Source: Escherichia coli
GTDB lineage: Bacteria > Pseudomonadota > Gammaproteobacteria > Enterobacterales > Enterobacteriaceae
Direction: 5' to 3' (one strand)
NCBI RefSeq assembly: GCF_041248615.1
Contig: NZ_CP158426.1
Length of the DNA: 64,000 nucleotides
The position numbers were made by a program, and so were the translations under genes. Positions 1 through 64,000 of this stretch are shown in pieces. Within the stretch, counting starts at the first letter, position 1. The number at the start of each line of letters is the position of its first letter. Under the pieces are notes generated by a model. That model had not been told where the DNA came from. It made no database searches and was given only the letters and a program-made list of their open reading frames with translations.

Positions 1-882
1 TTCAAGGAAGTGATCAAAAAGAACATGATTGAACTTGGCTGCGGCGGCTGGATGGCTGACTTCGGCGAGTATCTGCCCACCGACACGTACCTGCATAACG
101 GCGTCAGCGCGGAAATTATGCATAACGCCTGGCCCGCGCTGTGGGCGAAATGTAACTACGAAGCCCTTGAAGAAACGGGCAAGCTCGGCGAGATCCTCTT
201 CTTTATGCGCGCCGGTTCTACCGGTAGCCAGAAATACTCCACCATGATGTGGGCGGGCGACCAGAACGTCGACTGGAGTCTCGACGATGGCCTGGCGTCG
301 GTTGTCCCGGCGGCGCTGTCGCTGGCAATGACCGGACATGGCCTGCATCACAGCGACATTGGCGGTTACACCACCCTGTTTGAGATGAAGCGCAGCAAAG
401 AGCTGCTGCTGCGCTGGTGCGATTTCAGCGCCTTCACGCCGATGATGCGCACCCACGAAGGTAACCGTCCTGGCGACAACTGGCAGTTTGACGGCGACGC
501 GGAAACCATCGCCCATTTCGCCCGTATGACCACCGTCTTCACCACCCTGAAACCTTATCTGAAAGAGGCCGTCGCGCTGAATGCGAAGTCCGGTCTGCCG
601 GTCATGCGCCCGCTGTTCCTGCATTACGAAGACGATGCGCACACTTACACCCTGAAATATCAGTACCTGTTAGGTCGCGACATTCTGGTCGCTCCGGTGC
701 ATGAAGAAGGCCGTAGCGACTGGACGCTCTATCTGCCGGAGGATAACTGGCTTCACGTCTGGACGGGTGAAGCGTTCCGGGGCGGGGAAGTTACCGTTAA
801 TGCGCCCATCGGCAAGCCGCCGGTCTTTTATCGCGCCGATAGCGAATGGGCGGCACTGTTCGCGTCGTTAAAAAGCATCTAA
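1..882 (+). CDS. yihQ: sulfoquinovosidase / GH31 alpha-glucosidase family, C-terminal part (5' end upstream of window)
   Basis: ORF open in frame to the window edge, stop at 880-882; GH31-like sequence; synteny with yihP and yihO. Confidence 0.85.
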   Translation, partial: FKEVIKKNMIELGCGGWMADFGEYLPTDTYLHNGVSAEIMHNAWPALWAKCNYEALEETGKLGEILFFMRAGSTGSQKYSTMMWAGDQNVDWSLDDGLASVVPAALSLAMTGHGLHHSDIGGYTTLFEMKRSKELLLRWCDFSAFTPMMRTHEGNRPGDNWQFDGDAETIAHFARMTTVFTTLKPYLKEAVALNAKSGLPVMRPLFLHYEDDAHTYTLKYQYLLGRDILVAPVHEEGRSDWTLYLPEDNWLHVWTGEAFRGGEVTVNAPIGKPPVFYRADSEWAALFASLKSI

Positions 883-906
883 TCACATCCGCCCGTGGGG
901 AAACTC

Positions 907-2313
907 ATGGGCAAAGGGAGAACATCGATGAGTCACATCACAACGGAAGATCCAGCAACTTTACGCCTGCCCTTTAAAGAGAAACTCTCTTACGGTATCG
1001 GCGATCTGGCCTCTAACATCCTGCTGGATATTGGTACGCTTTATCTTTTGAAGTTTTATACCGACGTTCTGGGGCTACCTGGTACCTATGGCGGCATTAT
1101 CTTTTTGATCTCGAAATTCTTTACCGCCTTTACCGATATGGGAACCGGCATCATGTTGGATTCCCGACGCAAGATCGGTCCAAAAGGTAAGTTCCGTCCT
1201 TTTATTCTGTATGCGTCATTCCCGGTCACCTTACTGGCGATCGCCAACTTTGTCGGCACACCGTTTGATGTCACCGGTAAAACGGTGATGGCCACTATTC
1301 TGTTTATGCTTTACGGACTGTTTTTCAGCATGATGAACTGCTCCTACGGCGCAATGGTCCCCGCTATCACCAAAAACCCCAACGAACGCGCCTCACTGGC
1401 GGCATGGCGTCAGGGCGGCGCTACGCTGGGCCTGCTGCTGTGCACGGTGGGATTCGTGCCGGTTATGAATCTTATCGAGGGGAATCAGCAACTTGGCTAT
1501 ATCTTCGCCGCCACGCTGTTTTCACTGTTCGGCCTGCTGTTTATGTGGATCTGCTACTCGGGCGTGAAAGAGCGTTATGTCGAAACCCAACCTGCTAATC
1601 CGGCGCAAAAGCCTGGCCTGTTGCAATCTTTCCGCGCAATTGCCGGTAACCGCCCGCTGTTCATTCTGTGTATTGCTAACCTCTGCACCTTAGGGGCGTT
1701 TAACGTCAAGCTCGCCATTCAGGTTTATTACACCCAGTACGTGCTTAACGATCCCATCCTGTTGTCATATATGGGATTTTTCAGCATGGGCTGTATTTTC
1801 ATCGGCGTGTTCCTGATGCCTGGCGCAGTCAGACGTTTTGGTAAGAAGAAGGTCTATATCGGCGGCCTGCTGATTTGGGTGCTTGGCGATCTGCTCAACT
1901 ATTTCTTTGGCGGCGGTTCGGTCAGCTTCGTGACGTTCTCCTGCCTGGCATTCTTCGGCTCAGCGTTTGTTAACAGCCTGAACTGGGCGCTGGTTTCCGA
2001 CACCGTGGAATATGGCGAATGGCGCACCGGCGTGCGTTCGGAAGGGACGGTCTACACCGGTTTCACCTTCTTTCGCAAAGTTTCTCAGGCGCTGGCTGGT
2101 TTCTTCCCCGGCTGGATGCTGACGCAAATCGGCTATGTGCCGAACGTCGCACAGGCTGACCACACCATTGAAGGGTTGCGCCAGCTGATCTTCATCTACC
2201 CAAGCGCACTGGCAGTAGTCACCATTGTGGCGATGGGTTGCTTCTACAGTCTGAACGAGAAGATGTACGTCCGCATTGTTGAAGAGATAGAAGCCCGTAA
2301 ACGCACGGCGTAA
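907..2313 (+). CDS. yihP: GPH-family sugar:cation symporter (sulfoquinovose cluster)
   Basis: ORF track 895..2313; multi-TM GPH-family sequence, paralog of the next gene; ATG at 907 chosen, alternative ATG at 928 has the better SD (GGGAG 916-920). Confidence 0.8.
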   Translation: MGKGRTSMSHITTEDPATLRLPFKEKLSYGIGDLASNILLDIGTLYLLKFYTDVLGLPGTYGGIIFLISKFFTAFTDMGTGIMLDSRRKIGPKGKFRPFILYASFPVTLLAIANFVGTPFDVTGKTVMATILFMLYGLFFSMMNCSYGAMVPAITKNPNERASLAAWRQGGATLGLLLCTVGFVPVMNLIEGNQQLGYIFAATLFSLFGLLFMWICYSGVKERYVETQPANPAQKPGLLQSFRAIAGNRPLFILCIANLCTLGAFNVKLAIQVYYTQYVLNDPILLSYMGFFSMGCIFIGVFLMPGAVRRFGKKKVYIGGLLIWVLGDLLNYFFGGGSVSFVTFSCLAFFGSAFVNSLNWALVSDTVEYGEWRTGVRSEGTVYTGFTFFRKVSQALAGFFPGWMLTQIGYVPNVAQADHTIEGLRQLIFIYPSALAVVTIVAMGCFYSLNEKMYVRIVEEIEARKRTA

Positions 2314-2355
2314 TTATAATAAACAACGCCCTGCGGGGCGTTATAAGGAGTGATT

Positions 2356-3759
2356 ATGTCTGACCATAATCCACTGACATTAAGACTGAATCTGCGGGAA
2401 AAAATCGCCTATGGTATGGGCGACGTCGGTTCGAATTTAATGCTCTGCATCGGTACTCTGTATCTCCTCAAATTTTATACCGATGAATTAGGGATGCCTG
2501 CTTACTATGGCGGGATTATCTTTCTGGTGGCGAAGTTTTTTACCGCGTTTACCGATATGCTCACCGGATTTTTACTCGACTCGCGGAAAAATATTGGGCC
2601 TAAAGGCAAATTTCGTCCCTTTATTTTATATGCAGCGGTTCCGGCGGCGTTAATTGCAACGCTCCAGTTTATCGCCACCACCTTTAGTTTGCCGGTTAAA
2701 ACGACGATTGCCACCGCACTGTTTATGATGTTTGGACTTTCATACAGTCTGATGAACTGCTCGTATGGTGCGATGATCCCGGCAATTACCAAAAACCCGA
2801 ATGAGCGCGCGCAGCTCGCGGCTTACCGCCAGGGTGGTGCAACCATAGGGCTATTGATTTGTACCGTGGCGTTTATTCCGTTGCAGTCGCTTTTTTCTGA
2901 CTCCACCGTCGGTTATGCCTGCGCGGCACTGATGTTCTCCATTGGTGGCTTTATTTTTATGATGCTGTGCTACAGAGGCGTCAAAGAGCATTATGTGGAC
3001 ACGACGCCAACCGGACATAAAGCCAGTATTCTCAAATCTTTTTGCGCGATATTTCGTAATCCGCCATTGCTGGTTTTGTGCATTGCTAACCTGTGTACCC
3101 TGGCGGCATTTAATATCAAACTGGCGATTCAGGTCTATTACACCCAATATGTGCTGAATGATATTAATTTATTGTCGTGGATGGGATTTTTCAGTATGGG
3201 ATGTATCCTCGTCGGCGTATTACTGGTGCCATTAACTGTAAAATGTTTTGGTAAAAAACAGGTTTATTTAGCTGGCATGGTGCTATGGGCGGTTGGTGAT
3301 ATCCTGAATTATTTCTGGGGAAGTAACTCTTTCACTTTCGTCATGTTCTCTTGTGTCGCCTTTTTTGGCACGGCCTTTGTGAACAGCCTGAACTGGGCGC
3401 TGGTACCAGATACCGTAGATTACGGTGAATGGAAAACCGGTATTCGTGCCGAAGGTTCTGTTTATACCGGTTATACCTTCTTTCGTAAAATTTCTGCCGC
3501 ACTTGCTGGCTTCTTGCCAGGCATTATGCTGACGCAAATCGGTTATGTTCCCAACATCGCGCAAAGTGATGCGACATTACAGGGTTTGCGTCAGCTCATT
3601 TTTATCTGGCCTTGTGCGCTGGCAATTATTGCTGCATTGACGATGGGATTCTTTTACACACTCAATGAAAAACGGTTTGCATTGATTATTGAGGAAATCA
3701 ACCAACGCAAAAATAAAGAGATGGCGACAGAAGAAAAAACAGCTTCCGTAACGTTATAA
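2356..3759 (+). CDS. yihO: GPH-family transporter (sulfoquinovose importer family)
   Basis: ORF track; ATG at 2356 preceded by AAGGAG (2345-2350); protein starts MSDHNPLTLRL. Confidence 0.88.
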   Translation: MSDHNPLTLRLNLREKIAYGMGDVGSNLMLCIGTLYLLKFYTDELGMPAYYGGIIFLVAKFFTAFTDMLTGFLLDSRKNIGPKGKFRPFILYAAVPAALIATLQFIATTFSLPVKTTIATALFMMFGLSYSLMNCSYGAMIPAITKNPNERAQLAAYRQGGATIGLLICTVAFIPLQSLFSDSTVGYACAALMFSIGGFIFMMLCYRGVKEHYVDTTPTGHKASILKSFCAIFRNPPLLVLCIANLCTLAAFNIKLAIQVYYTQYVLNDINLLSWMGFFSMGCILVGVLLVPLTVKCFGKKQVYLAGMVLWAVGDILNYFWGSNSFTFVMFSCVAFFGTAFVNSLNWALVPDTVDYGEWKTGIRAEGSVYTGYTFFRKISAALAGFLPGIMLTQIGYVPNIAQSDATLQGLRQLIFIWPCALAIIAALTMGFFYTLNEKRFALIIEEINQRKNKEMATEEKTASVTL

Positions 3760-3826
3760 ATGTCAATAGCCGCTATTTCCATCCTGGTGGGTGGCGGCCT
3801 CCCTACGTTTAAAAAATGGACTTATT

Positions 3827-4519
3827 ATGAAAAAGATTAATGCAATAATTTTATTATCTTCTCTGACCTCTGCCTCGGTATTTGCTGGCGCATACGTCGA
3901 AAACAGGGAGGCATATAATCTCGCCTCCGATCAGGGCGAGGTTATGCTACGTGTGGGTTATAACTTCGATATGGGCGCGGGTATTATGTTAACCAATACC
4001 TATAACTATCAGCGAGAAGATGAACTAAAACATGGATATAACGAAATCGAAGGTTGGTATCCTTTATTTAAACCAACCGATAAATTAACCATCCAGCCCG
4101 GTGGCTTAATTAATGATAAGAGTATCGGTTCGGGTGGTGCCGTTTATCTGGATGTTAACTACAAATTTACTCCGTGGTTTAACCTGACGGTGCGTAATCG
4201 CTATAACCATAATAATTACAGCTCTACAGATTTGAACGGCGAATTGGATAATAACGACACCTATGAAGTTGGCACCTACTGGAATTTTAAAATCACCGAG
4301 AAATTCTCCTATACATTTGAACCACATTACTTCATGCGAGTAAATGACTTTAATAGCAGCAATGGAAAAGATCATCACTGGGAAATCACTAACACCTTCC
4401 GTTATCGCATTAATGAACACTGGCTCCCTTATTTCGAATTACGCTGGTTAGATCGTAATGTCGAACCGTACCACCGCGAGCAAAACCAGATTCGTATCGG
4501 GACGAAGTATTTCTTCTGA
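3827..4519 (+). CDS. ompL: outer membrane porin OmpL
   Basis: ORF track 3791..4519; ATG at 3827 gives MKKINAIILLSSLTSASVFA signal peptide and a C-terminal aromatic beta-barrel ending (KYFF). Confidence 0.85.
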   Translation: MKKINAIILLSSLTSASVFAGAYVENREAYNLASDQGEVMLRVGYNFDMGAGIMLTNTYNYQREDELKHGYNEIEGWYPLFKPTDKLTIQPGGLINDKSIGSGGAVYLDVNYKFTPWFNLTVRNRYNHNNYSSTDLNGELDNNDTYEVGTYWNFKITEKFSYTFEPHYFMRVNDFNSSNGKDHHWEITNTFRYRINEHWLPYFELRWLDRNVEPYHREQNQIRIGTKYFF

Positions 4520-4528
4520 TGTAAAACT

Positions 4529-4606
4529 GCCGGATGCGGCGAAAACGCCTTATCCGGCCTACGGTTGATACGGTTTCCGTTGGCCGGATTAAGCCACATC
4601 CGGCCA
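4529..4606. repeat. REP / palindromic unit sequences downstream of ompL
   Basis: gccggatgcggcgaaaacgccttatccggcctac matches the REP consensus; a second degenerate palindrome follows. Confidence 0.7.
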
Positions 4607-4610
4607 TTAA

Positions 4611-5876
4611 TTAAGCTTCAGCCGCCAGCATCTCTTTCTTACGTTGGCTAATACGCTTAACCAGCATTACGGAAACCACCGCACCACAGAATGCGAAGCA
4701 GGCCATAATGCCAAACACGATTTTGTAGCCAATAATCCCCGGATTTAAATCCAGAATGTAGCCATACAGACTGAAGCAGAACATCGCCGGGGCGTAACCA
4801 ATAAAGCTACCCAACGCCATCGCCGCGCCTGTTTTATTTTCAGCAATTTTTGCTTCGCCGATAGGTGCAAAAAATACGGCTCGCTGTGTAAAGACTATAG
4901 CGCCAAAGCCCAGCGTACATGCCATCCCTAAATAAACCGGCATACTTTCGTGCGGCAGCATAATCAACAGTACGAGCGCAGCGGTACTGATGATAAAGGT
5001 GTAGCATAGATATTTACTCGGCGATTTCAGGATCTTATCTGAAATCATGCCACCAATCGGTCCACCAATCATTTTCAGACAGTATTGGTTAATGATGCCG
5101 TAAGCCCCCACCAGCGCAACGGGCAATAGATAGATGTTTTTCAGGAATGGAATGAAGAATGTCAGGCCACAGTAAACCGCGTAAACGAAGAAGACGTTGA
5201 AAGCGATAAGCCAGATAGTTTTGTCTTTCAGCACCGAGGTCATACTGGTGTTTTTCGATGCTCCGTCTTCTTTTTTCACCTCAACGGACGGTGCCTCTTC
5301 TTTGTCATTCAGAACAAAGAAAATGATAATGCCTACGGCAATCACAATAAGGGAATAGAACCAGATGCCTGCTTTAAAACCCAATAAGCCACTGCCAAAC
5401 CAGGTAAATACTGCCAACGCAGAAAATGCCACCACGGTATCGACAATGCCACGCCCTGTTTCGAAGAAGCCAAACAACCGACCTTGTTGTTCGCTATTGC
5501 CCAATCGACTTACCGACTTGAGCAAGACCGGCCAGTTCATCATGTCGCAAGTAACGCCAAATAGCGCCCAGACAAAGAGGATGCCCCAATACCCCGGCAT
5601 TGTCGTCAAATAAACACCCAGTAATCCTGTCGCAATGAGTGAGAATGACATGGTGTATCTGCGCGGTAGTTTATCGGCAAAATAAATAGACAGAAAAAAG
5701 CCCACTGTCGTGACAAATGAGTTTACCGACATAGCATTACCAATTTGACCATTGGTCAAATGGAAATATTCCTGCATCGGGATATAAAACGCATCTTTCA
5801 GCGACGGTAATTTATAAATTGTACCGCCACACAATGTTAATAGACTAAATAACGCCCATTTCTTTTTCGTGAGCAT
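4611..5876 (-). CDS. yihN: MFS transporter
   Basis: 421-aa ORF, multi-TM MFS-like; conserved position. Confidence 0.85.
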   Translation of the reverse strand: MLTKKKWALFSLLTLCGGTIYKLPSLKDAFYIPMQEYFHLTNGQIGNAMSVNSFVTTVGFFLSIYFADKLPRRYTMSFSLIATGLLGVYLTTMPGYWGILFVWALFGVTCDMMNWPVLLKSVSRLGNSEQQGRLFGFFETGRGIVDTVVAFSALAVFTWFGSGLLGFKAGIWFYSLIVIAVGIIIFFVLNDKEEAPSVEVKKEDGASKNTSMTSVLKDKTIWLIAFNVFFVYAVYCGLTFFIPFLKNIYLLPVALVGAYGIINQYCLKMIGGPIGGMISDKILKSPSKYLCYTFIISTAALVLLIMLPHESMPVYLGMACTLGFGAIVFTQRAVFFAPIGEAKIAENKTGAAMALGSFIGYAPAMFCFSLYGYILDLNPGIIGYKIVFGIMACFAFCGAVVSVMLVKRISQRKKEMLAAEA

Positions 5877-5977
5877 AACATCCCCTAAGCGATTTTTAAA
5901 ATCACTGTTTTAAAGGCAATAAGATACCGACCATTCATATGGAATGGTTTTATTAACTGCGTATGAGTTAAAACTTA

Positions 5978-6958
5978 TTAGTGGTTCAGAAGATGGTTTG
6001 CCTCTTGTTTGATTTGTTGTAGTACGTTACGCACATGATTTATCTGATTAATTGCATCTTCTTTTTCTTTACGTAACCGCGCATCCAGTAAATGATTTTC
6101 TGGCAATGGTGTTTCACTCATCTGGCGATAAGGGATCCACGGATTATCATCTTCGTCTTCAAAGCGGAACGCCGGCGCATAGTAATCAACCTCTTCTTCC
6201 AGGCCATATGCCGTCACCTGCGGCTCATCATCACCCAGGCAGATAAGGTGCGTTAATAACGCTTTGAACGGCATATCACCCTGACCTGAAATACAGGCTT
6301 TATGACCCAGGCCACCCTCTTCTTTAACGATCAAGGCATCTTTGATATGGACCTGGGTAATATGCGGTGCCATCGTTTTTAAAGCGTCGATGGGATGCTC
6401 ATTTGCATTGATCATGTTCGCAAAATCAAACAGTAAGGAAAGAGATTCCATCTTACTTTCTTTGACCAGCGACACCAGCTCATGGCTTTTTAAATCTTCA
6501 TGCTGTTCGATCGTAAAAGTCAGGCCGCTGTCCTGATACGTTTCCCGTACATAGGCAATGTCGTTAGCGATGATCGATAATACGTCGCGCAAATTACCTT
6601 CATAACGTGGATAAAAACGTACGGACGATGCCCCAGTTTTCAACGCAATGGCGACGGCTTCGTCAATAGATGCCTTATCTGAAGCGCTGGTTTCAATATG
6701 AATATCAAGGTTCAGACGGCGGGCTTTATCCCCAAAGGCAGAGAGTTCTTTATCGTCCATATTACCAAGAGAAAAACGCTCGCCATCTAGAACATGGATT
6801 TTGACGCCACGTAGATTATTTTCACTTGCGATATCAAGTAAATCAGCAGGCAACACTCTTTCCAGCCGCATATTTAAATGAAAGGCATAAGCATGTAAAT
6901 AAAGAGGAAGAGTGTCGACACGTTGTAGAATCTTTCTTGCGTTATTTATTGTCACCAT
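5978..6958 (-). CDS. yihM: sugar phosphate isomerase/epimerase family protein
   Basis: 326-aa ORF; conserved position. Confidence 0.8.
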   Translation of the reverse strand: MVTINNARKILQRVDTLPLYLHAYAFHLNMRLERVLPADLLDIASENNLRGVKIHVLDGERFSLGNMDDKELSAFGDKARRLNLDIHIETSASDKASIDEAVAIALKTGASSVRFYPRYEGNLRDVLSIIANDIAYVRETYQDSGLTFTIEQHEDLKSHELVSLVKESKMESLSLLFDFANMINANEHPIDALKTMAPHITQVHIKDALIVKEEGGLGHKACISGQGDMPFKALLTHLICLGDDEPQVTAYGLEEEVDYYAPAFRFEDEDDNPWIPYRQMSETPLPENHLLDARLRKEKEDAINQINHVRNVLQQIKQEANHLLNH

Positions 6959-6965
6959 AAAACAC

Positions 6966-7676
6966 CTACAGATTAATGATGAGGTCTACGGCCTCAAATC
7001 GCCAATATTCAATATCTATCTGGACAATATTGCCTTGCTGGTCGGCGCGATGCTTTTCAATTAAGATCGCTGGCATACCCGCAGAACCGCCAAGATACTT
7101 GCTGATATCGCCCGGCATTCTGACGGGTTTGAAAATCAATTTTTTTACTACCGTCTCTTTTTGGTAGCACTTTTCCCAGACTGCAGAAAATGAGTGGTTG
7201 TCAAGTTGTTCAATAAAACCCGGAGCAACTTCAGGATTAATATATGTTTCGTGATAGAAAACTTTATGTCCTTCCAGCGCCCCCCAGCCGGTGATGCGAT
7301 AGAGTTCAGTTGATGGTGTCACTGCAATCAGTGGCGCGAGCGTCTCGGGAATATCGCTGGTACGGTTTTTCTCGGTAAACCCCCAGGAAGGCTCTCGTCC
7401 TTGCTCAATTGCGGCCCGCTGAAAGCTCGCTGACAGCTCCGGACTGTAATTAAATCGCGGCTGGGTCACGAACCACCCCTTACGATCCTTACGGAAGATT
7501 TTGGATTCTGCCTCGAGGTTCAACAACGCCTGGCGCAGCGTCATACGTTTAATGCCCAGCAGTTCTCCCAGCTCTCTTTCTGAAGGGAGTTTTCCACCCG
7601 GCGTGGTGATGCCATCTTTCAACCACCGATCCAGTTTCTCTTTTGCATTTTCTACGGTGGATTGATTCTCCGCCAT
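6966..7676 (-). CDS. yihL: GntR-family transcriptional regulator
   Basis: 236-aa ORF; N-terminal HTH (ERELGELLGIKRMTLRQAL); conserved position. Confidence 0.8.
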   Translation of the reverse strand: MAENQSTVENAKEKLDRWLKDGITTPGGKLPSERELGELLGIKRMTLRQALLNLEAESKIFRKDRKGWFVTQPRFNYSPELSASFQRAAIEQGREPSWGFTEKNRTSDIPETLAPLIAVTPSTELYRITGWGALEGHKVFYHETYINPEVAPGFIEQLDNHSFSAVWEKCYQKETVVKKLIFKPVRMPGDISKYLGGSAGMPAILIEKHRADQQGNIVQIDIEYWRFEAVDLIINL

Positions 7677-7892
7677 TGTTTAATCCTTTTGGTTTAAACC
7701 AGATGAAGCATCTTACGCTTACGCCAAAAAAGAAAGCAATTAACGGTGTATGACTTTGCAGATAATTGTGACAAAGCTCTCTATTGACGTAATCACAGAC
7801 TTATAAGGGAGATACTCGCATTGGTGTGCGCTCACGACAGGTAAAAAAAAACCTGCCAGCGATGGCAGGTTTTTTATAACTAAAAAACGAAA

Positions 7893-9716
7893 TTAATCGT
7901 CTTTCGGTGCGCGGTTGGCGCGACGACGATCGTTTTCCGTCAGGTGACGTTTACGAATACGGATAGAGGTCGGAGTCACTTCTACCAGTTCGTCATCATC
8001 GATGAACTCCAGAGCTTGTTCCAGAGTCATGCGGATAGGCGGAACCAGAACAACGGCTTCGTCAGTACCGGAAGCACGCATGTTGGTCAGTTTCTTACCG
8101 GTCAGGCAGTTTACAGTCAGGTCGTTAGAGCGGCTATGAATACCGATAATCTGACCTTCGTAAACTTCTGCACCGTGACCGAGGAACAGCTTACCGCGAT
8201 CCTGCAGACCGAACAGCGCGAACGCTACCGCTTTACCCTGACCGTTAGAGATCAGTACGCCGTTCTGACGCTGACCCACTTCACCCGGACGTACGTCGTC
8301 GTAGTGGCTGAAGGTGGAGTACAGCAGACCCGTACCAGAAGTCATGGTCATGAACTCAGAACGGAAGCCAATCAGACCACGGCTTGGGATCACGTAGTCG
8401 AGACGTACGCGGCCTTTACCGTCTGGATTCATGTTTTTCAGGTCGCCTTTACGTTCGCCCAGCGCCTGCATCACAGAACCCTGATGCTGTTCTTCAACGT
8501 CCAGCGTCACGTTTTCATACGGCTCTTGTTTACGACCGTCGATTTCACGGAAGATTACTTTCGGACGGGATACCGCCAGTTCGAAACCTTCACGACGCAT
8601 GTTTTCGATAAGAACAGACAGGTGCAGTTCGCCACGACCAGAAACGCGGAACGCATCGGCGTCTTCGGTTTCTTCTACGCGCAGCGCAACGTTGTGTACC
8701 AGTTCTTTGTTCAGACGATCCAGGATCTGACGAGACGTTACGAACTTACCTTCTTTACCGCAGAACGGCGAGGTGTTAACGCAAAAGAACATAGAAACGG
8801 TCGGCTCATCAACGGAGAGTGCCGGCAGCGCTTCAACGTTTTGCGTGTCGCAAACGGTGTCAGAAATGTTCAGTTCGCCCAGGCCCGTGATCGCCACGAT
8901 ATCGCCAGCTTCCGCCAGATCGGTTTCAATACGTTCCAGACCGAGGTGGCCCAGCACTTTACCGACTTTCGCGTTACGGGTTTTGCCTTCGCTATCGATG
9001 ATAGTGACCTGCTGGTTCGGCTTCACTTTACCGCGCTTGATGCGGCCAATGCCGATAACGCCAACATAGCTGTTGTAATCGAGCTGAGAAATCTGCATCT
9101 GGAACGGACCGTCAAGGTCAACGTCCGGCGCAGGAACGTGGTCAACAATCGCCTGATACAGCGGGGTCATGTCTTCCGCCATATCTTCGTGGTCCAGACC
9201 CGCGATACCGTTCAGCGCAGAAGCGTAAACGATCGGGAAGTCCAGCTGCTCGTCGGTCGCGTCGAGGTTAACGAACAGATCGAATACCTGATCCACAACC
9301 CAATCAGGACGCGCGCCAGGGCGGTCAACTTTGTTGATAACAACAATCGGCTTCAGGCCGTAAGCAAACGCTTTTTTGGTTACGAAGCGCGTTTGCGGCA
9401 TCGGGCCGTCAAATGCGTCAACCACCAGCAGCACTGAGTCTACCATGGACATTACACGTTCAACTTCACCACCGAAGTCGGCGTGCCCCGGGGTATCAAC
9501 GATGTTGATACGGTAATCATTCCATTTGATAGCGGTGTTTTTCGCGAGGATGGTAATCCCACGCTCTTTCTCCAAATCGTTGGAGTCCATCACGCGCTCT
9601 TGGGTTTCGGCACGAGAGTCGAACGTACCGGATTGTTGGAGCAGCTTGTCTACCAGGGTGGTTTTACCATGGTCTACGTGCGCGATGATGGCGATATTAC
9701 GCAATTTTTCGATCAC
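7893..9716 (-). CDS. typA: ribosome-associated translational GTPase BipA/TypA
   Basis: 607-aa ORF; GTPase motifs AHVDHGKTT and DTPGH; EF-G-like architecture. Confidence 0.95.
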
Positions 9717-9867
9717 AACTTTGCCTCAGGCATTAGAAATAGCGCGTTATTGTACACGGATTAATCGCACTACAAAACAGGATCACAAACATCCTCCGCA
9801 AACAAGTATTGCAGAGTCCCTTTGTGATCGCTTTCACGGAGCATAAAAAGGGTTATCCAAAGGTCAT

Positions 9868-9916
9868 TGCACCAATATGGTGCTTAATGTTTCCATTGAA
9901 GCACTATATTGGTGCA
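9868..9916. promoter_or_regulatory. NtrC (NRI) enhancer binding sites upstream of glnA
   Basis: tgcaccaatatggtgc (9868-9883) and gcactatattggtgca (9901-9916) match the TGCACC-N-GGTGCA dyad. Confidence 0.6.
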
Positions 9917-9988
9917 ACATTCACATCATGGTGCAGCCCTTTTGCACGATGTTAAGCATGATAACGCCTTTTAGGGGCAATTTAAAAG

Positions 9989-10005
9989 TTGGCACAGTTT
10001 TCGCT
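9989..10005 (+). promoter_or_regulatory. sigma-54 promoter glnAp2
   Basis: ttGGcacagttttcGCt: GG at 9991-9992 and GC at 10003-10004 with canonical -24/-12 spacing, about 85 bp upstream of the glnA ATG. Confidence 0.65.
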
Positions 10006-10088
10006 TTATCTTTTTTACGGCGACACGGCCAAAATAATTGCAGATTTCGTTACCACGACGACAATGACCAATCCAGGAGAGTTAAAGT

Positions 10089-11498
10089 ATGTCCGCTGAA
10101 CACGTACTGACGATGCTGAACGAGCACGAAGTGAAGTTTGTTGATTTGCGCTTCACCGATACCAAAGGTAAAGAACAGCACGTCACTATCCCTGCTCATC
10201 AGGTGAATGCTGAATTCTTCGAAGAAGGCAAAATGTTTGACGGCTCCTCGATTGGCGGCTGGAAAGGCATTAACGAATCCGACATGGTGCTGATGCCAGA
10301 CGCATCCACCGCAGTGATTGACCCGTTCTTCGCCGATTCTACCCTGATTATCCGTTGCGACATCCTTGAACCTGGCACCCTGCAAGGCTATGACCGTGAC
10401 CCGCGCTCTATTGCGAAGCGCGCCGAAGATTACCTGCGTTCCACTGGCATTGCCGACACCGTACTGTTCGGGCCAGAACCTGAATTCTTCCTGTTCGATG
10501 ACATCCGTTTCGGATCTTCTATCTCCGGTTCCCACGTTGCTATCGACGATATCGAAGGCGCATGGAACTCCTCCACCCAATACGAAGGTGGTAACAAAGG
10601 TCACCGTCCGGCAGTGAAAGGCGGTTACTTCCCGGTTCCGCCGGTAGACTCTGCTCAGGATATTCGTTCTGAAATGTGTCTGGTGATGGAACAGATGGGT
10701 CTGGTGGTTGAAGCCCATCACCACGAAGTAGCGACTGCTGGTCAGAACGAAGTGGCTACCCGCTTCAATACCATGACCAAAAAAGCTGACGAAATTCAGA
10801 TCTACAAATATGTTGTGCACAACGTAGCGCACCGCTTCGGTAAAACTGCGACCTTTATGCCAAAACCGATGTTCGGTGATAACGGCTCCGGTATGCACTG
10901 CCACATGTCGCTGTCTAAAAACGGCGTCAACCTGTTCGCAGGCGACAAATACGCAGGTCTGTCTGAGCAGGCGCTGTACTATATTGGCGGCGTAATCAAA
11001 CACGCGAAAGCGATTAATGCCCTGGCAAACCCGACCACCAACTCTTACAAGCGTCTGGTCCCGGGCTACGAAGCACCGGTAATGCTGGCTTACTCTGCGC
11101 GTAACCGTTCTGCGTCTATCCGTATTCCGGTGGTTTCTTCTCCGAAAGCACGTCGTATCGAAGTACGTTTCCCGGACCCGGCGGCTAACCCGTACCTGTG
11201 CTTTGCTGCCCTGCTGATGGCCGGTCTTGACGGTATCAAGAACAAGATCCATCCGGGCGAAGCAATGGACAAAAACCTGTATGACCTGCCGCCGGAAGAA
11301 GCGAAAGAGATCCCACAGGTTGCTGGTTCTCTGGAAGAAGCACTGAACGAACTGGATCTGGACCGCGAGTTCCTGAAAGCCGGTGGCGTGTTCACGGATG
11401 AAGCGATCGATGCGTACATCGCTCTGCGTCGCGAAGAAGATGACCGCGTGCGTATGACTCCGCATCCGGTAGAGTTTGAGCTGTACTACAGCGTCTAA
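10089..11498 (+). CDS. glnA: glutamine synthetase
   Basis: 469-aa ORF starting [24 protein letters not shown]. Confidence 0.97.
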
Positions 11499-11558
11499 TA
11501 GTTGAAGTTGTACTACCCGGCGCAACAACGCCGGGATTTAGTTGCCGTGGAAACTTTC

Positions 11559-11584
11559 AGCCCATCTCTGCATGGGCTTTTTTC
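11559..11584 (+). terminator. rho-independent terminator after glnA
   Basis: hairpin agcccat...atgggct followed by a T-run (11578-11584). Confidence 0.6.
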
Positions 11585-11671
11585 TCCGTCAATTCTCTGA
11601 TGCTACGCGCTTTTTATCCGTAAAAAGCTATAATGCACTAAAATGGTGCAACCTGTTCAGGAGACTGCTTT

Positions 11672-12721
11672 ATGGCAACAGGCACGCAGCCCGATGCTGG
11701 GCAGATCCTCAACTCGCTGATTAACAGTATTTTGTTAATCGATGACAACCTGGCGATCCATTACGCCAACCCCGCCGCGCAACAACTGCTCGCCCAAAGC
11801 TCCCGCAAATTGTTTGGTACGCCGTTACCGGAACTGTTGAGCTACTTCTCATTAAATATCGAGCTGATGCAAGAAAGTCTGGAGGCGGGGCAAGGCTTTA
11901 CCGATAACGAAGTGACGCTGGTCATCGACGGGCGCTCGCATATCCTTTCTGTGACGGCCCAGCGTATGCCGGACGGCATGATCCTGCTGGAGATGGCTCC
12001 GATGGATAACCAGCGCCGCTTAAGTCAGGAACAGCTACAGCACGCCCAGCAGGTTGCTGCCCGTGATTTAGTGCGCGGCCTGGCACATGAGATTAAAAAT
12101 CCGCTTGGCGGTTTACGTGGCGCGGCGCAGCTGCTCAGCAAAGCATTACCTGACCCGTCACTACTCGAATATACCAAAGTGATTATCGAACAGGCGGACC
12201 GGCTGCGAAATCTGGTCGACCGTCTGTTGGGACCGCAACTGCCCGGTACGCGCGTTACCGAAAGTATTCATAAAGTGGCTGAACGCGTAGTGACGCTGGT
12301 GTCGATGGAACTGCCGGACAACGTGCGGTTGATTCGTGATTACGATCCCAGCCTGCCGGAACTGGCGCACGACCCGGATCAAATTGAACAGGTCTTGCTG
12401 AATATTGTGCGCAATGCGCTACAGGCGCTGGGGCCGGAAGGCGGTGAAATCATTCTGCGTACCCGCACCGCGTTTCAACTGACCTTACACGGCGAGCGCT
12501 ATCGGCTGGCGGCGCGAATTGATGTGGAAGATAACGGGCCGGGCATTCCGCCTCATTTGCAGGATACGCTGTTTTACCCGATGGTCAGTGGCCGCGAAGG
12601 TGGCACCGGGCTTGGCTTATCCATCGCCCGTAATTTGATTGATCAGCATTCAGGCAAAATTGAATTTACCAGTTGGCCTGGTCATACCGAGTTCTCGGTT
12701 TACCTGCCTATCAGGAAATAA
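11672..12721 (+). CDS. glnL: nitrogen regulation sensor histidine kinase NtrB (NRII)
   Basis: 349-aa ORF; H-box [11 protein letters not shown]. Confidence 0.93.
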
Positions 12722-12732
12722 AGGTGACGTTT

Positions 12733-14142
12733 ATGCAACGAGGGATAGTCTGGGTAGTCGATGACGATAGTTCCATCCGTTGGGTGCTTGAACGTGCGCT
12801 CGCTGGAGCGGGTTTAACCTGTACGACATTTGAGAACGGCGCGGAGGTACTGGAGGCGCTGGCGAGCAAAACGCCGGATGTGCTGCTTTCAGATATCCGT
12901 ATGCCGGGAATGGACGGGCTGGCGCTGCTCAAGCAGATTAAACAGCGCCATCCGATGCTTCCGGTCATCATTATGACCGCACATTCCGATCTGGATGCTG
13001 CCGTCAGCGCCTATCAACAAGGGGCGTTTGATTATCTGCCCAAACCGTTTGATATCGACGAAGCCGTGGCGCTGGTTGAGCGCGCCATCAGCCATTATCA
13101 GGAACAGCAGCAGCCGCGTAATGTTCAGCTTAACGGCCCAACGACCGATATCATCGGCGAAGCGCCAGCCATGCAGGACGTGTTCCGTATTATCGGTCGG
13201 CTTTCGCGTTCTTCTATTAGCGTGCTGATTAACGGCGAATCCGGCACCGGTAAAGAACTGGTCGCTCATGCCCTGCATCGCCACAGTCCGAGAGCCAAAG
13301 CGCCATTTATCGCGCTGAATATGGCGGCTATCCCGAAGGATTTGATCGAATCAGAACTGTTTGGTCACGAGAAAGGCGCGTTTACCGGCGCGAATACCAT
13401 TCGTCAGGGGCGTTTTGAACAGGCCGATGGCGGCACGTTATTTCTCGACGAAATTGGTGATATGCCGCTGGATGTGCAGACGCGTTTGCTGCGCGTGCTG
13501 GCAGACGGTCAGTTTTATCGCGTTGGCGGCTATGCGCCGGTGAAAGTGGATGTGCGGATTATCGCTGCCACTCACCAGAATCTTGAACAGCGGGTGCAGG
13601 AAGGTAAGTTCCGTGAGGATCTGTTCCACCGCCTGAACGTCATCCGCGTTCATCTGCCACCACTGCGTGAGCGTCGGGAAGATATTCCCCGCCTGGCACG
13701 CCATTTTTTACAGGTTGCCGCGCGCGAACTGGGCGTAGAAGCGAAGTTACTGCATCCGGAAACCGAAGCCGCGCTGACGCGTCTGGCGTGGCCAGGCAAC
13801 GTGCGCCAGCTGGAAAACACCTGCCGCTGGCTAACGGTAATGGCTGCCGGACAGGAAGTGTTGATTCAGGATTTGCCTGGCGAACTGTTTGAATCAACGG
13901 TTGCGGAGAGTACTTCGCAAATGCAACCGGACAGTTGGGCGACGCTGTTAGCGCAGTGGGCAGACAGAGCGCTGCGTTCCGGTCATCAAAACCTGCTTTC
14001 CGAAGCGCAGCCTGAGCTGGAACGGACGTTACTGACCACCGCGCTGCGACATACGCAGGGGCATAAACAGGAAGCGGCGCGGCTACTCGGCTGGGGGCGT
14101 AACACTCTGACGCGGAAGTTAAAAGAGCTGGGGATGGAGTGA
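12733..14142 (+). CDS. glnG: sigma-54-dependent response regulator NtrC (NRI)
   Basis: ORF track 12673..14142; ATG at 12733 gives [12 protein letters not shown]; AAA+ GESGTGKE motif and C-terminal HTH. Confidence 0.93.
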
Positions 14143-14253
14143 TTCACGGCTTGAGTGTAAAGATTGATTATTGAGCGCAAATTGCTGGTATTTTGCGCTT
14201 TACTGTTCCGATAAGTTCAGTATGATCTTGCCCGGAAAACGGGGAGAGTCATT

Positions 14254-14364
14254 ATGCTGGAATCAATAATTAATCTGGTATCGAGTGGCGCAGTTGACAG
14301 CCACACACCGCAAACTGCCGTTGCTGCCGTGCTGTGTGCCGCAATGATTGGGCTGTTTAGTTGA
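14254..14364 (+). CDS. yshB: small protein YshB (36 aa)
   Basis: atg at 14254, tga at 14362-14364; encodes MLESIINLVSSGAVDSHTPQTAVAAVLCAAMIGLFS; below the ORF-track size cutoff. Confidence 0.6.
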   Translation: MLESIINLVSSGAVDSHTPQTAVAAVLCAAMIGLFS

Positions 14365-14398
14365 GTTTCAGATTGCTGATGAAGTGCTCTTTGTTCAT

Positions 14399-14487
14399 GC
14401 CGGATGCGGCGTGAACGCCTTATCCGGTCTACAAAAGCAATATTTTCAACAGGTTTTGTAGGCCTGATAAGCGTAGCGCATCAGGCA
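14399..14487. repeat. BIME (two inverted REP units)
   Basis: gccggatgcggcgtgaacgccttatccggtctac and gtaggcctgataagcgtagcgcatcaggca. Confidence 0.75.
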
Positions 14488-14553
14488 ATCTTGTTCTCAG
14501 CACATTGATGGCGCTTTCGTTTTCTACTTTGTAAACGAAGCGCCATTCACTAT

Positions 14554-15927
14554 TTAAATCACCCGAGAGAACTGCTGCATCCGCGCTTTCTGGCGCAGAT
14601 AGGTATCAAAGCACATGCAAATGTTGCGGATCAGCAAGCGACCTTTCGCCGTCACCTGAATCCCCTTCTCATCCACATCCACCAGCCCATCTTTTGCTAA
14701 CGGGGCGAGCAGCTTGAGATCTTCCGCAAAGTAATCAGCGAAGTGCAAATCCCACTGTTGCTCAATGGGAGCGTAATCCAGACGGAAGTTGCAGATGAGC
14801 GACTTAATCACATCGCGGCGAATACAGTCATCACGCGTTAGCGCAATACCACGCCACAGCGCATTGCCTTGTTCATCCACTTGCTGATAGTAGTGCTTCA
14901 ACTCTTTCTGGTTCTGCGCATAGCAGTCGCCAATCATACTGATGGCGGAAACGCCCATCCCCAGCAGATCGGTATCGCCCTGAGTGGTGTAGCCCTGGAA
15001 GTTACGGTGCAGCACGCCTTCACGCTGGGCCACCGCCAGCTCGTCATCCGGACGGGCAAAGTGATCCATACCGATAAACTGATAGCCCGATTGCGTCAGG
15101 AAGGCGATGGTTTCCTGCAGGATATCGAGTTTTTGCTGCGGACTCGGCAGGTCAGCATCTTTGATTTTGCGCTGAGCAGCAAAAATGGTCGGCAGATGCG
15201 CATAGTTAAAGACGCTCAGACGATCGGGGTTCAGCTCCGCCACGCGTTTCAGGGTAAAAGCGAAACTCTCCGGCGTCTGTTTCGGCAGGCCGTAAATCAG
15301 GTCGATGTTGGTGGAGGTAAAACCAATCTCACGCGCATGGTTAAGCAGTGCAAAGATGAACTCTTCATCCTGCTCGCGGTTAACCAGACGTTGCACTTCT
15401 TTGTTGAAGTCCTGCACGCCCATGCTCAGGCGATTAAAGCCCTCGGCGCGTAAATGATCGAGTACATCCAGTTCGATTTCGCGCGGATCGACTTCGATCG
15501 AAATCTCCGCATCGGCATTGAACTGGAAGTTTTCGCGCAGCAGCTTCATCAGGCGGCTGATTTGCGCTTTGTTCAGATACGTCGGCGTACCACCGCCCCA
15601 GTGCAGCTGGCTCACCTTGCGCCCGGCAAAAAGCGGTGCACGATGGACGATTTCTTGCTCCAGCGCGTCCAGATACTGATCGGCCTTGTGCTGCTGGCGA
15701 GTAACAATCTTATTGCAACCGCAGAAGTAACAAAGCTTATGGCAGAACGGGATATGTACGTAGAGAGATAATGGACGCTCAGGATAGCGCGCCACGGCTT
15801 GTAAAAACGCCTGTTCGCCGAAGTCTTCTGAAAACTCCAGCGCGGTCGGGTACGAGGTGTATCGTGGCCCGGAATAGTTATATTTCTGGATCAGGGCCAG
15901 ATCCCAGTCGATTTGCTGTACAGACAT
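14554..15927 (-). CDS. hemN: oxygen-independent coproporphyrinogen III oxidase (radical SAM)
   Basis: ORF track 14554..15933; ATG (cat 15925-15927) gives MSVQQIDWDLALIQKY; CxxxCxxC radical SAM motif. Confidence 0.93.
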   Translation of the reverse strand: MSVQQIDWDLALIQKYNYSGPRYTSYPTALEFSEDFGEQAFLQAVARYPERPLSLYVHIPFCHKLCYFCGCNKIVTRQQHKADQYLDALEQEIVHRAPLFAGRKVSQLHWGGGTPTYLNKAQISRLMKLLRENFQFNADAEISIEVDPREIELDVLDHLRAEGFNRLSMGVQDFNKEVQRLVNREQDEEFIFALLNHAREIGFTSTNIDLIYGLPKQTPESFAFTLKRVAELNPDRLSVFNYAHLPTIFAAQRKIKDADLPSPQQKLDILQETIAFLTQSGYQFIGMDHFARPDDELAVAQREGVLHRNFQGYTTQGDTDLLGMGVSAISMIGDCYAQNQKELKHYYQQVDEQGNALWRGIALTRDDCIRRDVIKSLICNFRLDYAPIEQQWDLHFADYFAEDLKLLAPLAKDGLVDVDEKGIQVTAKGRLLIRNICMCFDTYLRQKARMQQFSRVI

Positions 15928-16115
15928 GCTCACTCCTTCCGATGGCGTCTCTGGCGGCTACGGCGTACCGGCGGATGCCCGTTTCGGGTCATCAGCCGGT
16001 TGCGCAGCCACTTTTGTCGCCGCGACAACCGCTGTAGTTTAACGAATAACCACACCAGATAACATATAACCGGAAGGGTTATCAGCAGAACGGGAAGGCC
16101 CACGGCGGCAATCCG

Positions 16116-16625
16116 TTAGTTGCCCCGCAGCAGACGCATCATATCTTCTTGCTTCTCGTCTTCTTCCTCTTCTTCGTCATCGTCATAAGAGAGGCCGAGT
16201 TTCTGCATCAACTCATCAATACGATCCAGTTTGGCATCCACCCAGGATTGCTCTTCGGCGCTCAGGGTTTCGCCTGCTTCCAGACGTTCCAGCAGCGCAT
16301 CCAGACGCTCATCCGTTTCCAGTAACTCCAACTCCGCCTGCGGTGAAAGCATAGGTTTCTCACTCTTCGGTTTGTGCTGTTTGGTGACTTTTTCAGTCAC
16401 GCCCAATGGAATAGGGGTTTTACTGCCAATACGTGGATCTTTCGGTGCGTTCTGGCCTTTGCTGCCTGACGTGGTGTTACCGCCCGCTGCGCGGCTGCCC
16501 GGCGCATGACCACGACGTTTTTTCTGACGCTTACGGTCACGAGCTTCCTGATCCAGCTCCTCGCGTGTTTTTCGACGCGCTTTTGCATGACCTTTGCTGC
16601 GTGAGTTTGAAGATGATGGTTTCAT
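16116..16625 (-). CDS. yihI: Der GTPase-activating protein YihI
   Basis: ORF track 16116..16688; ATG (cat 16623-16625) gives [19 protein letters not shown]; acidic C-terminus. Confidence 0.88.
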
Positions 16626-16691
16626 AATGGTTCGTCTTTTAGCCGTTTTATTCAGTATAGATTTGCGGCGGAATCTAACAGAAAGCAAGCA

Positions 16692-16936
16692 AAGAAAAAA
16701 GGCGACAGATTACTCTGTCGCCTTTTTTCCTGACTCATAACCCTTAACGGGTCTTACAATCCTTGCAGGCCGCCAACACACCCTGTTTTTCCATTAGCCG
16801 GAACAATCCGTGTTGATTCCATTTCCGTTTAATTACGTCTCCGGACGTTTGTCTTCCTGACAATCCTCTGTCTTCGCCTCCTGGCGCTCCTGACCCTCAT
16901 CCTGAGTCATTGTTCCTGTTAGCGTCCTCGCTCTAT
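16692..16936 (-). ncRNA. csrC: CsrC small RNA (CsrA-sequestering)
   Basis: minus-strand 5' ATAGAGCGAGGACGC at 16936; multiple GGA motifs; terminator hairpin ggcgacagagtaatctgtcgcc plus T-run at 16693-16722; lies between yihI and engB as in K-12. Confidence 0.8.
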
Positions 16937-17206
16937 GGGTGCTACTTTACGCCTTTGCTTTAAACAAACAATCAACCGCCATCAGTATTTGCACATTTTC
17001 AGAGTTTTATATAAAAGCAATTAACTGATTTATATAGCTTATTTGACATGCATCGCAGAATTTTCTCTGCTATTTCGCATAAAGACTATCGGCAATGTCT
17101 CACAAAGCGTATGGCTTTTACTTACAACGCTCACGCCGAAAAATCCGCCTTTTATTATGGTTCAGGTATAATCGCCGCAAAGCTTTGACTGACGGAGACG
17201 ACCGCT

Positions 17207-17839
17207 TTGACTAATTTGAATTATCAACAGACGCATTTTGTGATGAGTGCGCCTGATATTCGCCACCTACCTTCCGATACCGGAATTGAAGTGGCTTTTG
17301 CAGGCCGTTCCAACGCAGGTAAATCCAGCGCGCTGAACACGCTGACTAACCAGAAAAGCCTGGCGCGGACCTCAAAAACCCCAGGGCGCACCCAGCTTAT
17401 CAACCTGTTTGAAGTGGCTGACGGCAAGCGTCTGGTTGACCTGCCCGGCTATGGCTACGCGGAAGTCCCGGAAGAGATGAAGCGCAAATGGCAACGCGCG
17501 CTCGGCGAATACCTCGAAAAACGTCAGAGCCTGCAAGGTCTGGTGGTGCTAATGGATATTCGCCATCCGCTGAAAGATTTGGATCAGCAGATGATTGAGT
17601 GGGCGGTAGACAGCAATATCGCCGTGCTGGTGCTGCTGACCAAAGCGGACAAACTGGCAAGCGGCGCACGTAAAGCGCAATTGAATATGGTGCGTGAAGC
17701 GGTGCTGGCGTTTAACGGTGATGTGCAGGTTGAAACGTTCTCCTCACTGAAGAAACAAGGCGTGGACAAGCTGCGGCAGAAACTGGATACCTGGTTTAGC
17801 GAGATGCAGCCTGTAGAAGAAACGCAGGACGGCGAATAA
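17207..17839 (+). CDS. engB: ribosome biogenesis GTP-binding protein EngB (YihA)
   Basis: 210-aa ORF, TTG start at 17207; G1 motif GRSNAGKSS. Confidence 0.92.
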
Positions 17840-17860
17840 TTTTCTTGCCTTAATGCTTGT

Positions 17861-17940
17861 GCCGGATGTGGCGTATCCGGCCCGTAAATTCAATAGATTA
17901 CACTTCTACCGTTGGCCTGATAAACAGGGCGCATCAGGCA
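17861..17940. repeat. REP pair between engB and spf
   Basis: gccggatgtggcgtatccggc and cctgataaacagggcgcatcaggca. Confidence 0.65.
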
Positions 17941-17963
17941 TTACGGATCTTTTCTTTCGCCCA

Positions 17964-18073
17964 ATAAAAAACGCCCCAGTCATTACTGACTGGGGCGGCT
18001 AAAATATTCAGCCAAATCCGATTACGTGAAGTAAAAGGTCTGAAAGATAGAACATCTTACCTCTGTACCCTAC
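17964..18073 (-). ncRNA. spf: Spot 42 small RNA
   Basis: minus strand reads GTAGGGTACAGAGGTAAGATGTTCTATCTTTCAGACC...; terminator hairpin gccccagtcattactgactggggc plus U-run (17966-17996); immediately downstream of polA. Confidence 0.9.
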
Positions 18074-18220
18074 GCGACTAACTTTACTCTTTTTTGTTCA
18101 GTTCAGAAAGCATTTTTTGTAATTTTTTTTCAGTTGTTGCATAGGAATTTCTAATAGCCATCACAAAACGTGACAGCTTATGTTGCTTACTTACGAAAAA
18201 AGGGCATGTTCAGGCGAATC

Positions 18221-21007
18221 TTAGTGCGCCTGATCCCAGTTTTCGCCACTCCCCACTTCCACCAGCAACGGCACATCCAGACGGGTACAGTTTTCCATCA
18301 GTTGATGAATCTGCTTCGCGACGGCATCGACATCATCTTTATGAACTTCAAATACCAGTTCATCGTGTACCTGCATGATCATACGCACACGCGGTTGCTC
18401 AGCCTGTAGCCACGTATCAACGGCAATCATTGCCCGTTTGATAATGTCGGCGGCGGTTCCCTGCATTGGCGCGTTAATGGCTGCACGTTCAGCCGCTGCA
18501 CGACGAGCACCATTGCTGGATTTGATATCCGGCAGATACAGACGGCGTCCGTCCAGCGTTTCAACGTAGCCCTGCTCTTTCGCCTGAGCACGGGTGCGTT
18601 CCATATACTCCAGCACGCCAGGGTAGCGTTCGAAGTAAAGGTCCATGTACTTCTGCGCTTCTTTACGTGGAATGTTCAATTGCCGCGCCAGACCGAAAGC
18701 ACTCATGCCATAAATCAGACCAAAGTTGATCGCTTTCGCGCTACGGCGTTGCTCGCTGGTGACGGTTTCCAGTGGCAAACCAAACACTTCTGCCGCCGTT
18801 GCCCGGTGGATATCTTTTCCTTCCGCGAATGCGGTCAGCAAGCCTTTGTCACGCGAGAGATGCGCCATAATGCGCAGTTCAATCTGCGAGTAGTCCGCTG
18901 AGACAATCACATAATCCTCTGGCGCAATAAACGCCTGGCGGATACGACGACCTTCTTCGTTACGCACCGGAATGTTTTGCAGGTTAGGATCGGTTGACGA
19001 TAAACGTCCCGTTGCAGTTACTGCCTGGTGATAAGAGGTATGCACACGCCCGGTTTTCGGGTTGATCATCAGCGGCAGCTTGTCGGTGTAAGTCGATTTC
19101 AGCTTCGCCAGACCACGATACTCCAGAATCACTTTTGGCAACGGATAGTCCAGCGCCAGTTCTTCCAGTACCTCTTCCGACGTTGACGGCGCGCCACCTG
19201 GCGTTTTCTTCAGCGGTTTAATGCCCTGTTTTTCAAACAGAATGGTTTGTAACTGCTTGGTGGAAGAAAGGTTAAACTCCTCACCTGCAATTTCATGCGC
19301 TTTCTTTTCCAGCTCAGCCAGACGAAGAGTGAGCTCTTCAGAATGATTGTGCAGCACTTTCGGATCGATCTTCACACCGTTACGTTCAATGCGTGAAAGC
19401 ACCGGCACTAGCGGCATTTCGATATTCTCGAAGACGTTCAACGGCCCTTTGTGTTTTTGCAGATCCGGCCACATTTTCAGATGCAGCTGCAAGGTGACAT
19501 CTGCATCTTCGGCGGCGTAACGTCCGGCCTCTTCCAGGGCAATCTGGTTAAAGGTCAGTTGATTTTTACCTTTACCAGCAATCTCTTCAAAAGTGATGGT
19601 TTTGTGCTTCAACCAACGTTCCGCGAGGCTGTCCATATCGTGACGCCCGGCAACGCTATTGAGAATGTAGGACTCCAGCATGGTATCAAATGCAATCCCA
19701 CGCAGCTCAATGCCGTAATTCGCCAGAATACCGCGATCGTATTTCAGGTTTTGCCCAACCTTCAGCGCCTTTTCATCTTCCAGCAGCGGTTTTAGCAACT
19801 CGAGTGCACGCTCGCGAGAGATTTGATCGGGCGCATCAAGATAATCATGAGCAACCGGAATATATGCCGCTACGCCTGGCTCGATAGCAAAAGAAAGCCC
19901 GACCAGGTTAGCAGAGATGTTATCAAGGCTGTCGGTTTCGGTATCAAATGCAAATACCGGCGCTTTTTCCAGCTTCGCAATCCACGCTTTCAGTGTTTCT
20001 TCATCAAGGATGGTGACGTAGTTGTCATAAGAAATCACCGTTGCCGTCACCTCTGGCGCTTCGTCTGCAACACTGGTTTCCTGCGGCCTGGCTGCGGGTT
20101 TCGCCCCTTTAGCCTGTAACCATTTGCCCGCTTCGACATCAGCAGTCCAGCGTTTGAACTCATACTTTTTGAACAGCCCCAACAACTCTTCCGCCGCCGG
20201 TTGTTGCACTTCCAGTTGTTCACAGGTCAGCTCCAGTTCAACGTCGGTTTTAATCGTCGCCAGCTGGTATGAGAGATAAGCAACTTCTTTGTTTTGCTCG
20301 AGCTTCGCTGCCATTGTTTTCGCGCCACGGAAGCTCAACCCAGCAATTTTTTCTGGCTCGGCATATAGCGTATCCAGCCCGCCAAGACCTTGCAGCAATG
20401 CCTGCGCGGTTTTTTCACCGACGCCCGGTACGCCAGGGATGTTATCAGAGGAGTCACCCATCAGCGCCAGGAAGTCGATGATCAGTTCTGGCGGCACGCC
20501 GTACTTATTCACCACCTCTTCCGGGCCGAGGATGGTATTCGTCATGGTATTGATAAGCGTAATATTTGGCGTCACCAGCTGCGCCATATCTTTATCGCCA
20601 GTGCTGATCAGCACCGGACGCCCGGCTTTTTCGGCTTCCCGCGCCAGAGTACCGATAACGTCGTCCGCTTCTACGCCAGAAACCGCCAGCAGCGGCAGTC
20701 CCATCGCTTTAACCATCGCGTGTAAAGGTTCGATTTGTGCTCGCAGATCGTCCGGCATTGGCGGGCGATGTGATTTGTAATGTTCAAACAGTTCATCACG
20801 AAAGGTTTTTCCCTTGGCGTCAAATACCACCGCTGCATGCGTCGGTTTATATTGCATGATCAGACTGCGCAGCATGTTGAGGACACCATACATCGCACCG
20901 GTCGGCTCGCCTGCGCTGTTAGTCAGCGGGGGAAACGCGTGATATGCGCGATAAAGATAAGATGAACCATCTACAAGGATAAGTGGATTTTGGGGGATCT
21001 GAACCAT
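18221..21007 (-). CDS. polA: DNA polymerase I
   Basis: 928-aa ORF starting [25 protein letters not shown]; ends ...GENWDQAH. Confidence 0.97.
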
Positions 21008-21130
21008 AATGTCCGTGCCTGTTTATCAGATTATGGGTAAAGGATGCCACAGACAGGATGAAAACATGAGTTTTTCACCGCTTTTCGTGAAAATCTTTTG
21101 TAGATCTTCTGGATCGCTCGCAAATCGTCA

Positions 21131-21139
21131 TGTGGATAA
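21131..21139. promoter_or_regulatory. DnaA box in the polA / yihG divergent promoter region
   Basis: tgtggataa is the reverse complement of TTATCCACA; a second 8/9 match tgtggatag at 21272-21280. Confidence 0.5.
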
Positions 21140-21370
21140 CTTTGTGCATAAATTATTTACATCGCTTTTAATTTATTATCATGCTTTTTACAGCATGATG
21201 TTTGTCTTTGTTTTTCATGAAGTTAAAAATAAGACCATCCCTAATAATTGAGATAATGGGATTTTTTCTAATGTGGATAGATATGAATTATTTTTCTCCT
21301 TAAGGATCATCCGTTATTTGGGTCGTTTTCTGCTAAAATCTGCGCCTTGCGCTTCTTTAGCGCACTGTCT

Positions 21371-22303
21371 ATGGCTAACTTTTTGAATAAATTCATTATG
21401 ACGAGAATACTCGCTGCGATAACCCTTTTGCTGAGTATCGTATTGACCATTTTGGTCACTATTTTTTGCTCCGTCCCGATCATCATTGCCGGGATTGTAA
21501 AACTATTGCTTCCTGTGCCAGTCATTTGGCGAAAGGTTTCGCGTTTTTGTGATTTTATGATGTATTGCTGGTGCGAAGGTCTGGCGGTATTACTGCATCT
21601 GAACCCACACCTGCAATGGGAAGTTCACGGGCTGGAAGGGTTAAGTAAGAAGAACTGGTATCTGCTTATTTGTAACCACCGTAGTTGGGCAGATATTGTC
21701 GTACTGTGCGTGCTGTTTCGTAAGCACATTCCGATGAATAAATATTTCCTCAAGCAGCAGCTGGCCTGGGTGCCTTTTCTTGGCCTGGCATGCTGGGCGC
21801 TGGATATGCCGTTTATGAAGCGTTATTCCCGCGCTTATTTATTACGTCATCCGGAGCGACGTGGTAAAGATGTTGAAACCACTCGGCGTTCTTGTGAAAA
21901 GTTTCGCCTGCATCCCACCACCATTGTCAATTTCGTTGAAGGCTCCCGTTTCACGCAAGAAAAACATCAGCAAACCCACTCCACTTTTCAAAACTTGTTG
22001 CCACCAAAGGCGGCAGGCATTGCGATGGCGCTAAATGTACTGGGTAAACAATTCGATAAACTGCTTAATGTTACGCTGTGTTATCCGGACAATAACCGTC
22101 AGCCGTTCTTCGATATGTTAAGCGGTAAACTGACGCGGATTGTCGTACATGTGGATTTGCAGCCTATTTCCGATGAGTTACATGGCGACTACATCAATGA
22201 CAAAAGCTTTAAGCGCCATTTTCAGCAATGGCTGAACTCACTGTGGCAGGAAAAAGACCGACTTCTGACGTCGTTGATGTCATCACAGCGTCAGAATAAG
22301 TAA
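21371..22303 (+). CDS. yihG: PlsC-family acyltransferase (lysophospholipid acyltransferase)
   Basis: ORF track 21347..22303; ATG at 21371 gives [14 protein letters not shown]; NHRSWAD acyltransferase motif. Confidence 0.85.
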
Positions 22304-22343
22304 GTTTTACTCGCCTCTGAATGAGCAGAGGCGAGTGAGTATT

Positions 22344-23774
22344 TTAATGAACAATACGTCCGGCACGAGACATAAATTCTTCTTCGCTCATCTCCTGTCC
22401 GTTAAAAACAACTTTACCCGGTGTATAACGCAGTTGCAGCGAGGCGGTATTGTTGTCAATCGTGATTAACTGAAACATCTGACCTAAGGTCATCATCCCG
22501 CTGATTTGTTTATCAGCCTGCTTTTGCGCTTTTTCCGCATCCATTCCTTCAGATAAATTAAGCTGTTTTGCGATTTCTGTGGCGACATTAAGCGGTAATT
22601 TCACATCAAAATTGAGCGATTTAATATCTTTGTTTGTGGATGATGAAGATTTGGCTGGGTCGGCAATACTGATATCCAGATTGGCATTTAGTTCGCCGAG
22701 TGCATTCTTCCATCTTACCGGTTGTTTAATGGTCGGCTCACTTTTTTGTAATAACGGTAAATACTCTTTGAACAATGCAGTATTCACTTCTTGCAGAGCA
22801 ACTTCATCGTTTGCTAACTCAGGGTGTGCAGCAAGCTGCTTCTGCATCGCAATGTTATACTGGATGATAAATTGGCGCACCGCTGAGGGATCAATAGATT
22901 CAGCAATCAATGACCACTCACCACTACCGAGTTGCTGATTCCCTTTTGTTAACTTATCAAGTTCGTAGGTCAGATTGACATTGATATAATCTTTGTCTTT
23001 AACGCGATCCAGCCTGGTTTTTGCAACGAAAGCATCGATTTGGGCAACGTCTTCCCCGTGATTGATAATGTTAATCTGATTAAATTTCGACTCGCTTTCA
23101 CCAACCGGAAATTTCTTTTCTTCTAATCGCGCCAGAGAATCAATGGTAAAACTTTTCGCCGTTACTGTGTTCATTGGTGATAATTGCAGAACAATATCTT
23201 CGACTTTGCCTTCAATATCCAGGTTAGACAATGAACTACCATCACCATTAAAAGTAAACTGGCCCTCACCAAAAGAAAACTTTCCATACTCTGCAGGGGC
23301 AACATCTAATGTCGTAGAGAATGAGCCACCAAACGCGAATCGCAATGTCGCTTCCACGGGCGATTTATTTTTCGCGGCGATAAATAGCAGTTGTGTCAGT
23401 TCATTATTCACTAAGTTCACTTTTGCCGCTGCCAGTGCTGGGATGACATTACCACGCATTAACATTGTGATGGGCAACGGACCGTGCTCAACATCCACAT
23501 CAAATGCAACTTTCTGGCCTGGCTTGATATTGAGATCGGGTGCACCGTTATCGAATGTCATTTGCATTTGAAAACGGGAATTAAAAAAGCCTTTGTCAAA
23601 ATTTTGATAACTTAACGTCATATCGTAGGCATGTTCACCTTTCTTTTTAGCATCGTTAAAATCTTTAATAAATTTTTCGACACCAGGCTGAATTTGCGTA
23701 CCTGTGTACCATGTGCCACCACCCCAGATTACGGCTAACGCAACAATAACACCTGTAGCTGACTTACGTATCAT
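22344..23774 (-). CDS. yihF: DUF945-family protein YihF
   Basis: ORF track 22344..23816; ATG (cat 23772-23774) gives MIRKSATGVIVALAVIWGG. Confidence 0.8.
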   Translation of the reverse strand: MIRKSATGVIVALAVIWGGGTWYTGTQIQPGVEKFIKDFNDAKKKGEHAYDMTLSYQNFDKGFFNSRFQMQMTFDNGAPDLNIKPGQKVAFDVDVEHGPLPITMLMRGNVIPALAAAKVNLVNNELTQLLFIAAKNKSPVEATLRFAFGGSFSTTLDVAPAEYGKFSFGEGQFTFNGDGSSLSNLDIEGKVEDIVLQLSPMNTVTAKSFTIDSLARLEEKKFPVGESESKFNQINIINHGEDVAQIDAFVAKTRLDRVKDKDYINVNLTYELDKLTKGNQQLGSGEWSLIAESIDPSAVRQFIIQYNIAMQKQLAAHPELANDEVALQEVNTALFKEYLPLLQKSEPTIKQPVRWKNALGELNANLDISIADPAKSSSSTNKDIKSLNFDVKLPLNVATEIAKQLNLSEGMDAEKAQKQADKQISGMMTLGQMFQLITIDNNTASLQLRYTPGKVVFNGQEMSEEEFMSRAGRIVH

Positions 23775-23881
23775 ATAAATATTCCCTGATAAAACAGCAA
23801 AACTTTGAATATCCACTTATGCTGAAATAATGTCCAGCGGCAGGATGCATTATCAGAATGTATTTATATTTATTAAATAAT

Positions 23882-23911
23882 AAAAAAAGCCCGTGAATAT
23901 TCACGGGCTTT
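23882..23911 (-). terminator. rho-independent terminator downstream of dsbA
   Basis: hairpin gcccgtgaatattcacgggc flanked by a run of 7 A (+ strand), i.e. a U-run on the minus strand. Confidence 0.7.
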
Positions 23912-23928
23912 ATGTAATTTACATTGAA

Positions 23929-24555
23929 TTATTTTTTCTCGGACAGATATTTTACTGTATCAGCATACTGCTGCACAAAAACATCCATATTGCTGGTATC
24001 CATACCCTGCGGATTCAGCTGATATTTACCGTTAACAAACATCGCCGGAACACCACGCAATTGCACGTCAGCTGCAGCTTTTTCCTGCTGAGCGACCAGG
24101 GATTTCACCACGAAGCTGTTCCATGCCGCGTCGTACTCTTCACCTTTAATACCTGCGTTGATAAATACATCGCGGATATCAGATGCTGAACGAATGGTCT
24201 GGGTTTTCTGTACGCCTTCAAACAGCGGAACAGTGACTTTGTCTTCCACGCCCAGCGCCATCGCCACTGCCCATGCCTGAGTCAGATCTTTGCCCAGGTC
24301 ACCCCCCATGAAGTTGACGTGGTATTTAGTCATCTTCACGCCTTCCGGCAGTTTTTTCTTCACGTTATCAGAAATATGCAGAACTTCTTCAAACTGATAG
24401 CAGTGCGGGCAGAAGAAAGAGAAAAACTCCAGCACTTGCGGCGCGCCAGCAACTGGTTTTTCCAGGGTAGTGTACTGTTTACCATCTTCATACTGCGCCG
24501 CCGATGCGCTAAACGCTAAAACTAAACCAGCCAGCGCCAGCCAAATCTTTTTCAT
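23929..24555 (-). CDS. dsbA: periplasmic thiol:disulfide oxidoreductase DsbA
   Basis: 208-aa ORF; signal peptide and CPHC active site. Confidence 0.96.
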
Positions 24556-24571
24556 GATCTACTCTCTCCGA

Positions 24572-25558
24572 TTAATACATAGGTGTTAATTGCAAAGGGG
24601 GTTCTTGTAGAACTTTTGCCTGTTCTATAAAAGTCGCCGTCTGTCGCAGCCAGTAATCTTCCCCGGTTAACCACGGGAAATTTTTCGGGAACGCGGGATC
24701 AGCCCAACGCCGCATTAGCCAGGCAAGATAATAAACCAAACGCATGGCGCGTAAAGGTTCAATCAGTCCGATTTCAGCGGTGTCGAACTCGCTAAATTCT
24801 TCATAAGCTTCAATAATAGTTTCCAGTTGCATCCGCTGCTCGGCTTTATCGCCATTGAGCAACATCCACAAATCCTGAATAGCCGGACCATTACGTGCAT
24901 CATCCAGATCAACAAACATTGGACCATCGCGCCAGAGAATATTCCCAGCGTGGCAGTCTCCATGTAGCCGCAGAACGGTGAAATCTTCCCGCCAGTGTGC
25001 TGTAACGGCGGCGATCAGCTCATCTGTCGCTTTCAGAAATGCCGCTTTCAACCCGGAAGGTATCAGTGTAGCGTCCTCAAACAGCTTGCGAGGCTCAATG
25101 AGATATTCATTCAGACCGATGGTCGGGCGATGGATAAAAAGCTGTTTGCACCCCGTCTGGTGCATACGCCCTAAATAACGCCCAACCGCTTCCATCTGAT
25201 CGATATTATCAGCTTCGAACTGGCGACCACCGACGCTTGGAAAAACAGCGAAATAAAATCCCTGATGATTCAATAAAGTCTGACCGTTAAAGGCCACAGG
25301 TGCTGCGACCGGAACTTCATCATTTACCAACTGCAACGCAAATTGATGTTCTTCGAGGATTTGATCGGGTGTCCAACGTTCAGGACGATAAAATTTGACG
25401 ACAAAACGTCGACGATCTTCGTCCTGAAATTGATAGACACGGTTTTCATAGCTGTTAAGCGGGGTAAGACCGGAATCCACCCGGATCCCTTGCTCAAACA
25501 GAGCATCCATGATGGTATCCGGGTGTAGTGTCTGGAAAGTAAAAGCGCTGTTGTTCAT
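24572..25558 (-). CDS. srkA: stress response Ser/Thr kinase SrkA (YihE/RdoA)
   Basis: 328-aa ORF immediately upstream of dsbA. Confidence 0.9.
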   Translation of the reverse strand: MNNSAFTFQTLHPDTIMDALFEQGIRVDSGLTPLNSYENRVYQFQDEDRRRFVVKFYRPERWTPDQILEEHQFALQLVNDEVPVAAPVAFNGQTLLNHQGFYFAVFPSVGGRQFEADNIDQMEAVGRYLGRMHQTGCKQLFIHRPTIGLNEYLIEPRKLFEDATLIPSGLKAAFLKATDELIAAVTAHWREDFTVLRLHGDCHAGNILWRDGPMFVDLDDARNGPAIQDLWMLLNGDKAEQRMQLETIIEAYEEFSEFDTAEIGLIEPLRAMRLVYYLAWLMRRWADPAFPKNFPWLTGEDYWLRQTATFIEQAKVLQEPPLQLTPMY

Positions 25559-25634
25559 CCCATCATCCGGAAAACATTACGAATGATGAAGGATATCATT
25601 TCACGATGATTTTGGTGGCGCCGCTTACAAGCTT

Positions 25635-25904
25635 TTACTCTTTAATTACGCCGCGAGCGCGTAACAGCGCCGTTTTGAAATCTTCTTCATAATCTTTTTG
25701 CAAACCCGGGATCACCGCATCTTTCGCGGAATCACGCATTTTCAGGTGATAGATCAGAATGTCATCCGTCAAATCCGCCAGTTCGCCGTCAAAACCTGAC
25801 TCTTTCGCCAGTTTCTGCAAAAATTGCAGCAGGTTAAGGTCTGGCTCTTTTTGCCAGGCTGGCTGGAGGAGTTCAATAACTTCATTCAGACGTTTACATT
25901 TCAT
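25635..25904 (-). CDS. yihD: DUF1040 protein YihD
   Basis: ORF track 25635..25934; ATG (cat 25902-25904) gives [18 protein letters not shown]. Confidence 0.82.
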
Positions 25905-25973
25905 AGTAATGCTCCTTACTCTTGAGACAGACACGTTAGCAGGGTCAATCCCACAATAAAAGAGGCGATATCG

Positions 25974-26558
25974 GTGAATCTGATGACGACGATAACAGGC
26001 GTTGTGCTGGCGGGCGGTAAAGCCAGACGAATGGGCGGCGTAGATAAAGGATTGCTTGAATTAAACGGCAAACCATTATGGCAACATGTCGCTGACGCGC
26101 TTATGACGCAGCTTTCTCACGTCGTGGTTAATGCTAATCGTCATCAGGAAATCTATCAGGCAAGCGGTCTGAAAGTGATTGAAGATTCACTGGCGGATTA
26201 CCCAGGCCCTCTGGCAGGAATGCTTTCAGTAATGCAGCAGGAAGCTGGTGAGTGGTTTTTGTTTTGTCCGTGCGATACGCCTTACATTCCCCCTGATTTA
26301 GCCGCCCGGCTTAATCATCAGCGCAAAGATGCGCCTGTCGTGTGGGTCCATGACGGTGAACGCGATCACCCGACTATTGCTCTGGTAAACCGCGCTATTG
26401 AGCCTTTATTACTAGAATATCTGCAAGCAGGAGAACGCCGGGTAATGGCATTTATGCGTCTGGCTGGCGGGCATGCGGTTGATTTCAGCGATAATAAAGA
26501 TGCATTTATTAACGTGAATACGCCAGAGGAGCTTGCCCGATGGCAGGAAAAACGATGA
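25974..26558 (+). CDS. mobA: molybdenum cofactor guanylyltransferase MobA
   Basis: 194-aa ORF, GTG start; [14 protein letters not shown] motif. Confidence 0.9.
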
Positions 26559-27067
26559 TACCGTTACTCGCCTTTGCCGCGTGGAGTGGCACTGGAAAAA
26601 CTACGCTGCTGAAAAAACTGATCCCGGCATTATGCGCCAGAGGGATCCGTCCAGGGCTGATTAAGCATACGCACCATGATATGGATGTTGATAAACCGGG
26701 CAAAGATAGCTATGAGCTGCGCAAGGCTGGCGCGGCACAAACCATCGTTGCCAGCCAGCAGCGATGGGCCTTGATGACGGAAACACCAGACGAAGAAGAG
26801 CTGGATCTACATTTTCTCGCAAGTCGAATGGATACCTCAAAGCTGGATTTGATTCTGGTCGAAGGGTTTAAGCATGAAGAGATCGCAAAGATTGTGCTGT
26901 TTCGCGATGGAGCCGGACATCGACCTGAAGAATTAGTGATAGACAGGCATGTTATTGCTGTAGCCAGTGATGTGCCGCTTAATCTTGATGTCGCATTACT
27001 GGATATTAATGATGTTGAGGGGCTGGCTGATTTTGTGGTGGAGTGGATGCAAAAGCAGAACGGATAA
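26540..27067 (+). CDS. mobB: molybdopterin-guanine dinucleotide biosynthesis adapter MobB
   Basis: 175-aa ORF overlapping mobA by 19 nt; P-loop SGTGKTTL. Confidence 0.88.
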
Positions 27068-27095
27068 GCAAGAGTAGGCTGGATAAGACGCGCCA
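27068..27095. repeat. left half of a REP unit interrupted by the IS
   Basis: flank gtaggctggataagacgcgcca joins with 28528-28545 (gccagcgtcgcatccggc) to form one REP once the IS and one copy of GCCA are removed. Confidence 0.7.
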
Positions 27096-27619
27096 TGAAC
27101 TGCACCCCAAATGTTGGACATAATCTGACATCTGAAGGTGCAGTTTATGAAACATTCATTTGAAGTAAAACTTGCCGCTGTAAATCATTACCTGGCTGGT
27201 CAGGCAGGCATCATTTCTACGGCAAAACTCTTTCAACTTTCTCACACCAGCCTCTCACACTGGATTAATCTTTTTCTTCTTCACGGTCCTCGGGCACTGG
27301 ATTGCAGACACAAGCGTAGCTATTCTCCTGAAGATAAACTTTGCGTGGTTCTTTATGCTCTCGGGCATTCTGAGTCTCTACCCCGGGTAGCTGCCCGGTT
27401 TAACATTCCCAGCCACAACACGGTTAAAAACTGGATAAAAGGCTACCGCAAATCTGGTAATGAGGCCTTTATCAGGCGCAGGAAGGAGAAAAGCATGACC
27501 CGTTCTGATGATACCCATGAAAACGAGGCAAACATGACGCCGGAAGAGATGAAGAATGAGCTGCGTTATCTTCGCGCAGAAAATGCATATCTGAAAGCCA
27601 TGCAGGAGCATCTCCTGGA

Positions 27620-28527
<908 letters not shown>

Positions 28528-28545
28528 GCCAGCGTCGCATCCGGC
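28528..28545. repeat. right half of the REP unit interrupted by the IS
   Basis: gccagcgtcgcatccggc; see 27068-27095. Confidence 0.7.
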
Positions 28546-28562
28546 ATTTTTTTCACCAACGC

Positions 28563-28588
28563 AAAAAGGCCATCCGTCAGGATGGCCT
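28563..28588 (-). terminator. rrn operon terminator (T1-like)
   Basis: hairpin ggccatcctgacggatggcc followed by a U-run on the minus strand, just downstream of 5S. Confidence 0.75.
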
Positions 28589-28601
28589 TCTGCTTAATTT
28601 G

Positions 28602-28721
28602 ATGCCTGGCAGTTCCCTACTCTCGCATGGGGAGACCCCACACTACCATCGGCGCTACGGCGTTTCACTTCTGAGTTCGGCATGGGGTCAGGTGGGACCA
28701 CCGCGCTAAGGCCGCCAGGCA
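28602..28721 (-). rRNA. rrfA: 5S ribosomal RNA
   Basis: reverse complement reads TGCCTGGCGGCC...GGGAACTGCCAGGCAT, 120 nt. Confidence 0.97.
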
Positions 28722-28814
28722 AATTCTGTTTTATCAGACCGCTTCTGCGTTCTGATTTAATCTGTATCAGGCTGAAAATCTTTCTCTCATCCGCCAAAAC
28801 ATCTTCGGCGTTGT

Positions 28815-31729
<2,915 letters not shown>

Positions 31730-31902
31730 AAGATGTTTCTTTCGATTCATCATCGTGTTGCGAAAATTTGAGAGACTCACGAACAACTTTCATTGTTCAG
31801 TGTTTCAATTTTCAGCTTGATCCAGATTTTTAAAGAGCAAAACTTCGCAGTGAACCTTTGCAGGTACACTCTGAAGTATTTTTTATTTAATCACTACAGA
31901 GA

Positions 31903-31978
31903 TGGTGGAGCTATGCGGGATCGAACCGCAGACCTCCTGCGTGCAAAGCAGGCGCTCTCCCAGCTGAGCTATAGCCCC
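31903..31978 (-). tRNA. alaT: tRNA-Ala (UGC), rrn spacer tRNA
   Basis: reverse complement GGGGCTATAGCTCAGCTGGGAGAGCGCCTGCTTTGCACGCAGGAGGTCTGCGGTTCGATCCCGCATAGCTCCACCA. Confidence 0.97.
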
Positions 31979-32020
31979 ATAACATGTAGTTAAAACCTCT
32001 TCAAATTTGCGGTGCAAATT

Positions 32021-32097
<77 letters not shown>

Positions 32098-32165
32098 GTA
32101 GAGGTTTTACTGCTCATTTTCATCAGACAATCTGTGTGAGCACTGCAAAGAACGCTTCTTTAAGG

Positions 32166-33707
<1,542 letters not shown>

Positions 33708-33840
33708 AAAAGTTTGATGCTCAAAGAATTAAACTTCGTAATGAATTACGTGTTCACTCTTGAGACTTGGTATTCATTTATCGTCTTGCGACGTTAAGAA
33801 TCCGTATCTTCGAGTGCCCACACAGATTGTCTGATAAATT

Positions 33841-33851
33841 GTTAAAGAGCA
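33841..33851 (-). promoter_or_regulatory. boxA antitermination element in the rrn leader
   Basis: gttaaagagca is the reverse complement of TGCTCTTTAAC. Confidence 0.7.
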
Positions 33852-33884
33852 GTGCCGCTTCGCTTTTTCTCAGCGGCGCGGGGT

Positions 33885-33918
33885 GTGCATAATACGCTTT
33901 CCCGCTACAGAGTCAAGC
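33885..33918 (-). promoter_or_regulatory. rrn P2 promoter
   Basis: minus strand TTGACT (33911-33916) ... TATTATG (33888-33894). Confidence 0.7.
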
Positions 33919-34004
33919 ATTTTTTTGCTTTTCCCTGTTGAGATTCTCAGGAGAACCCCGCTGACCCGGCGGCGTGTTTGCCGTTGTTCCGTGTCAGTGG
34001 TGGC

Positions 34005-34060
34005 GCATTATAGGGAGTTATTCCGGCCTGACAAGAGGAAATTTAAAATAATTTTCTGAC
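34005..34060 (-). promoter_or_regulatory. rrn P1 promoter with UP element
   Basis: minus strand TTGTCA (34029-34034) ... TATAAT (34007-34012), preceded by an AT-rich UP-like tract. Confidence 0.7.
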
Positions 34061-34083
34061 CGCGCATTTTTTATTCTTTATGC

Positions 34084-34629
34084 TTATTTCAGCGTCGGTT
34101 TGTCGGTTAAATGGGCGATTTCTCGGGCGAAATTCGCCACCTGCTCCCAATCGGTATAGACAACTTCTTTGCGCGTATCCGTTTCACCGCCTGACATCTT
34201 CATAATTAACTTGATCATAAAACGGTCATACCAGCGATAACGTGGGTAACGCAGCGCCCCGGCAATGACCGCGCAGCGATCGGGACGCCATTGTGAACTC
34301 ATCAGAAACTTCCGCGCGTAGCTGTTGGTCTGTGGAGTACGCTTCTCAGGTTTACGCGCCACCAGGTTTACGGAGTAAAAGGCGCTCGGCATCGAATTCA
34401 GCCGCGTCGCATGCTTTTTGACAAATTCCTGGAACGCAGAGTGGTAGTGACCATAGCGAATAGAAGCACCAATGACCACACGGTCGTAGTTTTCCCACTG
34501 TGGTTCTTCAATGCGGTGCACATTGGCGACATCCGCCTGGATCCCCAGTTCTTTCAGTTCCGAAGCCAGGTAGGAGGCAATCTCGCGCGTTTGTCCGTCC
34601 CTTGTTGAGAAAAGAATTAATGTTTTCAC
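34084..34629 (-). CDS. hemG: protoporphyrinogen IX oxidase (flavodoxin-like) HemG
   Basis: 181-aa ORF starting [18 protein letters not shown]. Confidence 0.93.
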
Positions 34630-34640
34630 GTATTACTCCA

Positions 34641-36092
34641 TCATTCACGCCAGAAAGTCGGGGTAAAGAGCACCAGCAATGTAAAGACCTCAAGACGACC
34701 AAACAGCATGTTGGCAATCAGGATCCATTTAGCCACCGGGTTCATACTGGTAAAGTTATCAGCAACCACGCCAAGCCCTGGCCCCAGGTTATTCAATGTC
34801 GCAACAACTGAGGCAAAGGCAGAAAAGTCATCCACGCCCGTGGCGATAATCGCCAGCATACTGACAATAAACACCAATGCATAGGCGGAGAAAAATCCCC
34901 AAACGGCTTCGAGGATACGTTCCGGCAGTGCGCGATTCCCCAGCTTAATGCTATAGACGGCGTTCGGATGCACCAGTCGTTTCAGCTCACGGTTCCCCTG
35001 CTTAAACAGCAGCAGGATGCGGATCACTTTCAGGCCACCGCCCGTTGACCCGGCACAACCGCCGATAAAAGCTGAACATAAGAGCAGTACCGGCAAAAAG
35101 AGCGGCCAGCGGGCAATGCTGTCAGTCGTAAACCCGGCGGTTGTCGCCATCGACACCACCTGGAAAAACGCCTGGTTAATTGTCATCAGCGCCGAACTAT
35201 AGACATTATGAAACCACAGCACGAGGGTACAAATAATCACCAGCGTAAACTGTACGCCGATAAACATGCGAAATTCCGGATCGCGCCAATAAACCTTCAG
35301 ACTACGCCCACTTAACAGCGAAAAGTGCAGACCGTAGTTACAGCCGGAGATCAACAGGAAGATAGCAATGATAGTGTTAATTGTCGGGCTGTCGAAATAA
35401 CCGATACTGGCATCATGTGTCGAGAAGCCGCCAATAGCGATAGTCGCAAAGCTATGGCCGATGGCATCAAAGGCATCCATTCCGGCAAACCACAACGCCA
35501 GCGCACAGGCGACGGTCAGCAAGACATAAATCAACCACAGGGTTTTCGCCGTTTCCGCAATTCGCGGGCGCATTTTGTTATCTTTCAGCGGGCCGGGCAT
35601 TTCTGCGCGATAGAGCTGCATCCCACCCACGCCGAGGATAGGCAGTATCGCAACCGCCAACACGATGATCCCCATCCCGCCAAACCATTGCAGCATCTGG
35701 CGATAAAAGAGGATGGCGTGAGGGAGCGAATCCAGCCCCACCAGCGTAGTGGCCCCCGTGGTGGTCAGGCCAGAGAAAGATTCAAAAAACGCATCGGTAA
35801 TCGTGAGGTTCGGGCTTTCCGAGAAGATAAAAGGGAGCGCACCGACGCTACCCAGCACGGTCCAGAACAGCACCACTATCAGAAACCCCTCACGGGATTT
35901 CAGTTCGCCCTTCTCTTTGCGGTTCGGCCACCACAGCATAGAGCCAATGGCGAGGGCGACAAAAAAGGTCTGGGTAAAAGCGCGGCCCGCTCCATCCCGG
36001 TAGATGAGTGCTACCAGCCCAGGGATAATCATGGTCCCTGAAAATAAGATGACCAGTAGTCCAACGATTCGGGTAATGGCGCGAAAATGCAT
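34641..36092 (-). CDS. trkH: Trk system potassium uptake protein TrkH
   Basis: 483-aa multi-TM ORF. Confidence 0.93.
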   Translation of the reverse strand: MHFRAITRIVGLLVILFSGTMIIPGLVALIYRDGAGRAFTQTFFVALAIGSMLWWPNRKEKGELKSREGFLIVVLFWTVLGSVGALPFIFSESPNLTITDAFFESFSGLTTTGATTLVGLDSLPHAILFYRQMLQWFGGMGIIVLAVAILPILGVGGMQLYRAEMPGPLKDNKMRPRIAETAKTLWLIYVLLTVACALALWFAGMDAFDAIGHSFATIAIGGFSTHDASIGYFDSPTINTIIAIFLLISGCNYGLHFSLLSGRSLKVYWRDPEFRMFIGVQFTLVIICTLVLWFHNVYSSALMTINQAFFQVVSMATTAGFTTDSIARWPLFLPVLLLCSAFIGGCAGSTGGGLKVIRILLLFKQGNRELKRLVHPNAVYSIKLGNRALPERILEAVWGFFSAYALVFIVSMLAIIATGVDDFSAFASVVATLNNLGPGLGVVADNFTSMNPVAKWILIANMLFGRLEVFTLLVLFTPTFWRE

Positions 36093-36130
36093 CTCTGCCG
36101 CTTCCTTAGTTCTGCAAAACGAAGTGGGGA

Positions 36131-36745
36131 TTATTCTTCAATCGCTAACAATTGCAATGAACCACGGCTAAAATCCGCCAGCTTTGCGGAAAATTCAGCC
36201 ACTTTCGCCGCCGGAAGCGCCACCCGCAGCAGAACGAATGCCTGATAATCACTGTTGATAATTTTGCCGTCACACTGCCCCAGCAACGCTTCAATGCCGG
36301 TTAACTGACTATATTCACATTGCAAAGTATATTCGGTTAATGGCGTCTTGCGTTGGGTCGTTAGCTGGCGCAGCGCCTGATTCACTCCGCCGCCATACGC
36401 TTTCACTAACCCACCGGTGCCAAGCAATATGCCGCCGTAGTAGCGCACCACCACAGCGGTAATTTCCCCGACGCCGCTGCCCATTAGCTGAGCGAGCATC
36501 GGTTTACCTGCCGTTCCCGCCGGCTCCCCATCGTCAGAGAAACCCAGCTGTTGTGAATCGTCAGGCGCACCCGCCACCCACGCCACGCAATGGTGGCGGG
36601 CATCGGGGTGTTCTGCCCGTACCGATTCAACAAACGCTTTCGCCGCCTCAACGCCATCGGTATGCGCCAACATCGTTATGAAGCGGCTTTTTTTGATCTC
36701 TTCAACGACCGTGACCGGTGCCGCAGGAATTAACCAGCTTTCCAT
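36131..36745 (-). CDS. yigZ: IMPACT-family protein YigZ
   Basis: ATG (cat 36743-36745) overlaps the pepQ stop by 1 nt; the track ORF starts one codon earlier on GTG. Confidence 0.85.
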   Translation of the reverse strand: MESWLIPAAPVTVVEEIKKSRFITMLAHTDGVEAAKAFVESVRAEHPDARHHCVAWVAGAPDDSQQLGFSDDGEPAGTAGKPMLAQLMGSGVGEITAVVVRYYGGILLGTGGLVKAYGGGVNQALRQLTTQRKTPLTEYTLQCEYSQLTGIEALLGQCDGKIINSDYQAFVLLRVALPAAKVAEFSAKLADFSRGSLQLLAIEE

Positions 36746-38076
36746 CACGCCAGTTTCAGATCCCGGGTCATGTTTTCCACGTTGTTTTCGTGGATCACCA
36801 CGTTGTCTTCGATACGAATGCCGCCGAACGGTTTCAGTGCTTCAATTTTCTGCCAGTTAAAGTGTTTACTGAACTGCCCTTCACGCCACGGTGCCAGTAG
36901 CGATTCGATGAAGTAGATACCCGGCTCGATGGTTAACACCATGCCCGGCTGGAGAATACGGGTGCAGCGCAGGTACGGATATTTTGCCGGTGCCGCGAGG
37001 TGCGTACCGCTATCATCCTGCATAAAACCGGCTACGTCATGCACCTGCAGGCCCAGCGGATGGCCGATACCGTGCGGCATAAACGGTCCGGTGAGATCGT
37101 TTTCGACCATCGCTTCTTCACTCATATCGGTGATGATTTGATGTTTACGCAGCAGTTTGGCGATGCGCTGATGGAACTGGATGTGGTAATCCACATAGCT
37201 GACGCCTGCTTTCATGGTGGCGATCAGCGCCAGTTGTTCATCATTTACGTCTTTCACCAGCTGTGCGTAGTCGTTGTCGCTTTTTGCCGACCAGGTACGG
37301 GTCAGGTCAGCCGCATAGCCGTTATATTCGGCCCCGGCATCCAGCAGGAAGCTGCGCATCTCTTCCGGTGCCTGGTGGTCCAGTTTGGTGTAATGCAACA
37401 CCGCAGCGTGTTCGTTAAGCGCCACAATGTTGCTGTAAGGTACGTCGGTATCACGATGACCGGTCGCGGTCAGATAGGCAATATTGATATCGAACTCGCT
37501 CATGCCAGAACGGAACGCTTCTTCTGCCGCGCGATGACCGTTGACCGCCATTTTCTGCGCTTCACGCATACAGGCCAGTTCGTACTCGGTTTTGAAGGAG
37601 CGGTAGTAATGCAGGTAGTCGATCACCCCTTTCGGGTTGATATTGCTGGCCTCAATACCCAGTTGCAGCGCACGCTCCGGCACCGGACCGATATAACCGA
37701 TATTCCCGCGCGCAGCAGGCAGCAGGCTACCAATGCCATCGGCTTTCGGCAGCGCGATCACTTCTACATCTTCAGTGCAGAAGGAGGTCGGCAGCGGTTC
37801 GACGTTGTGCCAGTAATCAACCGGCAGATAAAACCACAGTTTCGGCTTGTTCACGCCATCCACCAACAGCCAGCAGTTTGGCACCTGAGTTACCGGCACC
37901 CACGCTTTGAATTGCGGATTCACTTTAAACGGATAGGGATGATCGTCGAGAAAAACGTTGAACAGTTCGCCGGAGTGAATAAGTAACGCATCCAGCTTGA
38001 AGCGCGCCAGCGCATCGCGAGTCCGTTCTTGTAAGGTAGCTATATGATTTTTATAGAGTGAGGCCAGTGATTCCAT
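36745..38076 (-). CDS. pepQ: Xaa-Pro dipeptidase (prolidase)
   Basis: 443-aa ORF; M24 metallopeptidase-like. Confidence 0.93.
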
Positions 38077-38223
38077 TTTTTACCCTTCTGTTTTATTGAC
38101 CTTAAGTCTCCGCATCTTAGCACATCGTTCATCCAGAGCGTGATTTCTGCCGAGCGTGATCAGATCGGCATTTCTTTAATCTTTTATTTGCATATTTTTA
38201 ACACAAAATACACACTTCGATGC

Positions 38224-38240
38224 ATCTGGTACGACCAGAT
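38224..38240. promoter_or_regulatory. FadR operator in the fadBA promoter
   Basis: palindrome atctggtacgaccagat about 25 bp upstream of the fadB ATG. Confidence 0.65.
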
Positions 38241-38265
38241 CACCTTGCGGATTCAGGAGACTGAC

Positions 38266-40455
38266 ATGCTTTACAAAGGCGACACCCTGTACCTTGACTG
38301 GCTGGAAGATGGCATTGCCGAACTGGTATTTGATGCCCCAGGTTCAGTTAATAAACTCGACACTGCGACCGTCGCCAGCCTCGGCGAGGCCATCGGCGTG
38401 CTGGAACAGCAATCAGATCTAAAAGGGCTGCTGCTGCGTTCGAACAAAGCAGCCTTTATCGTCGGTGCTGATATCACCGAATTTTTGTCCCTGTTCCTCG
38501 TTCCTGAAGAACAGTTAAGTCAGTGGCTGCACTTTGCCAATAGCGTGTTTAATCGCCTGGAAGATCTCCCGGTGCCGACCATTGCTGCCGTCAACGGCTA
38601 TGCGCTGGGCGGTGGCTGCGAATGCGTGCTGGCGACCGATTATCGTCTGGCGACGCCGGATCTGCGCATCGGTCTGCCGGAAACCAAACTGGGCATCATG
38701 CCGGGCTTTGGCGGTTCTGTACGTATGCCACGTATGCTGGGCGCTGACAGTGCGCTGGAAATCATTGCCGCCGGTAAAGATGTCGGCGCGGATCAGGCGC
38801 TGAAAATCGGTCTGGTGGATGGTGTAGTCAAAGCAGAAAAACTGATTGAAGGGGCGATGGCGATTTTACGCCAGGCCATTAACGGCGACCTCGACTGGAA
38901 AGCGAAACGTCAGCCGAAGCTGGAACCGCTAAAACTGAGCAAGATTGAAGCCATCATGAGCTTCACCATCGCTAAAGGGATGGTCGCACAAACGGCGGGG
39001 AAACATTATCCGGCCCCCATCACCGCAGTAAAAACCATTGAAGCTGCGGCCCGTTTTGGTCGTGAAGAAGCCCTAAACCTGGAAAACAAAAGTTTTGTCC
39101 CGCTGGCGCATACCAACGAAGCTCGCGCATTGGTCGGCATATTCCTTAACGATCAATATGTAAAAGGCAAAGCGAAGAAACTCACCAAAGACGTTGAAAC
39201 GCCGAAACGGGCCGCTGTGCTGGGCGCAGGCATTATGGGCGGCGGCATCGCTTACCAGTCTGCGTGGAAAGGCGTGCCGGTTGTCATGAAAGATATCAAC
39301 GACAAGTCGTTAACCCTCGGCATGACCGAAGCCGCGAAACTGCTGAACAAGCAGCTTGAGCGCGGCAAGATCGATGGTCTGAAACTGGCTGGCGTGATCT
39401 CCACGATCCACCCAACGCTCGATTACTCTGGTTTTGACCGCGTAGATGTTGTGGTAGAAGCGGTTGTCGAAAACCCGAAAGTGAAAAAAGCCGTACTGGC
39501 AGAAACCGAACAAAAAGTACGCCCGGATACCGTGCTTGCGTCTAACACTTCAACCATTCCTATCAGCGAACTGGCCAACGCGCTGGAGCGTCCGGAAAAC
39601 TTCTGCGGGATGCACTTCTTTAACCCGGTCCACCGAATGCCGTTGGTGGAAATTATTCGCGGCGAGAAAAGCTCCGACGAAACCATCGCGAAAGTTGTCG
39701 CCTGGGCGAGCAAGATGGGCAAAACGCCGATTGTGGTTAACGACTGCCCCGGATTCTTCGTTAACCGCGTGCTGTTCCCCTACTTCGCGGGTTTCAGCCA
39801 GCTGCTGCGCGACGGCGCGGATTTCCGCAAGATCGATAAAGTGATGGAAAAACAGTTTGGCTGGCCGATGGGGCCGGCATATCTGCTGGACGTTGTGGGG
39901 ATTGATACCGCGCATCACGCTCAGGCGGTGATGGCAGCAGGCTTCCCGCAGCGGATGCAGAAAGATTACCGCGATGCCATCGACGCGCTGTTTGATGCCA
40001 ACCGCTTTGGTCAGAAGAACGGCCTCGGTTTCTGGCGTTATAAAGAAGACAGTAAAGGCAAGCCGAAGAAAGAAGAAGATGCCGTCGTTGACGACCTGCT
40101 GGCAGAAGTGAGCCAGCCGAAGCGCGATTTCAGCGAAGAAGAGATTATCGCCCGCATGATGATCCCGATGGTCAACGAAGTGGTGCGCTGTCTGGAAGAA
40201 GGCATTATCGCCACTCCGGCAGAAGCGGATATGGCGCTGGTCTACGGACTGGGTTTCCCTCCGTTCCACGGCGGCGCGTTCCGCTGGCTGGACACCCTCG
40301 GTAGCGCAAAATACCTCGATATGGCACAACAATATCAGCACCTCGGCCCGCTGTATGAAGTGCCGGAAGGTCTGCGTAATAAAGCGCGTCATAACGAACC
40401 GTACTATCCCCCGGTTGAGCCAGCCCGTCCGGTTGGCGACCTGAAAACGGCTTAA
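38266..40455 (+). CDS. fadB: fatty acid oxidation complex alpha subunit (enoyl-CoA hydratase / 3-hydroxyacyl-CoA dehydrogenase)
   Basis: ATG at 38266 with AGGAGA SD gives [23 protein letters not shown]; 729 aa. Confidence 0.95.
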
Positions 40456-41628
<1,173 letters not shown>

Positions 41629-41633
41629 CCACT

Positions 41634-41745
41634 TGCCGGATGCGGCGTGAACGCCTTATCCGGTCTACCGATCCGGCACCAATGTAGGCCTGATAAGACG
41701 CGCCAGCGTCGCATCAGGCATCGTGCACCAATTGCCGGATGCGAC
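41634..41745. repeat. BIME (multiple REP units) downstream of fadA
   Basis: tgccggatgcggcgtgaacgccttatccggtctac / gtaggcctgataagacgcgccagcgtcgcatcaggca / ttgccggatgcgac. Confidence 0.75.
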
Positions 41746-41788
41746 ATAGATCTAAATGCCACTGAATAAAGTTTTAGTTGCCGTTCTT

Positions 41789-41814
41789 CCCGCCTGTCAG
41801 GGGCGGGTTTTTTA
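41789..41814 (+). terminator. rho-independent terminator (fadBA side)
   Basis: cccgcctgtcaggggcggg followed by a T-run. Confidence 0.6.
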
Positions 41815-41818
41815 TATC

Positions 41819-42520
41819 TCAGATAAATGCAAACGCATCGCCAAACAGGCGATCTTCCCGTGCATTACGCTCACTGCAAAACAGGTCACGGGCAATTTTC
41901 GCCATCTCAAAACGTCCGGCAATATAGATATCATGCTCTGCCAGCGTACCGTGATCCTGCAATACCGCCGTTAACACGGTGCCAGTACGCCCACGCCAGC
42001 CCGCTTCCGGTTGTTCAACCACCGGCACCACTTGCAGACCAGGGTGCTTTAACGAAAGCGCTTCAAGCTCGGAGAGATCATAAAGATGCTGCTCTTCACG
42101 CCCGCCCCAGTAAATGGTGATATCACGGTTTGGGTTACGCGCCAGCGCCGTCAGCAAAATCGAGCGCGCATAAGAGAACCCGGTGCCGCCCGCAATCAAA
42201 ATCATCGGACGCTCTTCATCATCGCGCAGCCACGCTTCTCCGTGGGGAATATCGACCACGATTTGATGATCTTTGAGGATGCGGTCCATGACTGCTTTCG
42301 CGTAAAGGTTGATTTCAGAAGCGCCAATATGCAGCTCGATAAACCCTTTTTCATCCGGCGTCGAGGCCATTGAGAACGGACGTTTGTCGCGCTCATCCAT
42401 CACTACCATCAAATACTGACCAGCACGAAAAGAAAAGGCCGCGTCTGGCACGATGCGGACACGATATACGGTATCCGTGATAGCTTCTACCGAGGTCACT
42501 TTACAGCTTAAGGTTGTCAT
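41819..42520 (-). CDS. fre: NAD(P)H-flavin reductase
   Basis: ORF track 41819..42553; ATG (cat 42518-42520) gives [21 protein letters not shown]; 233 aa. Confidence 0.9.
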
Positions 42521-42565
42521 GCGCTTTCTCTGTCGGATCGATAAATAGGGCAAAACAAACGCGCA

Positions 42566-44059
42566 TCAGGCGCTTTTACCGTTGTTAAAAATAGCCAGTT
42601 CATCCCAGATGGCGTCAATATGCGCGACAACATCTGGATCTTTTTTGATGGGACGTCCCCATTCACGCTGGGTTTCTCCCGGCCATTTATTCGTGGCATC
42701 CAGCCCCATTTTTGAACCCAGCCCGGAGACAGGCGAGGCAAAATCCAGATAATCAATAGGCGTATTTTCTACCAGAACAGTATCCCGCGCCGGGTCCATA
42801 CGGGTAGTAATCGCCCAAATCACATCGTTCCAGTCGCGTGCGTTGACGTCATCATCGCAAACGATCACAAACTTAGTGTACATAAACTGGCGTAAGAACG
42901 ACCAGACGCCCATCATGACGCGCTTCGCGTGTCCGGCGTACTGTTTTTTGATCGTCACTACCGCCAGACGATAAGAACAGCCTTCCGGCGGCAGGTAAAA
43001 ATCGACAATTTCCGGGAACTGTTTTTGCAGAATCGGCACAAACACTTCGTTCAACGCCACGCCCAGTACCGCAGGCTCATCAGGCGGACGCCCGGTATAG
43101 GTGGAATGGTAAATCGCATCTTCACGCTGGGTAATATGCGTCACGGTGAATACCGGGAAACTATCAACTTCGTTATAGTAACCGGTGTGGTCGCCATACG
43201 GCCCTTCCGGCGCAGTTTCGCCTTGTTCGATATACCCTTCCAGCACAATCTCCGCACTGGCGGGCACTTCGAGATCATTGGAAATACACTTTACTACTTC
43301 GGTTTTGGTGCCGCGTAGCAATCCGGCAAACGCATACTCTGAAAGCGTATCCGGAACGGGGGTGACTGCACCGAGAATCGTGGCGGGATCGGCACCCAGC
43401 GCCACAGAAACCGGGAAACGTTCGCCCGGATGCGCCGCACACCACTCCTGGAAATCCAGCGCGCCGCCGCGATGCGACAGCCAGCGCATAATCAATTTGT
43501 TTTTACCAATCAGCTGCTGGCGATAAATGCCCAGATTCTGCCGCTCTTTATGCGGGCCGCGCGTCACGGTCAACCCCCAGGTAATCAGCGGCGCGGCATC
43601 TTCCGGCCAGCAGGTCATAATGGGGATACGGTGAAGATCGACGTCATCGCCGGAGATAATTTTTTGCTGACACGGCGCACCACGCAGTCGCTTTGTCGGC
43701 ATGTTCAACACCTGCTTAAACTGCGGCAGTTTATCAAACAGGTCGCGAAAACCTTTTGGCGGTTCAGGTTCCTTGAGAAAGGCTAATAATTTACCGACTT
43801 CACGCAGCGCAGAAACATCTTCCTGCCCCATGCCCATCGCCACGCGCTTTGGCGTACCGAACAGGTTGCACAGCACCGGCATTGAGTAGCCTTTAGGGTT
43901 TTCGAACAACAGCGCAGGCCCACCGGCACGCAAAGTGCGGTCAGCAATTTCAGTGATTTCCAGATGCGGATCCACCGGGAGCGTGATACGTTTTAGCTCA
44001 CCCTGCTGTTCAAGCAGCGTCAGGAAGTCGCGTAAATCGTTATATTTCATGGCGTCCAT
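42566..44059 (-). CDS. ubiD: 3-octaprenyl-4-hydroxybenzoate decarboxylase
   Basis: 497-aa ORF starting [25 protein letters not shown]. Confidence 0.95.
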
Positions 44060-44180
44060 TGTAGCCTCTTAATCTGCGCCCATTATACGGCGTTCATCTT
44101 TGCGATGCTGTAAATTTGTTAAATTAGCGTGAACTCTGACGGTATAACGCAAACCGGGGAATATAATTAACTTAGCGTAA

Positions 44181-45493
<1,313 letters not shown>

Positions 45494-45534
45494 CCTGCAC
45501 TCCATATGACAACCGCCCTGACGGGCGGTTGAAT

Positions 45535-46311
45535 TTATTCTTCAGTTTTTTCGCTTTCTGCTTCAGCGTCGTTTTCTTCTTCCCGGTTTCGACCCTTACC
45601 AACGTAAAAGCGTGAGAAGAAGACACCGATTTCAAACAGGCAGTACATCGGGATCGCCAGCAGCGTTTGCGAGAAGACATCCGGCGGCGTCAGCAGCATC
45701 CCGACAACAAATGCGCCAACCAGCACATACGGACGTTTTTTGCGTAAGTCTTCTGGCGAGGTAATTCCCATCCAGCACAGCAGCACAATTGCCACCGGCA
45801 CTTCAAAGGAGACACCAAACGCCATAAACAGCGCCATAACGAAGCTTAAATAGCTGGCGATGTCGGTGGATACCTGTACCCCTTCCGGCGCGGTATTGGC
45901 AAGGAAGCCAAATGCCAGCGGAAAGACCACAAAGTAGGCGAACGCCATGCCGATATAAAACAACAGAGAGCTGGAAACCAGCAGCGGCACCACCAGGCGA
46001 CGTTCATGCTTATACAGCGCTGGGGCGATAAACGCCCACACCTGATAGAGAATCACCGGCGCTGACAGAATCAGCGACACCATAAAGGTCAGCTTGATCG
46101 GCGTAAAGAACGGCGAGGCCACGTCGGTGGCGATCATCGTTGAACCTTGCGGCAACTGCTTGATCAATGGCGCGGATACCAGGTGATAGATGTCATTGGC
46201 GAAATAGACCAGACACAGGAATATCACGATCACCGCGATAATGCAGTTCAGCAGACGCTTACGCAGCTCAATCAGATGCGTGATAAGCGGTTGAGTATCT
46301 TCTACAGACAT
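45535..46311 (-). CDS. tatC: twin-arginine translocase subunit TatC
   Basis: 258-aa multi-TM ORF. Confidence 0.95.
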
Positions 46312-46313
46312 GT

Positions 46314-46829
46314 TTACGGTTTATCACTCGACGAAGGGGAAGGTGCAGCGGTTTTCGGTTCAGCGTCCGCAGCAGGTTTTACCACCGGCTCTGGCGTGGT
46401 TTCTGGCTTCTGTTCCGGCGAACTGGCCTGCGTTTGTGCAGCAGCAGGCGTTACGCCTTCATGCGCAGCTTCATTGTCTTTCACCACCGGGTTGTGGATG
46501 GTGTGCGCTTCATCGCTCGCCTTTTCAGGATCGTTTGCAACGTAGGAACGCTTCATCGACTCCGCGGCCTGGCGTAGTTCATCCATCGACGCTTTCAGTT
46601 CGGGCGTCAGGTTAGTGAGGCTCGCCTTTTCAACCTTTTTCAGACTGTCCTGAAACTCCTGGAGTTTTAACTCCTGGGTCAGTTCGTTCTGCACCGTTGT
46701 CGCCAGTGAACGCAACGCGCGAATCCAGCCCGCGACCGTTTTTACCGCCACAGGCAGTCGTTGCGGCCCCAGAACAACGAGGCCGATGATGAACACCAAT
46801 AGCAGTTCGCTAAAACCGATATCAAACAC
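46314..46829 (-). CDS. tatB: twin-arginine translocase subunit TatB
   Basis: 171-aa ORF starting [26 protein letters not shown]. Confidence 0.95.
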
Positions 46830-46832
46830 GGA

Positions 46833-47102
46833 TTACACCTGCTCTTTATCGTGGCGCTTCGCGTCTTCTGTTTTAGCCTGTTCCTGATTCGTATCCGCCT
46901 GCTTATCGGCGATAGTTTTCGCAGTAAAATCAGCATCCTGACTGGTTTTATCCTGCTTTGGTTCATCATCGCTCATTGCTTTTTTAAAGCCTTTGATCGA
47001 CGCACCAAGATCGGAACCGATGGAGCCGAGCTTTTTGGTGCCAAAAAGCAGTACAACGATGACGGCAATAATCAATAACTGCCAAATACTGATACCACCC
47101 AT
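46833..47102 (-). CDS. tatA: twin-arginine translocase subunit TatA
   Basis: ORF track 46833..47144; ATG (cat 47100-47102) gives [27 protein letters not shown]; 89 aa. Confidence 0.93.
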
Positions 47103-47180
47103 ACATGTTCCTCTGTGGTAGATGATGATTAAACAAGGCCGCATTATACGTTACACGGCCCGCCTTGAGCGATGAAAAAA

Positions 47181-49423
<2,243 letters not shown>

Positions 49424-49436
49424 TTCCGGTCTCCTG

Positions 49437-50192
49437 TCAGAACTTATAACCACGATGCAGCGCCACAACCCCTGCCGTCAGATTGTAGTAGTCGACACTT
49501 TCGAATCCGGCATCCTGCATCATGGCTTTCAGGGTATCCTGATCGGGATGCATACGGATGGATTCTGCCAGATAACGGTAGCTGTCGGCGTCGTTCGCGA
49601 CCAATGAGCCAATACGCGGCAGCACATGGAAGGAGTATGCATCATAGGCTTTGCTCAGCGGCTCGATAATTGGCTTCGAGAACTCAAGCACCAGCAGGCG
49701 GCCGCCGGGTTTCAGCACGCGATACATTGAACGCAGTGCTTTATCTTTGTCGGTGACGTTACGCAGACCAAACGAAATAGTGATGCAATCAAAGGTGTTA
49801 TCCGGGAACGGCAGCGCCTCAGCGTTCGCCTGAACATACTCAACGTTGCCAATCACACCGATATTACGCAGCTTCTCGCGGCCCATTTTGAGCATGGATT
49901 CATTGATATCAGCAAGGACCACTTTGCCAGTTTCTCCGACCAGGCGGGAGAATTTCGCTGTCAGGTCGCCGGTGCCACCAGCCAGATCCAGCACGGTCTG
50001 CCCACGGCGTACGCCGCTGCAATCAATCGTGAATCGCTTCCACAAACGATGAATACCAAATGACATCAAATCATTCATGACATCGTATTTTGATGCCACG
50101 GAATGGAAAACGTGGGCGACCATATCCGCTTTTTGTTCCTTCGCGACGGTCTGAAAACCAAAGTGCGTCGTTTCTTGTGACTTATCCACCAT
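49437..50192 (-). CDS. ubiE: ubiquinone/menaquinone C-methyltransferase UbiE
   Basis: 251-aa ORF; SAM-binding LDLAGGTGD. Confidence 0.95.
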
Positions 50193-50286
50193 CTCAATGC
50201 CTGCTCATCAAAAAATTGTTCCAGAAGTGTAACAGATTGGGCGTCGATGCCCTAGATTTCTACCCGGCTTAACTACCCCCAATGGG

Positions 50287-51714
50287 CTAGCGCGACTGCT
50301 GATTATATTCATCATCGCGTTGATAAGCTTCATCATTCGGCTGCTCCGGAACCGACCGCAGTCGATACTCTTCATCCTGGCTCACCGCTTGTTCAGCCAA
50401 ATCCGGATTAATCTCGCGTTTAATTTCTACCCCTAAACCGCGAAACGCTTCTGCCTGCGCCAGCACATTTCCGCGACCTGAAGAGAGTTTTTTCATTGCC
50501 TGGCGATAGTTATCCTGCGCTTTGTCGAGACTTTGACCAATCGCTGACATGTCATCGACGAACAAACGCATCTTGTCGTACAGCTTGCTGGCGCGATCGG
50601 CTATTTTCTGGGCGTTACGACTTTGATGCTCATAGCGCCAGAGGTTGGCGATAGTGCGCAGCGCCACCAGCAGCGTGGTCGGGCTAACCAGCATGATATT
50701 GTTTTTCAACGCTTCGGTGATCAGCTCCGGCTGGCGGTCAAGCGCCAGTAAAAAAGCGGGTTCAACGGGAATAAACATCAGCACGTAATCCAGGGTTCGC
50801 AGCCCCGGCAGCTGTTGATAATCTTTGCGTCCCAGCAAACGGATATGGTTACGCACCGACGCGATATGTTCCTGTAGCGCGCTTTCGCGGGTGTAGTCAT
50901 CTTCGGCGTTGAAATAGCGTTCATAGGCGACCAGCGTCATTTTGGCGTCGATCACCACATCTTTTCCCTGCGGCAACCGCACGATGACATCCGGCTGCAT
51001 CCGCGAGCGGGCGTCATTTTCGATGCTGACCTGGGTTTCATATTCATACCCTTCACGCAGACCGGAAGCCTCCAGCACCCGCGTCAATACTACCTCGCCC
51101 CAGTTGCCCTGGGTTTTATTGTCGCCTTTCAGCGCGCGCGTCAGGTTGATCGCTTCCTGGGCCATTTGCGCGTTGAGCTGCTGGAGATTGCGAATTTCGT
51201 GGGTCAGGGTATGGCGTTCTTGTGCTTCTTTACCAAAGCTGTCCTGAACCTGACGGCGGAAACCGTCCAGTTGTTCACGTAGCGGCGACAACAGGCTGTT
51301 CAGACTCTGACGGTTTTGCTCATCAACCCGGCGATTGCTGTGCTCAAAAATACGGTTGGCGAGGTTTTCAAACTGCTCACTGAGGCGCTGCTCACTGTTA
51401 ATCATCTGGCGAATTTTATCGTCAGCATGTTGCTGTGCGGCTTCCATCCGCGTGGTTACTTCACGCAGATCGGCCTCCAGAGAGGTGTTAATACTTTGCA
51501 GGCTGCGCACTTCGTTATTGAGTAACTCGCACTCAGCGCGCCAGTGCTCGCTTTGGGTAATTTGTTGTTTTGCCGCGCTTAACTCCGCGACCATCTCTTC
51601 ACGTTCAGCTAATTGCTCGGCTTTTTGCTGCGCATGTTGATAACTGGCAAACAGCCAGCCAATTGCCACACCCACCAACGCAATAACTGCGTAAACCATG
51701 ATTGAGAAATCCAC
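50287..51714 (-). CDS. rmuC: DNA recombination protein RmuC
   Basis: 475-aa ORF; N-terminal TM followed by long coiled coil. Confidence 0.9.
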   Translation of the reverse strand: MDFSIMVYAVIALVGVAIGWLFASYQHAQQKAEQLAEREEMVAELSAAKQQITQSEHWRAECELLNNEVRSLQSINTSLEADLREVTTRMEAAQQHADDKIRQMINSEQRLSEQFENLANRIFEHSNRRVDEQNRQSLNSLLSPLREQLDGFRRQVQDSFGKEAQERHTLTHEIRNLQQLNAQMAQEAINLTRALKGDNKTQGNWGEVVLTRVLEASGLREGYEYETQVSIENDARSRMQPDVIVRLPQGKDVVIDAKMTLVAYERYFNAEDDYTRESALQEHIASVRNHIRLLGRKDYQQLPGLRTLDYVLMFIPVEPAFLLALDRQPELITEALKNNIMLVSPTTLLVALRTIANLWRYEHQSRNAQKIADRASKLYDKMRLFVDDMSAIGQSLDKAQDNYRQAMKKLSSGRGNVLAQAEAFRGLGVEIKREINPDLAEQAVSQDEEYRLRSVPEQPNDEAYQRDDEYNQQSR

Positions 51715-51806
51715 AACGCCTCCTGACGCAACAACTTACCCGCACAAAATAGAATTGTGCTGTACAAACGTCCAGTTGGAAAGGCATTTCCTGCGAGGCG
51801 CTACGC

Positions 51807-51837
51807 AAAAATACAAAAGGCCGAACGCGTCGGCCTT
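51807..51837 (-). terminator. rho-independent terminator downstream of udp
   Basis: hairpin aaggccgaacgcgtcggcctt with a U-run on the minus strand. Confidence 0.65.
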
Positions 51838-51854
51838 CAGACAGGAGAAGAGGA

Positions 51855-52616
51855 TTACAGCAGACGACGCGCCGCTTCCACCACGATTTTCACCGCTTGG
51901 CTTTCAGTTTGTTTCATCGTCTCAGCATTCGGGATCTCTTGCTGGGTGCGGTTAACGATAACACCCGCTACCATACCGGCACGTAGGCCCTGACTTGCAC
52001 ACATGGTCAGCAGGGTTGCAGATTCCATTTCATAGTTCATTACGCCCATCGCCTGCCACTCTTCCATAGAACCTTTAAAGTGACGAACTACGCGACCAGA
52101 GTAAGTATCGTAACGTTCCTGACCTGGGTAGAAGGTATCAGAAGAAGCCGTCACGCCAACGTGAGTCGTCGCGCCGATGGATTTCGCAGCCTCAACCAGC
52201 GCAGTCGTACATTCGAAATCAGCGACAGCCGGGAATTCCAGCGGTGCGAAGTGCAGGCTCGCGCCATCCAGACGAACAGACGCCGTGGTAACCAGGACAT
52301 CACCCACATTAATATGCGGCTGAATAGCGCCCGTTGTACCGATACGCAGGAAGGTGCGAATGCCCAGCTGTGCCAGCTCTTCAACAGCAATAGAGGTAGA
52401 CGGGCCGCCGATACCGGTAGAGCAGACGATAACAGGTTTACCATCCAGCTCTGCACGCCAGGTGGTGAATTCGCGGTGAGATGCCAGCTTAACCGGCTTA
52501 TCCATCAGCGCGGCGATCTTTTCCACACGATCCGGGTCGCCAGGGACGATGGCAAGCGTAGCCCCTTGTAAATCGTTTTTAGTGAGGCCGAGATGAAAAA
52601 CATCAGACTTGGACAT
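51855..52616 (-). CDS. udp: uridine phosphorylase
   Basis: ORF track 51855..52622; ATG (cat 52614-52616) gives [31 protein letters not shown]. Confidence 0.95.
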
Positions 52617-52877
52617 ATACAACTCCTCTGTGAATCGGTTTAGTCAGAAGAAGCAAAAAGACACTTTACCGAAGGGTTTAACATTTTTTCGTGATACTCA
52701 TCACCATGACGCAAATGCGTTGCATAAATTTACCCACCAAAAGTGATGCAAATCACATAAATCACTCTTCATTCTGCAGGACTGCATAAAAGATGAGCCG
52801 ATTCAGGCAATGTGATTTGTTGCATGCTGACTATAGTTAACATTGCGCAACATTTTTATAAGGGTACGGAGAATACC

Positions 52878-53690
52878 ATGGCAACAACACAACAATCTGG
52901 ATTTGCACCTGCTGCATCGCCTCTAGCTTCGACCATCGTTCAGACCCTGGACGACGCGATTGTGGCGGGCTTCACCTCTATCCCTTCACAAGGGGATAAC
53001 ATGCCTGCTTACCATGCCAGACCAAAGCAAAGCGATGGCCCACTGCCAGTGGTCATTGTAGTGCAGGAAATTTTTGGCGTGCATGAACATATCCGCGACA
53101 TTTGTCGCCGTCTGGCGCTGGAGGGGTATCTGGCTATCGCACCTGAACTTTACTTCCGCGAAGGCGATCCGAATGATTTTGCCGATATCCCCACGTTACT
53201 TAGCGGTCTGGTAGCAAAAGTGCCTGACTCGCAGGTGCTGGCCGATCTCGATCATGTCGCCAGTTGGGCTTCCCGCAACGGCGGCGATGTTCATCGTTTA
53301 ATGATCACCGGATTCTGCTGGGGTGGACGTATCACCTGGCTGTATGCTGCGCATAACCCGCAACTGAAAGCGGCGGTGGCATGGTACGGCAAACTGACAG
53401 GCGATAAGTCGCTGAATTCACCGAAACAACCTGTTGATATCGCAACCGATCTTAACGCGCCGGTTCTCGGCTTATATGGTGGTCAGGATAACAGCATTCC
53501 GCAGGAGAGCGTTGAAACCATGCGCCAGGCGCTGCGGGCTGCTAATGCGAAAGCAGAGATTATCGTCTACCCGGATGCCGGGCATGCATTCAACGCCGAT
53601 TATCGCCCGAGCTATCATGCCGAATCTGCGAAAGATGGCTGGCAGCGTATGCTGGAGTGGTTTAAGCAGTATGGTGGGAAGCGGAATTAG
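52878..53690 (+). CDS. ysgA: dienelactone hydrolase family protein (carboxymethylenebutenolidase-like)
   Basis: ORF track 52812..53690; ATG at 52878 gives MATTQQSGFAPAASP. Confidence 0.85.
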   Translation: MATTQQSGFAPAASPLASTIVQTLDDAIVAGFTSIPSQGDNMPAYHARPKQSDGPLPVVIVVQEIFGVHEHIRDICRRLALEGYLAIAPELYFREGDPNDFADIPTLLSGLVAKVPDSQVLADLDHVASWASRNGGDVHRLMITGFCWGGRITWLYAAHNPQLKAAVAWYGKLTGDKSLNSPKQPVDIATDLNAPVLGLYGGQDNSIPQESVETMRQALRAANAKAEIIVYPDAGHAFNADYRPSYHAESAKDGWQRMLEWFKQYGGKRN

Positions 53691-54081
53691 TTTCCTCTTA
53701 GTCTATATTTGAGATGGTGAGTGAACGAGTGCGTTTTGCTGCCATCTCTGTCCCCCAAAAAATAATCAGTATGAATTGATTGGAGAGCACGACTCCGCTA
53801 TTTGACCTTAAGAAAGTCGGCAAGTAATAGTCATAAGTGAGTCTCTTCACTGGCAGACACCTTAGAGATTTACCATCAACTCCCATTCTCAAACAAACAT
53901 TAATTATTATCAACACATTCACATTAATTATAAATTATCTCAGACCTTCCTGATAAAAAGATATTAAAGTGAAACATTTTGTTTTTCACATTTTAGTTCA
54001 TCCCTTTTAGGCGTAAATAAAGGTAAAAAATAACAATACTATTTTTCTTTCACAAAAGAATTAACAAAAGGTTTTTCAAGG

Positions 54082-55215
54082 ATGAGTGATATTATTTACC
54101 TGAACATAACCGGAGAACAACAAGGATGTATTTCCTCTCGTTGTGGAACGAGCGCATCAATAGGTAATCGCTGGCAGATTGGCCATGAAGATGAAATCTT
54201 CGCGTTCTCGCTCTCTAATAGTATTACGAATACAGGCAAAGGGTCACAATTGCATGGCCTTAGTTTCTGTAAATTGATTGACAAAAGCTCCCCGTTACTT
54301 ATTAACGCTATTAACAATAACGAGCAGTTGTTCATGGAGTTTGACTTCTATCGGATCAATAGATTTGGTCGATGGGAGAAATATTACAACATTCAACTTC
54401 GCGGCGCGCTCTTATCAGCAATCAATCACCTGTTTACTGAGAACAATCTGGATACAGAAACCATCACTGTCAGTTATGAATATATACTCTCCAGGCATCT
54501 GATTGCTAATACTGAATTTAGTTATTTGGCATTTCCCGATAACTACAACCGTCTGTTTATACCACGGCCAAAAACTAAAGATGATAATGGCCTCAAAACA
54601 CTCAATAGTAAAGCGGTTGGCAGACTGCTTGCTGCTGGCGGCATATACAATGGGAATATCGAAGGATTCAGGGAAACAGCAAACAAGTTGGGAGGAGATG
54701 CACCTGCTGGTTACGATCAAGTTATGGATAACAAAGGGTTACTCATCGCTGGTGCTTCAATAGTTGCTGGAGTTGTTCTGGGAAGAATGAGATTCCCTGA
54801 TTTGGAATCACTTGAGCATTTCGGAGCCAGAGGAGCAGTATCAGGAAGACCATTTAATCCCGACCTTGCCGGTGGTCCAATTGAAAACCTGACGATAGAT
54901 GGCGTAACAATCAACAGGGAAGGTATCGCTATTGTTGAAAAGCATATCTCCAGATTTGATCATGATCCAGCTAATGATGTAATGATTTCAAGGCTAAAGA
55001 AAATAGCAAATAAAGAATTGCTTCCTGAAAAATACGATCTGAACTACTATACTCATGAATGTCGCGAGTATCAGCGTTATTGTAATTTAGGATGGGAAAC
55101 AGGTGAACCGAAAGGTTTAGATGGATATGAATTATGGAATAATGTACATACTGCAACTCTAGAAGACTTTAAAATTAAAGATACTGACTTATTTCATCCG
55201 GATGCAACAAAATGA
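54082..55215 (+). CDS. Hcp (TssD) domain fused to a C-terminal extension of about 210 aa: putative orphan T6SS Hcp-ET effector
   Basis: ATG at 54082 with AAGGA SD; residues 1 to about 150 match the Hcp family (IYLNITGEQQGCI..SIGNRWQIGHEDEIFAFS..LSFCKLIDKSSPLLINA..FYRIN); Gly/Ala-rich linker with a short hydrophobic stretch (LLIAGASIVAGVVLG), then a domain with no motif I can assign. Confidence 0.8.
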   Translation: MSDIIYLNITGEQQGCISSRCGTSASIGNRWQIGHEDEIFAFSLSNSITNTGKGSQLHGLSFCKLIDKSSPLLINAINNNEQLFMEFDFYRINRFGRWEKYYNIQLRGALLSAINHLFTENNLDTETITVSYEYILSRHLIANTEFSYLAFPDNYNRLFIPRPKTKDDNGLKTLNSKAVGRLLAAGGIYNGNIEGFRETANKLGGDAPAGYDQVMDNKGLLIAGASIVAGVVLGRMRFPDLESLEHFGARGAVSGRPFNPDLAGGPIENLTIDGVTINREGIAIVEKHISRFDHDPANDVMISRLKKIANKELLPEKYDLNYYTHECREYQRYCNLGWETGEPKGLDGYELWNNVHTATLEDFKIKDTDLFHPDATK

Positions 55216-55469
55216 CGATTACGATAGTTGAATTTAACGTGCTGAAAGTTATGGCTGAGAAAGATATTGACTGGAGCTGGATGGTGCTGGATCGTACTTT
55301 AGCTATACGAAATATTCCAGGATTTGGCAACGTAGCGAATATCGTAACAAAGCTGGTTAATCATGGGTTGGTTGATATCGTAAATGGTGAGGGCAACTCT
55401 AGACCACGCTACAGAGTTTCTCAATATGGATTGAATCTTATCAAAGAACAACAAGACAACCTCTTCTGA
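55212..55469 (+). CDS. putative cognate immunity protein, copy 1 (85 aa)
   Basis: ATG at 55212 overlaps the toxin stop (ATGA at 55212-55215), implying translational coupling; paralogous to the next ORF. Confidence 0.6.
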   Translation: MTITIVEFNVLKVMAEKDIDWSWMVLDRTLAIRNIPGFGNVANIVTKLVNHGLVDIVNGEGNSRPRYRVSQYGLNLIKEQQDNLF

Positions 55470-55528
55470 TCCAGCCATTACAGGAGCATGATTTACATTG
55501 TGATCTTTCAATAAGATACTCATCAATT

Positions 55529-55789
55529 TTGGTACAGAATATCGTGATCACTAAAAATGAACTTAACGTGCTGAACGTTATGACTGAGAAAGATATAAAC
55601 TGGAACTGGATGAATCTCGATCGCACACTATCCATAAGGCAAATTCCAGGATTCGGGAATGTTGTTAACATTGTTAACAAATTAGCTAACGAAGGTTTGG
55701 TTATTATTGAGGATAGCGGGAATAAGTCTATGCCTCACTACCACGTTAGTGAAAAGGGATACAATCTCGTGCAACGTGAGAATAAATAA
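55529..55789 (+). CDS. putative immunity protein, copy 2 (paralog, 86 aa as drawn)
   Basis: about 60% identical to copy 1 over ~74 aligned residues (by eye), including IPGFGNV.NIV.KL...GLV; begins on TTG (55529) or GTG (55544), no ATG before the conserved core, no obvious SD. Confidence 0.5.
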   Translation: MVQNIVITKNELNVLNVMTEKDINWNWMNLDRTLSIRQIPGFGNVVNIVNKLANEGLVIIEDSGNKSMPHYHVSEKGYNLVQRENK

Positions 55790-55957
55790 CGTAGCGTTGA
55801 TTACTGAACGGAATCACTCAAAACTGTGTTTTGCGAAAAAAACGATTCGGTTATTTCTGCTCCTGAAGATCAGCTTCAATCTGGCACTCATGCAAAATGG
55901 CTTCCAGTGCTGGAAGCCATTATCGTACTGCAATTTACAGTGACTCGTTAATATTCG

Positions 55958-58219
55958 TCATCCCCGACGCAAATTCTGCGCCGCCTGCACCATGTTCGCC
56001 AGTGCCGCGCGGGTTTCTGGCCAGCCGCGCGTTTTCAGGCCACAGTCCGGGTTGACCCACAGACGCTCTGCCGGAATGCGTTTTGCCGCTTTCTTCAGCA
56101 AGGCTTCAATCCATTCTACGCTCGGTACGTTTGGCGAGTGAATGTCATAGACGCCAGGACCGATTTCATTTGGATAATCAAACTCTTCAAACGACTCCAG
56201 CAACTCCATGTCGGAACGCGAGGTTTCGATGGTGATGACGTCTGCGTCCAGCGCCGCAATCGAATCCATGATGTCGTTGAACTCGCAGTAACACATGTGA
56301 GTGTGGATTTGTGTGTCATCTTTCGCCACGGCGGCGTTGATACGGAAAGCCTCCACGCCCCACTGGAGATAGGCATCCCAGTCGCCGCGACGCAGCGGTA
56401 AACCTTCGCGCAGTGCCGGTTCATCAATCTGGATGATGCCAATTCCAGCGGCTTCCAGGTCCGCCACTTCATCACGCAGCGCCAGCGCAATTTGTTTGGC
56501 GATGGTTTCACGGCTGACATCTTCACGCGGGAACGACCAGCAGAGAATAGTCACCGGGCCGGTCAACATCCCTTTCACCGGTTTATCAGTCAGGGATTGC
56601 GCATACTTCGCCCACTCAACGGTAATCGGTGCCGGGCGGCTAACGTCACCAATAACAATCGGTGGCTTCACGCAGCGTGAACCGTAGCTCTGTACCCAAC
56701 CGTTTTGCGTAAAGACAAAACCGTCGAGGTGCTCGCCAAAGTATTCCACCATGTCATTACGCTCGGCCTCGCCATGTACCAGCACATCCAGTCCCAAACG
56801 TTCCTGCTCAACAATGGCCTGCTTGATATGTTCCGCAATGCCCGTGCGGTAGTTATTGGCGTCGAGATTACCCTTTTTAAAATCCAGACGCAGGGTACGA
56901 ATCTCCGTGGTTTGCGGGAAGGAACCAATCGTGGTGGTCGGCCACGCGGGCAGTTTAAAACGCGCACGCTGGGCTTCAGCACGCACTTCATAGACATTCG
57001 CACGCTGACTGTCCTGGGCGGTGATCGCCGCCAGACGCTTTTCTACTGCCGGATTATGAACACGAGTAGAGTGACGACGCGCCTGAATCGGAGCGCTCCA
57101 CTCTGCCAGAGCAGCCGTGTCACCACTGTTCAGCGCATCGCGCAGCAGTGCCAGTTCATGACATTTTTGCAGGGCGAAGGCAAACCAGCTTTTCACTTCT
57201 GCATCAAGACGCGTTTCCACGCTCAGGTCGATGGGGCTGTGCAGCAGTGAGCAGGAAGATGCCACCCACAAATCGCGTTTGCCGACAATGTCCTTAATTT
57301 GCGCATACTTCTCGGTAAGATCGGCGCGCCAGACGTTACGACCATTGATCAGACCCGCAGACAGCAGCCAGTCAGAAGGCAGACGCTTGTGCAGTTCAGC
57401 AACGTCATCTTTACCATGTACAAGATCGACATGCAGACCCTGAACAGGCAGCGCAGTAATCGTGTCGAGATTTGGCGTTACGCCTTCAAAATAGGTGGTC
57501 AGCAGCAGTTTCACCTGTCCCTGGAGCGCGTCGTAAGCGGGTTTGTATGCGTCCAGCCACGCCTGCGGCAGTTCCAGTACCAGCGCGGGTTCATCAATCT
57601 GTACCCACTCAATGCCGCGTTTTGCCAGTTCTGCCAGCACTTGCTGATAAATCGGAAGAATGTCGTTCAGCAGGCTCAGGCGATCAAACTGTTCACCTTT
57701 CACTTTACCCAGCCACAGGTAGGTAACCGGCCCCAGCAGCACAGGTTTCACCTTGTGGCCCAGCGCCAGCGCCTCGTCCACTTCGTCCAGCAGCTGCGTC
57801 CAGGTCAGTTTGAACTGTTGGCCTTTAACGAATTCCGGCACCATGTAGTGATAGTTGGTATTAAACCATTTGGTCATTTCCGCTGCCGCCGCAGGTTCGC
57901 CAGTCGGCGCACGTCCACGACCAATACGGAACAGGGTGTCGATATCTACCGAACCATCTTTGTTCTGATGACGCGCCGGAACGTTACCCAGCAGCAGACT
58001 GGTGGTCAGTACATGATCGTACCAGGCAAAATCGCCCACCGGCAGCAGGTCGATACCCGCTTGCTTTTGTTGATCCCAGTGACGAGCACGCAATTCACGC
58101 CCTACCGCCAGCAGTTCTTCACGCGTGGAGTTCCCCGCCCAATAACTCTCTTGCGCTTTTTTCAGCTCGCGACGCAGGCCAACGCGAGGGAAACCGAGGG
58201 TGTGATTAAGAATTGTCAT
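55958..58219 (-). CDS. metE: cobalamin-independent methionine synthase
   Basis: 753-aa ORF starting [29 protein letters not shown]. Confidence 0.97.
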
Positions 58220-58324
58220 TATATGCCCCTTATGGAATTTTTAGTATTTAGCCGTCCAGATGTTTACACATCCATAATTGGCGGTTACTGTATATTCCTC
58301 AAGCGCAAATTATTCATGCCGAAG

Positions 58325-58337
58325 TGAAGGACTTTCA
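58325..58337. promoter_or_regulatory. MetR binding site in the metE/metR divergent region
   Basis: tgaaggactttca matches TGAA-N5-TTCA; overlaps the metR start codon. Confidence 0.55.
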
Positions 58338-59290
58338 TGATCGAAGTAAAACATCTGAAAACGCTACAAGCGTTGCGGAACTGCGGCTCGCTCGCAGCCG
58401 CTGCGGCGACGTTGCATCAGACGCAATCCGCCCTGTCTCACCAGTTTAGCGATCTGGAACAACGCCTTGGCTTCCGGCTATTTGTGCGTAAGAGCCAGCC
58501 GCTTCGCTTTACACCGCAGGGAGAAATCCTGTTGCAACTGGCAAACCAGGTGCTGCCACAAATTAGCCAGGCACTGCAAGCCTGCAATGAACCGCAGCAG
58601 ACGCGTCTGCGCATCGCCATTGAGTGCCATAGCTGTATTCAGTGGCTGACGCCCGCGTTAGAAAATTTCCATAAGAACTGGCCGCAGGTCGAGATGGACT
58701 TTAAATCGGGCGTGACGTTTGACCCGCAGCCTGCGTTGCAACAGGGCGAGCTGGATCTGGTGATGACGTCAGATATTCTGCCGCGCAGTGGCCTGCATTA
58801 TTCGCCGATGTTCGATTATGAAGTGCGTCTGGTGTTGGCACCTGACCATCCGCTGGCGGCAAAAACGCGTATTACACCGGAAGATCTCGCCAGCGAGACG
58901 CTGTTGATTTATCCGGTGCAGCGTAGCCGACTGGATGTCTGGCGGCATTTTCTTCAGCCGGCAGGCGTCAGCCCGTCACTGAAAAGCGTCGATAACACCT
59001 TATTGTTGATTCAGATGGTTGCCGCGCGGATGGGTATTGCCGCCCTGCCGCATTGGGTAGTAGAGAGTTTTGAGCGCCAGGGTCTGGTGGTGACCAAAAC
59101 CCTGGGCGAAGGCTTGTGGAGCCGACTGTACGCCGCCGTGCGCGATGGCGAGCAGCGTCAGCCGATTACTGAAGCGTTTATTCGCTCAGCGCGCAATCAC
59201 GCCTGCGATCATCTGCCGTTTGTGAAGAGCGCGGAGCGACCCACTTACGATGCACCCACAGTGAGGCCAGGATCACCAGCGCGCCTGTAA
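58337..59290 (+). CDS. metR: LysR-family transcriptional activator MetR
   Basis: 317-aa ORF starting [37 protein letters not shown]. Confidence 0.95.
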
Positions 59291-60077
59291 TGAACGTTGG
59301 CCAGTGCGGCTGTTGGTGCCAGATAGCCAGGTTTACCAGCAGCCCTGCCGGAACGTGCATATTATTCATAATACCCAGCGTTCCGGCGTCTACTTGGGTT
59401 GCGCCGTAGTTCCACATAAAGTAGCCAATCCCGGAAGCCACCACGCCAAGAAACACCAGAATGCCCCATTGCAACGTGGTTTGTGGCATTTTCTGCGCAT
59501 TTCCCAGCAAGAACCATGCAATCACCGCCACCAGGAACGCGCCAAGATAGAACCACGCAAAGGCGTTATGCTGCGGCATCGGGCGAGTTTCCATCAGACG
59601 TTTGTAACCCACCATGCCGATGGCAAAAGTGATATTGGAGAGCTGCACCAGCAGCAGGCCAATCCAGAAGTGGTCGGTGACCTGATCATAGCGAATAATC
59701 CCGGCACCAATCACCGCCAACAAGGCGCTAAAAGCATAGCCCCAGCGCAGACGGCGCTTACTCATGATGTCATAAATCAACGTAATGTAGAGCGGCGTCA
59801 GTACGGTGAACAGCAACAATTCGGAGACCGTCAGGTAGAGATAGGCGCGAAAACTCAGCATATACATCACGCCGAGCTGCATCGCGCCCACCAGCATATA
59901 CAGGCCGACCGTTTTCAGGCTATTGCCACGGGTACGCAGAAACGGCAGAAAAACGAGTGCCGCCAGGCCAACGCGCACCAGCACCGCAAAATAGCTATCG
60001 ACGTGCCCCGCAAGGTACTCGCCATAAAAGCTAAAGGAGAAGGCCCACAGAATCGTGGTGATGATAAGTAGCGCCAC
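59178..60077 (-). CDS. yigM: EamA/DMT-family transporter (biotin uptake, BioP)
   Basis: 299-aa multi-TM ORF; 3' end overlaps the metR 3' end by 113 bp on the opposite strand. Confidence 0.85.
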
Positions 60078-60152
60078 AATGGAAAACTCTTTGATTAACG
60101 AGTATCCATTGTAGCGAAGTATCAGGTTGACAACTGGCCAAATAAAGAACGA

Positions 60153-60953
60153 TTACGATAAATAGAGCTTACGCAGATAATGCGGCACCGCGTCGTCGGC
60201 ATTAGTACCAATCACTTCCAGCTCCGGATGCAGATCTTTCAGACGCTGGTGCGCACTGCCCATAATGCAGCCTTTCCCCGCCATCGACAGCATTTCGGCG
60301 TCGTTCATCCCGTCACCAAACGCAATACAATCCTTCAGGCTGTAGCCCAGTTTCTTCGCCACTGCTTCCAACGCATGGCCTTTCGACACGCCGCCCGCCA
60401 TCACTTCCAGACAGGTTAAGGTAGAGAAACTGACGTTGACGCGATCGCCCCAGCGAGCGTTAATCGCCTGCTCCAGCGGCAGCAGTTGTTCATGGGAATC
60501 GCAGGTGAAGAACACTTTGCTGACGCCTTCCGGCTCCAGTAATCCAGGCTCATACAGCGCATATTTGAACACCGCTTCTTTAAAAAAGCGCATCTCTTCC
60601 GGGCGATGGCGATTCATAAACCATTCGTCGTCGCGATAAACGTTAGTAATGATGTCCGGATTGTCGTTGACTACGCCAAACAGATCGCTGGCAATGTCGC
60701 GATCCAGGTTATGAGCAAAAATCAGATTGCCATCCAGATCGTGAACGCGCGCGCCATTGGAGGTAATCATGTAAGACTTAATCTCCAGATTATCGCGAAT
60801 TTGCCCCACATCAACGTGGTGACGACCGGTCGCAAACACAAAGTTGATGCCGCGCGCGGTGAGCAGCTTCAGAGTTTCTTTGGCGTAAGGGGATAACGTA
60901 TGGTCGGGAGAAAGTAACGTGCCATCTAAATCAGACGCAACAACCTGGTACAT
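60153..60953 (-). CDS. yigL: HAD-family (Cof-like) sugar phosphatase YigL
   Basis: ORF track 60153..61079; ATG (cat 60951-60953) gives MYQVVASDLDGTLL; 266 aa. Confidence 0.88.
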   Translation of the reverse strand: MYQVVASDLDGTLLSPDHTLSPYAKETLKLLTARGINFVFATGRHHVDVGQIRDNLEIKSYMITSNGARVHDLDGNLIFAHNLDRDIASDLFGVVNDNPDIITNVYRDDEWFMNRHRPEEMRFFKEAVFKYALYEPGLLEPEGVSKVFFTCDSHEQLLPLEQAINARWGDRVNVSFSTLTCLEVMAGGVSKGHALEAVAKKLGYSLKDCIAFGDGMNDAEMLSMAGKGCIMGSAHQRLKDLHPELEVIGTNADDAVPHYLRKLYLS

Positions 60954-60960
60954 AAGAAAT

Positions 60961-61983
60961 TTAAACCTCTGTAGAGCGGTTTCCGCTGGGTGAGTTATGC
61001 CTGTTGAAAAAATCAACGATGGCGTGGAGCGCGACTGAGCGCATTGCGTCCTTTTCAAAAAGGATCTCATGGTACGCACCTTTAATTACCAACGGCCGTC
61101 CTCCTTCGACAGGATGGCCCGCAGCGGTGCGGAGTTCACAAAAACGGTCATGCATGCGGTTATCCACCACGCGTTCCTCTTCAGCTTGTAAGAGAAGCGT
61201 TGGCGTGGTGTCATCACCCGCACCGGCTAACACCTGTTCGCCAGCCAGAATACTTTCGCGTACCCAATGGTAGGTCGGCCCACCGACGCGAATCGTTGGG
61301 TCATCAGCATAAAAGCGTAAGTTACGTCGATATCGCTGTCTGCTGTGGGTCAGTACGTTGATAGCAAACGGCAACGCGCGCCAGCGCCCGGTGCCTATTG
61401 CATAGCCATCACGGAAACGTGGATGCGCTTCGGCCCAGTTGAGGATCTGCCGTGCCATAAATGACGGCATACGAATCACGATCCCAAACATTGGCGCAGT
61501 TAGCGCAATGGCGTCACATACACCTGGATGGCGTTGCAGAAATAATGTGGAGATCGCACCGCCCATCGAATGTGCCAGTATATAACGTTTACGCCACGGA
61601 CCGGGCTGAACTTCCTGTTGCCAGAATGCCGCCAGATCATCAACATAATCATTAAAGCGATTAACATGCCCGAGATGCGGATCGGCTAACAGGCGACCGG
61701 AACGTCCCTGCCCGCGATGGTCGATGATTAAGACATCAAACCCCAAATGGAACAGGTCGTAGGCCAGTTCCGCATATTTTACGTAGCTCTCAATACGCCC
61801 CGGGCAGATGACTACCACCCGGTCATGGTGCTGTGCGCGAAAACGGACAAAGCGCACCGGAATGTCATCCACACCAGTAAACTCTGCTTCATCTCGCTGA
61901 CGCCAGAAATCAGTCAGCGATCCCATGGTAAAAGCAGCAAACGCGTTTTCTCTTGTTTCCCAGTCTTTTTGCTGCTGAAACAT
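60961..61983 (-). CDS. pldB: lysophospholipase L2
   Basis: 340-aa ORF; alpha/beta hydrolase with HSMGG nucleophile elbow. Confidence 0.93.
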   Translation of the reverse strand: MFQQQKDWETRENAFAAFTMGSLTDFWRQRDEAEFTGVDDIPVRFVRFRAQHHDRVVVICPGRIESYVKYAELAYDLFHLGFDVLIIDHRGQGRSGRLLADPHLGHVNRFNDYVDDLAAFWQQEVQPGPWRKRYILAHSMGGAISTLFLQRHPGVCDAIALTAPMFGIVIRMPSFMARQILNWAEAHPRFRDGYAIGTGRWRALPFAINVLTHSRQRYRRNLRFYADDPTIRVGGPTYHWVRESILAGEQVLAGAGDDTTPTLLLQAEEERVVDNRMHDRFCELRTAAGHPVEGGRPLVIKGAYHEILFEKDAMRSVALHAIVDFFNRHNSPSGNRSTEV

Positions 61984-62093
61984 CGGGTAATCTGCCTCTT
62001 AAACCACGTAAAATCGTTTTTTTAAGCGTGCCTGACACAACGCTGCGACAGTAGCGTATTGTGGCACAAAAATAGACACACCGGGAGTTCATC

Positions 62094-62714
62094 ATGACCT
62101 TAGAATGGTGGTTTGCCTACCTGCTGACATCGATCATTTTAAGCCTGTCGCCAGGCTCTGGCGCAATCAACACCATGACCACCTCGCTCAACCATGGTTA
62201 TCGCGGCGCGGTGGCGTCTATTGCTGGGCTTCAGACCGGACTGGCGATTCATATTGTGCTGGTTGGCGTGGGTTTAGGGACGCTATTTTCCCGCTCAGTG
62301 ATTGCGTTTGAAGTGTTGAAGTGGGCGGGCGCAGCTTATCTGATTTGGCTTGGGATTCAGCAGTGGCGCGCCGCTGGCGCAATTGATCTTAAATCGCTGG
62401 CCTCTACTCAATCGCGTCGACATTTGTTCCAGCGCGCAGTTTTTGTGAATCTCACCAATCCCAAAAGTATTGTGTTTCTGGCGGCGCTATTTCCGCAATT
62501 CATCATGCCGCAACAGCCGCAGCTGATGCAGTATATCGTGCTCGGCGTCACGACTATTGTGGTCGATATTATTGTGATGATCGGTTACGCCACCCTTGCT
62601 CAACGGATTGCTCTATGGATTAAAGGACCAAAGCAGATGAAGGCGCTGAATAAGATTTTCGGCTCGTTGTTTATGCTGGTGGGAGCGCTGTTAGCATCGG
62701 CGAGGCATGCGTGA
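62094..62714 (+). CDS. rhtB: homoserine/homoserine lactone efflux protein (LysE family)
   Basis: 206-aa ORF starting [27 protein letters not shown]. Confidence 0.93.
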
Positions 62715-62722
62715 AAAATAAT

Positions 62723-62752
62723 GTCGGATGCGGCGTAAACGCCTTATCCGAC
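62723..62752. repeat. REP unit between rhtB and rhtC
   Basis: gtcggatgcggcgtaaacgccttatccgac. Confidence 0.7.
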
Positions 62753-62775
62753 TTACTCTGATGACGCGTCTGGCA

Positions 62776-63396
62776 TCAACGCGAAATAATCAAATGAATG
62801 CCAAATCCGGCAAATAACGCCCCGGCAAAACCATCAATCCACTTCGCCAGACGTTGATAACCACGGCGCATTTGCGGCAGGGCAAACAGGCTGGCAACGA
62901 CGGTAAACCACGCCAGTGTTTCGATAATAATCAACGCGAAAATGCCCCAGCGCTCAGTGGTGCCGACGTTATCGCCGACAAACAGCGAGAATACCGAACC
63001 AAAGTAGATAATCGCTTTCGGATTGGCGAGATTGGTCAGTAAGCCTTTCAGGAAACTGCGTCCGCTTTTTGCCAGTTCTACCTGTGGCGCAGGCGCAGAA
63101 ACGACCTCTTTTTTCAGTGCGCTACGCAGCATCTGATAACCCATCCAGCAGAGATACAGGCCACCGCCCACCATAATCAGTGTATGCAGCCAGGCCATTT
63201 TTTCGATAATCAAATGCAGGCCAAGCAACGCAATCCCAGCCCAAACCATTACGCCGCAGGTAATGCCCAGCACGCCCATCATCGCTTCTTTACGGGAACG
63301 ACTGACAGCGGTCTGAGAGACAAAAAAGAAATCGGGACCGGGGCTCATAAGCGCCACAATGTGCACCATGGCGACGGTGAGGAATAACATCAACAT
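62776..63396 (-). CDS. rhtC: threonine efflux protein (LysE family)
   Basis: 206-aa ORF starting MLMLFLTVAMVHIVALMSPGPDFFFV. Confidence 0.93.
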   Translation of the reverse strand: MLMLFLTVAMVHIVALMSPGPDFFFVSQTAVSRSRKEAMMGVLGITCGVMVWAGIALLGLHLIIEKMAWLHTLIMVGGGLYLCWMGYQMLRSALKKEVVSAPAPQVELAKSGRSFLKGLLTNLANPKAIIYFGSVFSLFVGDNVGTTERWGIFALIIIETLAWFTVVASLFALPQMRRGYQRLAKWIDGFAGALFAGFGIHLIISR

Positions 63397-63459
63397 ACAT
63401 TAGACTCGCGGGGGAAACGTTTACGGAGTCTTCATCCTGGCACTTTTTTATCCTGCTGA

Positions 63460-64000
63460 CTACTCTTCGTCATCGCCATCAACATGTGCACGAATCAGCG
63501 CCATAAACGGTTTGCCAAAGCGTTCCAGCTTGCGCATCCCAACGCCGTTAACGCTGAGCATTTCGCTGGCAGTGATCGGCATCTGTTCCGCCATCTCAAT
63601 CAAGGTTGCGTCGTTAAACACCACGTACGGCGGGACATTGCTTTCATCGGCAATCGATTTACGCAGTTTGCGTAATTTGGCGAACAGTTTGCGATCGTAG
63701 TTGCCGCCGAAGGATTTCTGCATCGCTTTCGGTTTGAGCGCCACGATACGTGGCACGGCAAGTTGCAAAGAGGATTCGCCGCGCAGCACCGGACGCGCAG
63801 CCTCTGTCAGTTGTAGGGCAGAATGCTGGGCAATATTTTGCGTCACCAGGCCGAGGTGAATCAGCTGGCGGATCACGCTCACCCAATGTTCATGGCTTTT
63901 ATCACGGCCCATGCCATAGACTTTCAGTTTGTCATGACCATAGTCGCGGATACGCTGGTTATTAGCGCCACGAATCACTTCCACCACATAACCCATCCCA
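63460..64000 (-). CDS. recQ: ATP-dependent DNA helicase RecQ, C-terminal part (5' end beyond window)
   Basis: ORF open to the window edge; C-terminal HRDC-like region ending ...RAHVDGDDEE. Confidence 0.88.
   Translation of the reverse strand, partial: GMGYVVEVIRGANNQRIRDYGHDKLKVYGMGRDKSHEHWVSVIRQLIHLGLVTQNIAQHSALQLTEAARPVLRGESSLQLAVPRIVALKPKAMQKSFGGNYDRKLFAKLRKLRKSIADESNVPPYVVFNDATLIEMAEQMPITASEMLSVNGVGMRKLERFGKPFMALIRAHVDGDDEE

Follow-up and report, generated by a model that had tools for sequence, protein, structure and literature searches.

An AT-rich accessory segment between ysgA and metE of Escherichia coli as a probable orphan Hcp-effector and immunity module

The segment between ysgA and metE

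Three co-directional open reading frames (ORFs) on the plus strand lie between the core genes ysgA and metE (minus strand) in the 64,000-bp stretch of Escherichia coli DNA analysed here (the window). We identify them as one fusion of Hcp to a putative toxin (hcp-ET) and two putative immunity genes, immA and immB (Table 1). A sequence-only reading of the window had put the K-12 gap at a few tens of base pairs and had seen three co-directional genes in its place here. The ORF list bears out the latter, and in K-12 the stop codons of ysgA and metE are indeed separated by 39 bp, with a hairpin inside. The AT-rich composition that had been noted relative to the flanks is confirmed by the GC profile: the segment (53691-55957, hereafter the island) has a GC content of 0.385 compared with 0.512 for the remainder of the window. 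It lies below every one of 573 same-size segments taken outside it (mean 0.510, s.d. 0.034, minimum 0.418), so that no other 2.3-kb stretch of the window is as AT-rich. Further low-GC stretches, at 3.7-7.2 kb and 21-24 kb, coincide in position with K-12-type core genes (yihL-N, yihF/G and dsbA, as judged from gene order).

The island replaces K-12 sequence and is not a clean insertion. In BLAST alignments K-12 homology stops at 53681 and picks up again at 55962, leaving 2,280 bp (53682-55961) in the window where K-12 has 55 bp. The last three codons of ysgA differ (KKSL* in K-12, KRN* in the window, the island-type codons being 53682-53690), as do the last codon and stop of metE (GGG TAA in K-12, GGA TGA in the window). 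Hence, of the earlier view of an AT-rich accessory segment inserted between the two 3′ ends, the site and the accessory, AT-rich character stand, but the clean insertion does not, given that the two junctions lie within the terminal codons of ysgA and metE.

The left junction segment is present in the ‘small island’ configuration, represented by the window and by strain L011, which carries an alternative toxin allele (allele B), and is absent from K-12 and from the B2/tkt1-island version of the site. At the opposite end, the island-type metE 3′ flank also occurs in strains (L003) that lack the Hcp module and have a truncated tkt1 island. This flank contains a terminator-like hairpin for metE (55896-55921; perfect 12-bp arms followed by TTTTG on the minus strand) that replaces the K-12 hairpin and falls short of the T-run criterion in a terminator scan. 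In agreement with the sequence-only reading, no tRNA was found in 45000-64000, no IS or integrase ORF in the island and no flanking direct or inverted repeats at the junctions beyond matches of chance size. The site shows none of the marks of a classical integrative genomic island (tRNA target, integrase, flanking direct repeats). The module probably spreads through homologous recombination within the core genes on either side.

The AT-rich leader upstream of hcp-ET, which to the sequence-only reading looked like an H-NS-silenced promoter region, contains an exact 11-nt direct repeat (ACATTAATTAT, at 53897-53907 and 53921-53931). On the plus strand it has weak sigma-70-like promoter matches at 53739-53766 and 53802-53831, and no strong promoter match was found in it.

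Table 1 Features of the ysgA-metE region, in window coordinates
Feature	Position	Strand	Basis
ysgA, dienelactone hydrolase family, left core flank	52878..53690	+	ORF; RefSeq gene of 813 nt at a 100% identical locus
Left junction segment, 207 bp	53682..53888	.	BLAST of the window against L001, L002, L005 and L011
AT-rich leader, presumed promoter region upstream of hcp-ET	53691..54081	+	GC 0.33; promoter and repeat scans
hcp-ET, 377-aa Hcp (TssD) with putative C-terminal toxin extension, intact	54082..55215	+	TIGR03344, PF05638, PDB, RefSeq
Hcp carrier domain, residues 1-170	54082..54591	+	Comparison with Usp and aspV-cluster Hcp proteins
Conserved linker, residues 171-236	54592..54789	+	phrog_31266 and phrog_14497 matches
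Exchangeable cassette: toxin tip (from codon 286), immA and spacer	54938..55545	+	Sliding identity, window against allele-B strain L011
immA, 85-aa cognate immunity candidate	55212..55469	+	ATGA overlap; homologous downstream genes
immB, 81-aa orphan immunity gene (candidate)	55544..55789	+	GTG start per RefSeq; mechanical ORF from TTG 55529 gives 86 aa
Island-type metE 3′ flank with hairpin	55854..55957	-	Inverted repeat; sequence comparison; BLAST to L003 from 55854
metE, right core flank	55958-58219	-	ORF; last codon and stop of the island-type allele (GGA TGA)

Hcp carrier, linker and putative toxin domain

The product of hcp-ET carries a C-terminal extension of 210 residues on an Hcp domain. 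Its residues 1-147 match TIGR03344 (E=2.8e-36; 124.9 bits, cut-off 58.9), the N-terminus also matches PF05638 (E=4.8e-14) and the PDB Hcp entry 6a2v (E=8.5e-15), and an identical protein is named tssD in RefSeq. The evidence on type VI secretion (T6SS) comes from a proxy genome distinct from the window's own, that of strain 2022N21-074, in which the island is 100% identical. This strain has a complete T6SS at aspV (tssA-M, a ClpV-like ATPase, two Hcp, VgrG and Rhs), with Hcp proteins to which the hcp-ET carrier is 38% and 30% identical, and T6SS-2 at metZWV is absent from it. Hcp-ET1, a member of the known Hcp-ET effectors compared below, reportedly needs T6SS2.

In PHROGs only the linker gave matches, to two families without known function, phrog_31266 and phrog_14497 (E about 5e-15). 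It forms a hydrophobic helix with a small-xxx-small, glycine-zipper-like pattern (G219-LLIAGASIVAGVVL-G234), in which G219, I222, G224, S226 and G234 are near-invariant, and it is common to relatives with other N-terminal domains, among them a 348-aa Pantoea protein and DUF8093-type proteins. Translocation of Tde1 requires a glycine zipper (PMC10240207), and the linker here may similarly aid the toxin in crossing the inner membrane. The AlphaFold model of the full-length protein is poor across the Hcp part and linker (pLDDT 59).

The extension ends in a 140-residue domain that elsewhere is the C-terminal module of Rhs, PAAR and CdiA-like proteins and of bacteriocins. At 50% identity this toxin family falls into 462 clusters, the domain being carried by pyocins, klebicins, Rhs, PAAR and CdiA-like proteins; the full-length 377-aa form makes up the biggest protein cluster (1,511 sequences). 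On 5,783-bp ColRNAI plasmids of Klebsiella the domain ends a 780-aa S-type-pyocin-like protein, 3′ of which lie a small ORF, a bacteriocin immunity gene and a colicin lysis gene. In P. aeruginosa it ends a 711-aa pyocin adjoining toxA, and an annotated immunity protein comes next.

Pfam gave no match beyond residue 135 of the hcp-ET product even at E<=10, and no match to the toxin domain in any of 59 diverse family members. No solved relative or informative fold match was found, and neither by sequence nor by fold did the domain match the defined bacteriocin killing domains (HNH DNase, colicin E3 rRNase, colicin E5 tRNase and colicin D tRNase). The predicted fold is all-helical, with an invariant His-Glu within a long helix, and a cluster of residues (H288, D319, H325, E326, E329 and H356) is kept across the 59 members. 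Every one of these is present in the window, and candidate catalytic residues are lost in decayed copies, for example through H325Y in DEF2. For the chemistry of the toxin our best guess, which could go either way, is a metal-dependent nuclease using this invariant His/Glu/Asp cluster. The names ‘HNH endonuclease’ and ‘colicin’, given to fragments by their sources, suggest an HNH or colicin-DNase fold, which we reject: Pfam and NCBIfam lend no support, and the all-helical model is unlike a beta-beta-alpha-Me finger. Likewise, the NCBI product name of a Salmonella plasmid homologue, ‘colicin-like bacteriocin tRNase domain-containing protein’, has no supporting NCBIfam match.

Immunity genes, allele exchange and distribution

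The start codon of immA overlaps the toxin stop codon (ATGA), and homologues of immA lie 3′ of the toxin gene with overlaps of 4-11 nt in strain L011, Salmonella, Citrobacter and Pantoea. This synteny of a toxin gene and a small immunity-like gene is kept in four genera, and on these grounds immA is the candidate cognate immunity gene. The product of immA gives a weak EarA-like winged-helix hint (E=0.21), and PGAP labels an immA fragment ‘MarR family’. The immB product is 60% identical to that of immA and 85% identical to that of the sole immunity gene of toxin allele B. We take immB to be an orphan immunity gene because its ortholog is the sole immunity gene beside the alternative toxin-tip allele that other strains have at the same site. 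It starts at a GTG codon without an obvious strong ribosome-binding site and is present in all allele-A strains examined. No signal peptide was found in the immunity proteins.

Comparison with the allele-B strain L011, whose toxin has 382 aa, delimits what has been exchanged (Table 1). Outside the cassette the window and L011 are about 97-100% identical. Within it the toxin tips have 65-78% nucleotide identity, and immA and the spacer have no L011 counterpart. At the protein level, identity is 67% for the tip and 97% over the preceding 108 residues. Judged by this pattern of sequence identity, toxin tip and immA are shown to behave as one exchangeable cassette.

A small two-gene layout of toxin and antidote would also suit a pair that acts inside the cell without secretion, as a toxin-antitoxin or anti-phage (abortive infection) system, with the Hcp domain incidental. 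The Pantoea relative fits this: its N-terminus is not Hcp, and the integrase island around it also encodes a type I restriction-modification system and a reverse-transcriptase/OLD-ATPase pair. We consider such a pair very improbable, however, given that the N-terminal score far exceeds the curated cut-off for TssD, that the toxin domain is overwhelmingly the C-terminal cargo of secreted polymorphic toxins and bacteriocins, and that interbacterial toxins are typified by exchange of a tip-plus-immunity cassette and by orphan immunity genes. In addition, none of the three proteins matched a PADLOC anti-phage defence family at E<=1.

Searching 5,426 complete E. coli genomes with positions 53900-55800 of the window recovered the module in 848 (about 1 in 6, ~16%), in every case on the chromosome, and in ~264 of them as a copy at least 99% identical. 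The ysgA-metE site is empty in K-12, O157:H7, 55989 and most others; with K-12 and ~84% of complete genomes lacking the module, the proposal that it is accessory rather than core holds. The Hcp module and the metabolic part of the tkt1 island occur independently, so that strains may have both, either alone, or neither. Divergence from the B2 copy is ~4%, similar to that of the flanking core genes, which favours long residence and repeated loss over recent acquisition. By this measure the module looks long established in E. coli, with repeated losses.

Disruptions of the toxin gene occur in many lineages, and its present value may hence be mainly defensive. In its strongest form this would make the locus chiefly an immunity island, selected for defence against related toxins of neighbours, with the Hcp-toxin gene an undeployed relic. 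The ways of inactivation are several and usually leave both immunity genes intact: CFT073 has an internal stop, UTI89 and APEC O1 have split ORFs (PMC3349570 Table 2), an IS1 deletion in CFSAN061768 leaves immB, and DEF2 has the substitution at an invariant residue described above. The conservation of immB among allele-A strains points the same way. However, the toxin ORF of the window is intact with all invariant residues in place, the full-length form makes up the largest protein cluster, near-identical copies are numerous, and the translational coupling of toxin and immunity gene has been kept; we therefore regard such an immunity island as unlikely.

The strains in which the module is common include B2 extraintestinal pathogens (ExPEC), where it lies on the tkt1 ‘pathogenicity island’ (PMC3349570). 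Together with the close relation of its carrier to that of Usp, for which a genotoxin role has been proposed, this could speak for a host-directed effector instead of or besides an antibacterial weapon. A host target nevertheless has little to recommend it and seems highly unlikely: CFT073, UTI89 and APEC O1, the model strains of uropathogenic and avian pathogenic E. coli, all have a broken toxin gene, dedicated and co-varying immunity genes would indicate antibacterial activity, and the same domain serves as the killing domain of bacteriocins.

Proposed function and relation to known systems

The island is most probably an orphan T6SS effector-immunity module of the Hcp-ET kind, where ‘orphan’ denotes a location outside any T6SS cluster. 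This effector-immunity reading draws on the Hcp domain, the polymorphic-toxin C-terminus, the ATGA coupling, the homologous small genes, the mosaic alleles and the Usp-type carrier. The fusion would be built into the Hcp tube of a T6SS and fired into neighbouring Enterobacteriaceae, and the toxin would then act in the cytoplasm of the target. Cytoplasmic action is suggested by the lack of signal peptides in the immunity proteins and by the position of the bacteriocin domain directly after an inner-membrane-translocation (IMT) domain. In this scheme immA would guard the producer and its kin, and immB would guard against strains with the other allele.

More tentatively, the 140-residue domain may be a previously uncharacterised killing domain whose fold is unrelated to solved structures, and a further cytotoxic class in S-type pyocins, klebicins, Rhs, PAAR and CdiA-like toxins and Hcp. 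It would act through a His/Glu/Asp metal site on a helical bundle against a cytoplasmic target, and would be countered by at least two unrelated immunity families, with two incompatible alleles and cross-immunity at ysgA-metE. If true, these alleles would define competition groups within E. coli. The two toxin/immunity alleles and the frequent loss of the toxin with immunity kept make the locus a compact natural system for studying T6SS effector repertoires, cross-immunity and strain competition in the gut. A toxin domain this widespread, without a family annotation or solved relative, is also a good biochemical and structural target, possibly of use in bacteriocin engineering.

An Hcp-ET effector at a known variable site falls into known categories and will not surprise specialists. 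The ysgA-metE site has been described before as the tkt1 island hotspot: in B2 ExPEC it houses the tkt1 genomic island (Li et al. 2012, PMC3349570), a region also termed GR29 (PMC12928451). The three genes of the window correspond to the ‘hypothetical’ ORFs APECO1_2644-2646 at its metE end, with ~96% nucleotide identity to the CFT073 copy, and there is no integrase or transposase there either. In contrast to that island, the window lacks the 14-kb metabolic part (tkt1, PTS, fdrA, arcC etc.), and the three metE-proximal ORFs stand alone. Their Hcp-toxin and immunity nature had not been recognised in the published description (PMC3349570). Three long-standing ‘hypothetical’ ORFs can hence now be interpreted as an interbacterial weapon locus found in ~16% of sequenced E. 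coli.

Hcp-ET effectors act against bacteria and are delivered by T6SS (Ma et al. 2017, Virulence 8:1189, as relayed in PMC6730261 and PMC6099711), and these accounts give more than 350 of them and five named clans (HNH-DNase, Colicin-DNase, DUF2235, Pyocin_S and papain-like peptidase). As far as the class is described there, the module has its N-terminal Hcp/TssD, C-terminal extension (here a putative toxin), adjacent and sometimes duplicated downstream immunity genes, position outside T6SS clusters and Enterobacteriaceae host range. Unlike the clans named there, however, its toxin domain belongs by Pfam to none of the five. By these features hcp-ET is probably a new member of this effector class. 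Identity with Hcp-ET1 (HNH-DNase, PF01844; STEC004 / C227-11 / 55989) is rejected, given that there is no HNH Pfam match and the fold is all-helical; moreover, the Hcp-ET1 carrier 55989 has an empty ysgA-metE site.

Usp (Hcp-ET3-4; 593 aa), encoded with three Imu immunity genes at the aroP-pdhR locus of UTI89, is 67% identical to the carrier over residues 1-170, has the same break point (…FIP.PK) and is likewise followed by several small immunity genes in an array. Past residue 171 there is no similarity, so that a relation to the toxin part of Usp is rejected and only the Hcp carrier is common. Whereas Usp continues with pyocin_S (inner-membrane translocation) and HNH colicin-DNase domains, hcp-ET continues with the helical glycine-zipper linker and the unclassified all-helical domain.

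Among nuclease-type bacteriocins (S-type pyocins, klebicins and colicins; PMC5536347, PMC9040868), a homologous domain, 44-49% identical, is the extreme C-terminal module of pyocin- and klebicin-like proteins. The IMT domain is linked there to nuclease domains acting in the cytoplasm (PMC9040868), and the ‘non-HNH DNase’ domain of pyocin S3 has no Pfam model (PMC5536347 S1 Table). In the pyocin- and klebicin-like proteins the pyocin_S/IMT segment (…FPPESGLKPLYVM…) leads straight into the domain, and next come a small gene for immunity and a gene for lysis. Bacteriocins differ in being delivered by receptor-binding and translocation domains instead of an Hcp fusion and in having immunity proteins unrelated in sequence to those of Hcp-ET; the toxin domain here is none of their Pfam-defined killing domains. 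The immunity protein of pyocin S3, reportedly 153 aa in Duport et al. 1995, also differs in size from the 81-90 aa of those found here.

A parallel in allele structure is offered by the orphan toxin-tip/immunity arrays that CDI, Rhs and pyocin loci contain (for example, the pyocin S1/S2/S6 locus adjoining toxA, PMC4905994). Unlike these, the window has no recognisable displaced-tip 3′ fragment before immB, only the 74-bp immA-immB spacer, in which no convincing similarity to a toxin-tip remnant was found. As in such arrays, a conserved N-terminal part ends at a sharp break point, the tip is swapped along with its immunity gene, and a further one, against the rival allele, is kept.

Composition and boundaries of the island

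Between ysgA and metE, at a site already known to vary, the sequence points to a predicted orphan Hcp-ET effector (an Hcp, or TssD, tube protein with a C-terminal toxin extension) accompanied by a cognate and an orphan immunity gene. The sequence-only reading had described an AT-rich island with three co-directional genes, and both descriptions hold: GC over 53691-55957 is 0.385 compared with 0.512 for the remainder of the window, lower than in every other stretch of the same size (minimum 0.418, mean 0.510 and s.d. 0.034 for 2,267-bp stretches outside the island), and three ORFs share the + strand. Its account of K-12, with ysgA and metE stops a few tens of base pairs apart, is also correct, the distance being 39 bp with a hairpin enclosed. 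Farther out lie udp and metR.

Genes of the ysgA-metE interval and its flanks
Feature	Position	Strand
ysgA (left flank)	ends at 53690	+
ORF 1 (hcp-ET)	54082-55215	+
ORF 2 (immA)	55212-55469	+
ORF 3 (immB)	55529/55544-55789	+
metE (right flank)	55958-58219	-

By BLAST, K-12 homology stops at 53681 and restarts at 55962, with 2,280 bp in place of 55 bp of K-12 and both break points within coding sequence. There are three versions of the ysgA 3' end, with KKSL (K-12), KRN (window, 53682-53690) or …GVKK (CFT073) before the stop (L001 1983-1994 and L005 5990-6001 in the compared loci); all diverge in the last 3-5 codons, and thus every hotspot state breaks at the same few bases. The last codon and stop of metE are GGG TAA in K-12 and GGA TGA in the window, and the K-12 hairpin is swapped for a different perfect hairpin (55896-55921), with TTTTG after it on the strand of metE. 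As had been claimed, the searches detected no tRNA around the junctions, no integrase or IS among the island ORFs and no flanking repeats above chance size at the island ends. Given these absences, the break points inside both coding ends and the swapped hairpin, the island is an allelic replacement at a hotspot; its proposed position stands, but not as a clean insertion.

For the 390-bp leader (GC 0.33), prediction as an H-NS-silenced region is plausible on general grounds. Promoter-like matches are commoner in the whole island than in shuffles (15 versus 6.6 ± 2.8), and only two, both weak, lie upstream of hcp-ET on the + strand. The leader also holds an exact 11-nt direct repeat, ACATTAATTAT, at 53897-53907 and 53921-53931 (24 bp apart), which may be a candidate regulator binding site because it falls just inside 53889, where homology to the B2 module begins. 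An unsupported 74-aa ORF antisense to the leader (53698-53922, - strand) has probably arisen by chance in the AT-rich sequence.

Carrier, linker and toxin domain

Residues 1-147 of the hcp-ET product are TssD/Hcp (TIGR03344, 124.9 bits against a curated cut-off of 58.9), a domain also matched by PF05638 and PDB Hcp structures. Residues 1-170 share 67% identity with the N-terminus of Usp, the 593-aa Hcp-ET3-4 of UTI89 at aroP-pdhR, and the likeness ends sharply at …FIP.PK; one carrier is thus common to different cargoes. The conserved linker that follows (residues 171-236) contains a hydrophobic helix of the small-xxx-small type (G219…S226xxxG230xxxG234), has no matches other than two PHROG families, both of unknown function, and recurs in relatives with non-Hcp N-termini (348-aa Pantoea proteins and DUF8093-type proteins). 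A glycine zipper is needed for translocation of the T6SS DNase Tde1 (PMC10240207), and in nuclease bacteriocins a pyocin_S/IMT domain before the killing domain is tied to nuclease delivery into the cytoplasm (PMC9040868); from these precedents we infer that the linker may help the toxin across the inner membrane. The Pantoea relative (L008 1-16867), which shares linker and toxin and has an immA-like gene downstream, lies on an island that also encodes an integrase, a type I restriction-modification system and a paired reverse transcriptase and OLD-family ATPase.

Cluster representatives at 50% identity include 462 relatives of the toxin domain (residues 236-377), which takes the C-terminal position in 131 of 137; its carriers have 140 to more than 5,000 residues and include YD/Rhs-repeat and very long CdiA-like proteins. 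Its AFDB relatives are PAAR, RHS, 'S-type pyocin', 'pyosin/cloacin translocation domain' and 'colicin/klebicin' proteins. On 5,783-bp Klebsiella ColRNAI plasmids (L017) it ends a 780-aa pyocin-like protein of a klebicin-like bacteriocin operon, directly after …FPPESGLKPLYVM… at the end of the translocation domain, and downstream lie a small ORF and then genes for bacteriocin immunity and colicin lysis. Beside toxA in P. aeruginosa (L018 1812-4204) it ends a 711-aa pyocin with a pyocin-S2-like N-terminus, after which comes an annotated 85-aa immunity protein. We found no published name or activity for either bacteriocin. Across 59 diverse family members, R256, H288, D319, H325, E326, E329, W352 and H356 are invariant. 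Judging by the pyocin_S/IMT nuclease and Tde1 DNase precedents, the probable activity of the toxin is that of a metal-dependent nuclease; the pyocin S3 'non-HNH DNase' domain is without a Pfam model (PMC5536347 S1 Table). Widespread, unannotated and without a solved relative, this domain is the part worth follow-up.

Immunity, allele exchange and toxin decay

The ATG of immA (85 aa) overlaps the toxin stop (ATGA), as do small homologous genes in Pantoea, Citrobacter and Salmonella, and immB, which RefSeq starts at GTG 55544 (81 aa), shares 59-60% identity with immA. No signal peptide is apparent in either sequence, implying a toxin that would act in the cytoplasm. The bacteriocin versions have an unrelated immunity family (…KGPNWKEPxFVTxKKYGI, 85-90 aa), distinct from immA and immB.

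MS1685 (L011, allele B) shares the site and the left junction and encodes there a 382-aa Hcp-ET with only one immunity gene after it, of 81 aa. Identity to the window is 97-100% from ysgA to ~54937 (codon 286), falls to 65-78% in the toxin tip and returns to 93-100% over immB, with ~330 additional bases in the window comprising the toxin end, immA and spacer. At the protein level the tip is 67% identical and the 108 residues before it 97%, and the MS1685 immunity protein shares 85% identity with immB and 59% with immA. This mosaic identifies the toxin tip plus immA as an exchangeable cassette, and immB as the putative cognate immunity gene of the rival allele, retained as an orphan. Between immB and metE, MS1685 also has a REP-like element (L011 4680-4740) that the window lacks; this element matches 5,425 of the 5,426 genomes, with a median of 7 sites in each.

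The toxin has been inactivated in several independent ways with the immunity genes kept. CFT073 has an internal stop, UTI89 and APEC O1 have the gene split into ORFs of 229 and 163 aa (also PMC3349570 Table 2), and in CFSAN061768 (L021 4248-5500) an IS1-mediated deletion took hcp-ET along with the 5' end of immA, leaving an immA fragment and immB. The PGAP name of this fragment, 'MarR family transcriptional regulator', is a hint that the immunity protein may have a winged-helix fold, and IS1 is also inserted in the module of WP4-S17-ESBL-08 (H1/H41). The 377-aa hcp-ET of DEF2 (L002 7160-7175) has Tyr for His325 (window codon 55054-55056), probably a silent inactivation of an 'intact' toxin, and this change argues that H325, invariant in the 59 diverse family members, is essential. 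The window toxin gene is intact, with every invariant residue present.

Distribution, delivery and known effectors

The accessory-island reading proved essentially right: the site is empty in K-12, O157:H7 and 55989, and the module (53900-55800), chromosomal in every case, occurs in 848 of 5,426 complete E. coli genomes. Window-like copies (at least 99% identity) are found in ~264 genomes, the B2 version (95-99%; CFT073, 536, NC101, Nissle, UTI89-type) in ~465 and the second allele in ~120-134. On the ysgA side of the module, B2 strains carry a 14-kb metabolic block (cysteine hydrolase, fdrA, arcC, permease, LysR, MurR, tkt, ptsG, hxlB); other states are the block without the module and a truncated block. 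This metE-ysgA hotspot houses the already described 16-kb 'tkt1 genomic island' (PMC3349570; also region GR29 in PMC12928451), whose three metE-proximal ORFs were entered as hypothetical proteins and for which the authors reported integrase, transposase and repeats all absent (PMC3349570). As seen in L1PEag1 (L004 ~7900-8000, equivalent to the metE stop at 55958), strains that have the tkt1 metabolic island and lack the Hcp module bear, at the metE-proximal end of the island, the final ~42 nt of ysgA, copied imperfectly, together with a K-12-type hairpin; the copy resembles an att-like direct duplication and would suggest that the metabolic block integrated site-specifically.

Between the window and CFT073, the module is 96.3% and the adjoining ysgA region 96.8% identical, that is, the module has diverged about as far as its core flanks. 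Recent import fits such divergence less well than does long residence with repeated loss or replacement through homologous recombination in the flanks. The orthologues of the module in Salmonella and Citrobacter occupy another core junction, beside ggt, and thus the module does move over longer timescales. The Citrobacter europaeus ggt locus (L006/L007 5016-9403) is a tandem array: first come a second Hcp-ET (370 aa) and a pair of 84-aa genes, then a gene of the Imm35 family and, last, the counterpart of the window's Hcp-ET, orthologous to it, with a single immunity gene. The array amounts to a small effector/immunity arsenal.

No T6SS lies within the window. Strain 2022N21-074, whose ysgA-metE region is 100% identical to the window's, carries at aspV every part of a complete T6SS (tssA, B, C, E, F, G, J, K, M, DotU, ClpV-like ATPase, TagH, two Hcp, VgrG and Rhs) and none at metZWV; with the two Hcp proteins of the aspV cluster, the carrier domain of hcp-ET shares 38% and 30% identity. 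This strain (L014 34977-36313) and CFT073 also have a two-gene insert (YPO3983 family protein and DUF943 protein) at rarD-corA, ~11 kb past the window's right end, another small accessory islet of the same neighbourhood.

The architecture is the classic one of polymorphic toxin loci, with an exchangeable tip and immunity gene and an orphan immunity gene. Earlier work established the Hcp-ET class, with ET1-ET4 antibacterial and ET1 T6SS2-dependent (PMC6730261, PMC6099711, bioRxiv 10.1101/2024.03.05.583533). Identity with Hcp-ET1 is ruled out by the empty 55989 site, and identity with Usp by the lack of anything in common beyond the carrier. [quoted passage not shown] The Hcp-ET class and the variable ysgA-metE site were thus already known, and this Hcp-ET is a further member.

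Follow-up and report, generated by a model that had tools for sequence, protein, structure and literature searches.

An orphan Hcp fusion on an Escherichia coli islet, a candidate T6SS effector carrying an uncharacterised toxin domain

We analysed a stretch of 64,000 nucleotides of Escherichia coli DNA (NZ_CP158426.1), hereafter called the window, which contains a gene for an Hcp protein with a long C-terminal extension. We favour the reading, to which we give a probability of roughly 60%, that this gene encodes a specialised ("evolved") Hcp-ET-type T6SS effector, that it and its immunity genes share a small islet acquired by horizontal transfer, and that its toxin is metal-dependent and most likely a nuclease. 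The Hcp-ET architecture is known, and the toxin/immunity family that it carries here is uncharacterised. The features of the locus are as follows.

53691..55957, no strand: islet of ~2.2 kb with low GC, from the ysgA stop codon to that of metE
54082..55215, + strand: gene for the 377-aa Hcp-ET fusion of Hcp and toxin (RefSeq WP_001521777.1, where the sole annotation is "TssD")
54082..54522, + strand: Hcp/TssD tube-protein domain, aa 1-147 (TIGR03344, PF05638, PDB 6a2v)
54595..54816, + strand: conserved pre-toxin module, aa 172-245, kept behind three different N-terminal domains
54733..54795, + strand: hydrophobic Gly/Ala "zipper-like" segment, aa 218-238, inside the pre-toxin module
54817..55212, + strand: toxin domain, aa 246-377, of an uncharacterised family (H288, D319, H325, and E329 invariant)
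54949..55469, + strand: allele-specific cassette that joins imm1 to the final ~90 aa of the toxin, defined by comparison with the sister allele L007
55212..55469, + strand: imm1, 85-aa candidate cognate immunity protein, winged-helix fold; start codon overlapping the stop codon of the toxin gene (ATGA)
55529..55789, + strand: imm2, 86 aa as the longest ORF (RefSeq start GTG at 55544, 81 aa)

The open reading frame is intact, with an ATG start, 377 codons, and no internal stops, and its position is exactly the one given by an earlier note made from the letters alone. The peptides quoted in that note—IYLNITGEQQGCI, GHEDEI, KLIDKSSPLL, FYRIN, EKHISRFDHDP, YYTHECREYQRYC, and NNVHTATLEDFK—are all present in the translation, and its call of an N-terminal Hcp/TssD domain holds in the profile search that it had named as a check. 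The domain matches TIGR03344 with an E-value of 2.8e-36 and 124.9 bits over profile positions 1-161 of 167, as compared to a curated cut-off of 58.9 bits, and it also matches Pfam T6SS_HCP (PF05638, E 4.8e-14) and the solved Hcp structure 6a2v (PDB, E 8.5e-15). This assignment is far above chance. With the Hcp domain ending near aa 147, the C-terminal extension is 230 aa long, beyond the 70 aa that an Hcp-ET must exceed. Its closest counterpart among the Hcps compared is that of K-12 YhhZ (78% identity), as against 38% and 30% identity to the pair of Hcps encoded in the aspV T6SS cluster.

The surroundings of the gene are those of an orphan. The window shares its gene order with an annotated genome (yihQ...ubiB, ubiE, rmuC, udp, ysgA, islet, metE, metR, bioP, yigL, pldB), and this synteny reveals no T6SS gene in the 64 kb besides the Hcp fusion. 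Thus, an Hcp with a C-terminal extension does lie outside any T6SS cluster, as the first reading of the sequence had it. That reading had also supposed a T6SS encoded elsewhere, and one genome provides it: GTEN_23 (NZ_CP113486.1), whose islet is 100% identical to that of the window, carries a complete aspV-linked T6SS about 950 kb away, so that the candidate effector and a T6SS occur in the same genome, as in Hcp-ET systems. The GC content of the islet is 0.385, versus 0.507 for the window, and the ysgA-metE gap measures about 175 bp in the E. coli genomes that lack the islet. When the islet is counted as present if at least 80% of positions 53600-56000 are covered, 841 of 5426 complete E. coli genomes have it. 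Approximately 15% of the complete genomes therefore carry a gene whose annotation names nothing beyond a tube protein; current annotation would hide a common weapon between bacteria, as well as the immunity to it that many more strains have kept. Within the islet, a promoter and terminator scan gave consensus-level matches only, with no clear terminator found.

Between the Hcp domain and the toxin, the earlier note had seen a Gly/Ala-rich linker. It is indeed there, as part of a conserved module (aa 172-245) whose Gly/Ala segment at aa 218-238 has a mean Kyte-Doolittle value of 1.69 over 19 aa. The module also stands ahead of a different toxin tip in P0221, and we infer a putative role in membrane translocation. 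In the bacteriocin relatives, a Pyocin_S inner-membrane-translocation (IMT) domain occupies the position of the pre-toxin module.

The toxin domain proper can be narrowed to aa ~246-377 of the extension, and it is not private to Hcp. Its family comprises 547 clusters at 50% identity and extends over many phyla, and the domain is found at the C-terminus of proteins from 138 to 5214 aa in length, behind Hcp, DUF8093, a third N-terminal domain, PAAR, Rhs, SpvB-Rhs, LXG, and S-type pyocins. The sharing of one C-terminal domain by unrelated trafficking N-termini is the mark of a polymorphic toxin. The bacteriocin carriers are diverse as well. On a 6995-bp ColE1-type plasmid of E. coli, a bacteriocin gene with the toxin domain is followed by a 90-aa ORF and a lysis gene, and 5783-bp Klebsiella plasmids have bacteriocin operons with the same killing domain. 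In a P. aeruginosa pyocin, an S2-type N-terminus is joined to the domain, and a Salmonella bacteriocin consists of Cloacin, Pyocin_S (aa 421-557), and the toxin domain (aa 570-708). Stand-alone toxin and immunity pairs occur in cyanobacteria.

Which residues does this family keep? Among 135 representatives, no substitution occurs at H288, D319, H325, or E329, at least 99% keep E326 and H356, and the conservation of E326, W352, H356, R304, and R332 is at least 98%; all of the family's conserved residues are present in the copy of this window. Because of this conservation of His, Asp, and Glu, the domain appears to be a metal-dependent enzyme. In the stretches described earlier as rich in His, Glu, and Cys, the Cys residues are kept only in enterobacteria; the family-wide invariants are His, Asp, and Glu.

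The C-terminal half gave no Pfam match even at E<=10, no match in NCBIfam or PADLOC, and no match in the PDB by sequence or by profile. Likewise, Pfam matched the toxin domain neither in this protein nor in 61 diverse family members nor in one non-Hcp relative. The AlphaFold model of the C-terminal half is confident (pLDDT 92.7) and mostly helical, and the fold comparison yielded no structural neighbours outside its own family. The earlier failure to match this region to HNH, colicin DNase, or rRNase is thereby borne out, and no profile search placed it in a known toxin or non-toxin family. Several specific candidates were rejected. An HNH endonuclease, the name given by NCBI to truncated copies, is ruled out by the fold and the profiles, as the model is not of the beta-beta-alpha-Me fold; HEPN is ruled out by the absence of an Rx4-6H motif, and ART and BECR by the all-helical model. 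The profiles for the HNH colicin DNase, E3 rRNase, E5 tRNase, and colicin D tRNase (PF12639, PF09000, PF12106, and PF11429) are all unmatched. Full-text literature searches with accession numbers and motif peptides gave no match.

The gene directly downstream, imm1, is the candidate cognate immunity gene of this toxin. In addition to the overlap with the toxin stop codon, toxin-adjacent downstream homologues of imm1 are present at 51 of 79 genome loci, in Proteobacteria, Cyanobacteria, Planctomycetota, Acidobacteriota, and Actinomycetota, and also in a Bacteroidota group that hhalign links to imm1 at 96% probability. The immunity proteins of the bacteriocin subgroup are only weakly similar to it (hhalign E 0.002, probability 13%). 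The AF2 model of imm1 (pLDDT 88.9) has an H-H-H-wing-H (H-H-H-strand-strand-H) topology, and its profile matches the PadR-like winged helix 2esh (E 7e-6); both identify a winged-helix fold. The protein lacks a signal peptide and, at 85 aa, is a single domain with no dimerisation extension.

Comparison with the sister E. coli allele L007 provides a further connection between toxin and immunity. Up to aa ~280 the two toxins are at least 92% identical in each 40-residue block, and past this point the identity drops to 26/40, 32/40, and 8/22; from one allele to the other, a change in the toxin tip goes with a change in the immunity gene. In genomes with a broken toxin gene, moreover, the immunity genes are retained. 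The second downstream gene, imm2, is 59% identical to imm1, as compared to 81% protein and 92.7% DNA identity to the single immunity gene of allele B, an allele found in E. coli SCPM-O-B-8794 and 99-3311, and is predicted to be an immunity gene kept against the sister toxin. The small downstream ORFs behave as immunity genes; the two are not a plain duplication and would instead represent a cognate immunity and a retained one. With a swapped tip and immunity gene and the old immunity gene kept, the two E. coli alleles offer a compact natural model of how toxin-immunity specificity diversifies.

On the basis of these observations, we propose the following mechanism. The fusion would be incorporated into the Hcp rings of a T6SS encoded elsewhere and would reach a neighbouring cell when the T6SS fires. 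Against this proposal, the Hcp domain is only 30-38% identical to the cluster-encoded Hcps with which it would co-assemble. In the recipient, the Gly/Ala hydrophobic segment of the pre-toxin module may aid the toxin domain across the inner membrane. Then, in the cytoplasm, the toxin would act as a metal-dependent enzyme through the H288/D319/H325-E326/E329/H356 cluster, most likely as a nuclease. In the producer cell, imm1 would bind and block its own toxin, and imm2 would guard against the sister allele that circulates in E. coli.

Two grounds make a nuclease the most likely activity: the chemistry of the conserved residues and the association with the IMT domain. The Pyocin_S/IMT domain is associated with nuclease domains that act in the cytoplasm (PMC9040868). 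In the bacteriocins, the toxin domain directly follows this inner-membrane-translocation domain, an arrangement that suggests a target in the cytoplasm, probably nucleic acid. The AlphaFold model is unlike the known nuclease folds, as it is all-helical and is not beta-beta-alpha-Me, PD-(D/E)xK, BECR, or HEPN. This lack of a neighbour among known nucleases also favours an alternative that keeps the architecture and the delivery and makes the toxin a different enzyme with a cytoplasmic site of action: a hydrolase that degrades nucleotides or NAD(P), a phosphoesterase with some other substrate, or a zincin-like protease whose H325-E326-x-x-E329 stands in for HExxH. W352 and Y323, both conserved, could provide stacking for a nucleotide base, and the H-E-x-x-E sequence with its downstream His matches the spacing of a zincin metal site; the zincin-like HExxE protease is a minor rival. 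We hold this alternative as a whole to be unlikely, with enough behind it to be kept in view. A larger claim, which we put forward as speculative, is that the C-terminal domain founds an enzyme-toxin superfamily. It would have a new all-helical fold, winged-helix immunity, and a new activity that is not a conventional DNase or RNase; it would form the sixth class of killing domain in colicin-like bacteriocins and be common to T6SS (Hcp, PAAR, Rhs), LXG/T7SS-type, and bacteriocin systems and to stand-alone cyanobacterial pairs. The locus could bring to light a bacteriocin cytotoxic class, a fold, and a winged-helix type of immunity protein that are all new. Defining the activity would fill a gap at once in plasmid colicins and klebicins, in the pyocin S2 chimera, in Rhs, PAAR, and LXG toxins, and in the cyanobacterial pairs.

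The remaining explanations question whether the locus is a working effector at all. The gene could be a decaying relic, unsecreted or unused, on an islet kept mainly for immunity against relatives or bacteriocins with the same killing domain. Its orphan position, far from the T6SS, fits this view, as do the B2-type strains, in which the toxin gene has a W98* nonsense mutation and both immunity genes are intact. Moreover, many genomes have an IS1 or IS3 insertion within the Hcp-toxin gene or upstream of it, the gene is a pseudogene or IS-disrupted in many lineages, and K-12, which is without a T6SS, retains the paralogous yhhZ. The copy studied here, however, is full length with every conserved residue in place, its islet is IS-free, the exact 377-aa sequence is present on at least 1000 contigs, and a complete T6SS accompanies the identical islet in at least one genome. 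The suggestion in the earlier note that the gene might be a relic thus fails for this copy and applies to the W98* and IS-disrupted ones, and we regard decay as improbable for the locus in the window. Still further from what we would credit is that the downstream winged-helix ORFs are transcriptional regulators and that the C-terminal extension is an accessory domain of Hcp with no toxic function. The fold itself, the PadR/MarR-like profile matches, and the NCBI name "MarR family transcriptional regulator" on some homologues speak for regulators. Nevertheless, this gene fills the immunity slot—the interval between bacteriocin and lysis gene—in colicin-type plasmid operons, it overlaps the toxin stop codon, it tracks the toxin domain across phyla whatever the N-terminal carrier, and it co-varies with the toxin tip; and the extension ends Rhs, PAAR, LXG, and pyocin proteins, in places where only toxins occur.

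Returning to the effector reading, the nearest known systems are the Hcp-ET effectors of Enterobacteriaceae (Ma et al. 2017, Virulence 8:1189; see PMC6730261 and PMC6099711 for summaries), in which ET1 is an HNH DNase, ET2 a DUF2235/Tle1 protein, ET3 and ET4 combine Pyocin_S with a colicin DNase, and ET5 is papain-like. As in these systems, Hcp is N-terminal, the toxin is C-terminal, and the immunity gene or genes lie downstream, sometimes in several copies; imm1, by its overlap, synteny, and co-variation, would be the downstream cognate gene. Hcp-ET genes are also often orphan loci in core-genome gaps, such as yhhZ, which lies between yhhY and ggt, and the Hcp-PyocinS-DNase gene, which has aroP and pdhR as its neighbours. 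In contrast, the toxin domain studied here has no match among the five clans on record for them (HNH DNase, DUF2235, Pyocin_S, colicin DNase, and papain-like), the immunity is a winged-helix protein, and the Pyocin_S/IMT domain is absent, with the Gly/Ala hydrophobic pre-toxin module in its place.

The nuclease bacteriocins with a Pyocin_S translocation domain—colicins E2-E9 and D, klebicin B, and pyocins S1/S2/S3/S6 (PMC5536347, PMC9040868)—resemble the present family in that the same killing domain ends proteins with a klebicin B N-terminus, with a pyocin S2 N-terminus, and of the Cloacin plus Pyocin_S form. The bacteriocins with this domain have an immunity gene of ~85-90 aa next to them, plus a lysis gene on plasmids, and keep orphan immunity genes downstream. 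The delivery differs, as it would proceed here through the Hcp fusion and not by receptor-mediated uptake. Pfam has no model for the killing domains of pyocins S3 and Sn. The pyocin S3 type is carried by 19% of P. aeruginosa, and its immunity protein has ~153 aa. The present toxin domain is rare in that species, where its 85-aa immunity is on 49 contigs only. Judged by prevalence and immunity size, identity with the pyocin S3 non-HNH DNase is therefore unlikely.

The polymorphic-toxin DNases PT1 and PT7 are short C-terminal domains with new folds, His/Asp clusters, and metal-dependent DNase activity (Nachmias et al., bioRxiv 10.1101/2021.10.19.465003), and their immunity proteins are small and acidic and cover the active site (same source). 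The present family shares with them a short C-terminal toxin domain with conserved His/Asp residues. As candidates for this domain, PT1-PT9 were rejected: their taxonomic ranges and compartments do not fit, and the PT1 and PT7 structures are absent from the PDB search matches.

Finally, in the Eh1/Ehi1 pair of Citrobacter koseri FDAARGOS_164, a 366-aa Hcp protein whose C-terminal extension is unannotated is followed by a gene of 84 aa; Eh1 (IMG Ga0109959_1101377) occurs in Citrobacter and Salmonella, has stand-alone versions without Hcp, and was reported to be toxic in E. coli, where the small gene neutralised it (Geller et al., bioRxiv 10.1101/2021.10.07.463556). If that pair is homologous to the present one, toxicity and its neutralisation by the neighbouring gene may already be on record for this family. 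Homologues of the present protein are found in Citrobacter and Salmonella with the same layout, although the sizes differ, at 366 and 84 aa versus 377-383 and 83-91 aa in the present family. Compared by description, the toxin domain may already have been sampled as Eh1.

The ORF at 54082–55215, read in the earlier note as an Hcp fusion, lies on the plus strand, begins with ATG and encodes 377 residues with no internal stop, and all of the peptides cited from it are found in its translation. The proposed N-terminal Hcp/TssD region is a complete domain at residues 1–147 by profile search. The NCBIfam profile TIGR03344 matches the fusion over positions 1–161 of 167 (E 2.8e-36; 124.9 bits against a cut-off of 58.9 bits), Pfam T6SS_HCP matches it with E 4.8e-14, and the solved Hcps 6a2v and 3he1 are matched with E 8.5e-15 and 1.5e-12, respectively. 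The window is chromosomal DNA of E. coli. The GC content around the ORF is ~0.39–0.40, as compared to the window mean of 0.51, and the low-GC islet that contains it is arranged as follows.

54082–55215, plus strand: fusion gene (Hcp, pre-toxin module, toxin domain)
55212–55469: imm1, overlapping the toxin stop codon (ATGA); signal peptide absent
55529 or 55544–55789: imm2, 59% identical to imm1
One side of the islet: ubiE, rmuC, udp, ysgA
Other side of the islet: metE, metR, bioP, yigL, pldB

The toxin domain proper comprises residues ~246–377, and when 1.84 billion cluster representatives were searched exhaustively with HMMER, it was found in 547 clusters at E≤0.001. It lies at most 25 residues from the C-terminus in 123 of 134 full-coverage matches, and the proteins that carry it are 138 to 5214 residues long, Rhs-core, SpvB-Rhs and PAAR proteins among them; at the level of sequence analysis, this is the behavior of a polymorphic toxin. 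The C-terminal domain had previously been left without a known match, and the profile searches agree: Pfam holds no family for the C-terminal half of the fusion or for any of 61 diverse members of the domain, NCBIfam and PADLOC hold none for the C-terminal half, and no PDB sequence matches the toxin-domain profile. A confident AlphaFold2 model built from the 61-sequence alignment (mean pLDDT 92.7, pTM 0.87) has an extended stretch at its N-terminus and then four helices, and structure searches with this model yielded no informative neighbors. Across 135 representatives, His288, Asp319, His325 and Glu329 are invariant, while Glu326, Trp352, His356, Arg304 and Arg332 are kept in at least 98%; all nine are intact in the window copy. 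Judged by helical periodicity, Asp319, Tyr323, His325, Glu326, Glu329 and Tyr333 share one face of the long third helix, and Trp352 and His356 lie on a common face of the last helix. From this, we infer a His/Asp/Glu metal site in a cleft between helices.

How is the toxin domain joined to Hcp? Among homologues of residues 150–377, conservation begins at ~Lys172, and residues 172–245 behave as a separate module, which is carried by at least three unrelated N-termini.

Hcp: Escherichia, Salmonella, Citrobacter
N-terminal domain of ~140 residues: Pantoea, Lonsdalea, Klebsiella; also Phytobacter
PF26362/DUF8093: Cronobacter, Atlantibacter, Enterobacter

The Gly/Ala-rich linker noticed earlier corresponds to this module, in which the hydrophobic Gly/Ala segment is GLLIAGASIVAGVVLG (Kyte-Doolittle mean 1.69), and PAAR-type relatives have comparable Gly-rich hydrophobic stretches ahead of the toxin. 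In P0221, a 243-residue protein from the HMMER search, the same module (KTINSKAAGRLLAAGG...GRM) leads into another C-terminal tip (…AGRALQKHGSREGSAFP…), and the junction after GRMRFP therefore acts as a recombination point at which toxins are swapped. At four loci with non-Hcp carriers of the module and toxin (L002, L003, L005 and L008; toxin ORFs at ~5320–6430), T6SS genes are absent within 6 kb.

We next consider the downstream ORFs. In nearly all of the 79 sampled genome loci with the toxin domain, an ORF of 70–100 residues starts no more than a few bases from the toxin stop codon. Iterative HMM searches identified these ORFs as homologous to imm1 at 51 of the 79 loci, in Gammaproteobacteria, Betaproteobacteria, Cyanobacteria, Planctomycetota, Acidobacteriota and Actinomycetota. 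Profile-profile comparison joins a Bacteroidota group to the imm1 family with 96% probability, while the bacteriocin-type immunities, with their common KGPNWKEPKF motif, are only weakly similar to it (E 0.002, probability 13%). The imm1 model (pLDDT 88.9) has the topology H-H-H-hairpin-H. Could these proteins be transcriptional regulators? The imm1-family profile matches PadR-like winged-helix proteins in the PDB (2esh, E 7e-6) and, weakly, PadR and HTH_45 in Pfam, and some copies are labeled “MarR family transcriptional regulator” by NCBI. However, the colicin-operon position, the synteny across phyla and the co-variation with the toxin tip argue for immunity genes of a winged-helix family, rather than regulators. 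In the cyanobacterial loci L026–L034 and L040 (Microcoleus, Tychonema and others), the toxin domain is a stand-alone ORF of ~133–140 residues, and the next protein, of 135–161 residues, matches the immunity profile very strongly at about twice the usual immunity length. Such pairs resemble toxin-antitoxin modules, with no trafficking domain.

The wider contexts that the earlier note proposed to search contain homologues of the toxin domain in Rhs, PAAR, LXG and bacteriocin proteins. Foldseek comparison of the toxin-domain model with AFDB50 gave 122 significant matches, including PAAR, RHS and LXG proteins. Besides the E. coli, Shigella and Salmonella copies, these were mostly annotated as “S-type pyocin” or “Pyosin/cloacin translocation domain” proteins (41–48% identity), the pyocin-type matches coming from Pseudomonas, Serratia, Klebsiella, Salmonella and Pantoea. 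With tblastn, the domain was found on 35 plasmids. The E. coli ColE1-type plasmid pS19_141-d (6995 bp) encodes, in order, a 747-residue bacteriocin, a 90-residue hypothetical protein and a colicin lysis protein, and a Salmonella plasmid bacteriocin combines Cloacin (residues 1–264), Pyocin_S (421–557) and the toxin domain (570–708). Klebsiella plasmids of 5783 bp (L082) carry a 780-residue toxin-domain protein, an 87-residue ORF, an additional DNase-type immunity gene and a lysis gene. Since the 780-residue protein falls in the 90%-identity cluster of klebicin B, it is a klebicin B whose killing domain has been exchanged and whose old immunity gene has been kept. Adjoining toxA in P. aeruginosa (L087), a pyocin joins an S2 N-terminus to the toxin domain, and is followed by an 85-residue “immunity protein” and then by orphan S6-type and E-type immunity genes. 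In both of these chimeric bacteriocins, immunity genes for displaced DNase or rRNase domains are still present downstream.

Five killing domains are recognized in nuclease bacteriocins (PMC5536347). The four with Pfam models were ruled out, with no matches; the fifth, the non-HNH DNase of pyocin S3, has no Pfam model. The S3 type is found in 19% of P. aeruginosa, whereas the present domain is rare there, with its 85-residue immunity protein on 49 contigs. On this prevalence and immunity size, we think that the two are probably different families. The toxin family is also a predicted, unrecognized killing-domain class of colicin-, klebicin- and pyocin-type bacteriocins.

As the earlier note supposed, the fusion has the architecture of the described Hcp-ET class, in which Hcp carries a C-terminal extension toxin. 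However, none of the five Hcp-ET clans (PMC6099711) includes the toxin domain, nor does any profiled toxin family, and membership in a named toxin family therefore fails. The suggestion of a new toxin family holds in that the family is uncharacterized, with no profiled-family or informative fold matches, though Eh1 is possibly related. Eh1 of Citrobacter koseri, studied together with Ehi1, is an unannotated Hcp extension with reported toxicity and rescue (10.1101/2021.10.07.463556); its genera, layout and stand-alone versions resemble those of the present family, a likeness by description, not sequence. In the searchable literature text, T6SS and polymorphic-toxin surveys included, the domain is neither named nor characterized, and the large surveys (PMC11148199, PMC12994826, 10.1101/2021.10.19.465003) may list it among unannotated clusters. 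We rate the locus as a familiar delivery format carrying an uncharacterized, predicted toxin-immunity family without a recognizable fold.

Sequence analysis establishes the domain layout, the Hcp assignment, the polymorphic-toxin character of the C-terminal domain, the conserved pairing of toxin and immunity genes, the allele structure and the co-occurrence of a T6SS with an identical islet in one genome. Beyond this, we propose that the fusion is incorporated into Hcp rings and then fired by a T6SS. The target would be cytoplasmic, as suggested by the immunity protein without a signal peptide and by the association with the bacteriocin inner-membrane translocation (Pyocin_S) domain, which reportedly occurs only in those bacteriocins and T6SS effectors that carry nucleases into the cytoplasm (PMC9040868). 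Catalysis would be metal-dependent, through the His/Asp/Glu cluster, and the substrate may be a nucleic acid, which is the weakest step.

Which T6SS could deliver the fusion? No other T6SS gene was found in the 64 kb, as had been stated, and the window is collinear with NZ_AP022049.1 but for one IS. This IS3-family element, missing from NZ_AP022049.1, lies between mobB and the rrn operon.

27095–28528: IS3-family element
27138–27668: orfA, 176 residues
27773–28495: orfB, 240 residues, integrase-like

In strain GTEN_23, the islet is 100% identical to that of the window and in one piece, and a complete T6SS is located at the aspV tRNA, ~950 kb away (tssB, C, E, F, G, J, K, L (annotated icmH), M, A and H; tagH, vasI, VasL, two hcp, vgrG and Rhs). 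Against the 160- and 172-residue Hcps of this cluster, the fused Hcp domain shows 38% and 30% identity, respectively; against the Hcp domain of K-12 YhhZ, it shows 78%. Delivery of Hcp-ET1 is reported to be T6SS2-dependent (PMC6730261). Orphan Hcp-toxin genes occupy three sites.

yhhY/ggt: yhhZ-yrhA in K-12 (L085, 4001–5670)
aroP/pdhR: 593-residue Hcp-PyocinS-DNase fusion, then four “bacteriocin immunity” genes (L084, 14995–19158)
ysgA/metE: the window islet

At the DNA level, the Hcp domains of the L084 and L085 fusions are 67% and 75% identical to that of the window. Orphan fusions of Hcp to toxins thus form a clade in E. coli, located in gaps of the core genome.

The ysgA-metE islet also occurs in the GTDB representative of E. 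coli (L007), where it encodes a 382-residue protein and carries one immunity gene. The two proteins share 37–40 of 40 residues per block until residue ~280, past which the identity falls to 26/40, 32/40 and 8/22. The L007 immunity protein is 81% identical to imm2 and 61% to imm1, and its gene is 92.7% identical to window 55545–55859. Therefore, the window carries one toxin tip and its immunity gene (tip A, immA) inserted ahead of the retained immunity gene of the sister allele (immB). This is an instance of the “displaced immunity” described for colicin plasmids and at the pyocin S locus (PMC4905994). Strain 99-3311 also has allele B, broken by IS3.

At least 80% of 53600–56000 is present in 841 of 5426 complete E. 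coli genomes; in most of the rest, the site is empty and ~175 bp separate ysgA from metE. The exact 377-residue fusion occurs on at least 1000 contigs. In many genomes, IS1 or IS3 lies inside or upstream of the fusion gene, and neither is found in the window copy. In B2-type strains (EcPF5, L089 1698–2831; UTI89), the Hcp domain is interrupted by a nonsense codon (W98*), with the toxin region otherwise intact and both immunity genes retained. UTI89 Q1R4A0 is a 229-residue remnant of the fusion, and database entries for the B2 remnant (UTI89 Q1R4A0; APEC O1 “colicin”) give 229 or 163 residues and the label “HNH endonuclease” or “colicin”.

Follow-up and report, generated by a model that had tools for sequence, protein, structure and literature searches.

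A candidate orphan type VI secretion effector cassette in Escherichia coli with two paralogous, probably immunity-related genes of different specificity types

The window is the whole stretch of Escherichia coli DNA that we analysed (64,000 nucleotides of contig NZ_CP158426.1), and all positions refer to it. It contains a 2.2-kb islet of low GC content between ysgA and metE, with a GC fraction of 0.33-0.44 over 53.7-55.9 kb versus 0.51-0.57 in the flanking DNA, and every feature of the islet lies on the + strand. The left junction follows ysgA and opens a low-GC leader (53691-54081), presumed to be the promoter region of the toxin operon, which carries two promoter-like sites (53739-53766 and 53802-53831) identified by consensus match only. 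In some genomes, IS1 is inserted within this leader. Downstream lie three genes: an ORF encoding a putative toxin (54082-55215; 377 aa, with the TGA stop at 55213-55215) and two small paralogous ORFs, copy 1 (55212-55469; 85 aa, WP_001521776) and copy 2 (55544-55789; 81 aa, WP_001445370), which are separated by a spacer (55470-55543). Existing annotation of these genes goes no further than 'TssD', 'hypothetical' or 'MarR regulator', and their carriers include CFT073 (c4753), 536, ATCC 25922 and NRG 857C.

The upstream ORF, called a toxin in the initial annotation, indeed has the architecture of a toxin-type fusion, with an Hcp N-terminus and a 230-aa extension behind it. Residues 1-147 match Hcp in Pfam (PF05638, E=4.8e-14), and the Hcp domain is also recognised by TIGR03344 (124.9 bits, above the curated cut-off of 58.9) and in comparison with the Hcp structure 6a2v in the PDB (E=8.5e-15); on these matches we assign residues 1-150 (54082-54531) to the Hcp (TssD) tube-protein domain. 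Residues 151-245 (54532-54816) form a linker, found conserved by tblastn, that carries the motif NSKAVGRLLAAGG..GGDAPAGY and the hydrophobic stretch GLLIAGASIVAGVVLG. This linker has no match in Pfam, is common to effectors with other toxin domains (loci L002-5, L009, L010, and L018 in our survey), and is also present at loci without Hcp (L011, L012, L015, and L017). The C-terminal toxin domain, termed allele A, comprises residues 246-377 (132 aa, 54817-55215). A Pfam profile search with this domain returned nothing even at E<=10, and we found no solved homologue. As modelled, with four helices, the domain is all-helical and acidic, and it represents an unclassified family in which H43, R46, E81, R87 and H111 (domain numbering) are invariant. 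We considered and rejected a toxin domain of the HNH/colicin-DNase (beta-beta-alpha-Me) type on the basis of the empty Pfam search and the four-helix model, and these results give no support to the names 'colicin' and 'HNH endonuclease' that NCBI attaches to toxin fragments.

Copy 1 begins on an ATG at 55212 that overlaps the TGA of the toxin ORF (reading aaaATGAcg), just as the initial annotation had described. The two small proteins share 47 of 80 residues (59%) in an ungapped BLASTP alignment (E=3e-32), far beyond chance and close to the earlier estimate of about 60%, and the motifs quoted with it, W.WM.LDRTL.IR.IPGFGNV.NIV.KL and RYRVS/HYHVS, are present. The start originally proposed for copy 2 holds in part: a TTG at 55529 does give an 86-aa product, equal to CFT073 c4753, and the 59-bp spacer that had been claimed, but we favour a GTG at 55544 as the most likely start. 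The latter yields 81 aa and a 74-bp spacer, and is supported by the RefSeq annotation and by alignment with a second E. coli locus bearing a sister toxin allele, allele B (L019). In this alignment, homology to copy 2 starts only at its start codon, and no remnant of a displaced allele-B toxin was found in the spacer before copy 2. A consensus scan, which is weak evidence, placed one promoter-like site in the spacer (55492-55520).

An earlier guess that the small proteins adopt a small winged-helix fold agrees with structural modelling. For copy 1, AlphaFold2 predicts the topology H1-b-H2-H3-b-hairpin-H4 (pLDDT 89.3), and the best Foldseek matches of the model in the PDB are the regulators RosR, PadR, MarR, and MepR (TM 0.7-0.78). 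The predicted fold shares with MarR and PadR three helices, a beta-hairpin wing and a C-terminal helix, and would permit DNA binding too, a point that counts against the immunity reading of these proteins. MarR regulators are typically about 140-150 aa long and have dimerisation helices on both the N- and the C-terminal side of the winged helix-turn-helix (wHTH). By contrast, members of the present family have 80-95 aa, half the MarR length, and their model consists of a wHTH and one C-terminal helix only; they have no significant sequence match to MarR or PadR, and differ from them further in an invariant WxWxxLDR motif, a variable wing and linkage to a toxin domain. Only type 1, the type of copy 1, has a basic wing (RPRYR). 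Types 2 and 3 and the remote members differ here, with MPHYH, MDYYR or MPTYS among the replacements, and helix 3 shows no conserved basic or polar contact residues.

A search of 1.84 billion protein representatives recovered only 62 clusters of this family, of about 80-100 aa, with only three weak matches in the plasmid collection and one in the phage collection. One candidate of 851 aa with 15 'stretches' (P0269) was discarded as a repeat-protein false positive. The small ORFs gave nothing significant against Pfam, NCBIfam, PADLOC, PHROGs or PDB sequences, and none of 35 members matched a Pfam family at E<=0.001, immunity families (Imm*, SUKH) and regulators included; the best immunity HMM, Imm27, was sub-threshold (E=0.028) and matched two of the 35. 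By these searches the family is small and stands apart from the large regulator families. Many members bear the NCBI name 'MarR family transcriptional regulator'. Yet MarR HMMs gave no Pfam match in the 35 members and none in NCBIfam, and the best sequence matches to MarR chains in the PDB were sub-threshold (E=0.2-0.3). Weak sub-threshold matches were seen to the wHTH families EarA, HTH_45, and HxlR and, for one remote member, to a PHROG 'transcriptional regulator' (E=9e-4). A literature search on c4751-c4753 and on winged-helix immunity proteins returned nothing relevant.

The genomic neighbourhoods of homologues, a survey of which had been suggested as a check on the initial annotation, revealed that family members track the toxin domain, whether its N-terminal partner is Hcp, PAAR or unknown. 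A member lies directly after the toxin C-terminal domain, overlapping it or at <=8 bp, at 13 loci: the window, E. coli L019, Lonsdalea L011, Enterobacter L012 and L017, Pantoea L015, Mangrovibacter L020 (with a degraded toxin), plasmid pAF18_1 (L027), and the metagenomic loci L022, L023, L025, L030, and L035. The toxins at these loci start with Hcp, with prePAAR/PAAR preceded by a DcrB/Eag-type gene, or with one of two kinds of unknown domain. We conclude that the family goes with the C-terminal toxin domain and not with Hcp. Orthologues of copy 1 overlap and adjoin the same toxin domain in Lonsdalea, Enterobacter, Pantoea, and others; the 4-bp overlap seen in the window recurs at L011, L012, L015, L017, L023, and L030, and the overlap measures 7-11 bp in L019 and L027. 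Even among remote members (25-38% identity), five of eight tested are still located behind the toxin domain, with no toxin detectable upstream of the other three.

Other members are orphans. In Citrobacter (L002-5, L009, and L010) and Kosakonia (L016 and L018), they close cassettes that begin with an unrelated Hcp-toxin/immunity pair, and in Citrobacter every Hcp cassette ends in a family member regardless of its toxin type. An orphan also occurs in Brenneria (L013). Pseudescherichia L014 harbors a toxin-less array with two types in tandem. Orphan members are under purifying selection (dN/dS 0.12-0.135).

Within E. coli, both small genes are found in 729 of 5,426 complete genomes, counted as full-length matches of the two-gene stretch at >=95% identity, type 2 alone in 119 genomes, and allele B contiguous with a type-2 gene in about 124. 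The allele-B toxin occupies the same chromosomal site in about 120 other E. coli genomes and is followed by a single gene of the copy-2 type. Alleles A and B are 97% identical over Hcp and 95% over the linker; identity is 76% between their toxin domains and 59-60% between the immunity genes next to them. Immunity type 1 goes with toxin subtype A, type 2 with B, and type 3 with a third subtype, C, and the identities of toxin domains and immunity proteins correlate over eight pairs (r=0.92, Mantel p=6e-4), with the immunity protein diverging faster (59% versus 76% for the toxin, and 25-36% versus 59% in a remote pair). Correlated divergence of neighbouring genes is also expected from co-inheritance alone.

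Comparison of the two copies with this sister locus bears on their origin. The dS between copy 1 and copy 2 is about 1.5, and copy 2 has closer orthologues elsewhere, being 86% identical to the single gene behind the allele-B toxin in L019 and 77.5% identical to a Citrobacter orphan (dN/dS 0.135). These values contradict the idea of a recent tandem duplicate serving one toxin. Since the copies are so divergent and copy 2 matches the allele-B gene at 86%, copy 2 is probably an orphan immunity gene against the sister allele B, as judged from sequence. A single copy-2-type gene follows the allele-B toxin, which makes copy 1 the probable cognate immunity gene of the allele-A toxin. The proposal that the two ORFs form an immunity pair is therefore upheld by the toxin-domain linkage, the co-variation of subtypes and the orphans behind unrelated cassettes, but not insofar as it took copy 2 for a duplicate directed at the same toxin.

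Taken as a whole, we consider it likely, with some room for doubt, that the islet is an orphan type VI secretion (T6SS) effector cassette of three genes in which copy 1 (type 1) provides cognate immunity and copy 2 (type 2) orphan immunity, and we infer the physical binding and neutralisation that this entails. The ATGA overlap would couple translation of copy 1 to that of the toxin, and the copy 1 protein would bind the toxin domain in the cytoplasm of the producer and guard the cell against its own toxin and against toxin injected by sister cells. Copy 2, of the same family and the other specificity class, would be expressed as well and would have allele B as its cognate toxin. A module of A-type toxin domain and immunity gene probably recombined in via the conserved Hcp and linker, ahead of a resident type-2 gene, with the direction of this event inferred.

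It is possible, though on balance rather unlikely, that copy 1 is an immunity gene and copy 2 a decaying, unexpressed or non-functional relic of a displaced cassette. Its GTG (or TTG) start, the lack of an obvious Shine-Dalgarno sequence or other clear ribosome-binding site, and the 74-bp gap after copy 1 count against an immunity role of copy 2. Truncated variants exist within the copy-2 protein cluster, and the comparison with the cognate allele-B gene gives a dN/dS of 0.66 (4 synonymous and 11 non-synonymous changes), so that copy 2 may be drifting. However, this raised value derives from only 15 substitutions, and diversifying selection on specificity predicts the same. Moreover, the frame is intact in sampled genomes and full length in the 729 complete genomes counted above, the orthologous type-2 orphan of Citrobacter is constrained, and the spacer contains the weakly supported promoter-like site.

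We regard it as improbable that the proteins act in two ways, neutralising the toxin by binding its domain and, as many type II antitoxins do, also autoregulating their cassette, here by contacting DNA with the winged helix. Such a dual role would accommodate all of the immunity linkage evidence together with the regulator-type fold and the basic type-1 wing, and toxin-first toxin-antitoxin (TA) modules with HTH antitoxins are known. Nevertheless, the features that would contact DNA are not conserved over the family, the toxin is a secreted effector rather than a TA toxin, and a scan of the leader for operator-like palindromes or repeats yielded none that was convincing. That the small proteins are simply MarR/PadR-like transcription factors for the cassette or other genes, without neutralising activity, is very unlikely: the Foldseek matches, the weak wHTH, MarR and PHROG matches, the NCBI names, and the Citrobacter cassettes that end in a member whatever their toxin would fit a cassette-associated regulator, but the linkage tracks the toxin domain over different N-termini, the start overlaps the toxin stop, the 80-90-aa proteins are without MarR dimerisation helices, and regulator HMMs match no member at E<=0.001. 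In addition, the type-1 wing arginines are replaced in the other types, helix 3 is without conserved basic or polar contact residues, orphan copies adjoin no consistent target operon, and the leader shows no palindromic operator.

If the reading of copy 1 as cognate and copy 2 as orphan immunity is true, this cassette, present in about one-sixth of complete E. coli genomes, would contribute a new toxin-domain family and a new immunity family, both outside Pfam, and a misleading regulator annotation would be put right. It would also predict asymmetric compatibility, with allele-A strains immune to both alleles and allele-B strains, which lack type 1, immune to one, an asymmetry that would bear on competition between gut and uropathogenic E. 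coli lineages. The locus would then offer a clean natural case of how orphan immunity originates in Hcp-borne effectors.

Orphan immunity genes and displaced toxin/immunity modules are an established concept for Rhs and CDI loci. There, likewise, immunity genes are kept without their toxin downstream of a newer module, and recombination uses a conserved region upstream of them. The window differs in that Hcp, and not Rhs or CdiA, carries the toxin, and in a spacer without an orphan toxin fragment; Rhs and CDI orphans may protect against non-kin toxins, whereas protection by copy 2 is predicted only. Both PMC10539506 and PMC10470768 refer to the idea of orphan immunity. A second parallel is with prePAAR/PAAR effectors that have Eag (DUF1795/DcrB) chaperones, such as the Tse6 class, since remote homologues of the toxin domain reside in DcrB - prePAAR-PAAR - toxin - immunity modules (L023 and L035). 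These modules therefore point to T6SS delivery to a cytoplasmic target. In the window, by contrast, the toxin domain is carried on Hcp, and a hydrophobic linker segment replaces the prePAAR transmembrane helices.

Among Hcp-borne toxins, the Hcp-ET effectors and their ETI immunity genes (Ma et al., 2017, Virulence 8:1189, as presented in the reviews PMC6730261 and PMC6099711) are a further parallel. They likewise join an Hcp N-terminus to a C-terminal toxin at orphan loci away from the T6SS cluster, and the immunity gene or genes follow directly. According to the same reviews, in Hcp-ET3-4 a single effector is followed by more than one gene of the immunity type. The toxin domain of the window is without a Pfam match and predicted to be all-helical, and, set against the reviews' descriptions of Hcp-ET, its downstream genes represent two specificity types, one probably cognate to the other allele, rather than repeats of a single immunity gene. 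Identity with Hcp-ET1/ETI1 was rejected as the window toxin has no HNH match, the Hcp-ET clans being compared through the reviews only. T6EC4 of Citrobacter koseri, encoded in an orphan operon, is also an effector in which Hcp is fused to an unannotated toxin, and its downstream gene, T6IC4, experimentally reduced toxicity (PMC11148199). It differs by its reported Tox-REase-5-like toxin domain, a comparison made by description and not by sequence (PMC11148199). The HNH-like Hcp effector at Citrobacter L010, with an HHKLP motif and a 164-aa downstream gene, is a different cassette. At Citrobacter L002-L005, the Hcp effector that precedes the orphan family member carries a PD-(D/E)xK-like motif, recognised by eye.

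In the window, the E. coli chromosome reads ubiB-ubiJ-ubiE-rmuC-udp-ysgA, an islet, then metE-metR, and the 2.2-kb stretch between ysgA and metE has a G+C content of 0.33-0.44 versus 0.51-0.57 in the flanks. All three genes of the islet lie on the same strand. The toxin effector gene (54082-55215, plus strand) encodes 377 aa with an Hcp/TssD domain at residues 1-147 (Pfam PF05638, E=4.8e-14; TIGR03344, 124.9 bits, cut-off 58.9), followed by a 230-residue extension without a Pfam match. Copy 1 (55212-55469, plus strand, 85 aa) begins on an ATG overlapping the TGA stop of the toxin gene, and copy 2, an ORF on the plus strand, ends at 55789. The two proteins are 59% identical over 80 gapless residues (E=3e-32), which bears out the initial annotation of two tandem related small ORFs, the first overlapping the toxin stop. 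Its start for copy 2, TTG 55529, is possible, but GTG 55544 is favored: RefSeq uses it, and the ATG at which the orthologue of another E. coli begins aligns with it. The translation signals of copy 2 are weak; a promoter-like site, recognized by consensus match only, lies in the spacer preceding it (55492-55520), where alignment with the allele-B locus of other E. coli showed no trace of a displaced toxin. A perfect inverted repeat of 12 bp (55896-55921, AATGGCTTCCAG tg CTGGAAGCCATT) lies in the gap that separates copy 2 from the 3' end of metE; TTTT follows it on the minus strand, so that it probably serves as the metE terminator, perhaps a bidirectional one.

We scanned the neighborhoods of close and remote members of the small-protein family in genomes, plasmids and metagenomes with profiles of the toxin domain and the small proteins. 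A family member lies directly 3' of the same toxin domain, with stop-codon overlap or within 8 bp, in 13 distinct loci: the window, E. coli SCPM-O-B-8794 (L019), Lonsdalea (L011), Enterobacter sp. (L012), E. chuandaensis (L017), Pantoea agglomerans (L015), Mangrovibacter (L020, toxin degraded), plasmid pAF18_1 (L027) and five metagenomic contigs (L022, L023, L025, L030, and L035). The N-terminus of the toxin protein is Hcp in the E. coli loci, a domain of ~140 aa starting MLHHYQAKSLD in Pantoea, Enterobacter, Lonsdalea and pAF18_1, yet another, uncharacterized domain in E. chuandaensis, and PAAR in L023 and L035, where a DcrB/DUF1795 gene (Eag chaperone family) lies upstream and L035 gives a weak prePAAR_I match. 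Moreover, five of the eight remote members (25-38% identity to copy 1) directly follow the toxin domain. Since the N-termini vary while the toxin domain is kept, the small proteins are linked to the toxin domain and neither to Hcp nor to one locus. The MLHHYQAKSLD-type domain, which matches nothing in Pfam or NCBIfam (L011, L012, L015, L018, and L027), also takes the place of Hcp in Kosakonia (L018). Upstream of the remote members in metagenomic loci L024 and L033/L034 the toxin domain was not detected; the surroundings of one of these members resemble a prophage (terminase, recombinase), whereas the other belongs to a small-gene array that is preceded by a Gp49/HigB-like gene and a large LRR-kinase protein.

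The ysgA/metE site of other E. coli carries a variant that bears on the specificity of the two copies. Compared with the window effector, whose toxin domain (residues 246-377) we call allele A, the L019 effector is 97% identical in Hcp and 95% in the linker, but only 76% in the toxin domain (allele B), which has a different tail (..LNDLYHQDALDYDD). Only one small gene lies after its toxin gene; it shares 86% identity with copy 2 and 60% with copy 1. This arrangement is present in ~124 complete genomes, including O121 RM8352, O145:H28 and O166:H15. Between the two loci dS is lowest in Hcp (0.17), higher in the toxin domain (0.58) and highest in the neighboring immunity gene (1.66), as expected from recombinational exchange of a module of toxin domain and immunity gene. 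A third toxin subtype (tail DLYHPDAPLW) is paired with a third immunity type on pAF18_1. Across eight pairs, toxin and immunity identity matrices are correlated (r=0.92, Mantel p=6e-4), with the small protein diverging faster than the toxin; because co-inheritance of neighboring genes contributes, this shows modular co-transmission and not contact.

The copies had also been read as a tandem duplicated immunity pair. Paralogy stands, but recent duplication does not: their dS of ~1.5 (dN/dS 0.20) points to old paralogues. We consider it probable, from sequence comparison, that copy 1 encodes the cognate immunity protein of allele A and copy 2 an orphan one, with allele B as its cognate toxin. 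Copy 1 would thus bind and neutralize the toxin domain encoded next to it, and copy 2, if expressed, would do so with allele B. On this model, strains with allele A should be immune to either toxin allele, and those with allele B should have no type-1 immunity. Such pairing of cognate and orphan immunity is known from other polymorphic toxin systems. Copy 2 could instead be a decaying relic; its dN/dS of 0.66 against the allele-B cognate gene, on 15 substitutions, fits either relaxed constraint or diversifying selection. In a metagenomic ORF of 94 aa (P0010), residues 1-54 of copy 1 are fused to the C-terminal portion of a type-2 protein, suggesting recombination between paralogues or an assembly artefact.

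Family members also occur as orphans. In Citrobacter, Hcp effectors with other toxin domains (bearing a PD-(D/E)xK-like, a WSSHVHPDG or an HNH-like HHKLP motif) are each followed by an unrelated small gene and then a family member, which is of type 1 behind one cassette and of type 2 behind another. Kosakonia and Pantoea wallisii repeat this pattern behind the MLHH-type carrier, Pseudescherichia vulneris has types 1 and 3 in tandem without a toxin, and Brenneria has a lone copy. Orphan immunity genes of Rhs and CDI loci are known to show this pattern. Against the E. coli genes, the Citrobacter orphans show purifying selection (dN/dS 0.12-0.135), which argues that the proteins are preserved with no cognate toxin next to them. 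One Citrobacter stretch (L005, 2154-6255) is a compact archive of displaced immunity genes, with two tandem Hcp-toxin cassettes, each with its own downstream gene, an Imm35 gene, one type-2 and one type-1 orphan.

The small proteins are labeled hypothetical protein or MarR family transcriptional regulator in RefSeq. A confident AlphaFold2 model built with a 35-sequence alignment (pLDDT 89.3, pTM 0.79) comprises H1, a short strand, H2, H3, a beta-hairpin wing and a C-terminal helix, and its top Foldseek PDB matches are RosR, PadR, MarR and MepR regulators (TM 0.7-0.78, 12-24% identity, just one with E below 1e-3), with no immunity protein among the top 50. The winged-helix fold guessed initially was therefore right. 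No member matched Pfam at E<=0.001 and NCBIfam, PADLOC and PDB sequence searches returned nothing, so the MarR label describes a fold and does not demonstrate family membership. Among 1.84 billion representatives, a profile search found only 62 clusters, nearly all of 75-105 residues. W21, W23, L26, D27, R28, G37, L48, G52 and G73 are invariant, and the wing reads RPRYRVS in type 1, MPHYHVS in type 2, MDYYRVS in type 3 and MPTYSIT in remote members. The proteins may combine immunity with autoregulation, type 1 with its basic wing being the likeliest case. A purely regulatory role, to which the fold, weak sub-threshold family matches and the position at the end of Citrobacter cassettes point, is disfavored by the linkage to the toxin domain, the small size, the lack of HMM membership and the unconserved wing and helix-3 residues.

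A profile search with the toxin domain yielded 713 homologues, from Pseudomonas, Burkholderiales, Planctomycetes, Acidobacteria and other groups; not one of them has a Pfam domain, and NCBI names some colicin or HNH endonuclease. The domain is modeled with very high confidence as a short N-terminal segment and four helices (pLDDT 95.8), unlike an HNH (beta-beta-alpha-Me) fold. It is acidic (median pI ~5, net charge ~-9), as nucleases seldom are. Invariant residues include H43, R46, F47, E81 and R87; H80, R83, E84, Y88, W107, N108 and H111 are nearly so. The PAAR/Eag contexts (prePAAR match weak) and the hydrophobic linker segment suggest that this predicted toxin would have a cytoplasmic target. 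The linker (residues 151-245, 54532-54816; NSKAVGRLLAAGG...GGDAPAGY and a hydrophobic stretch), without a Pfam match, precedes at least five different toxin domains (also in L005, L009, L010, and L018) and stands behind N-terminal domains of at least three kinds; it probably serves as a substrate for recombination and may also act in membrane translocation. The cassette conforms to the Hcp-ET pattern (Ma et al., 2017, as presented in reviews), and its toxin domain falls into none of the five named clans those reviews describe, a comparison confined to the classified domains. The immunity family, with its winged helix and WxWxxLDR motif, appears to be new, as do the toxin family and, in E. coli, the asymmetry between alleles A and B.

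The islet is present in 857 of 5,426 complete E. coli genomes, always on the chromosome; 729 genomes hold the copy 1-copy 2 stretch at full length and >=95% identity, and a further 119 the copy-2 part alone. Copy 2 is c4753 of CFT073, and our literature search found no paper naming either gene. Insertion sequences have struck the islet repeatedly: at least 14 genomes carry IS1 in the leader that precedes tssD (e.g. strain WP4-S17-ESBL-08, L028), two IS3 copies separate the toxin gene from the type-2 gene in strain CE10 (L029), and in Shigella sonnei (P0136) the allele-B toxin is cut short by IS1, with the immunity gene retained.

Follow-up and report, generated by a model that had tools for sequence, protein, structure and literature searches.

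An orphan type-B immunity gene behind an Hcp-toxin/immunity pair in Escherichia coli, probably translated from a GTG codon without a Shine-Dalgarno sequence

The window analysed here is a 64,000-nucleotide stretch of an E. coli chromosome, in which the interval between ysgA and metE is occupied by a low-GC island (24-47% GC, against ~55% in the flanks). The sequence and its list of open reading frames (ORFs) give three island genes, all on the plus strand: an Hcp-toxin fusion and two small genes, hereafter copy 1 and copy 2. The island was present in 857 of 5,426 complete E. coli genomes, and was chromosomal every time. The features to which we refer are the following:

52812-53690: ysgA, the left neighbour of the island.
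54082..55215, plus strand: Hcp-toxin fusion of 377 aa, intact (tssD/Hcp N-terminal domain, linker and C-terminal type A toxin domain).
55212..55469, plus strand: copy 1, the presumed type A immunity gene, of 85 aa, with an ATG that shares bases with the toxin stop (ATGA).
55470..55543, plus strand: AT-rich spacer of 74 nt between the copy 1 stop and GTG 55544.
55492..55520, plus strand: sigma-70 promoter-like sequence TTTACA-17-GATACT, a consensus match only (9 of 12 positions), which would place a transcript start at ~55527.
55529..55531, plus strand: alternative in-frame TTG, giving the 86-aa form found in CFT073 (c4753) and produced by some gene callers.
55544..55789, plus strand: copy 2, the orphan type-B immunity gene, 81 aa from GTG (PGAP WP_001445370.1).
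55580..55582, plus strand: first in-frame ATG, a conserved internal codon (Met13) lying within helix 1 (residues 4-15).
55899..55918: hairpin GGCTTCCAG-TG-CTGGAAGCC, read from the sequence, between the convergent copy 2 and metE.
55958-58219, minus strand: metE, convergent to the island genes.

The N-terminus of the first island gene product is an Hcp/TssD domain (Pfam PF05638, E=3e-14, residues 6-135; TIGR03344, E=2.8e-36), and PGAP labels the gene tssD in an identical genome. It is followed by a 230-aa C-terminal extension, whose toxin domain gave no match to a known toxin family or fold in Pfam, NCBIfam or PDB and yielded an all-alpha model without structural neighbour; the domain appears to be uncharacterised. 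Together with the linker, the same toxin domain is also found on a non-Hcp N-terminal domain (342 aa) in Mangrovibacter. Conversely, in Hcp363 of C. koseri the C-terminal domain is replaced by an unrelated one, and an unrelated 78-aa gene lies next downstream. We rejected an identity of the toxin with Hcp-ET1 of O104:H4 or 55989, as neither strain is among the best carriers and the HNH signature is absent at the level of both Pfam and fold.

Differences between the window and B2 strains are unevenly spread over the island, 62 of 90 falling at 53900-54100, the 200 nt upstream of the Hcp-toxin start. B2 strains also have hxlB and not ysgA on the left side of the island. From both observations, the toxin operon has a lineage-specific promoter region. 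IS1 insertions occur in or beside the island in some strains (H1, NZ_AP022049.1; L003, 75-772), and several STEC genomes have the type-B toxin gene split into a tssD pseudogene and a 'colicin' fragment. At the right end, the hairpin at 55899..55918 has a TTTT behind it when read on the minus strand and is probably the metE terminator; transcription of the island may stop there as well. The terminator scan did not report this hairpin. An Rfam scan of the island (E<=1) returned no known RNA element.

Copy 1 is presumed to be the cognate immunity partner of the resident type A toxin. In C. freundii its ortholog lies directly 3' of a type-A toxin with the identical ATGA overlap, so that the type A overlap with the toxin stop amounts to 4 nt in both cases. 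The type B overlap, seen in the E. coli alleles that occur in single copy and in Mangrovibacter, is 11 nt long (ATGATAACTGA). Genes that overlap an upstream stop codon are normally translated by coupling, and the gene arrangement suggests that the cognate copies, copy 1 included, are presumably coupled translationally to the toxin gene. A start overlapping an upstream stop, the hallmark of such coupling, was found for copy 1. For copy 2 we found none, nor a start within a few nt of a stop: copy 1 ends with its stop codon at 55467-55469, 74 nt ahead of GTG 55544. With the overlap lost and the nearest upstream stop 74 nt away, copy 2 cannot be toxin-coupled.

The earlier note had considered that copy 2 may be an orphan immunity gene, and comparison with other strains agrees, for the same gene is found as the single gene overlapping a variant toxin elsewhere in E. 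coli. The two-gene arrangement of the window occurs in 729 of the 5,426 complete genomes; in ~119 others only a type-B toxin and a type-B immunity gene are present, as a 382-aa Hcp-toxin whose C-terminal tail has diverged and, behind it, a single small gene. This gene opens with ATG-ATA-ACT, within the overlap with the last codons of the toxin. Copy 2 and the single-copy allele share 88% amino acid identity and 94% nucleotide identity over the body; in ws5-3, WL297 and a further locus (L021), for instance, the gene directly behind the type-B toxin overlaps it, encodes 81 aa and is 88% identical in protein sequence to copy 2. In the window no cognate toxin lies directly upstream of copy 2, which is preceded by copy 1 and the spacer. 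Copies 1 and 2 are not a recent tandem duplication: they are 62% identical in amino acids, and for each of them a Citrobacter gene is the better match (70% and 79%).

The type of immunity gene follows the tail of the toxin, type A after ...KDTDLFHPDATK and type B after ...GELNDLYHQDALDYDN or similar, and the C. freundii orthologs of copy 1 pair with the type-A C-terminus, that is, the type of the resident toxin. In Citrobacter, the arrays that hold the type-B gene also hold Imm35 and follow a toxin/immunity pair of type A; type-B genes are also arrayed with genes of the Colicin_immun family. On sequence comparison, this co-variation and these arrays are the signature of polymorphic toxin/immunity cassettes. 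By the same evidence copy 2 is a displaced type-B immunity gene behind a type-A toxin/immunity pair, and the position and co-variation of both copies point to an immunity role.

In the Citrobacter loci (L009, 2401-5238; L011, 1935-3237), the Hcp-toxin genes are followed or flanked by three to four unrelated small genes, namely an 85-86-aa gene, Imm35, a type-B winged helix-turn-helix (wHTH) gene and a type-A wHTH gene. They are thus multi-gene orphan immunity islands with homologs of both window copies. The C. koseri array includes an orphan gene of the copy-1 type (L009, 4984-5238) that has ATA at the position of the ATG and is annotated with that start, a further case of an orphan of this family whose initiator has degraded. 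In Mangrovibacter (L013, 1983-3887), the genes downstream of a fusion of a non-Hcp N-terminus and toxin are an immunity gene resembling type B and a member of the Colicin_immun family (PF09204). The locus adjoins TraI/DsbA-like conjugation genes, and its surroundings look like a conjugative element, which hints at how the cassette could spread horizontally.

Recombinants between copies 1 and 2 were seen in three draft E. coli genomes (L022, L023 and L024, 2501-2749; protein P0009) and in none of the 5,426 complete ones. The chimera joins codons 1-18 of copy 1 to the body of copy 2 at a shared 13-nt stretch (CTGAGAAAGATAT). It is directly coupled to a toxin 100% identical to that of the window, and no separate copy 1 is present. 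If that toxin is active, the chimera indicates that the body of copy 2 can neutralise the resident type-A toxin.

The ORF of copy 2 extends over 55529-55789 and contains the in-frame TTG 55529, GTG 55544 and, as its first ATG, the one at 55580; the ATG at 55557 is out of frame. The earlier note had held that the conserved region begins before the first ATG and that TTG 55529 and GTG 55544 are the only upstream in-frame starts. Both points are borne out, the former by DNA and protein similarity to copy 1 from the GTG on, 12 codons before 55580, and the latter by the sequence and the ORF list. The phrase 'no canonical start codon' goes too far, since GTG is among the standard initiators of bacteria; what holds is that no in-frame ATG precedes 55580. 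Equally, the start is 'unusual' only in that a GTG replaces an ATG, as 55544 aligns with the ATG of relatives. Indeed, GTG-ATC-ACT of copy 2 aligns with ATG-AT(A/T/G)-ACT in strains ws5-3, WL297, 2014C-4423, FDAARGOS_943 and SCPM-O-B-8794, as well as in C. koseri, C. freundii and Mangrovibacter, whose homologs open with M-I-T-(E/D). In these alignments GTG 55544 is the homologous position of the relatives' ATG. BLAST similarity of the window sequence to the single-copy allele began at query base 106, which corresponds to 55545. Among GTDB species representatives, a scan with a degenerate family motif recovered one locus only, a single-copy E. coli allele that starts M-M-T, its ATG likewise aligned with GTG 55544. 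One homolog on a metagenome contig (L015) has its ATG start (M-A-M-T) two codons further upstream in the alignment.

Gene callers disagree, some giving 86 aa from the TTG and others 81 aa from the GTG. PGAP places the coding sequence at the equivalent of 55544-55789 in a genome 100% identical to the window, and chooses the same start in ATCC 25922, NU14, 2012C-4502 and GmF046. The family alignment shows Met13 to be nearly invariant, and copy 2 keeps all of the invariant residues upstream of it (E6, N8, V9, L10 and V12). The ATG at 55580 is hence conserved among homologs as an internal codon without a Shine-Dalgarno (SD) sequence, and so does not make the upstream similarity coincidental, the case that the earlier note would have taken as a refutation. 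The relatives' ATG position, helix 1 of the AlphaFold model, the retained N-terminal residues and the lack of any counterpart in homologs for the five codons of the TTG extension (MVQNI) together make GTG 55544 the most probable start, and we infer that it is the one in use. The GTGA overlap at 55544 is trivial, given that codon 2 begins with A in all homologs. The GTG also sits in a palindrome (GTGATCAC, 55544-55551), with TGTGATC 45 nt upstream (55499-55505); the two stretches contain two GATC (Dam) sites and could form a weak stem sequestering the start.

We computed anti-SD duplex energies on the region from -20 to -4. The values obtained (-1.5 kcal/mol for TTG 55529, -2.8 for GTG 55544 and +0.4 for ATG 55580) agree with the earlier note that neither upstream start has a recognisable SD. 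Pairing 5-10 nt upstream of the kind that leads initiation was found neither at the GTG nor at the TTG, and the copy 2 candidates are indistinguishable from the island background (mean -1.9 kcal/mol), while housekeeping genes in the same window reach -5.4 to -10.3 kcal/mol. An SD is likewise lacking at the starts of copy 1 (-3.3) and of the Hcp-toxin gene (-3.4), at every homolog start (-3.2 to -4.1) and in the orphan copies of the Citrobacter arrays. On these comparisons the missing SD is a family norm, inherited rather than acquired, and is not peculiar to copy 2. As the cognate small genes overlap the toxin stop and such genes are normally coupled, an SD was never part of the family design. 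The fold of the ±30 nt around the GTG has an energy of -5.6 kcal/mol, compared with means of -8.4 in the island and -12.4 in the window; the surroundings of the GTG are AU-rich and less structured than average. An AU-rich, weakly structured start region is known to permit SD-independent initiation. Elsewhere in the spacer (55482-55514), an AGGAG lies 1 nt before the ATG at 55488, which opens an eight-codon mini-ORF (MIYIVIFQ*) in the copy 1 frame. A normal SD would need a wider gap to the ATG, and the motif is probably due to chance; in GmF046 the mini-ORF ATG is mutated to ATA.

The earlier note had also raised expression of copy 2 by read-through from copy 1. As a translational event this fails, and we rejected a fusion of both copies by stop-codon read-through: the frames differ and stops intervene at 55467, 55512 and 55545. 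As co-transcription it stands, since the scan of the spacer found no terminator-like site between the copies, which makes their co-transcription plausible to likely. The promoter-like sequence in the spacer should be read against the 15 such sites in the island, where 7.5 are expected, and is hence weak evidence. We also rejected the idea that the spacer is a remnant of a toxin 3' end. By eye, a colinear 8-mer (AAGATACT) and a stop at the homologous position had pointed that way, but when 55470-55543 was aligned locally to the 3' ends of five toxin genes and to the sequence upstream of two orphans, the matches did not surpass those of shuffled sequences (p 0.2-0.6), and blastn-short of the spacer against all related loci returned only 10-mers. 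A literature search with the CFT073 locus tags c4751-c4753 found no reports of expression.

The spacer and start region (55470-55600, 131 nt) is at least 99% identical in 729 of 729 two-copy genomes, and the variant that we inspected differs at 55490, not at the start. Since lineages differ by only ~1% in coding sequence across the island, this invariance is not statistically remarkable and allows no inference, and we dropped the idea that the start region is specially conserved. We read ~15 loci out of the 857 carrier genomes; among those fetched, copy 2 is annotated as an intact coding sequence in all two-copy loci but one, that of C25, in which it is frameshifted. Between the window and the B2 lineage, copy 2 shows three synonymous changes and one non-synonymous (omega ~0.08, on only four substitutions). 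The suggestion in the earlier note that copy 2 is decaying is thus unsupported by the start region, the ORF and the substitution pattern alike. The two-gene arrangement is found in B2 strains, with the hxlB flank, and in non-B2 strains, with the ysgA flank. We discarded two apparent outgroup junctions (P0073 and P0074, loci L017 and L018), which are noisy, indel-rich assemblies of the same arrangement.

In three B2 strains, ATCC 25922 (L002, 998-2131), NU14 (L005, 443-1576) and C25 (L006, 654-1787), the toxin gene carries a stop, W98*. Copy 2 is intact in B2 strains with this stop, the C25 frameshift excepted. From their sequences, such strains appear to have lost the weapon and kept the immunity genes, and this type may make up most of the 467 genomes in which the island falls into the 95-99% identity class. 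The differences between copy 2 and the cognate allele are concentrated at the N-terminus: 8 of 16 nucleotide differences fall within the first 48 nt, the first 14 codons are the most diverged, and K11N and A14T affect nearly invariant positions. This divergence could reflect a recombination breakpoint or relaxed constraint; an N-terminus that is not translated, and so is less constrained, would account for it as well. On balance, copy 2 looks maintained by its sequence, which falls short of proof.

The AF2 model of copy 2 from the GTG is a winged helix-turn-helix (pLDDT 94) in which residues 4-15 form helix 1. Foldseek aligned it with the winged-helix cores of MarR/RosR proteins (E 2.5e-4 to 1e-3, TMq 0.7-0.83, TMt 0.44-0.47). 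At the sequence level, neither copy gave a MarR match in Pfam or NCBIfam, even at E<=1.

Several other explanations have to be weighed against an 81-aa protein made from GTG 55544. Translation could begin at TTG 55529 and yield an 86-aa protein with the N-terminal extension MVQNI. This codon is the first start after the upstream in-frame stop, is the one used in CFT073 c4753 and in many automated calls and, if the spacer promoter is real, would lie ~0-2 nt from the predicted 5' end of the transcript (near-leaderless). Yet it has the weakest anti-SD pairing of the two upstream starts, and TTG is the rarest start codon; moreover, PGAP favours the GTG, and the extra codons are absent from all homologs, the corresponding DNA of cognate loci being toxin C-terminus in another frame. 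We regard this start as quite improbable. Translation from ATG 55580, with the upstream similarity as a vestige, would give a 69-aa protein. It would use the sole ATG and match the few database entries of 69 aa (P0003, P0008), and the 12 codons that it leaves out are relatively diverged in copy 2. Nevertheless, Met13 is internal in every homolog, with starts lying upstream of it, the ATG has no SD, and the model predicts that starting there would remove helix 1 from the winged-helix core, all of which makes this form barely credible.

It could also be argued that no protein is made at all, and that copy 2 is an untranslated, unexpressed relic that lost its coupling and its ATG and is intact only because its displacement is recent. 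The GTG without SD, the 74-nt gap to the upstream gene, the diverged N-terminal codons, the frameshifted C25 allele and the ATA at the start position of the C. koseri orphan are all in keeping with a relic, and with a coding divergence of ~1% across the island intactness carries little statistical weight. Against this, the arrangement spans deeply separated E. coli lineages on both flanks, the ORF is annotated as intact in all but one of the two-copy genomes among the loci examined, even though the neighbouring toxin gene acquired a stop in B2, and the 3:1 ratio of synonymous to non-synonymous changes comes with the retention of every invariant N-terminal residue. A relic is, in our view, unlikely. 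Finally, both small proteins could be MarR-like DNA-binding regulators of the toxin locus and not immunity proteins, as their predicted fold and the NCBI product name of many members ('MarR family transcriptional regulator') would have it. But with 81-85 aa they amount to only ~45% of a MarR protein and lack dimerisation helices (copy 2 has 81 aa, as against ~140 aa with N- and C-terminal dimerisation helices), MarR sequence models do not match them at E<=1, their genes share bases with the toxin stop codon and vary in step with the C-terminus of the toxin, the different toxin domain of C. koseri is followed by the unrelated 78-aa gene, and small genes of this kind are arrayed with Imm35 and Colicin_immun families. 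We hold a regulatory role to be very unlikely; the product name reflects only the wHTH core.

The account that we favour, and consider likely, is that copy 2 is an orphan type-B immunity gene that has lost its coupling and is probably made from GTG 55544 as an 81-aa protein. Its transcripts would come from the toxin operon, from the weak promoter-like sequence of the spacer or from both, and translation from the GTG, within its AU-rich, weakly structured region, would be inefficient and independent of an SD. What speaks against this account is that a GTG, no SD and a 74-nt gap predict weak initiation; the diverged first 14 codons, the few substitutions behind omega, the frameshifted C25 allele and the disagreement of gene callers also count against it. 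Such type-B immunity, at a low level, would shield the cell from carriers of the type-B toxin, found in ~119 of the E. coli lineages sampled.

The locus resembles the Hcp-ET effectors, in which Hcp carries a C-terminal toxin extension and is followed by ETI immunity genes (Ma et al. 2017, Virulence 8:1189, as presented in PMC6730261 and PMC6099711). In UPEC, Hcp-ET3-4 have several immunity gene copies downstream, according to the same reviews. As far as these accounts go, the likeness extends to the occurrence in Enterobacteriaceae, the location outside the main T6SS cluster and the small immunity gene(s) directly downstream; the toxin domain of the window, on the other hand, matches none of the five Hcp-ET toxin clans given in the reviews (PMC6730261, PMC6099711). 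Orphan immunity genes and arrays have been described in Bacteroidales AID clusters (10.1101/471110), in an S. Typhi islet (PMC7400221) and with Serratia Rhs (PMC10539506). Copy 2 is like T6SS, CDI and Rhs orphans in being kept without an adjacent cognate toxin behind a newer toxin/immunity pair, in having a cognate toxin that circulates in the species, and in having relatives (Citrobacter) that hold arrays of unrelated immunity genes. It differs from such arrays in comprising two genes only, in the change of its start codon to GTG and in showing no recognisable toxin 3' fragment upstream. Compared with overlap-coupled toxin-immunity pairs, copy 1 and the cognate homologs are alike (ATGA or the 11-nt type B overlap, no SD), whereas copy 2 has no overlap. 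With MarR/RosR proteins, the copy 2 model has in common the three-helix and beta-wing core (TMq up to 0.83); unlike them, copy 2 is half the size, lacks dimerisation helices and membership of the sequence family, and has the genomic context of an immunity gene.

For annotation, the correct start of copy 2 would be GTG 55544 (81 aa), in place of the TTG (86 aa) and ATG (69 aa) forms in circulation, and the gene should not carry the name of a MarR regulator. The uncharacterised toxin fold, the loss of the toxin in B2 with immunity kept, and the natural copy 1/copy 2 chimeras are peripheral leads. A further reading, tentative and on the doubtful side, is that the locus represents an uncharacterised toxin-immunity family in which an all-alpha toxin without known fold relative would be neutralised by a minimal winged-helix protein. 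In it, copy 2 would be a maintained 'defence-only' type-B gene with an SD-less GTG, expressed independently of the toxin operon from an invariant spacer promoter, and would guard the cell against type-B attackers. A possible cross-protection against the resident type-A toxin is proposed here on the basis of the rare recombinants, which combine an identical toxin with only a chimeric immunity protein (copy 1, 1-18; copy 2, 18-81). More broadly, the locus offers a clean population-scale example of the replacement of a toxin tip that leaves an orphan immunity gene behind (729 against ~119 complete genomes), and shows how the signals for translation fare when an immunity gene loses its coupling to the toxin.

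Follow-up and report, generated by a model that had tools for sequence, protein, structure and literature searches.

A conserved 113-bp antiparallel overlap between the convergent metR and bioP (yigM) coding sequences of Escherichia coli

The DNA analysed here, referred to as the window, is a stretch of 64,000 nucleotides of the Escherichia coli chromosome (GCF_041248615.1, NZ_CP158426.1) in which the gene order around the feature of interest is metE / metR / yigM (bioP) / yigL / pldB. The metR coding sequence occupies positions 58337–59290 of the plus strand, starts with ATG, encodes 317 amino acids and ends with TAA at 59288–59290; this reading is given by the ORF listing, RefSeq, NCBIfam and Pfam. 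The yigM (bioP) coding sequence runs on the minus strand (59178–60077) from a GTG start through 299 codons to a TAA stop at 59180–59178, as given by the ORF listing, RefSeq, TIGR00950 and Pfam. The 3′ ends of the two convergent genes lie antiparallel on the same 113 bp (59178–59290, both strands), which encode MetR residues 281–317 and the stop in one direction and YigM residues 263–299 and the stop in the other. Each gene contributes 36 sense codons, a stop codon and 2 nt of one more codon (F281 of MetR, I263 of YigM), and the original prediction, which spoke of the last 37 codons of each gene, is correct if the stop codon is counted. The 113-bp length that it gave is borne out by the ORF listing, by direct reading and by the RefSeq annotation; RefSeq/PGAP places the same two coding sequences and the same overlap in an E. 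coli genome that is 100% identical here. The overlap of the two frames is a physical fact of the sequence, because stop codons, unlike start codons, cannot be mis-called. According to the codon map, first codon positions face first positions, second face third, and third face second. By elimination this arrangement corresponds to the ‘phase 1’ of a 2025 preprint, in which phase 1 accounts for nearly half of the convergent overlaps other than those of 4 nt. The metR-bioP overlap is already known, being both annotated in RefSeq and published, and it is mechanistically ordinary.

Both partners are well defined proteins. MetR, the LysR-type activator of metE and metH, matches the NCBIfam equivalog NF011950 over its entire length (residues 1–317 of 317, 741 bits against a cut-off of 382) and contains the Pfam domains HTH_1 (residues 5–63) and LysR_substrate (86–288). 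The PDB entry 5fo5 is identical to residues 1–92, and the regulatory domain of a MetR-like protein from Neisseria (PDB 4ab5) aligns to residues 87–296. YigM matches TIGR00950 over residues 11–273 (309.6 bits, cut-off 230.2), carries an EamA domain at residues 139–275, and bears the RefSeq product name ‘bioP: biotin transporter’. Its function as a biotin transporter of the DMT/EamA type with ten helices is known from the literature (PMC5120140, PMC4049904). Outside the overlap both genes are under purifying selection, with pN/pS of 0.07 for MetR and 0.12 for YigM; these and all further pN/pS values are descriptive, obtained by summing Nei-Gojobori comparisons of E. coli with the other 80 members of an 81-sequence set (E. 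coli and its 80 closest species, one genome per species, all Enterobacteriaceae). The equivalog matches, the PDB entry, the RefSeq annotation, the published phenotypes and the purifying selection all identify the two ORFs as real protein-coding genes.

The reality of so long an overlap has to be weighed against the record of genome annotation. A survey of 338 genomes concluded that among overlaps longer than 60 bp only convergent ones can be real, that 54 of 178 of these might be, and that most of them are kept only in very close species (PMC2478687). In the same survey most annotated overlaps above 60 bp were errors, including 124 of the 178 convergent ones (PMC2478687), and orthologs of YigM at loci where the genes do not overlap are shorter, at 282–287 aa. 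Both observations would suit an annotation artefact, in which one of the genes truly ends earlier and has been prolonged by a sequencing error, a frameshift or a spurious 3′ extension. We consider this explanation extremely improbable, as the same open frames are found in 5,423 independently sequenced E. coli genomes and stay open in 80 other species without one indel, with the same geometry in the further genera Yersinia, Rahnella and Pectobacterium. The stop codons are unambiguous and both genes have been characterised experimentally. No frameshift, sequencing error or strain-specific stop missing from the orthologs was found among the 5,423 E. coli genomes and the 80 species. By the survey's own criterion, the metR-bioP pair would belong to the minority of ‘possibly true’ overlaps, being conserved far beyond ‘very close species’.

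The 1.8-kb locus is present in 5,425 of the 5,426 complete E. coli genomes, with coverage of at least 80% in 5,423. All 80 Enterobacteriaceae species have 1,741 bp between the starts of metR and yigM and show no indel there; within the overlap this is expected, as an indel in one tail would damage the conserved end of the partner. Measured to the first in-frame stop, the overlap is 113 bp long in 71 of the 81 Enterobacteriaceae sequences. In seven it reaches 116 bp (MetR of 318 aa), two share only 98 bp (Citrobacter gillenii, L021, and a Pluralibacter MAG, L040, both with a MetR of 312 aa), and a single one, L032, has 68 bp (YigM of 284 aa). The yigM gene ends with TAA at the same position in 80 of 81 sequences; the metR stop is TAA in 56 and TGA in 25, and it moves by one codon (7/81) or to codon 313 (2/81) when the codons of YigM helix 10 change.

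Beyond the Enterobacteriaceae, protein searches and look-ups of exact proteins supplied loci of Yersiniaceae, Pectobacteriaceae and Erwiniaceae and of the more distant Vibrio and Microbulbifer; the basal families Hafniaceae, Morganellaceae and Budviciaceae are outside this sample. In Yersinia, Rahnella, Pectobacterium and a Dickeya-like contig the metR start and the yigM stop are again separated by 841 nt. Yersinia shares 113 bp between the two genes, Rahnella and Pectobacterium 95 bp (MetR of 311 aa) and the Dickeya-like contig 98 bp (MetR of 312 aa), and YigM is 299 aa long in Yersinia, Brenneria, Cedecea and Cronobacter. Each stop codon is thus located inside the partner's coding sequence well beyond the close relatives of E. 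coli, in the Enterobacteriaceae as well as in Dickeya, Pectobacterium, Rahnella and Yersinia. One contig, L095, was considered as a Serratia-like lineage that had kept the overlap; its metR end does overlap, but its MetR end looks Enterobacteriaceae-like, so that the contig may be a chimeric metagenome assembly, and it was left out. Conserved long convergent overlaps of prokaryotic coding sequences have reportedly been described before, by Rogozin et al. in Trends Genet in 2002.

In some lineages the two genes are separated. In Serratia liquefaciens the convergent metR (316 aa) and yigM (287 aa) are 32 bp apart, and this spacer consists of a GC-rich hairpin of 10 pairs followed by a T-tract; a YigM of 285–287 aa is common to Serratia species, Chania and Gibbsiella. 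The spacers of Mixta, Pantoea and Paramixta measure 476–640 bp and carry another ORF: in Mixta calida (MetR 307 aa, YigM 282 aa) 476 bp that include a small ORF separate the genes, and in Pantoea sp. B65 and Paramixta manurensis (MetR 313 and 312 aa, respectively, YigM 287 aa) a DUF1456 gene is placed there. The Serratia and Erwiniaceae loci resemble that of E. coli in the gene pair, in its convergent order beside metE and in the conserved cores of both proteins; they differ in having a spacer with a terminator or an ORF, a YigM of 282–287 aa, and a MetR of 307–316 aa with an unrelated tail. The separating DNA sits in both groups at the equivalent of positions 59231–59243. The cores are retained as far as HLPFVRDA(A/S)R in MetR and SLW(V/I)H(R/K)(R/K)W(V/I) in YigM, and the sequences diverge after these motifs. 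Agreement of gene length with orthologs is the mark of a ‘true’ overlap in Palleja et al. (2008, PMC2478687). Here the lengths agree within each overlapping lineage (YigM 299 aa, MetR 311–318 aa), but compared with the non-overlapping orthologs YigM is longer by 12–17 aa and MetR by 1–10 aa. In Vibrio (transporter of 294 aa) and Microbulbifer (292 aa) the transporter gene is not adjacent to metR. The original prediction asked for the C-termini to be checked against species that lack the overlap, and the ortholog alignment indicates that neither end is mis-annotated in E. coli, although the tails are unrelated in those species.

Both tails fall beyond the conserved folded parts of their proteins. 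The domain models stop at residue 288 of MetR (Pfam) and at residues 275 (EamA) and 273 (TIGR00950) of YigM. An AlphaFold2 model of YigM (pLDDT 88.5, pTM 0.84) has its last helix at residues 259–288 and a pLDDT below 50 for residues 286–299; the model of MetR, built on a shallow alignment of 38 sequences, had a mean pLDDT of 53.5 and was too poor to use, so that the PDB and Pfam boundaries were taken instead. Among representatives of 1.8 billion protein clusters, distant homologs of YigM align up to about residues 270–285 and continue into unrelated tails of roughly 3–25 residues, for total lengths of 270–302 aa. Natural truncations are also found, with MetR proteins of 312 aa (L021, L040) or 311–312 aa (Pectobacteriaceae, Rahnella) and a YigM of 284 aa (L032). 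The last 15–17 or so residues of each protein lie outside what the orthologs conserve.

The 81-sequence alignment divides the overlap into two halves, each evolving as the coding sequence of a different protein. In the first, at 59178–59230, the plus strand encodes the end of the last MetR helix and a conserved motif ending in (K/R)S, opposite the YigM tail (residues 283–299 or thereabouts). The second, at 59244–59290, is driven from the minus strand, on which the second half of YigM transmembrane helix 10 is encoded, with the MetR tail (303–317) on the plus strand. Between them lies a junction (59231–59243) in which A299-E300-R301-P302 of MetR face P282-A281-V280-W279 of YigM and both frames look invariant. 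Nucleotide entropy follows this division. For 59178–59233 it is 0.125, 0.105 and 0.624 at the three MetR codon positions, a classic third-position pattern, and for 59234–59290 it is 0.256, 0.226 and 0.908 at the YigM codon positions, so the frame of the pattern changes midway along the overlap. At the level of single residues, MetR is nearly invariant through (K/R)SAERP up to P302 and highly variable thereafter, with entropies in the tail of up to 3.2 bits, and YigM is invariant through ASLWVHR(K/R)WVAP up to P282 and variable afterwards.

The pN/pS values tell the same. MetR residues 282–299 have a value of 0.11 and YigM residues 264–282 one of 0.31; the opposing passengers, YigM 283–299 and MetR 300–317, reach 1.52 and 1.57, and such values above 1 are not positive selection but an expected artefact, as the synonymous sites of a passenger frame are the second codon positions of its partner. 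Several tail positions are fairly conserved (D305, P307, P311 and S313 in MetR, R291 and E299 in YigM), each of them opposite a conserved codon of the partner. Joint purifying selection on both frames over the same nucleotides was not detected across the overlap, and only the 13-nt junction looks invariant in both. In each half, purifying selection acts on a single protein, and the tail of the other is a weakly constrained passenger. The original prediction held that so long an overlap constrains both proteins. This is right only in part: one frame is constrained in each half, and the constraint is partitioned, not mutual, as judged from pN/pS, from entropy and from the orthologs that drop or swap the tails when the overlap is absent. 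Weak constraint on the tails does not prove that they have no function.

The same division accounts for the stop codons. The TAA of yigM (59178–59180, minus strand) is the antisense of MetR codons F281-I282 (TTT-ATT), of which F281 is invariant and I282 is 98% conserved, and the TAA of metR (59288–59290, plus strand) is the antisense of YigM codons I263-T264 (ATT-ACA). In both cases the partner's conserved sense codons create the stop and freeze it in place.

Taken together, the data are best explained, with a probability of roughly 0.85, by a genuine tail-to-tail overlap, of ancient date, between two housekeeping genes that are unrelated and whose functional cores adjoin without a spacer, the 113 bp being two run-on tails placed back to back. 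The last structural element of MetR would end at about residue 302 and transmembrane helix 10 of YigM at about residue 282, so that the two would abut at 59231–59243. Past this junction, each frame would continue through the antisense of the partner's conserved end to the first stop that chance provides, giving run-ons that we estimate at 15 codons for MetR (303–317) and 17 codons for YigM (283–299). In the long ORFs of the window, stops in this antisense phase occur at 0.051 per codon, gaps between them have a mean of 18.5 and a median of 13 codons, and the probability of a gap of 17 codons or more is 0.41. Tails of 15 and 17 codons match what chance would give, and therefore no selective explanation of their length is needed. 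In several respects the pair is like other long convergent overlaps of coding sequences, in which bona fide genes share 3′ ends of more than 60 bp, convergence being the only orientation that tolerates long overlaps (PMC2478687), and in which a 3′ extension into the neighbour is plausible and one frame has a pN/pS above 1. The metR-bioP overlap departs from the typical case in spanning at least three families of Enterobacterales and in being a two-sided run-on, not a one-sided extension.

The overlap was probably present in the common ancestor of the Enterobacteriaceae, Pectobacteriaceae and Yersiniaceae, and would have been resolved secondarily by insertions at the junction, a hairpin terminator in the Serratia clade and an extra gene in the Erwiniaceae. 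This polarity, in which the overlap is ancestral and disappeared on two occasions, is argued from parsimony on the accepted family-level phylogeny, taken here as background. An ancestral overlap is favoured because the junction is identical across families while the spacers of Serratia, Mixta and Pantoea/Paramixta differ. There is also a weak hint that resolution in Serratia may have occurred by duplication: compared without gaps and in register, the tail of Serratia MetR and the antisense of the yigM end of the same species show 47% identity, against 27 ± 6% elsewhere, the best of about 180 offsets. A stringent local alignment of the Serratia metR tail with its own yigM 3′ end stayed at random level (score 14 versus 13.8 ± 2.3), and the in-register test was negative for Mixta, Pantoea and Paramixta.

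In the opposite scenario, the ancestor had no overlap, and a deletion removed the spacer and both original stops, after which the frames ran on. Loss of a stop codon or deletion is the textbook route to 3′ overlaps (PMC2478687), and the run-on lengths are compatible with chance. The seven-residue YigM tails of Serratia (APKIVSK) and of Pantoea/Paramixta (IGKTVRA, IGQTVSQ) have the same length and are faintly alike, so that the 287-aa form could be ancestral; the Vibrio homolog (294 aa) is unlinked and does not overlap. We nevertheless consider this polarity unlikely, while giving it real weight. The junction and the geometry agree to the nucleotide in Enterobacteriaceae, Yersinia, Rahnella, Pectobacterium and Dickeya, and on the accepted tree several identical, independent deletions would be required against two insertions. 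Furthermore, the Erwiniaceae spacers differ from one another (some hold a DUF1456 gene, another a small ORF that is unrelated to it) and from that of Serratia, as expected of separate insertions, and the 47% in-register identity in Serratia hints at duplication of a former overlap. Either polarity leads to the same present-day mechanism.

The original prediction also held that the overlap forces transcriptional interference or 3′-end antisense pairing between the two mRNAs. The underlying geometry is sound: complementarity of the 3′ ends of the two full-length mRNAs over at least 113 nt follows from the positions of the stops. Each translatable mRNA has to cover 113 nt or more of the partner's coding sequence, because both stops are inside the partner and no terminator-like site was detected in or near the overlap by the terminator scan. 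Folds of 59150–59330 were no more stable than shuffled sequences on either strand (z of −0.61 and +0.75), and Rfam gave no match at E ≤ 1 in 57900–60400. Termination probably occurs through Rho after ribosome release, or through polymerase collision.

One alternative reading is a selected regulatory device. The term excludon, reportedly applied by Sesto et al. in 2013 to convergent pairs with overlapping 3′ transcript ends, would describe metR and bioP if the overlap were kept since convergent transcription or an RNA duplex made the two genes mutually antagonistic, coupling methionine/SAM to biotin uptake. The BioC, BioA and BioB steps of biotin synthesis all use up SAM. Like convergent excludons, metR and bioP are convergent neighbours with complementary transcript 3′ ends, and overlap of transcripts is unavoidable without a terminator; the arrangement is conserved across at least three families. 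An RNA-seq survey (ExcludonFinder, PMC12288877) includes the pair in its core set of 165 convergent excludons of MG1655, a set defined by occurrence in at least 50% of 58 samples. In typical excludons, however, the overlap is in UTRs and the terminator is embedded in the neighbour, whereas metR and bioP overlap within their coding sequences and show no detectable terminator-like element. The defining functional property of an excludon is mutually exclusive expression, whereas bioP-metR is placed in this class by transcript overlap.

Against a regulatory origin, purifying selection on the core of the partner accounts in full for the conservation of the arrangement, as indels in a tail hit the other protein. 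Whole clades (Serratia, Chania and Gibbsiella; Erwiniaceae) separate the genes by a terminator or another gene, and the transporter is unlinked to metR in Vibrio and Microbulbifer. Overlapping 3′ ends are common in E. coli, where 276 of 370 convergent operons (about 75%) have them, by 286 nt on average and with no known function (Conway et al. 2014, PMC4161252), and double-stranded RNA derived from RNase III cleavage is far scarcer at 3′ overlaps than at 5′ overlaps (PMC7373196). We found no paper that pairs yigM with antisense regulation, none reporting RNase III processing of the metR-bioP pair or mutual lowering of expression, and no sign in the literature that the overlap has a regulatory consequence. 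A selected regulatory device is accordingly improbable in our judgement, and the complementary 3′ ends are more readily seen as a probable by-product of the overlap. A specific version is a little less probable still, namely a conserved excludon in which lifting of MetJ repression under methionine/SAM shortage would let metR transcription read into bioP, or let its RNA pair with the bioP mRNA, and so tune biotin uptake. If true, it would link SAM supply to biotin acquisition, and insertion of a terminator, as in Serratia and Erwiniaceae, would have broken this coupling.

The run-on arrangement has consequences for genetic work at this locus. Any clean deletion of metR also takes away the end of helix 10 of the biotin transporter, just as deleting yigM takes away the last helix of MetR, so that single-gene knockout phenotypes here are confounded. 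The design of the Keio collection is said to retain the start codon and the last seven codons of each gene, and a Keio deletion of metR would presumably remove YigM codons from about 271 onwards, that is, half of helix 10 and the tail. Cote et al. (2016) attributed the synthetic lethality of metR with bioA, and the sensitivity of the metR deletion to MAC13772, to concomitant disruption of yigM, and metR deletion phenocopies the loss of yigM (PMC5120140). A Keio-type deletion fits this result and is uninformative on the tail alone. The paper of Finkenwirth (2013) describing the strain makes no mention of metR or of the overlap.

The metR-bioP overlap is real, of ancient date and well accounted for. 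No long-standing question is opened by it and the specialist will not be surprised; in practice it serves mainly as a caution to those who make knockouts at this locus. For genome evolution, it is a tidy textbook illustration of a long antiparallel overlap that has been able to last over very long periods and costs almost nothing: all that either protein surrenders is a disposable tail, and purifying selection on the partner freezes the geometry.

The ORF listing of the window shows an apparent overlap of 119 bp between the end of pldB (60961-61983, minus strand) and the mechanical yigL ORF, a reading frame of 308 aa with a GTG start (60153-61079, minus strand). This overlap was rejected as a start-codon artefact, as RefSeq places the yigL start 42 codons downstream and the resulting 266-aa protein clears pldB. 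An artefact of this type leaves the case of metR and yigM, which share the DNA of their convergent 3' ends, untouched. The same listing contains two long mechanical ORFs on the plus strand, both outside the metR frame: one of 255 aa (59304-60071), antisense to nearly all of yigM, and one of 342 aa (57299-58327), antisense to the 5' part of metE. Long antisense ORFs are expected by chance, because one antisense phase has a stop frequency of just 0.02 per codon across the long ORFs of the window, and no evidence supporting the status of either ORF as a gene was seen.

A contig titled Chryseobacterium sp. 18061 and labelled as Bacteroidota (L058) contains metR and yigM in the arrangement typical of Enterobacteriaceae: the two genes overlap by 113 bp, and their products are 92% (MetR) and 83% (YigM) identical to those of E. 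coli. The contig is probably a contamination or a mislabelled assembly. In a Dickeya-like Logan contig (L082, 556-1455), residues ~205-240 of YigM are scrambled relative to all orthologs and homology resumes afterwards, which looks like a compensating pair of frameshifts (an assembly error) or a gene in decay. Because of this scrambled segment, the protein represents its own 50%-identity cluster, at only 57% identity. An ENA metagenome contig of 1,209 bp (L095) encodes a YigM with 91% identity to the Serratia liquefaciens protein, yet with 299 aa and the tail of the overlap type, and the end of metR on the opposite strand is Enterobacteriaceae-like in appearance. The contig represents either a lineage near Serratia that retained the overlap or a chimeric assembly.

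The overlap was replaced in one hospital isolate, E. coli strain Z135-6 (NZ_CP159632.1). There, metR lacks its 3' two-thirds and bioP (yigM) its 3' three-quarters, and with them the entire overlap is gone; in their place lies ~1.2 kb of DNA encoding a hypothetical protein of 211 aa (L094, 2954-4133). The exchange may be natural or may be an engineered cassette, and both genes are partial pseudogenes according to RefSeq.

In Erwiniaceae, additional DNA separates metR from yigM. A DUF1456-family gene encoding 158-159 aa lies between them in Pantoea sp. B65 (L092, 3551-4027) and Paramixta manurensis (L093, 3537-4016), and Mixta calida (L091) has at this position an 82-aa ORF (3612-3860) in AT-rich DNA, unrelated to the DUF1456 gene of Pantoea and Paramixta. 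In this family, DNA seems to have been inserted more than once at the metR/yigM junction.
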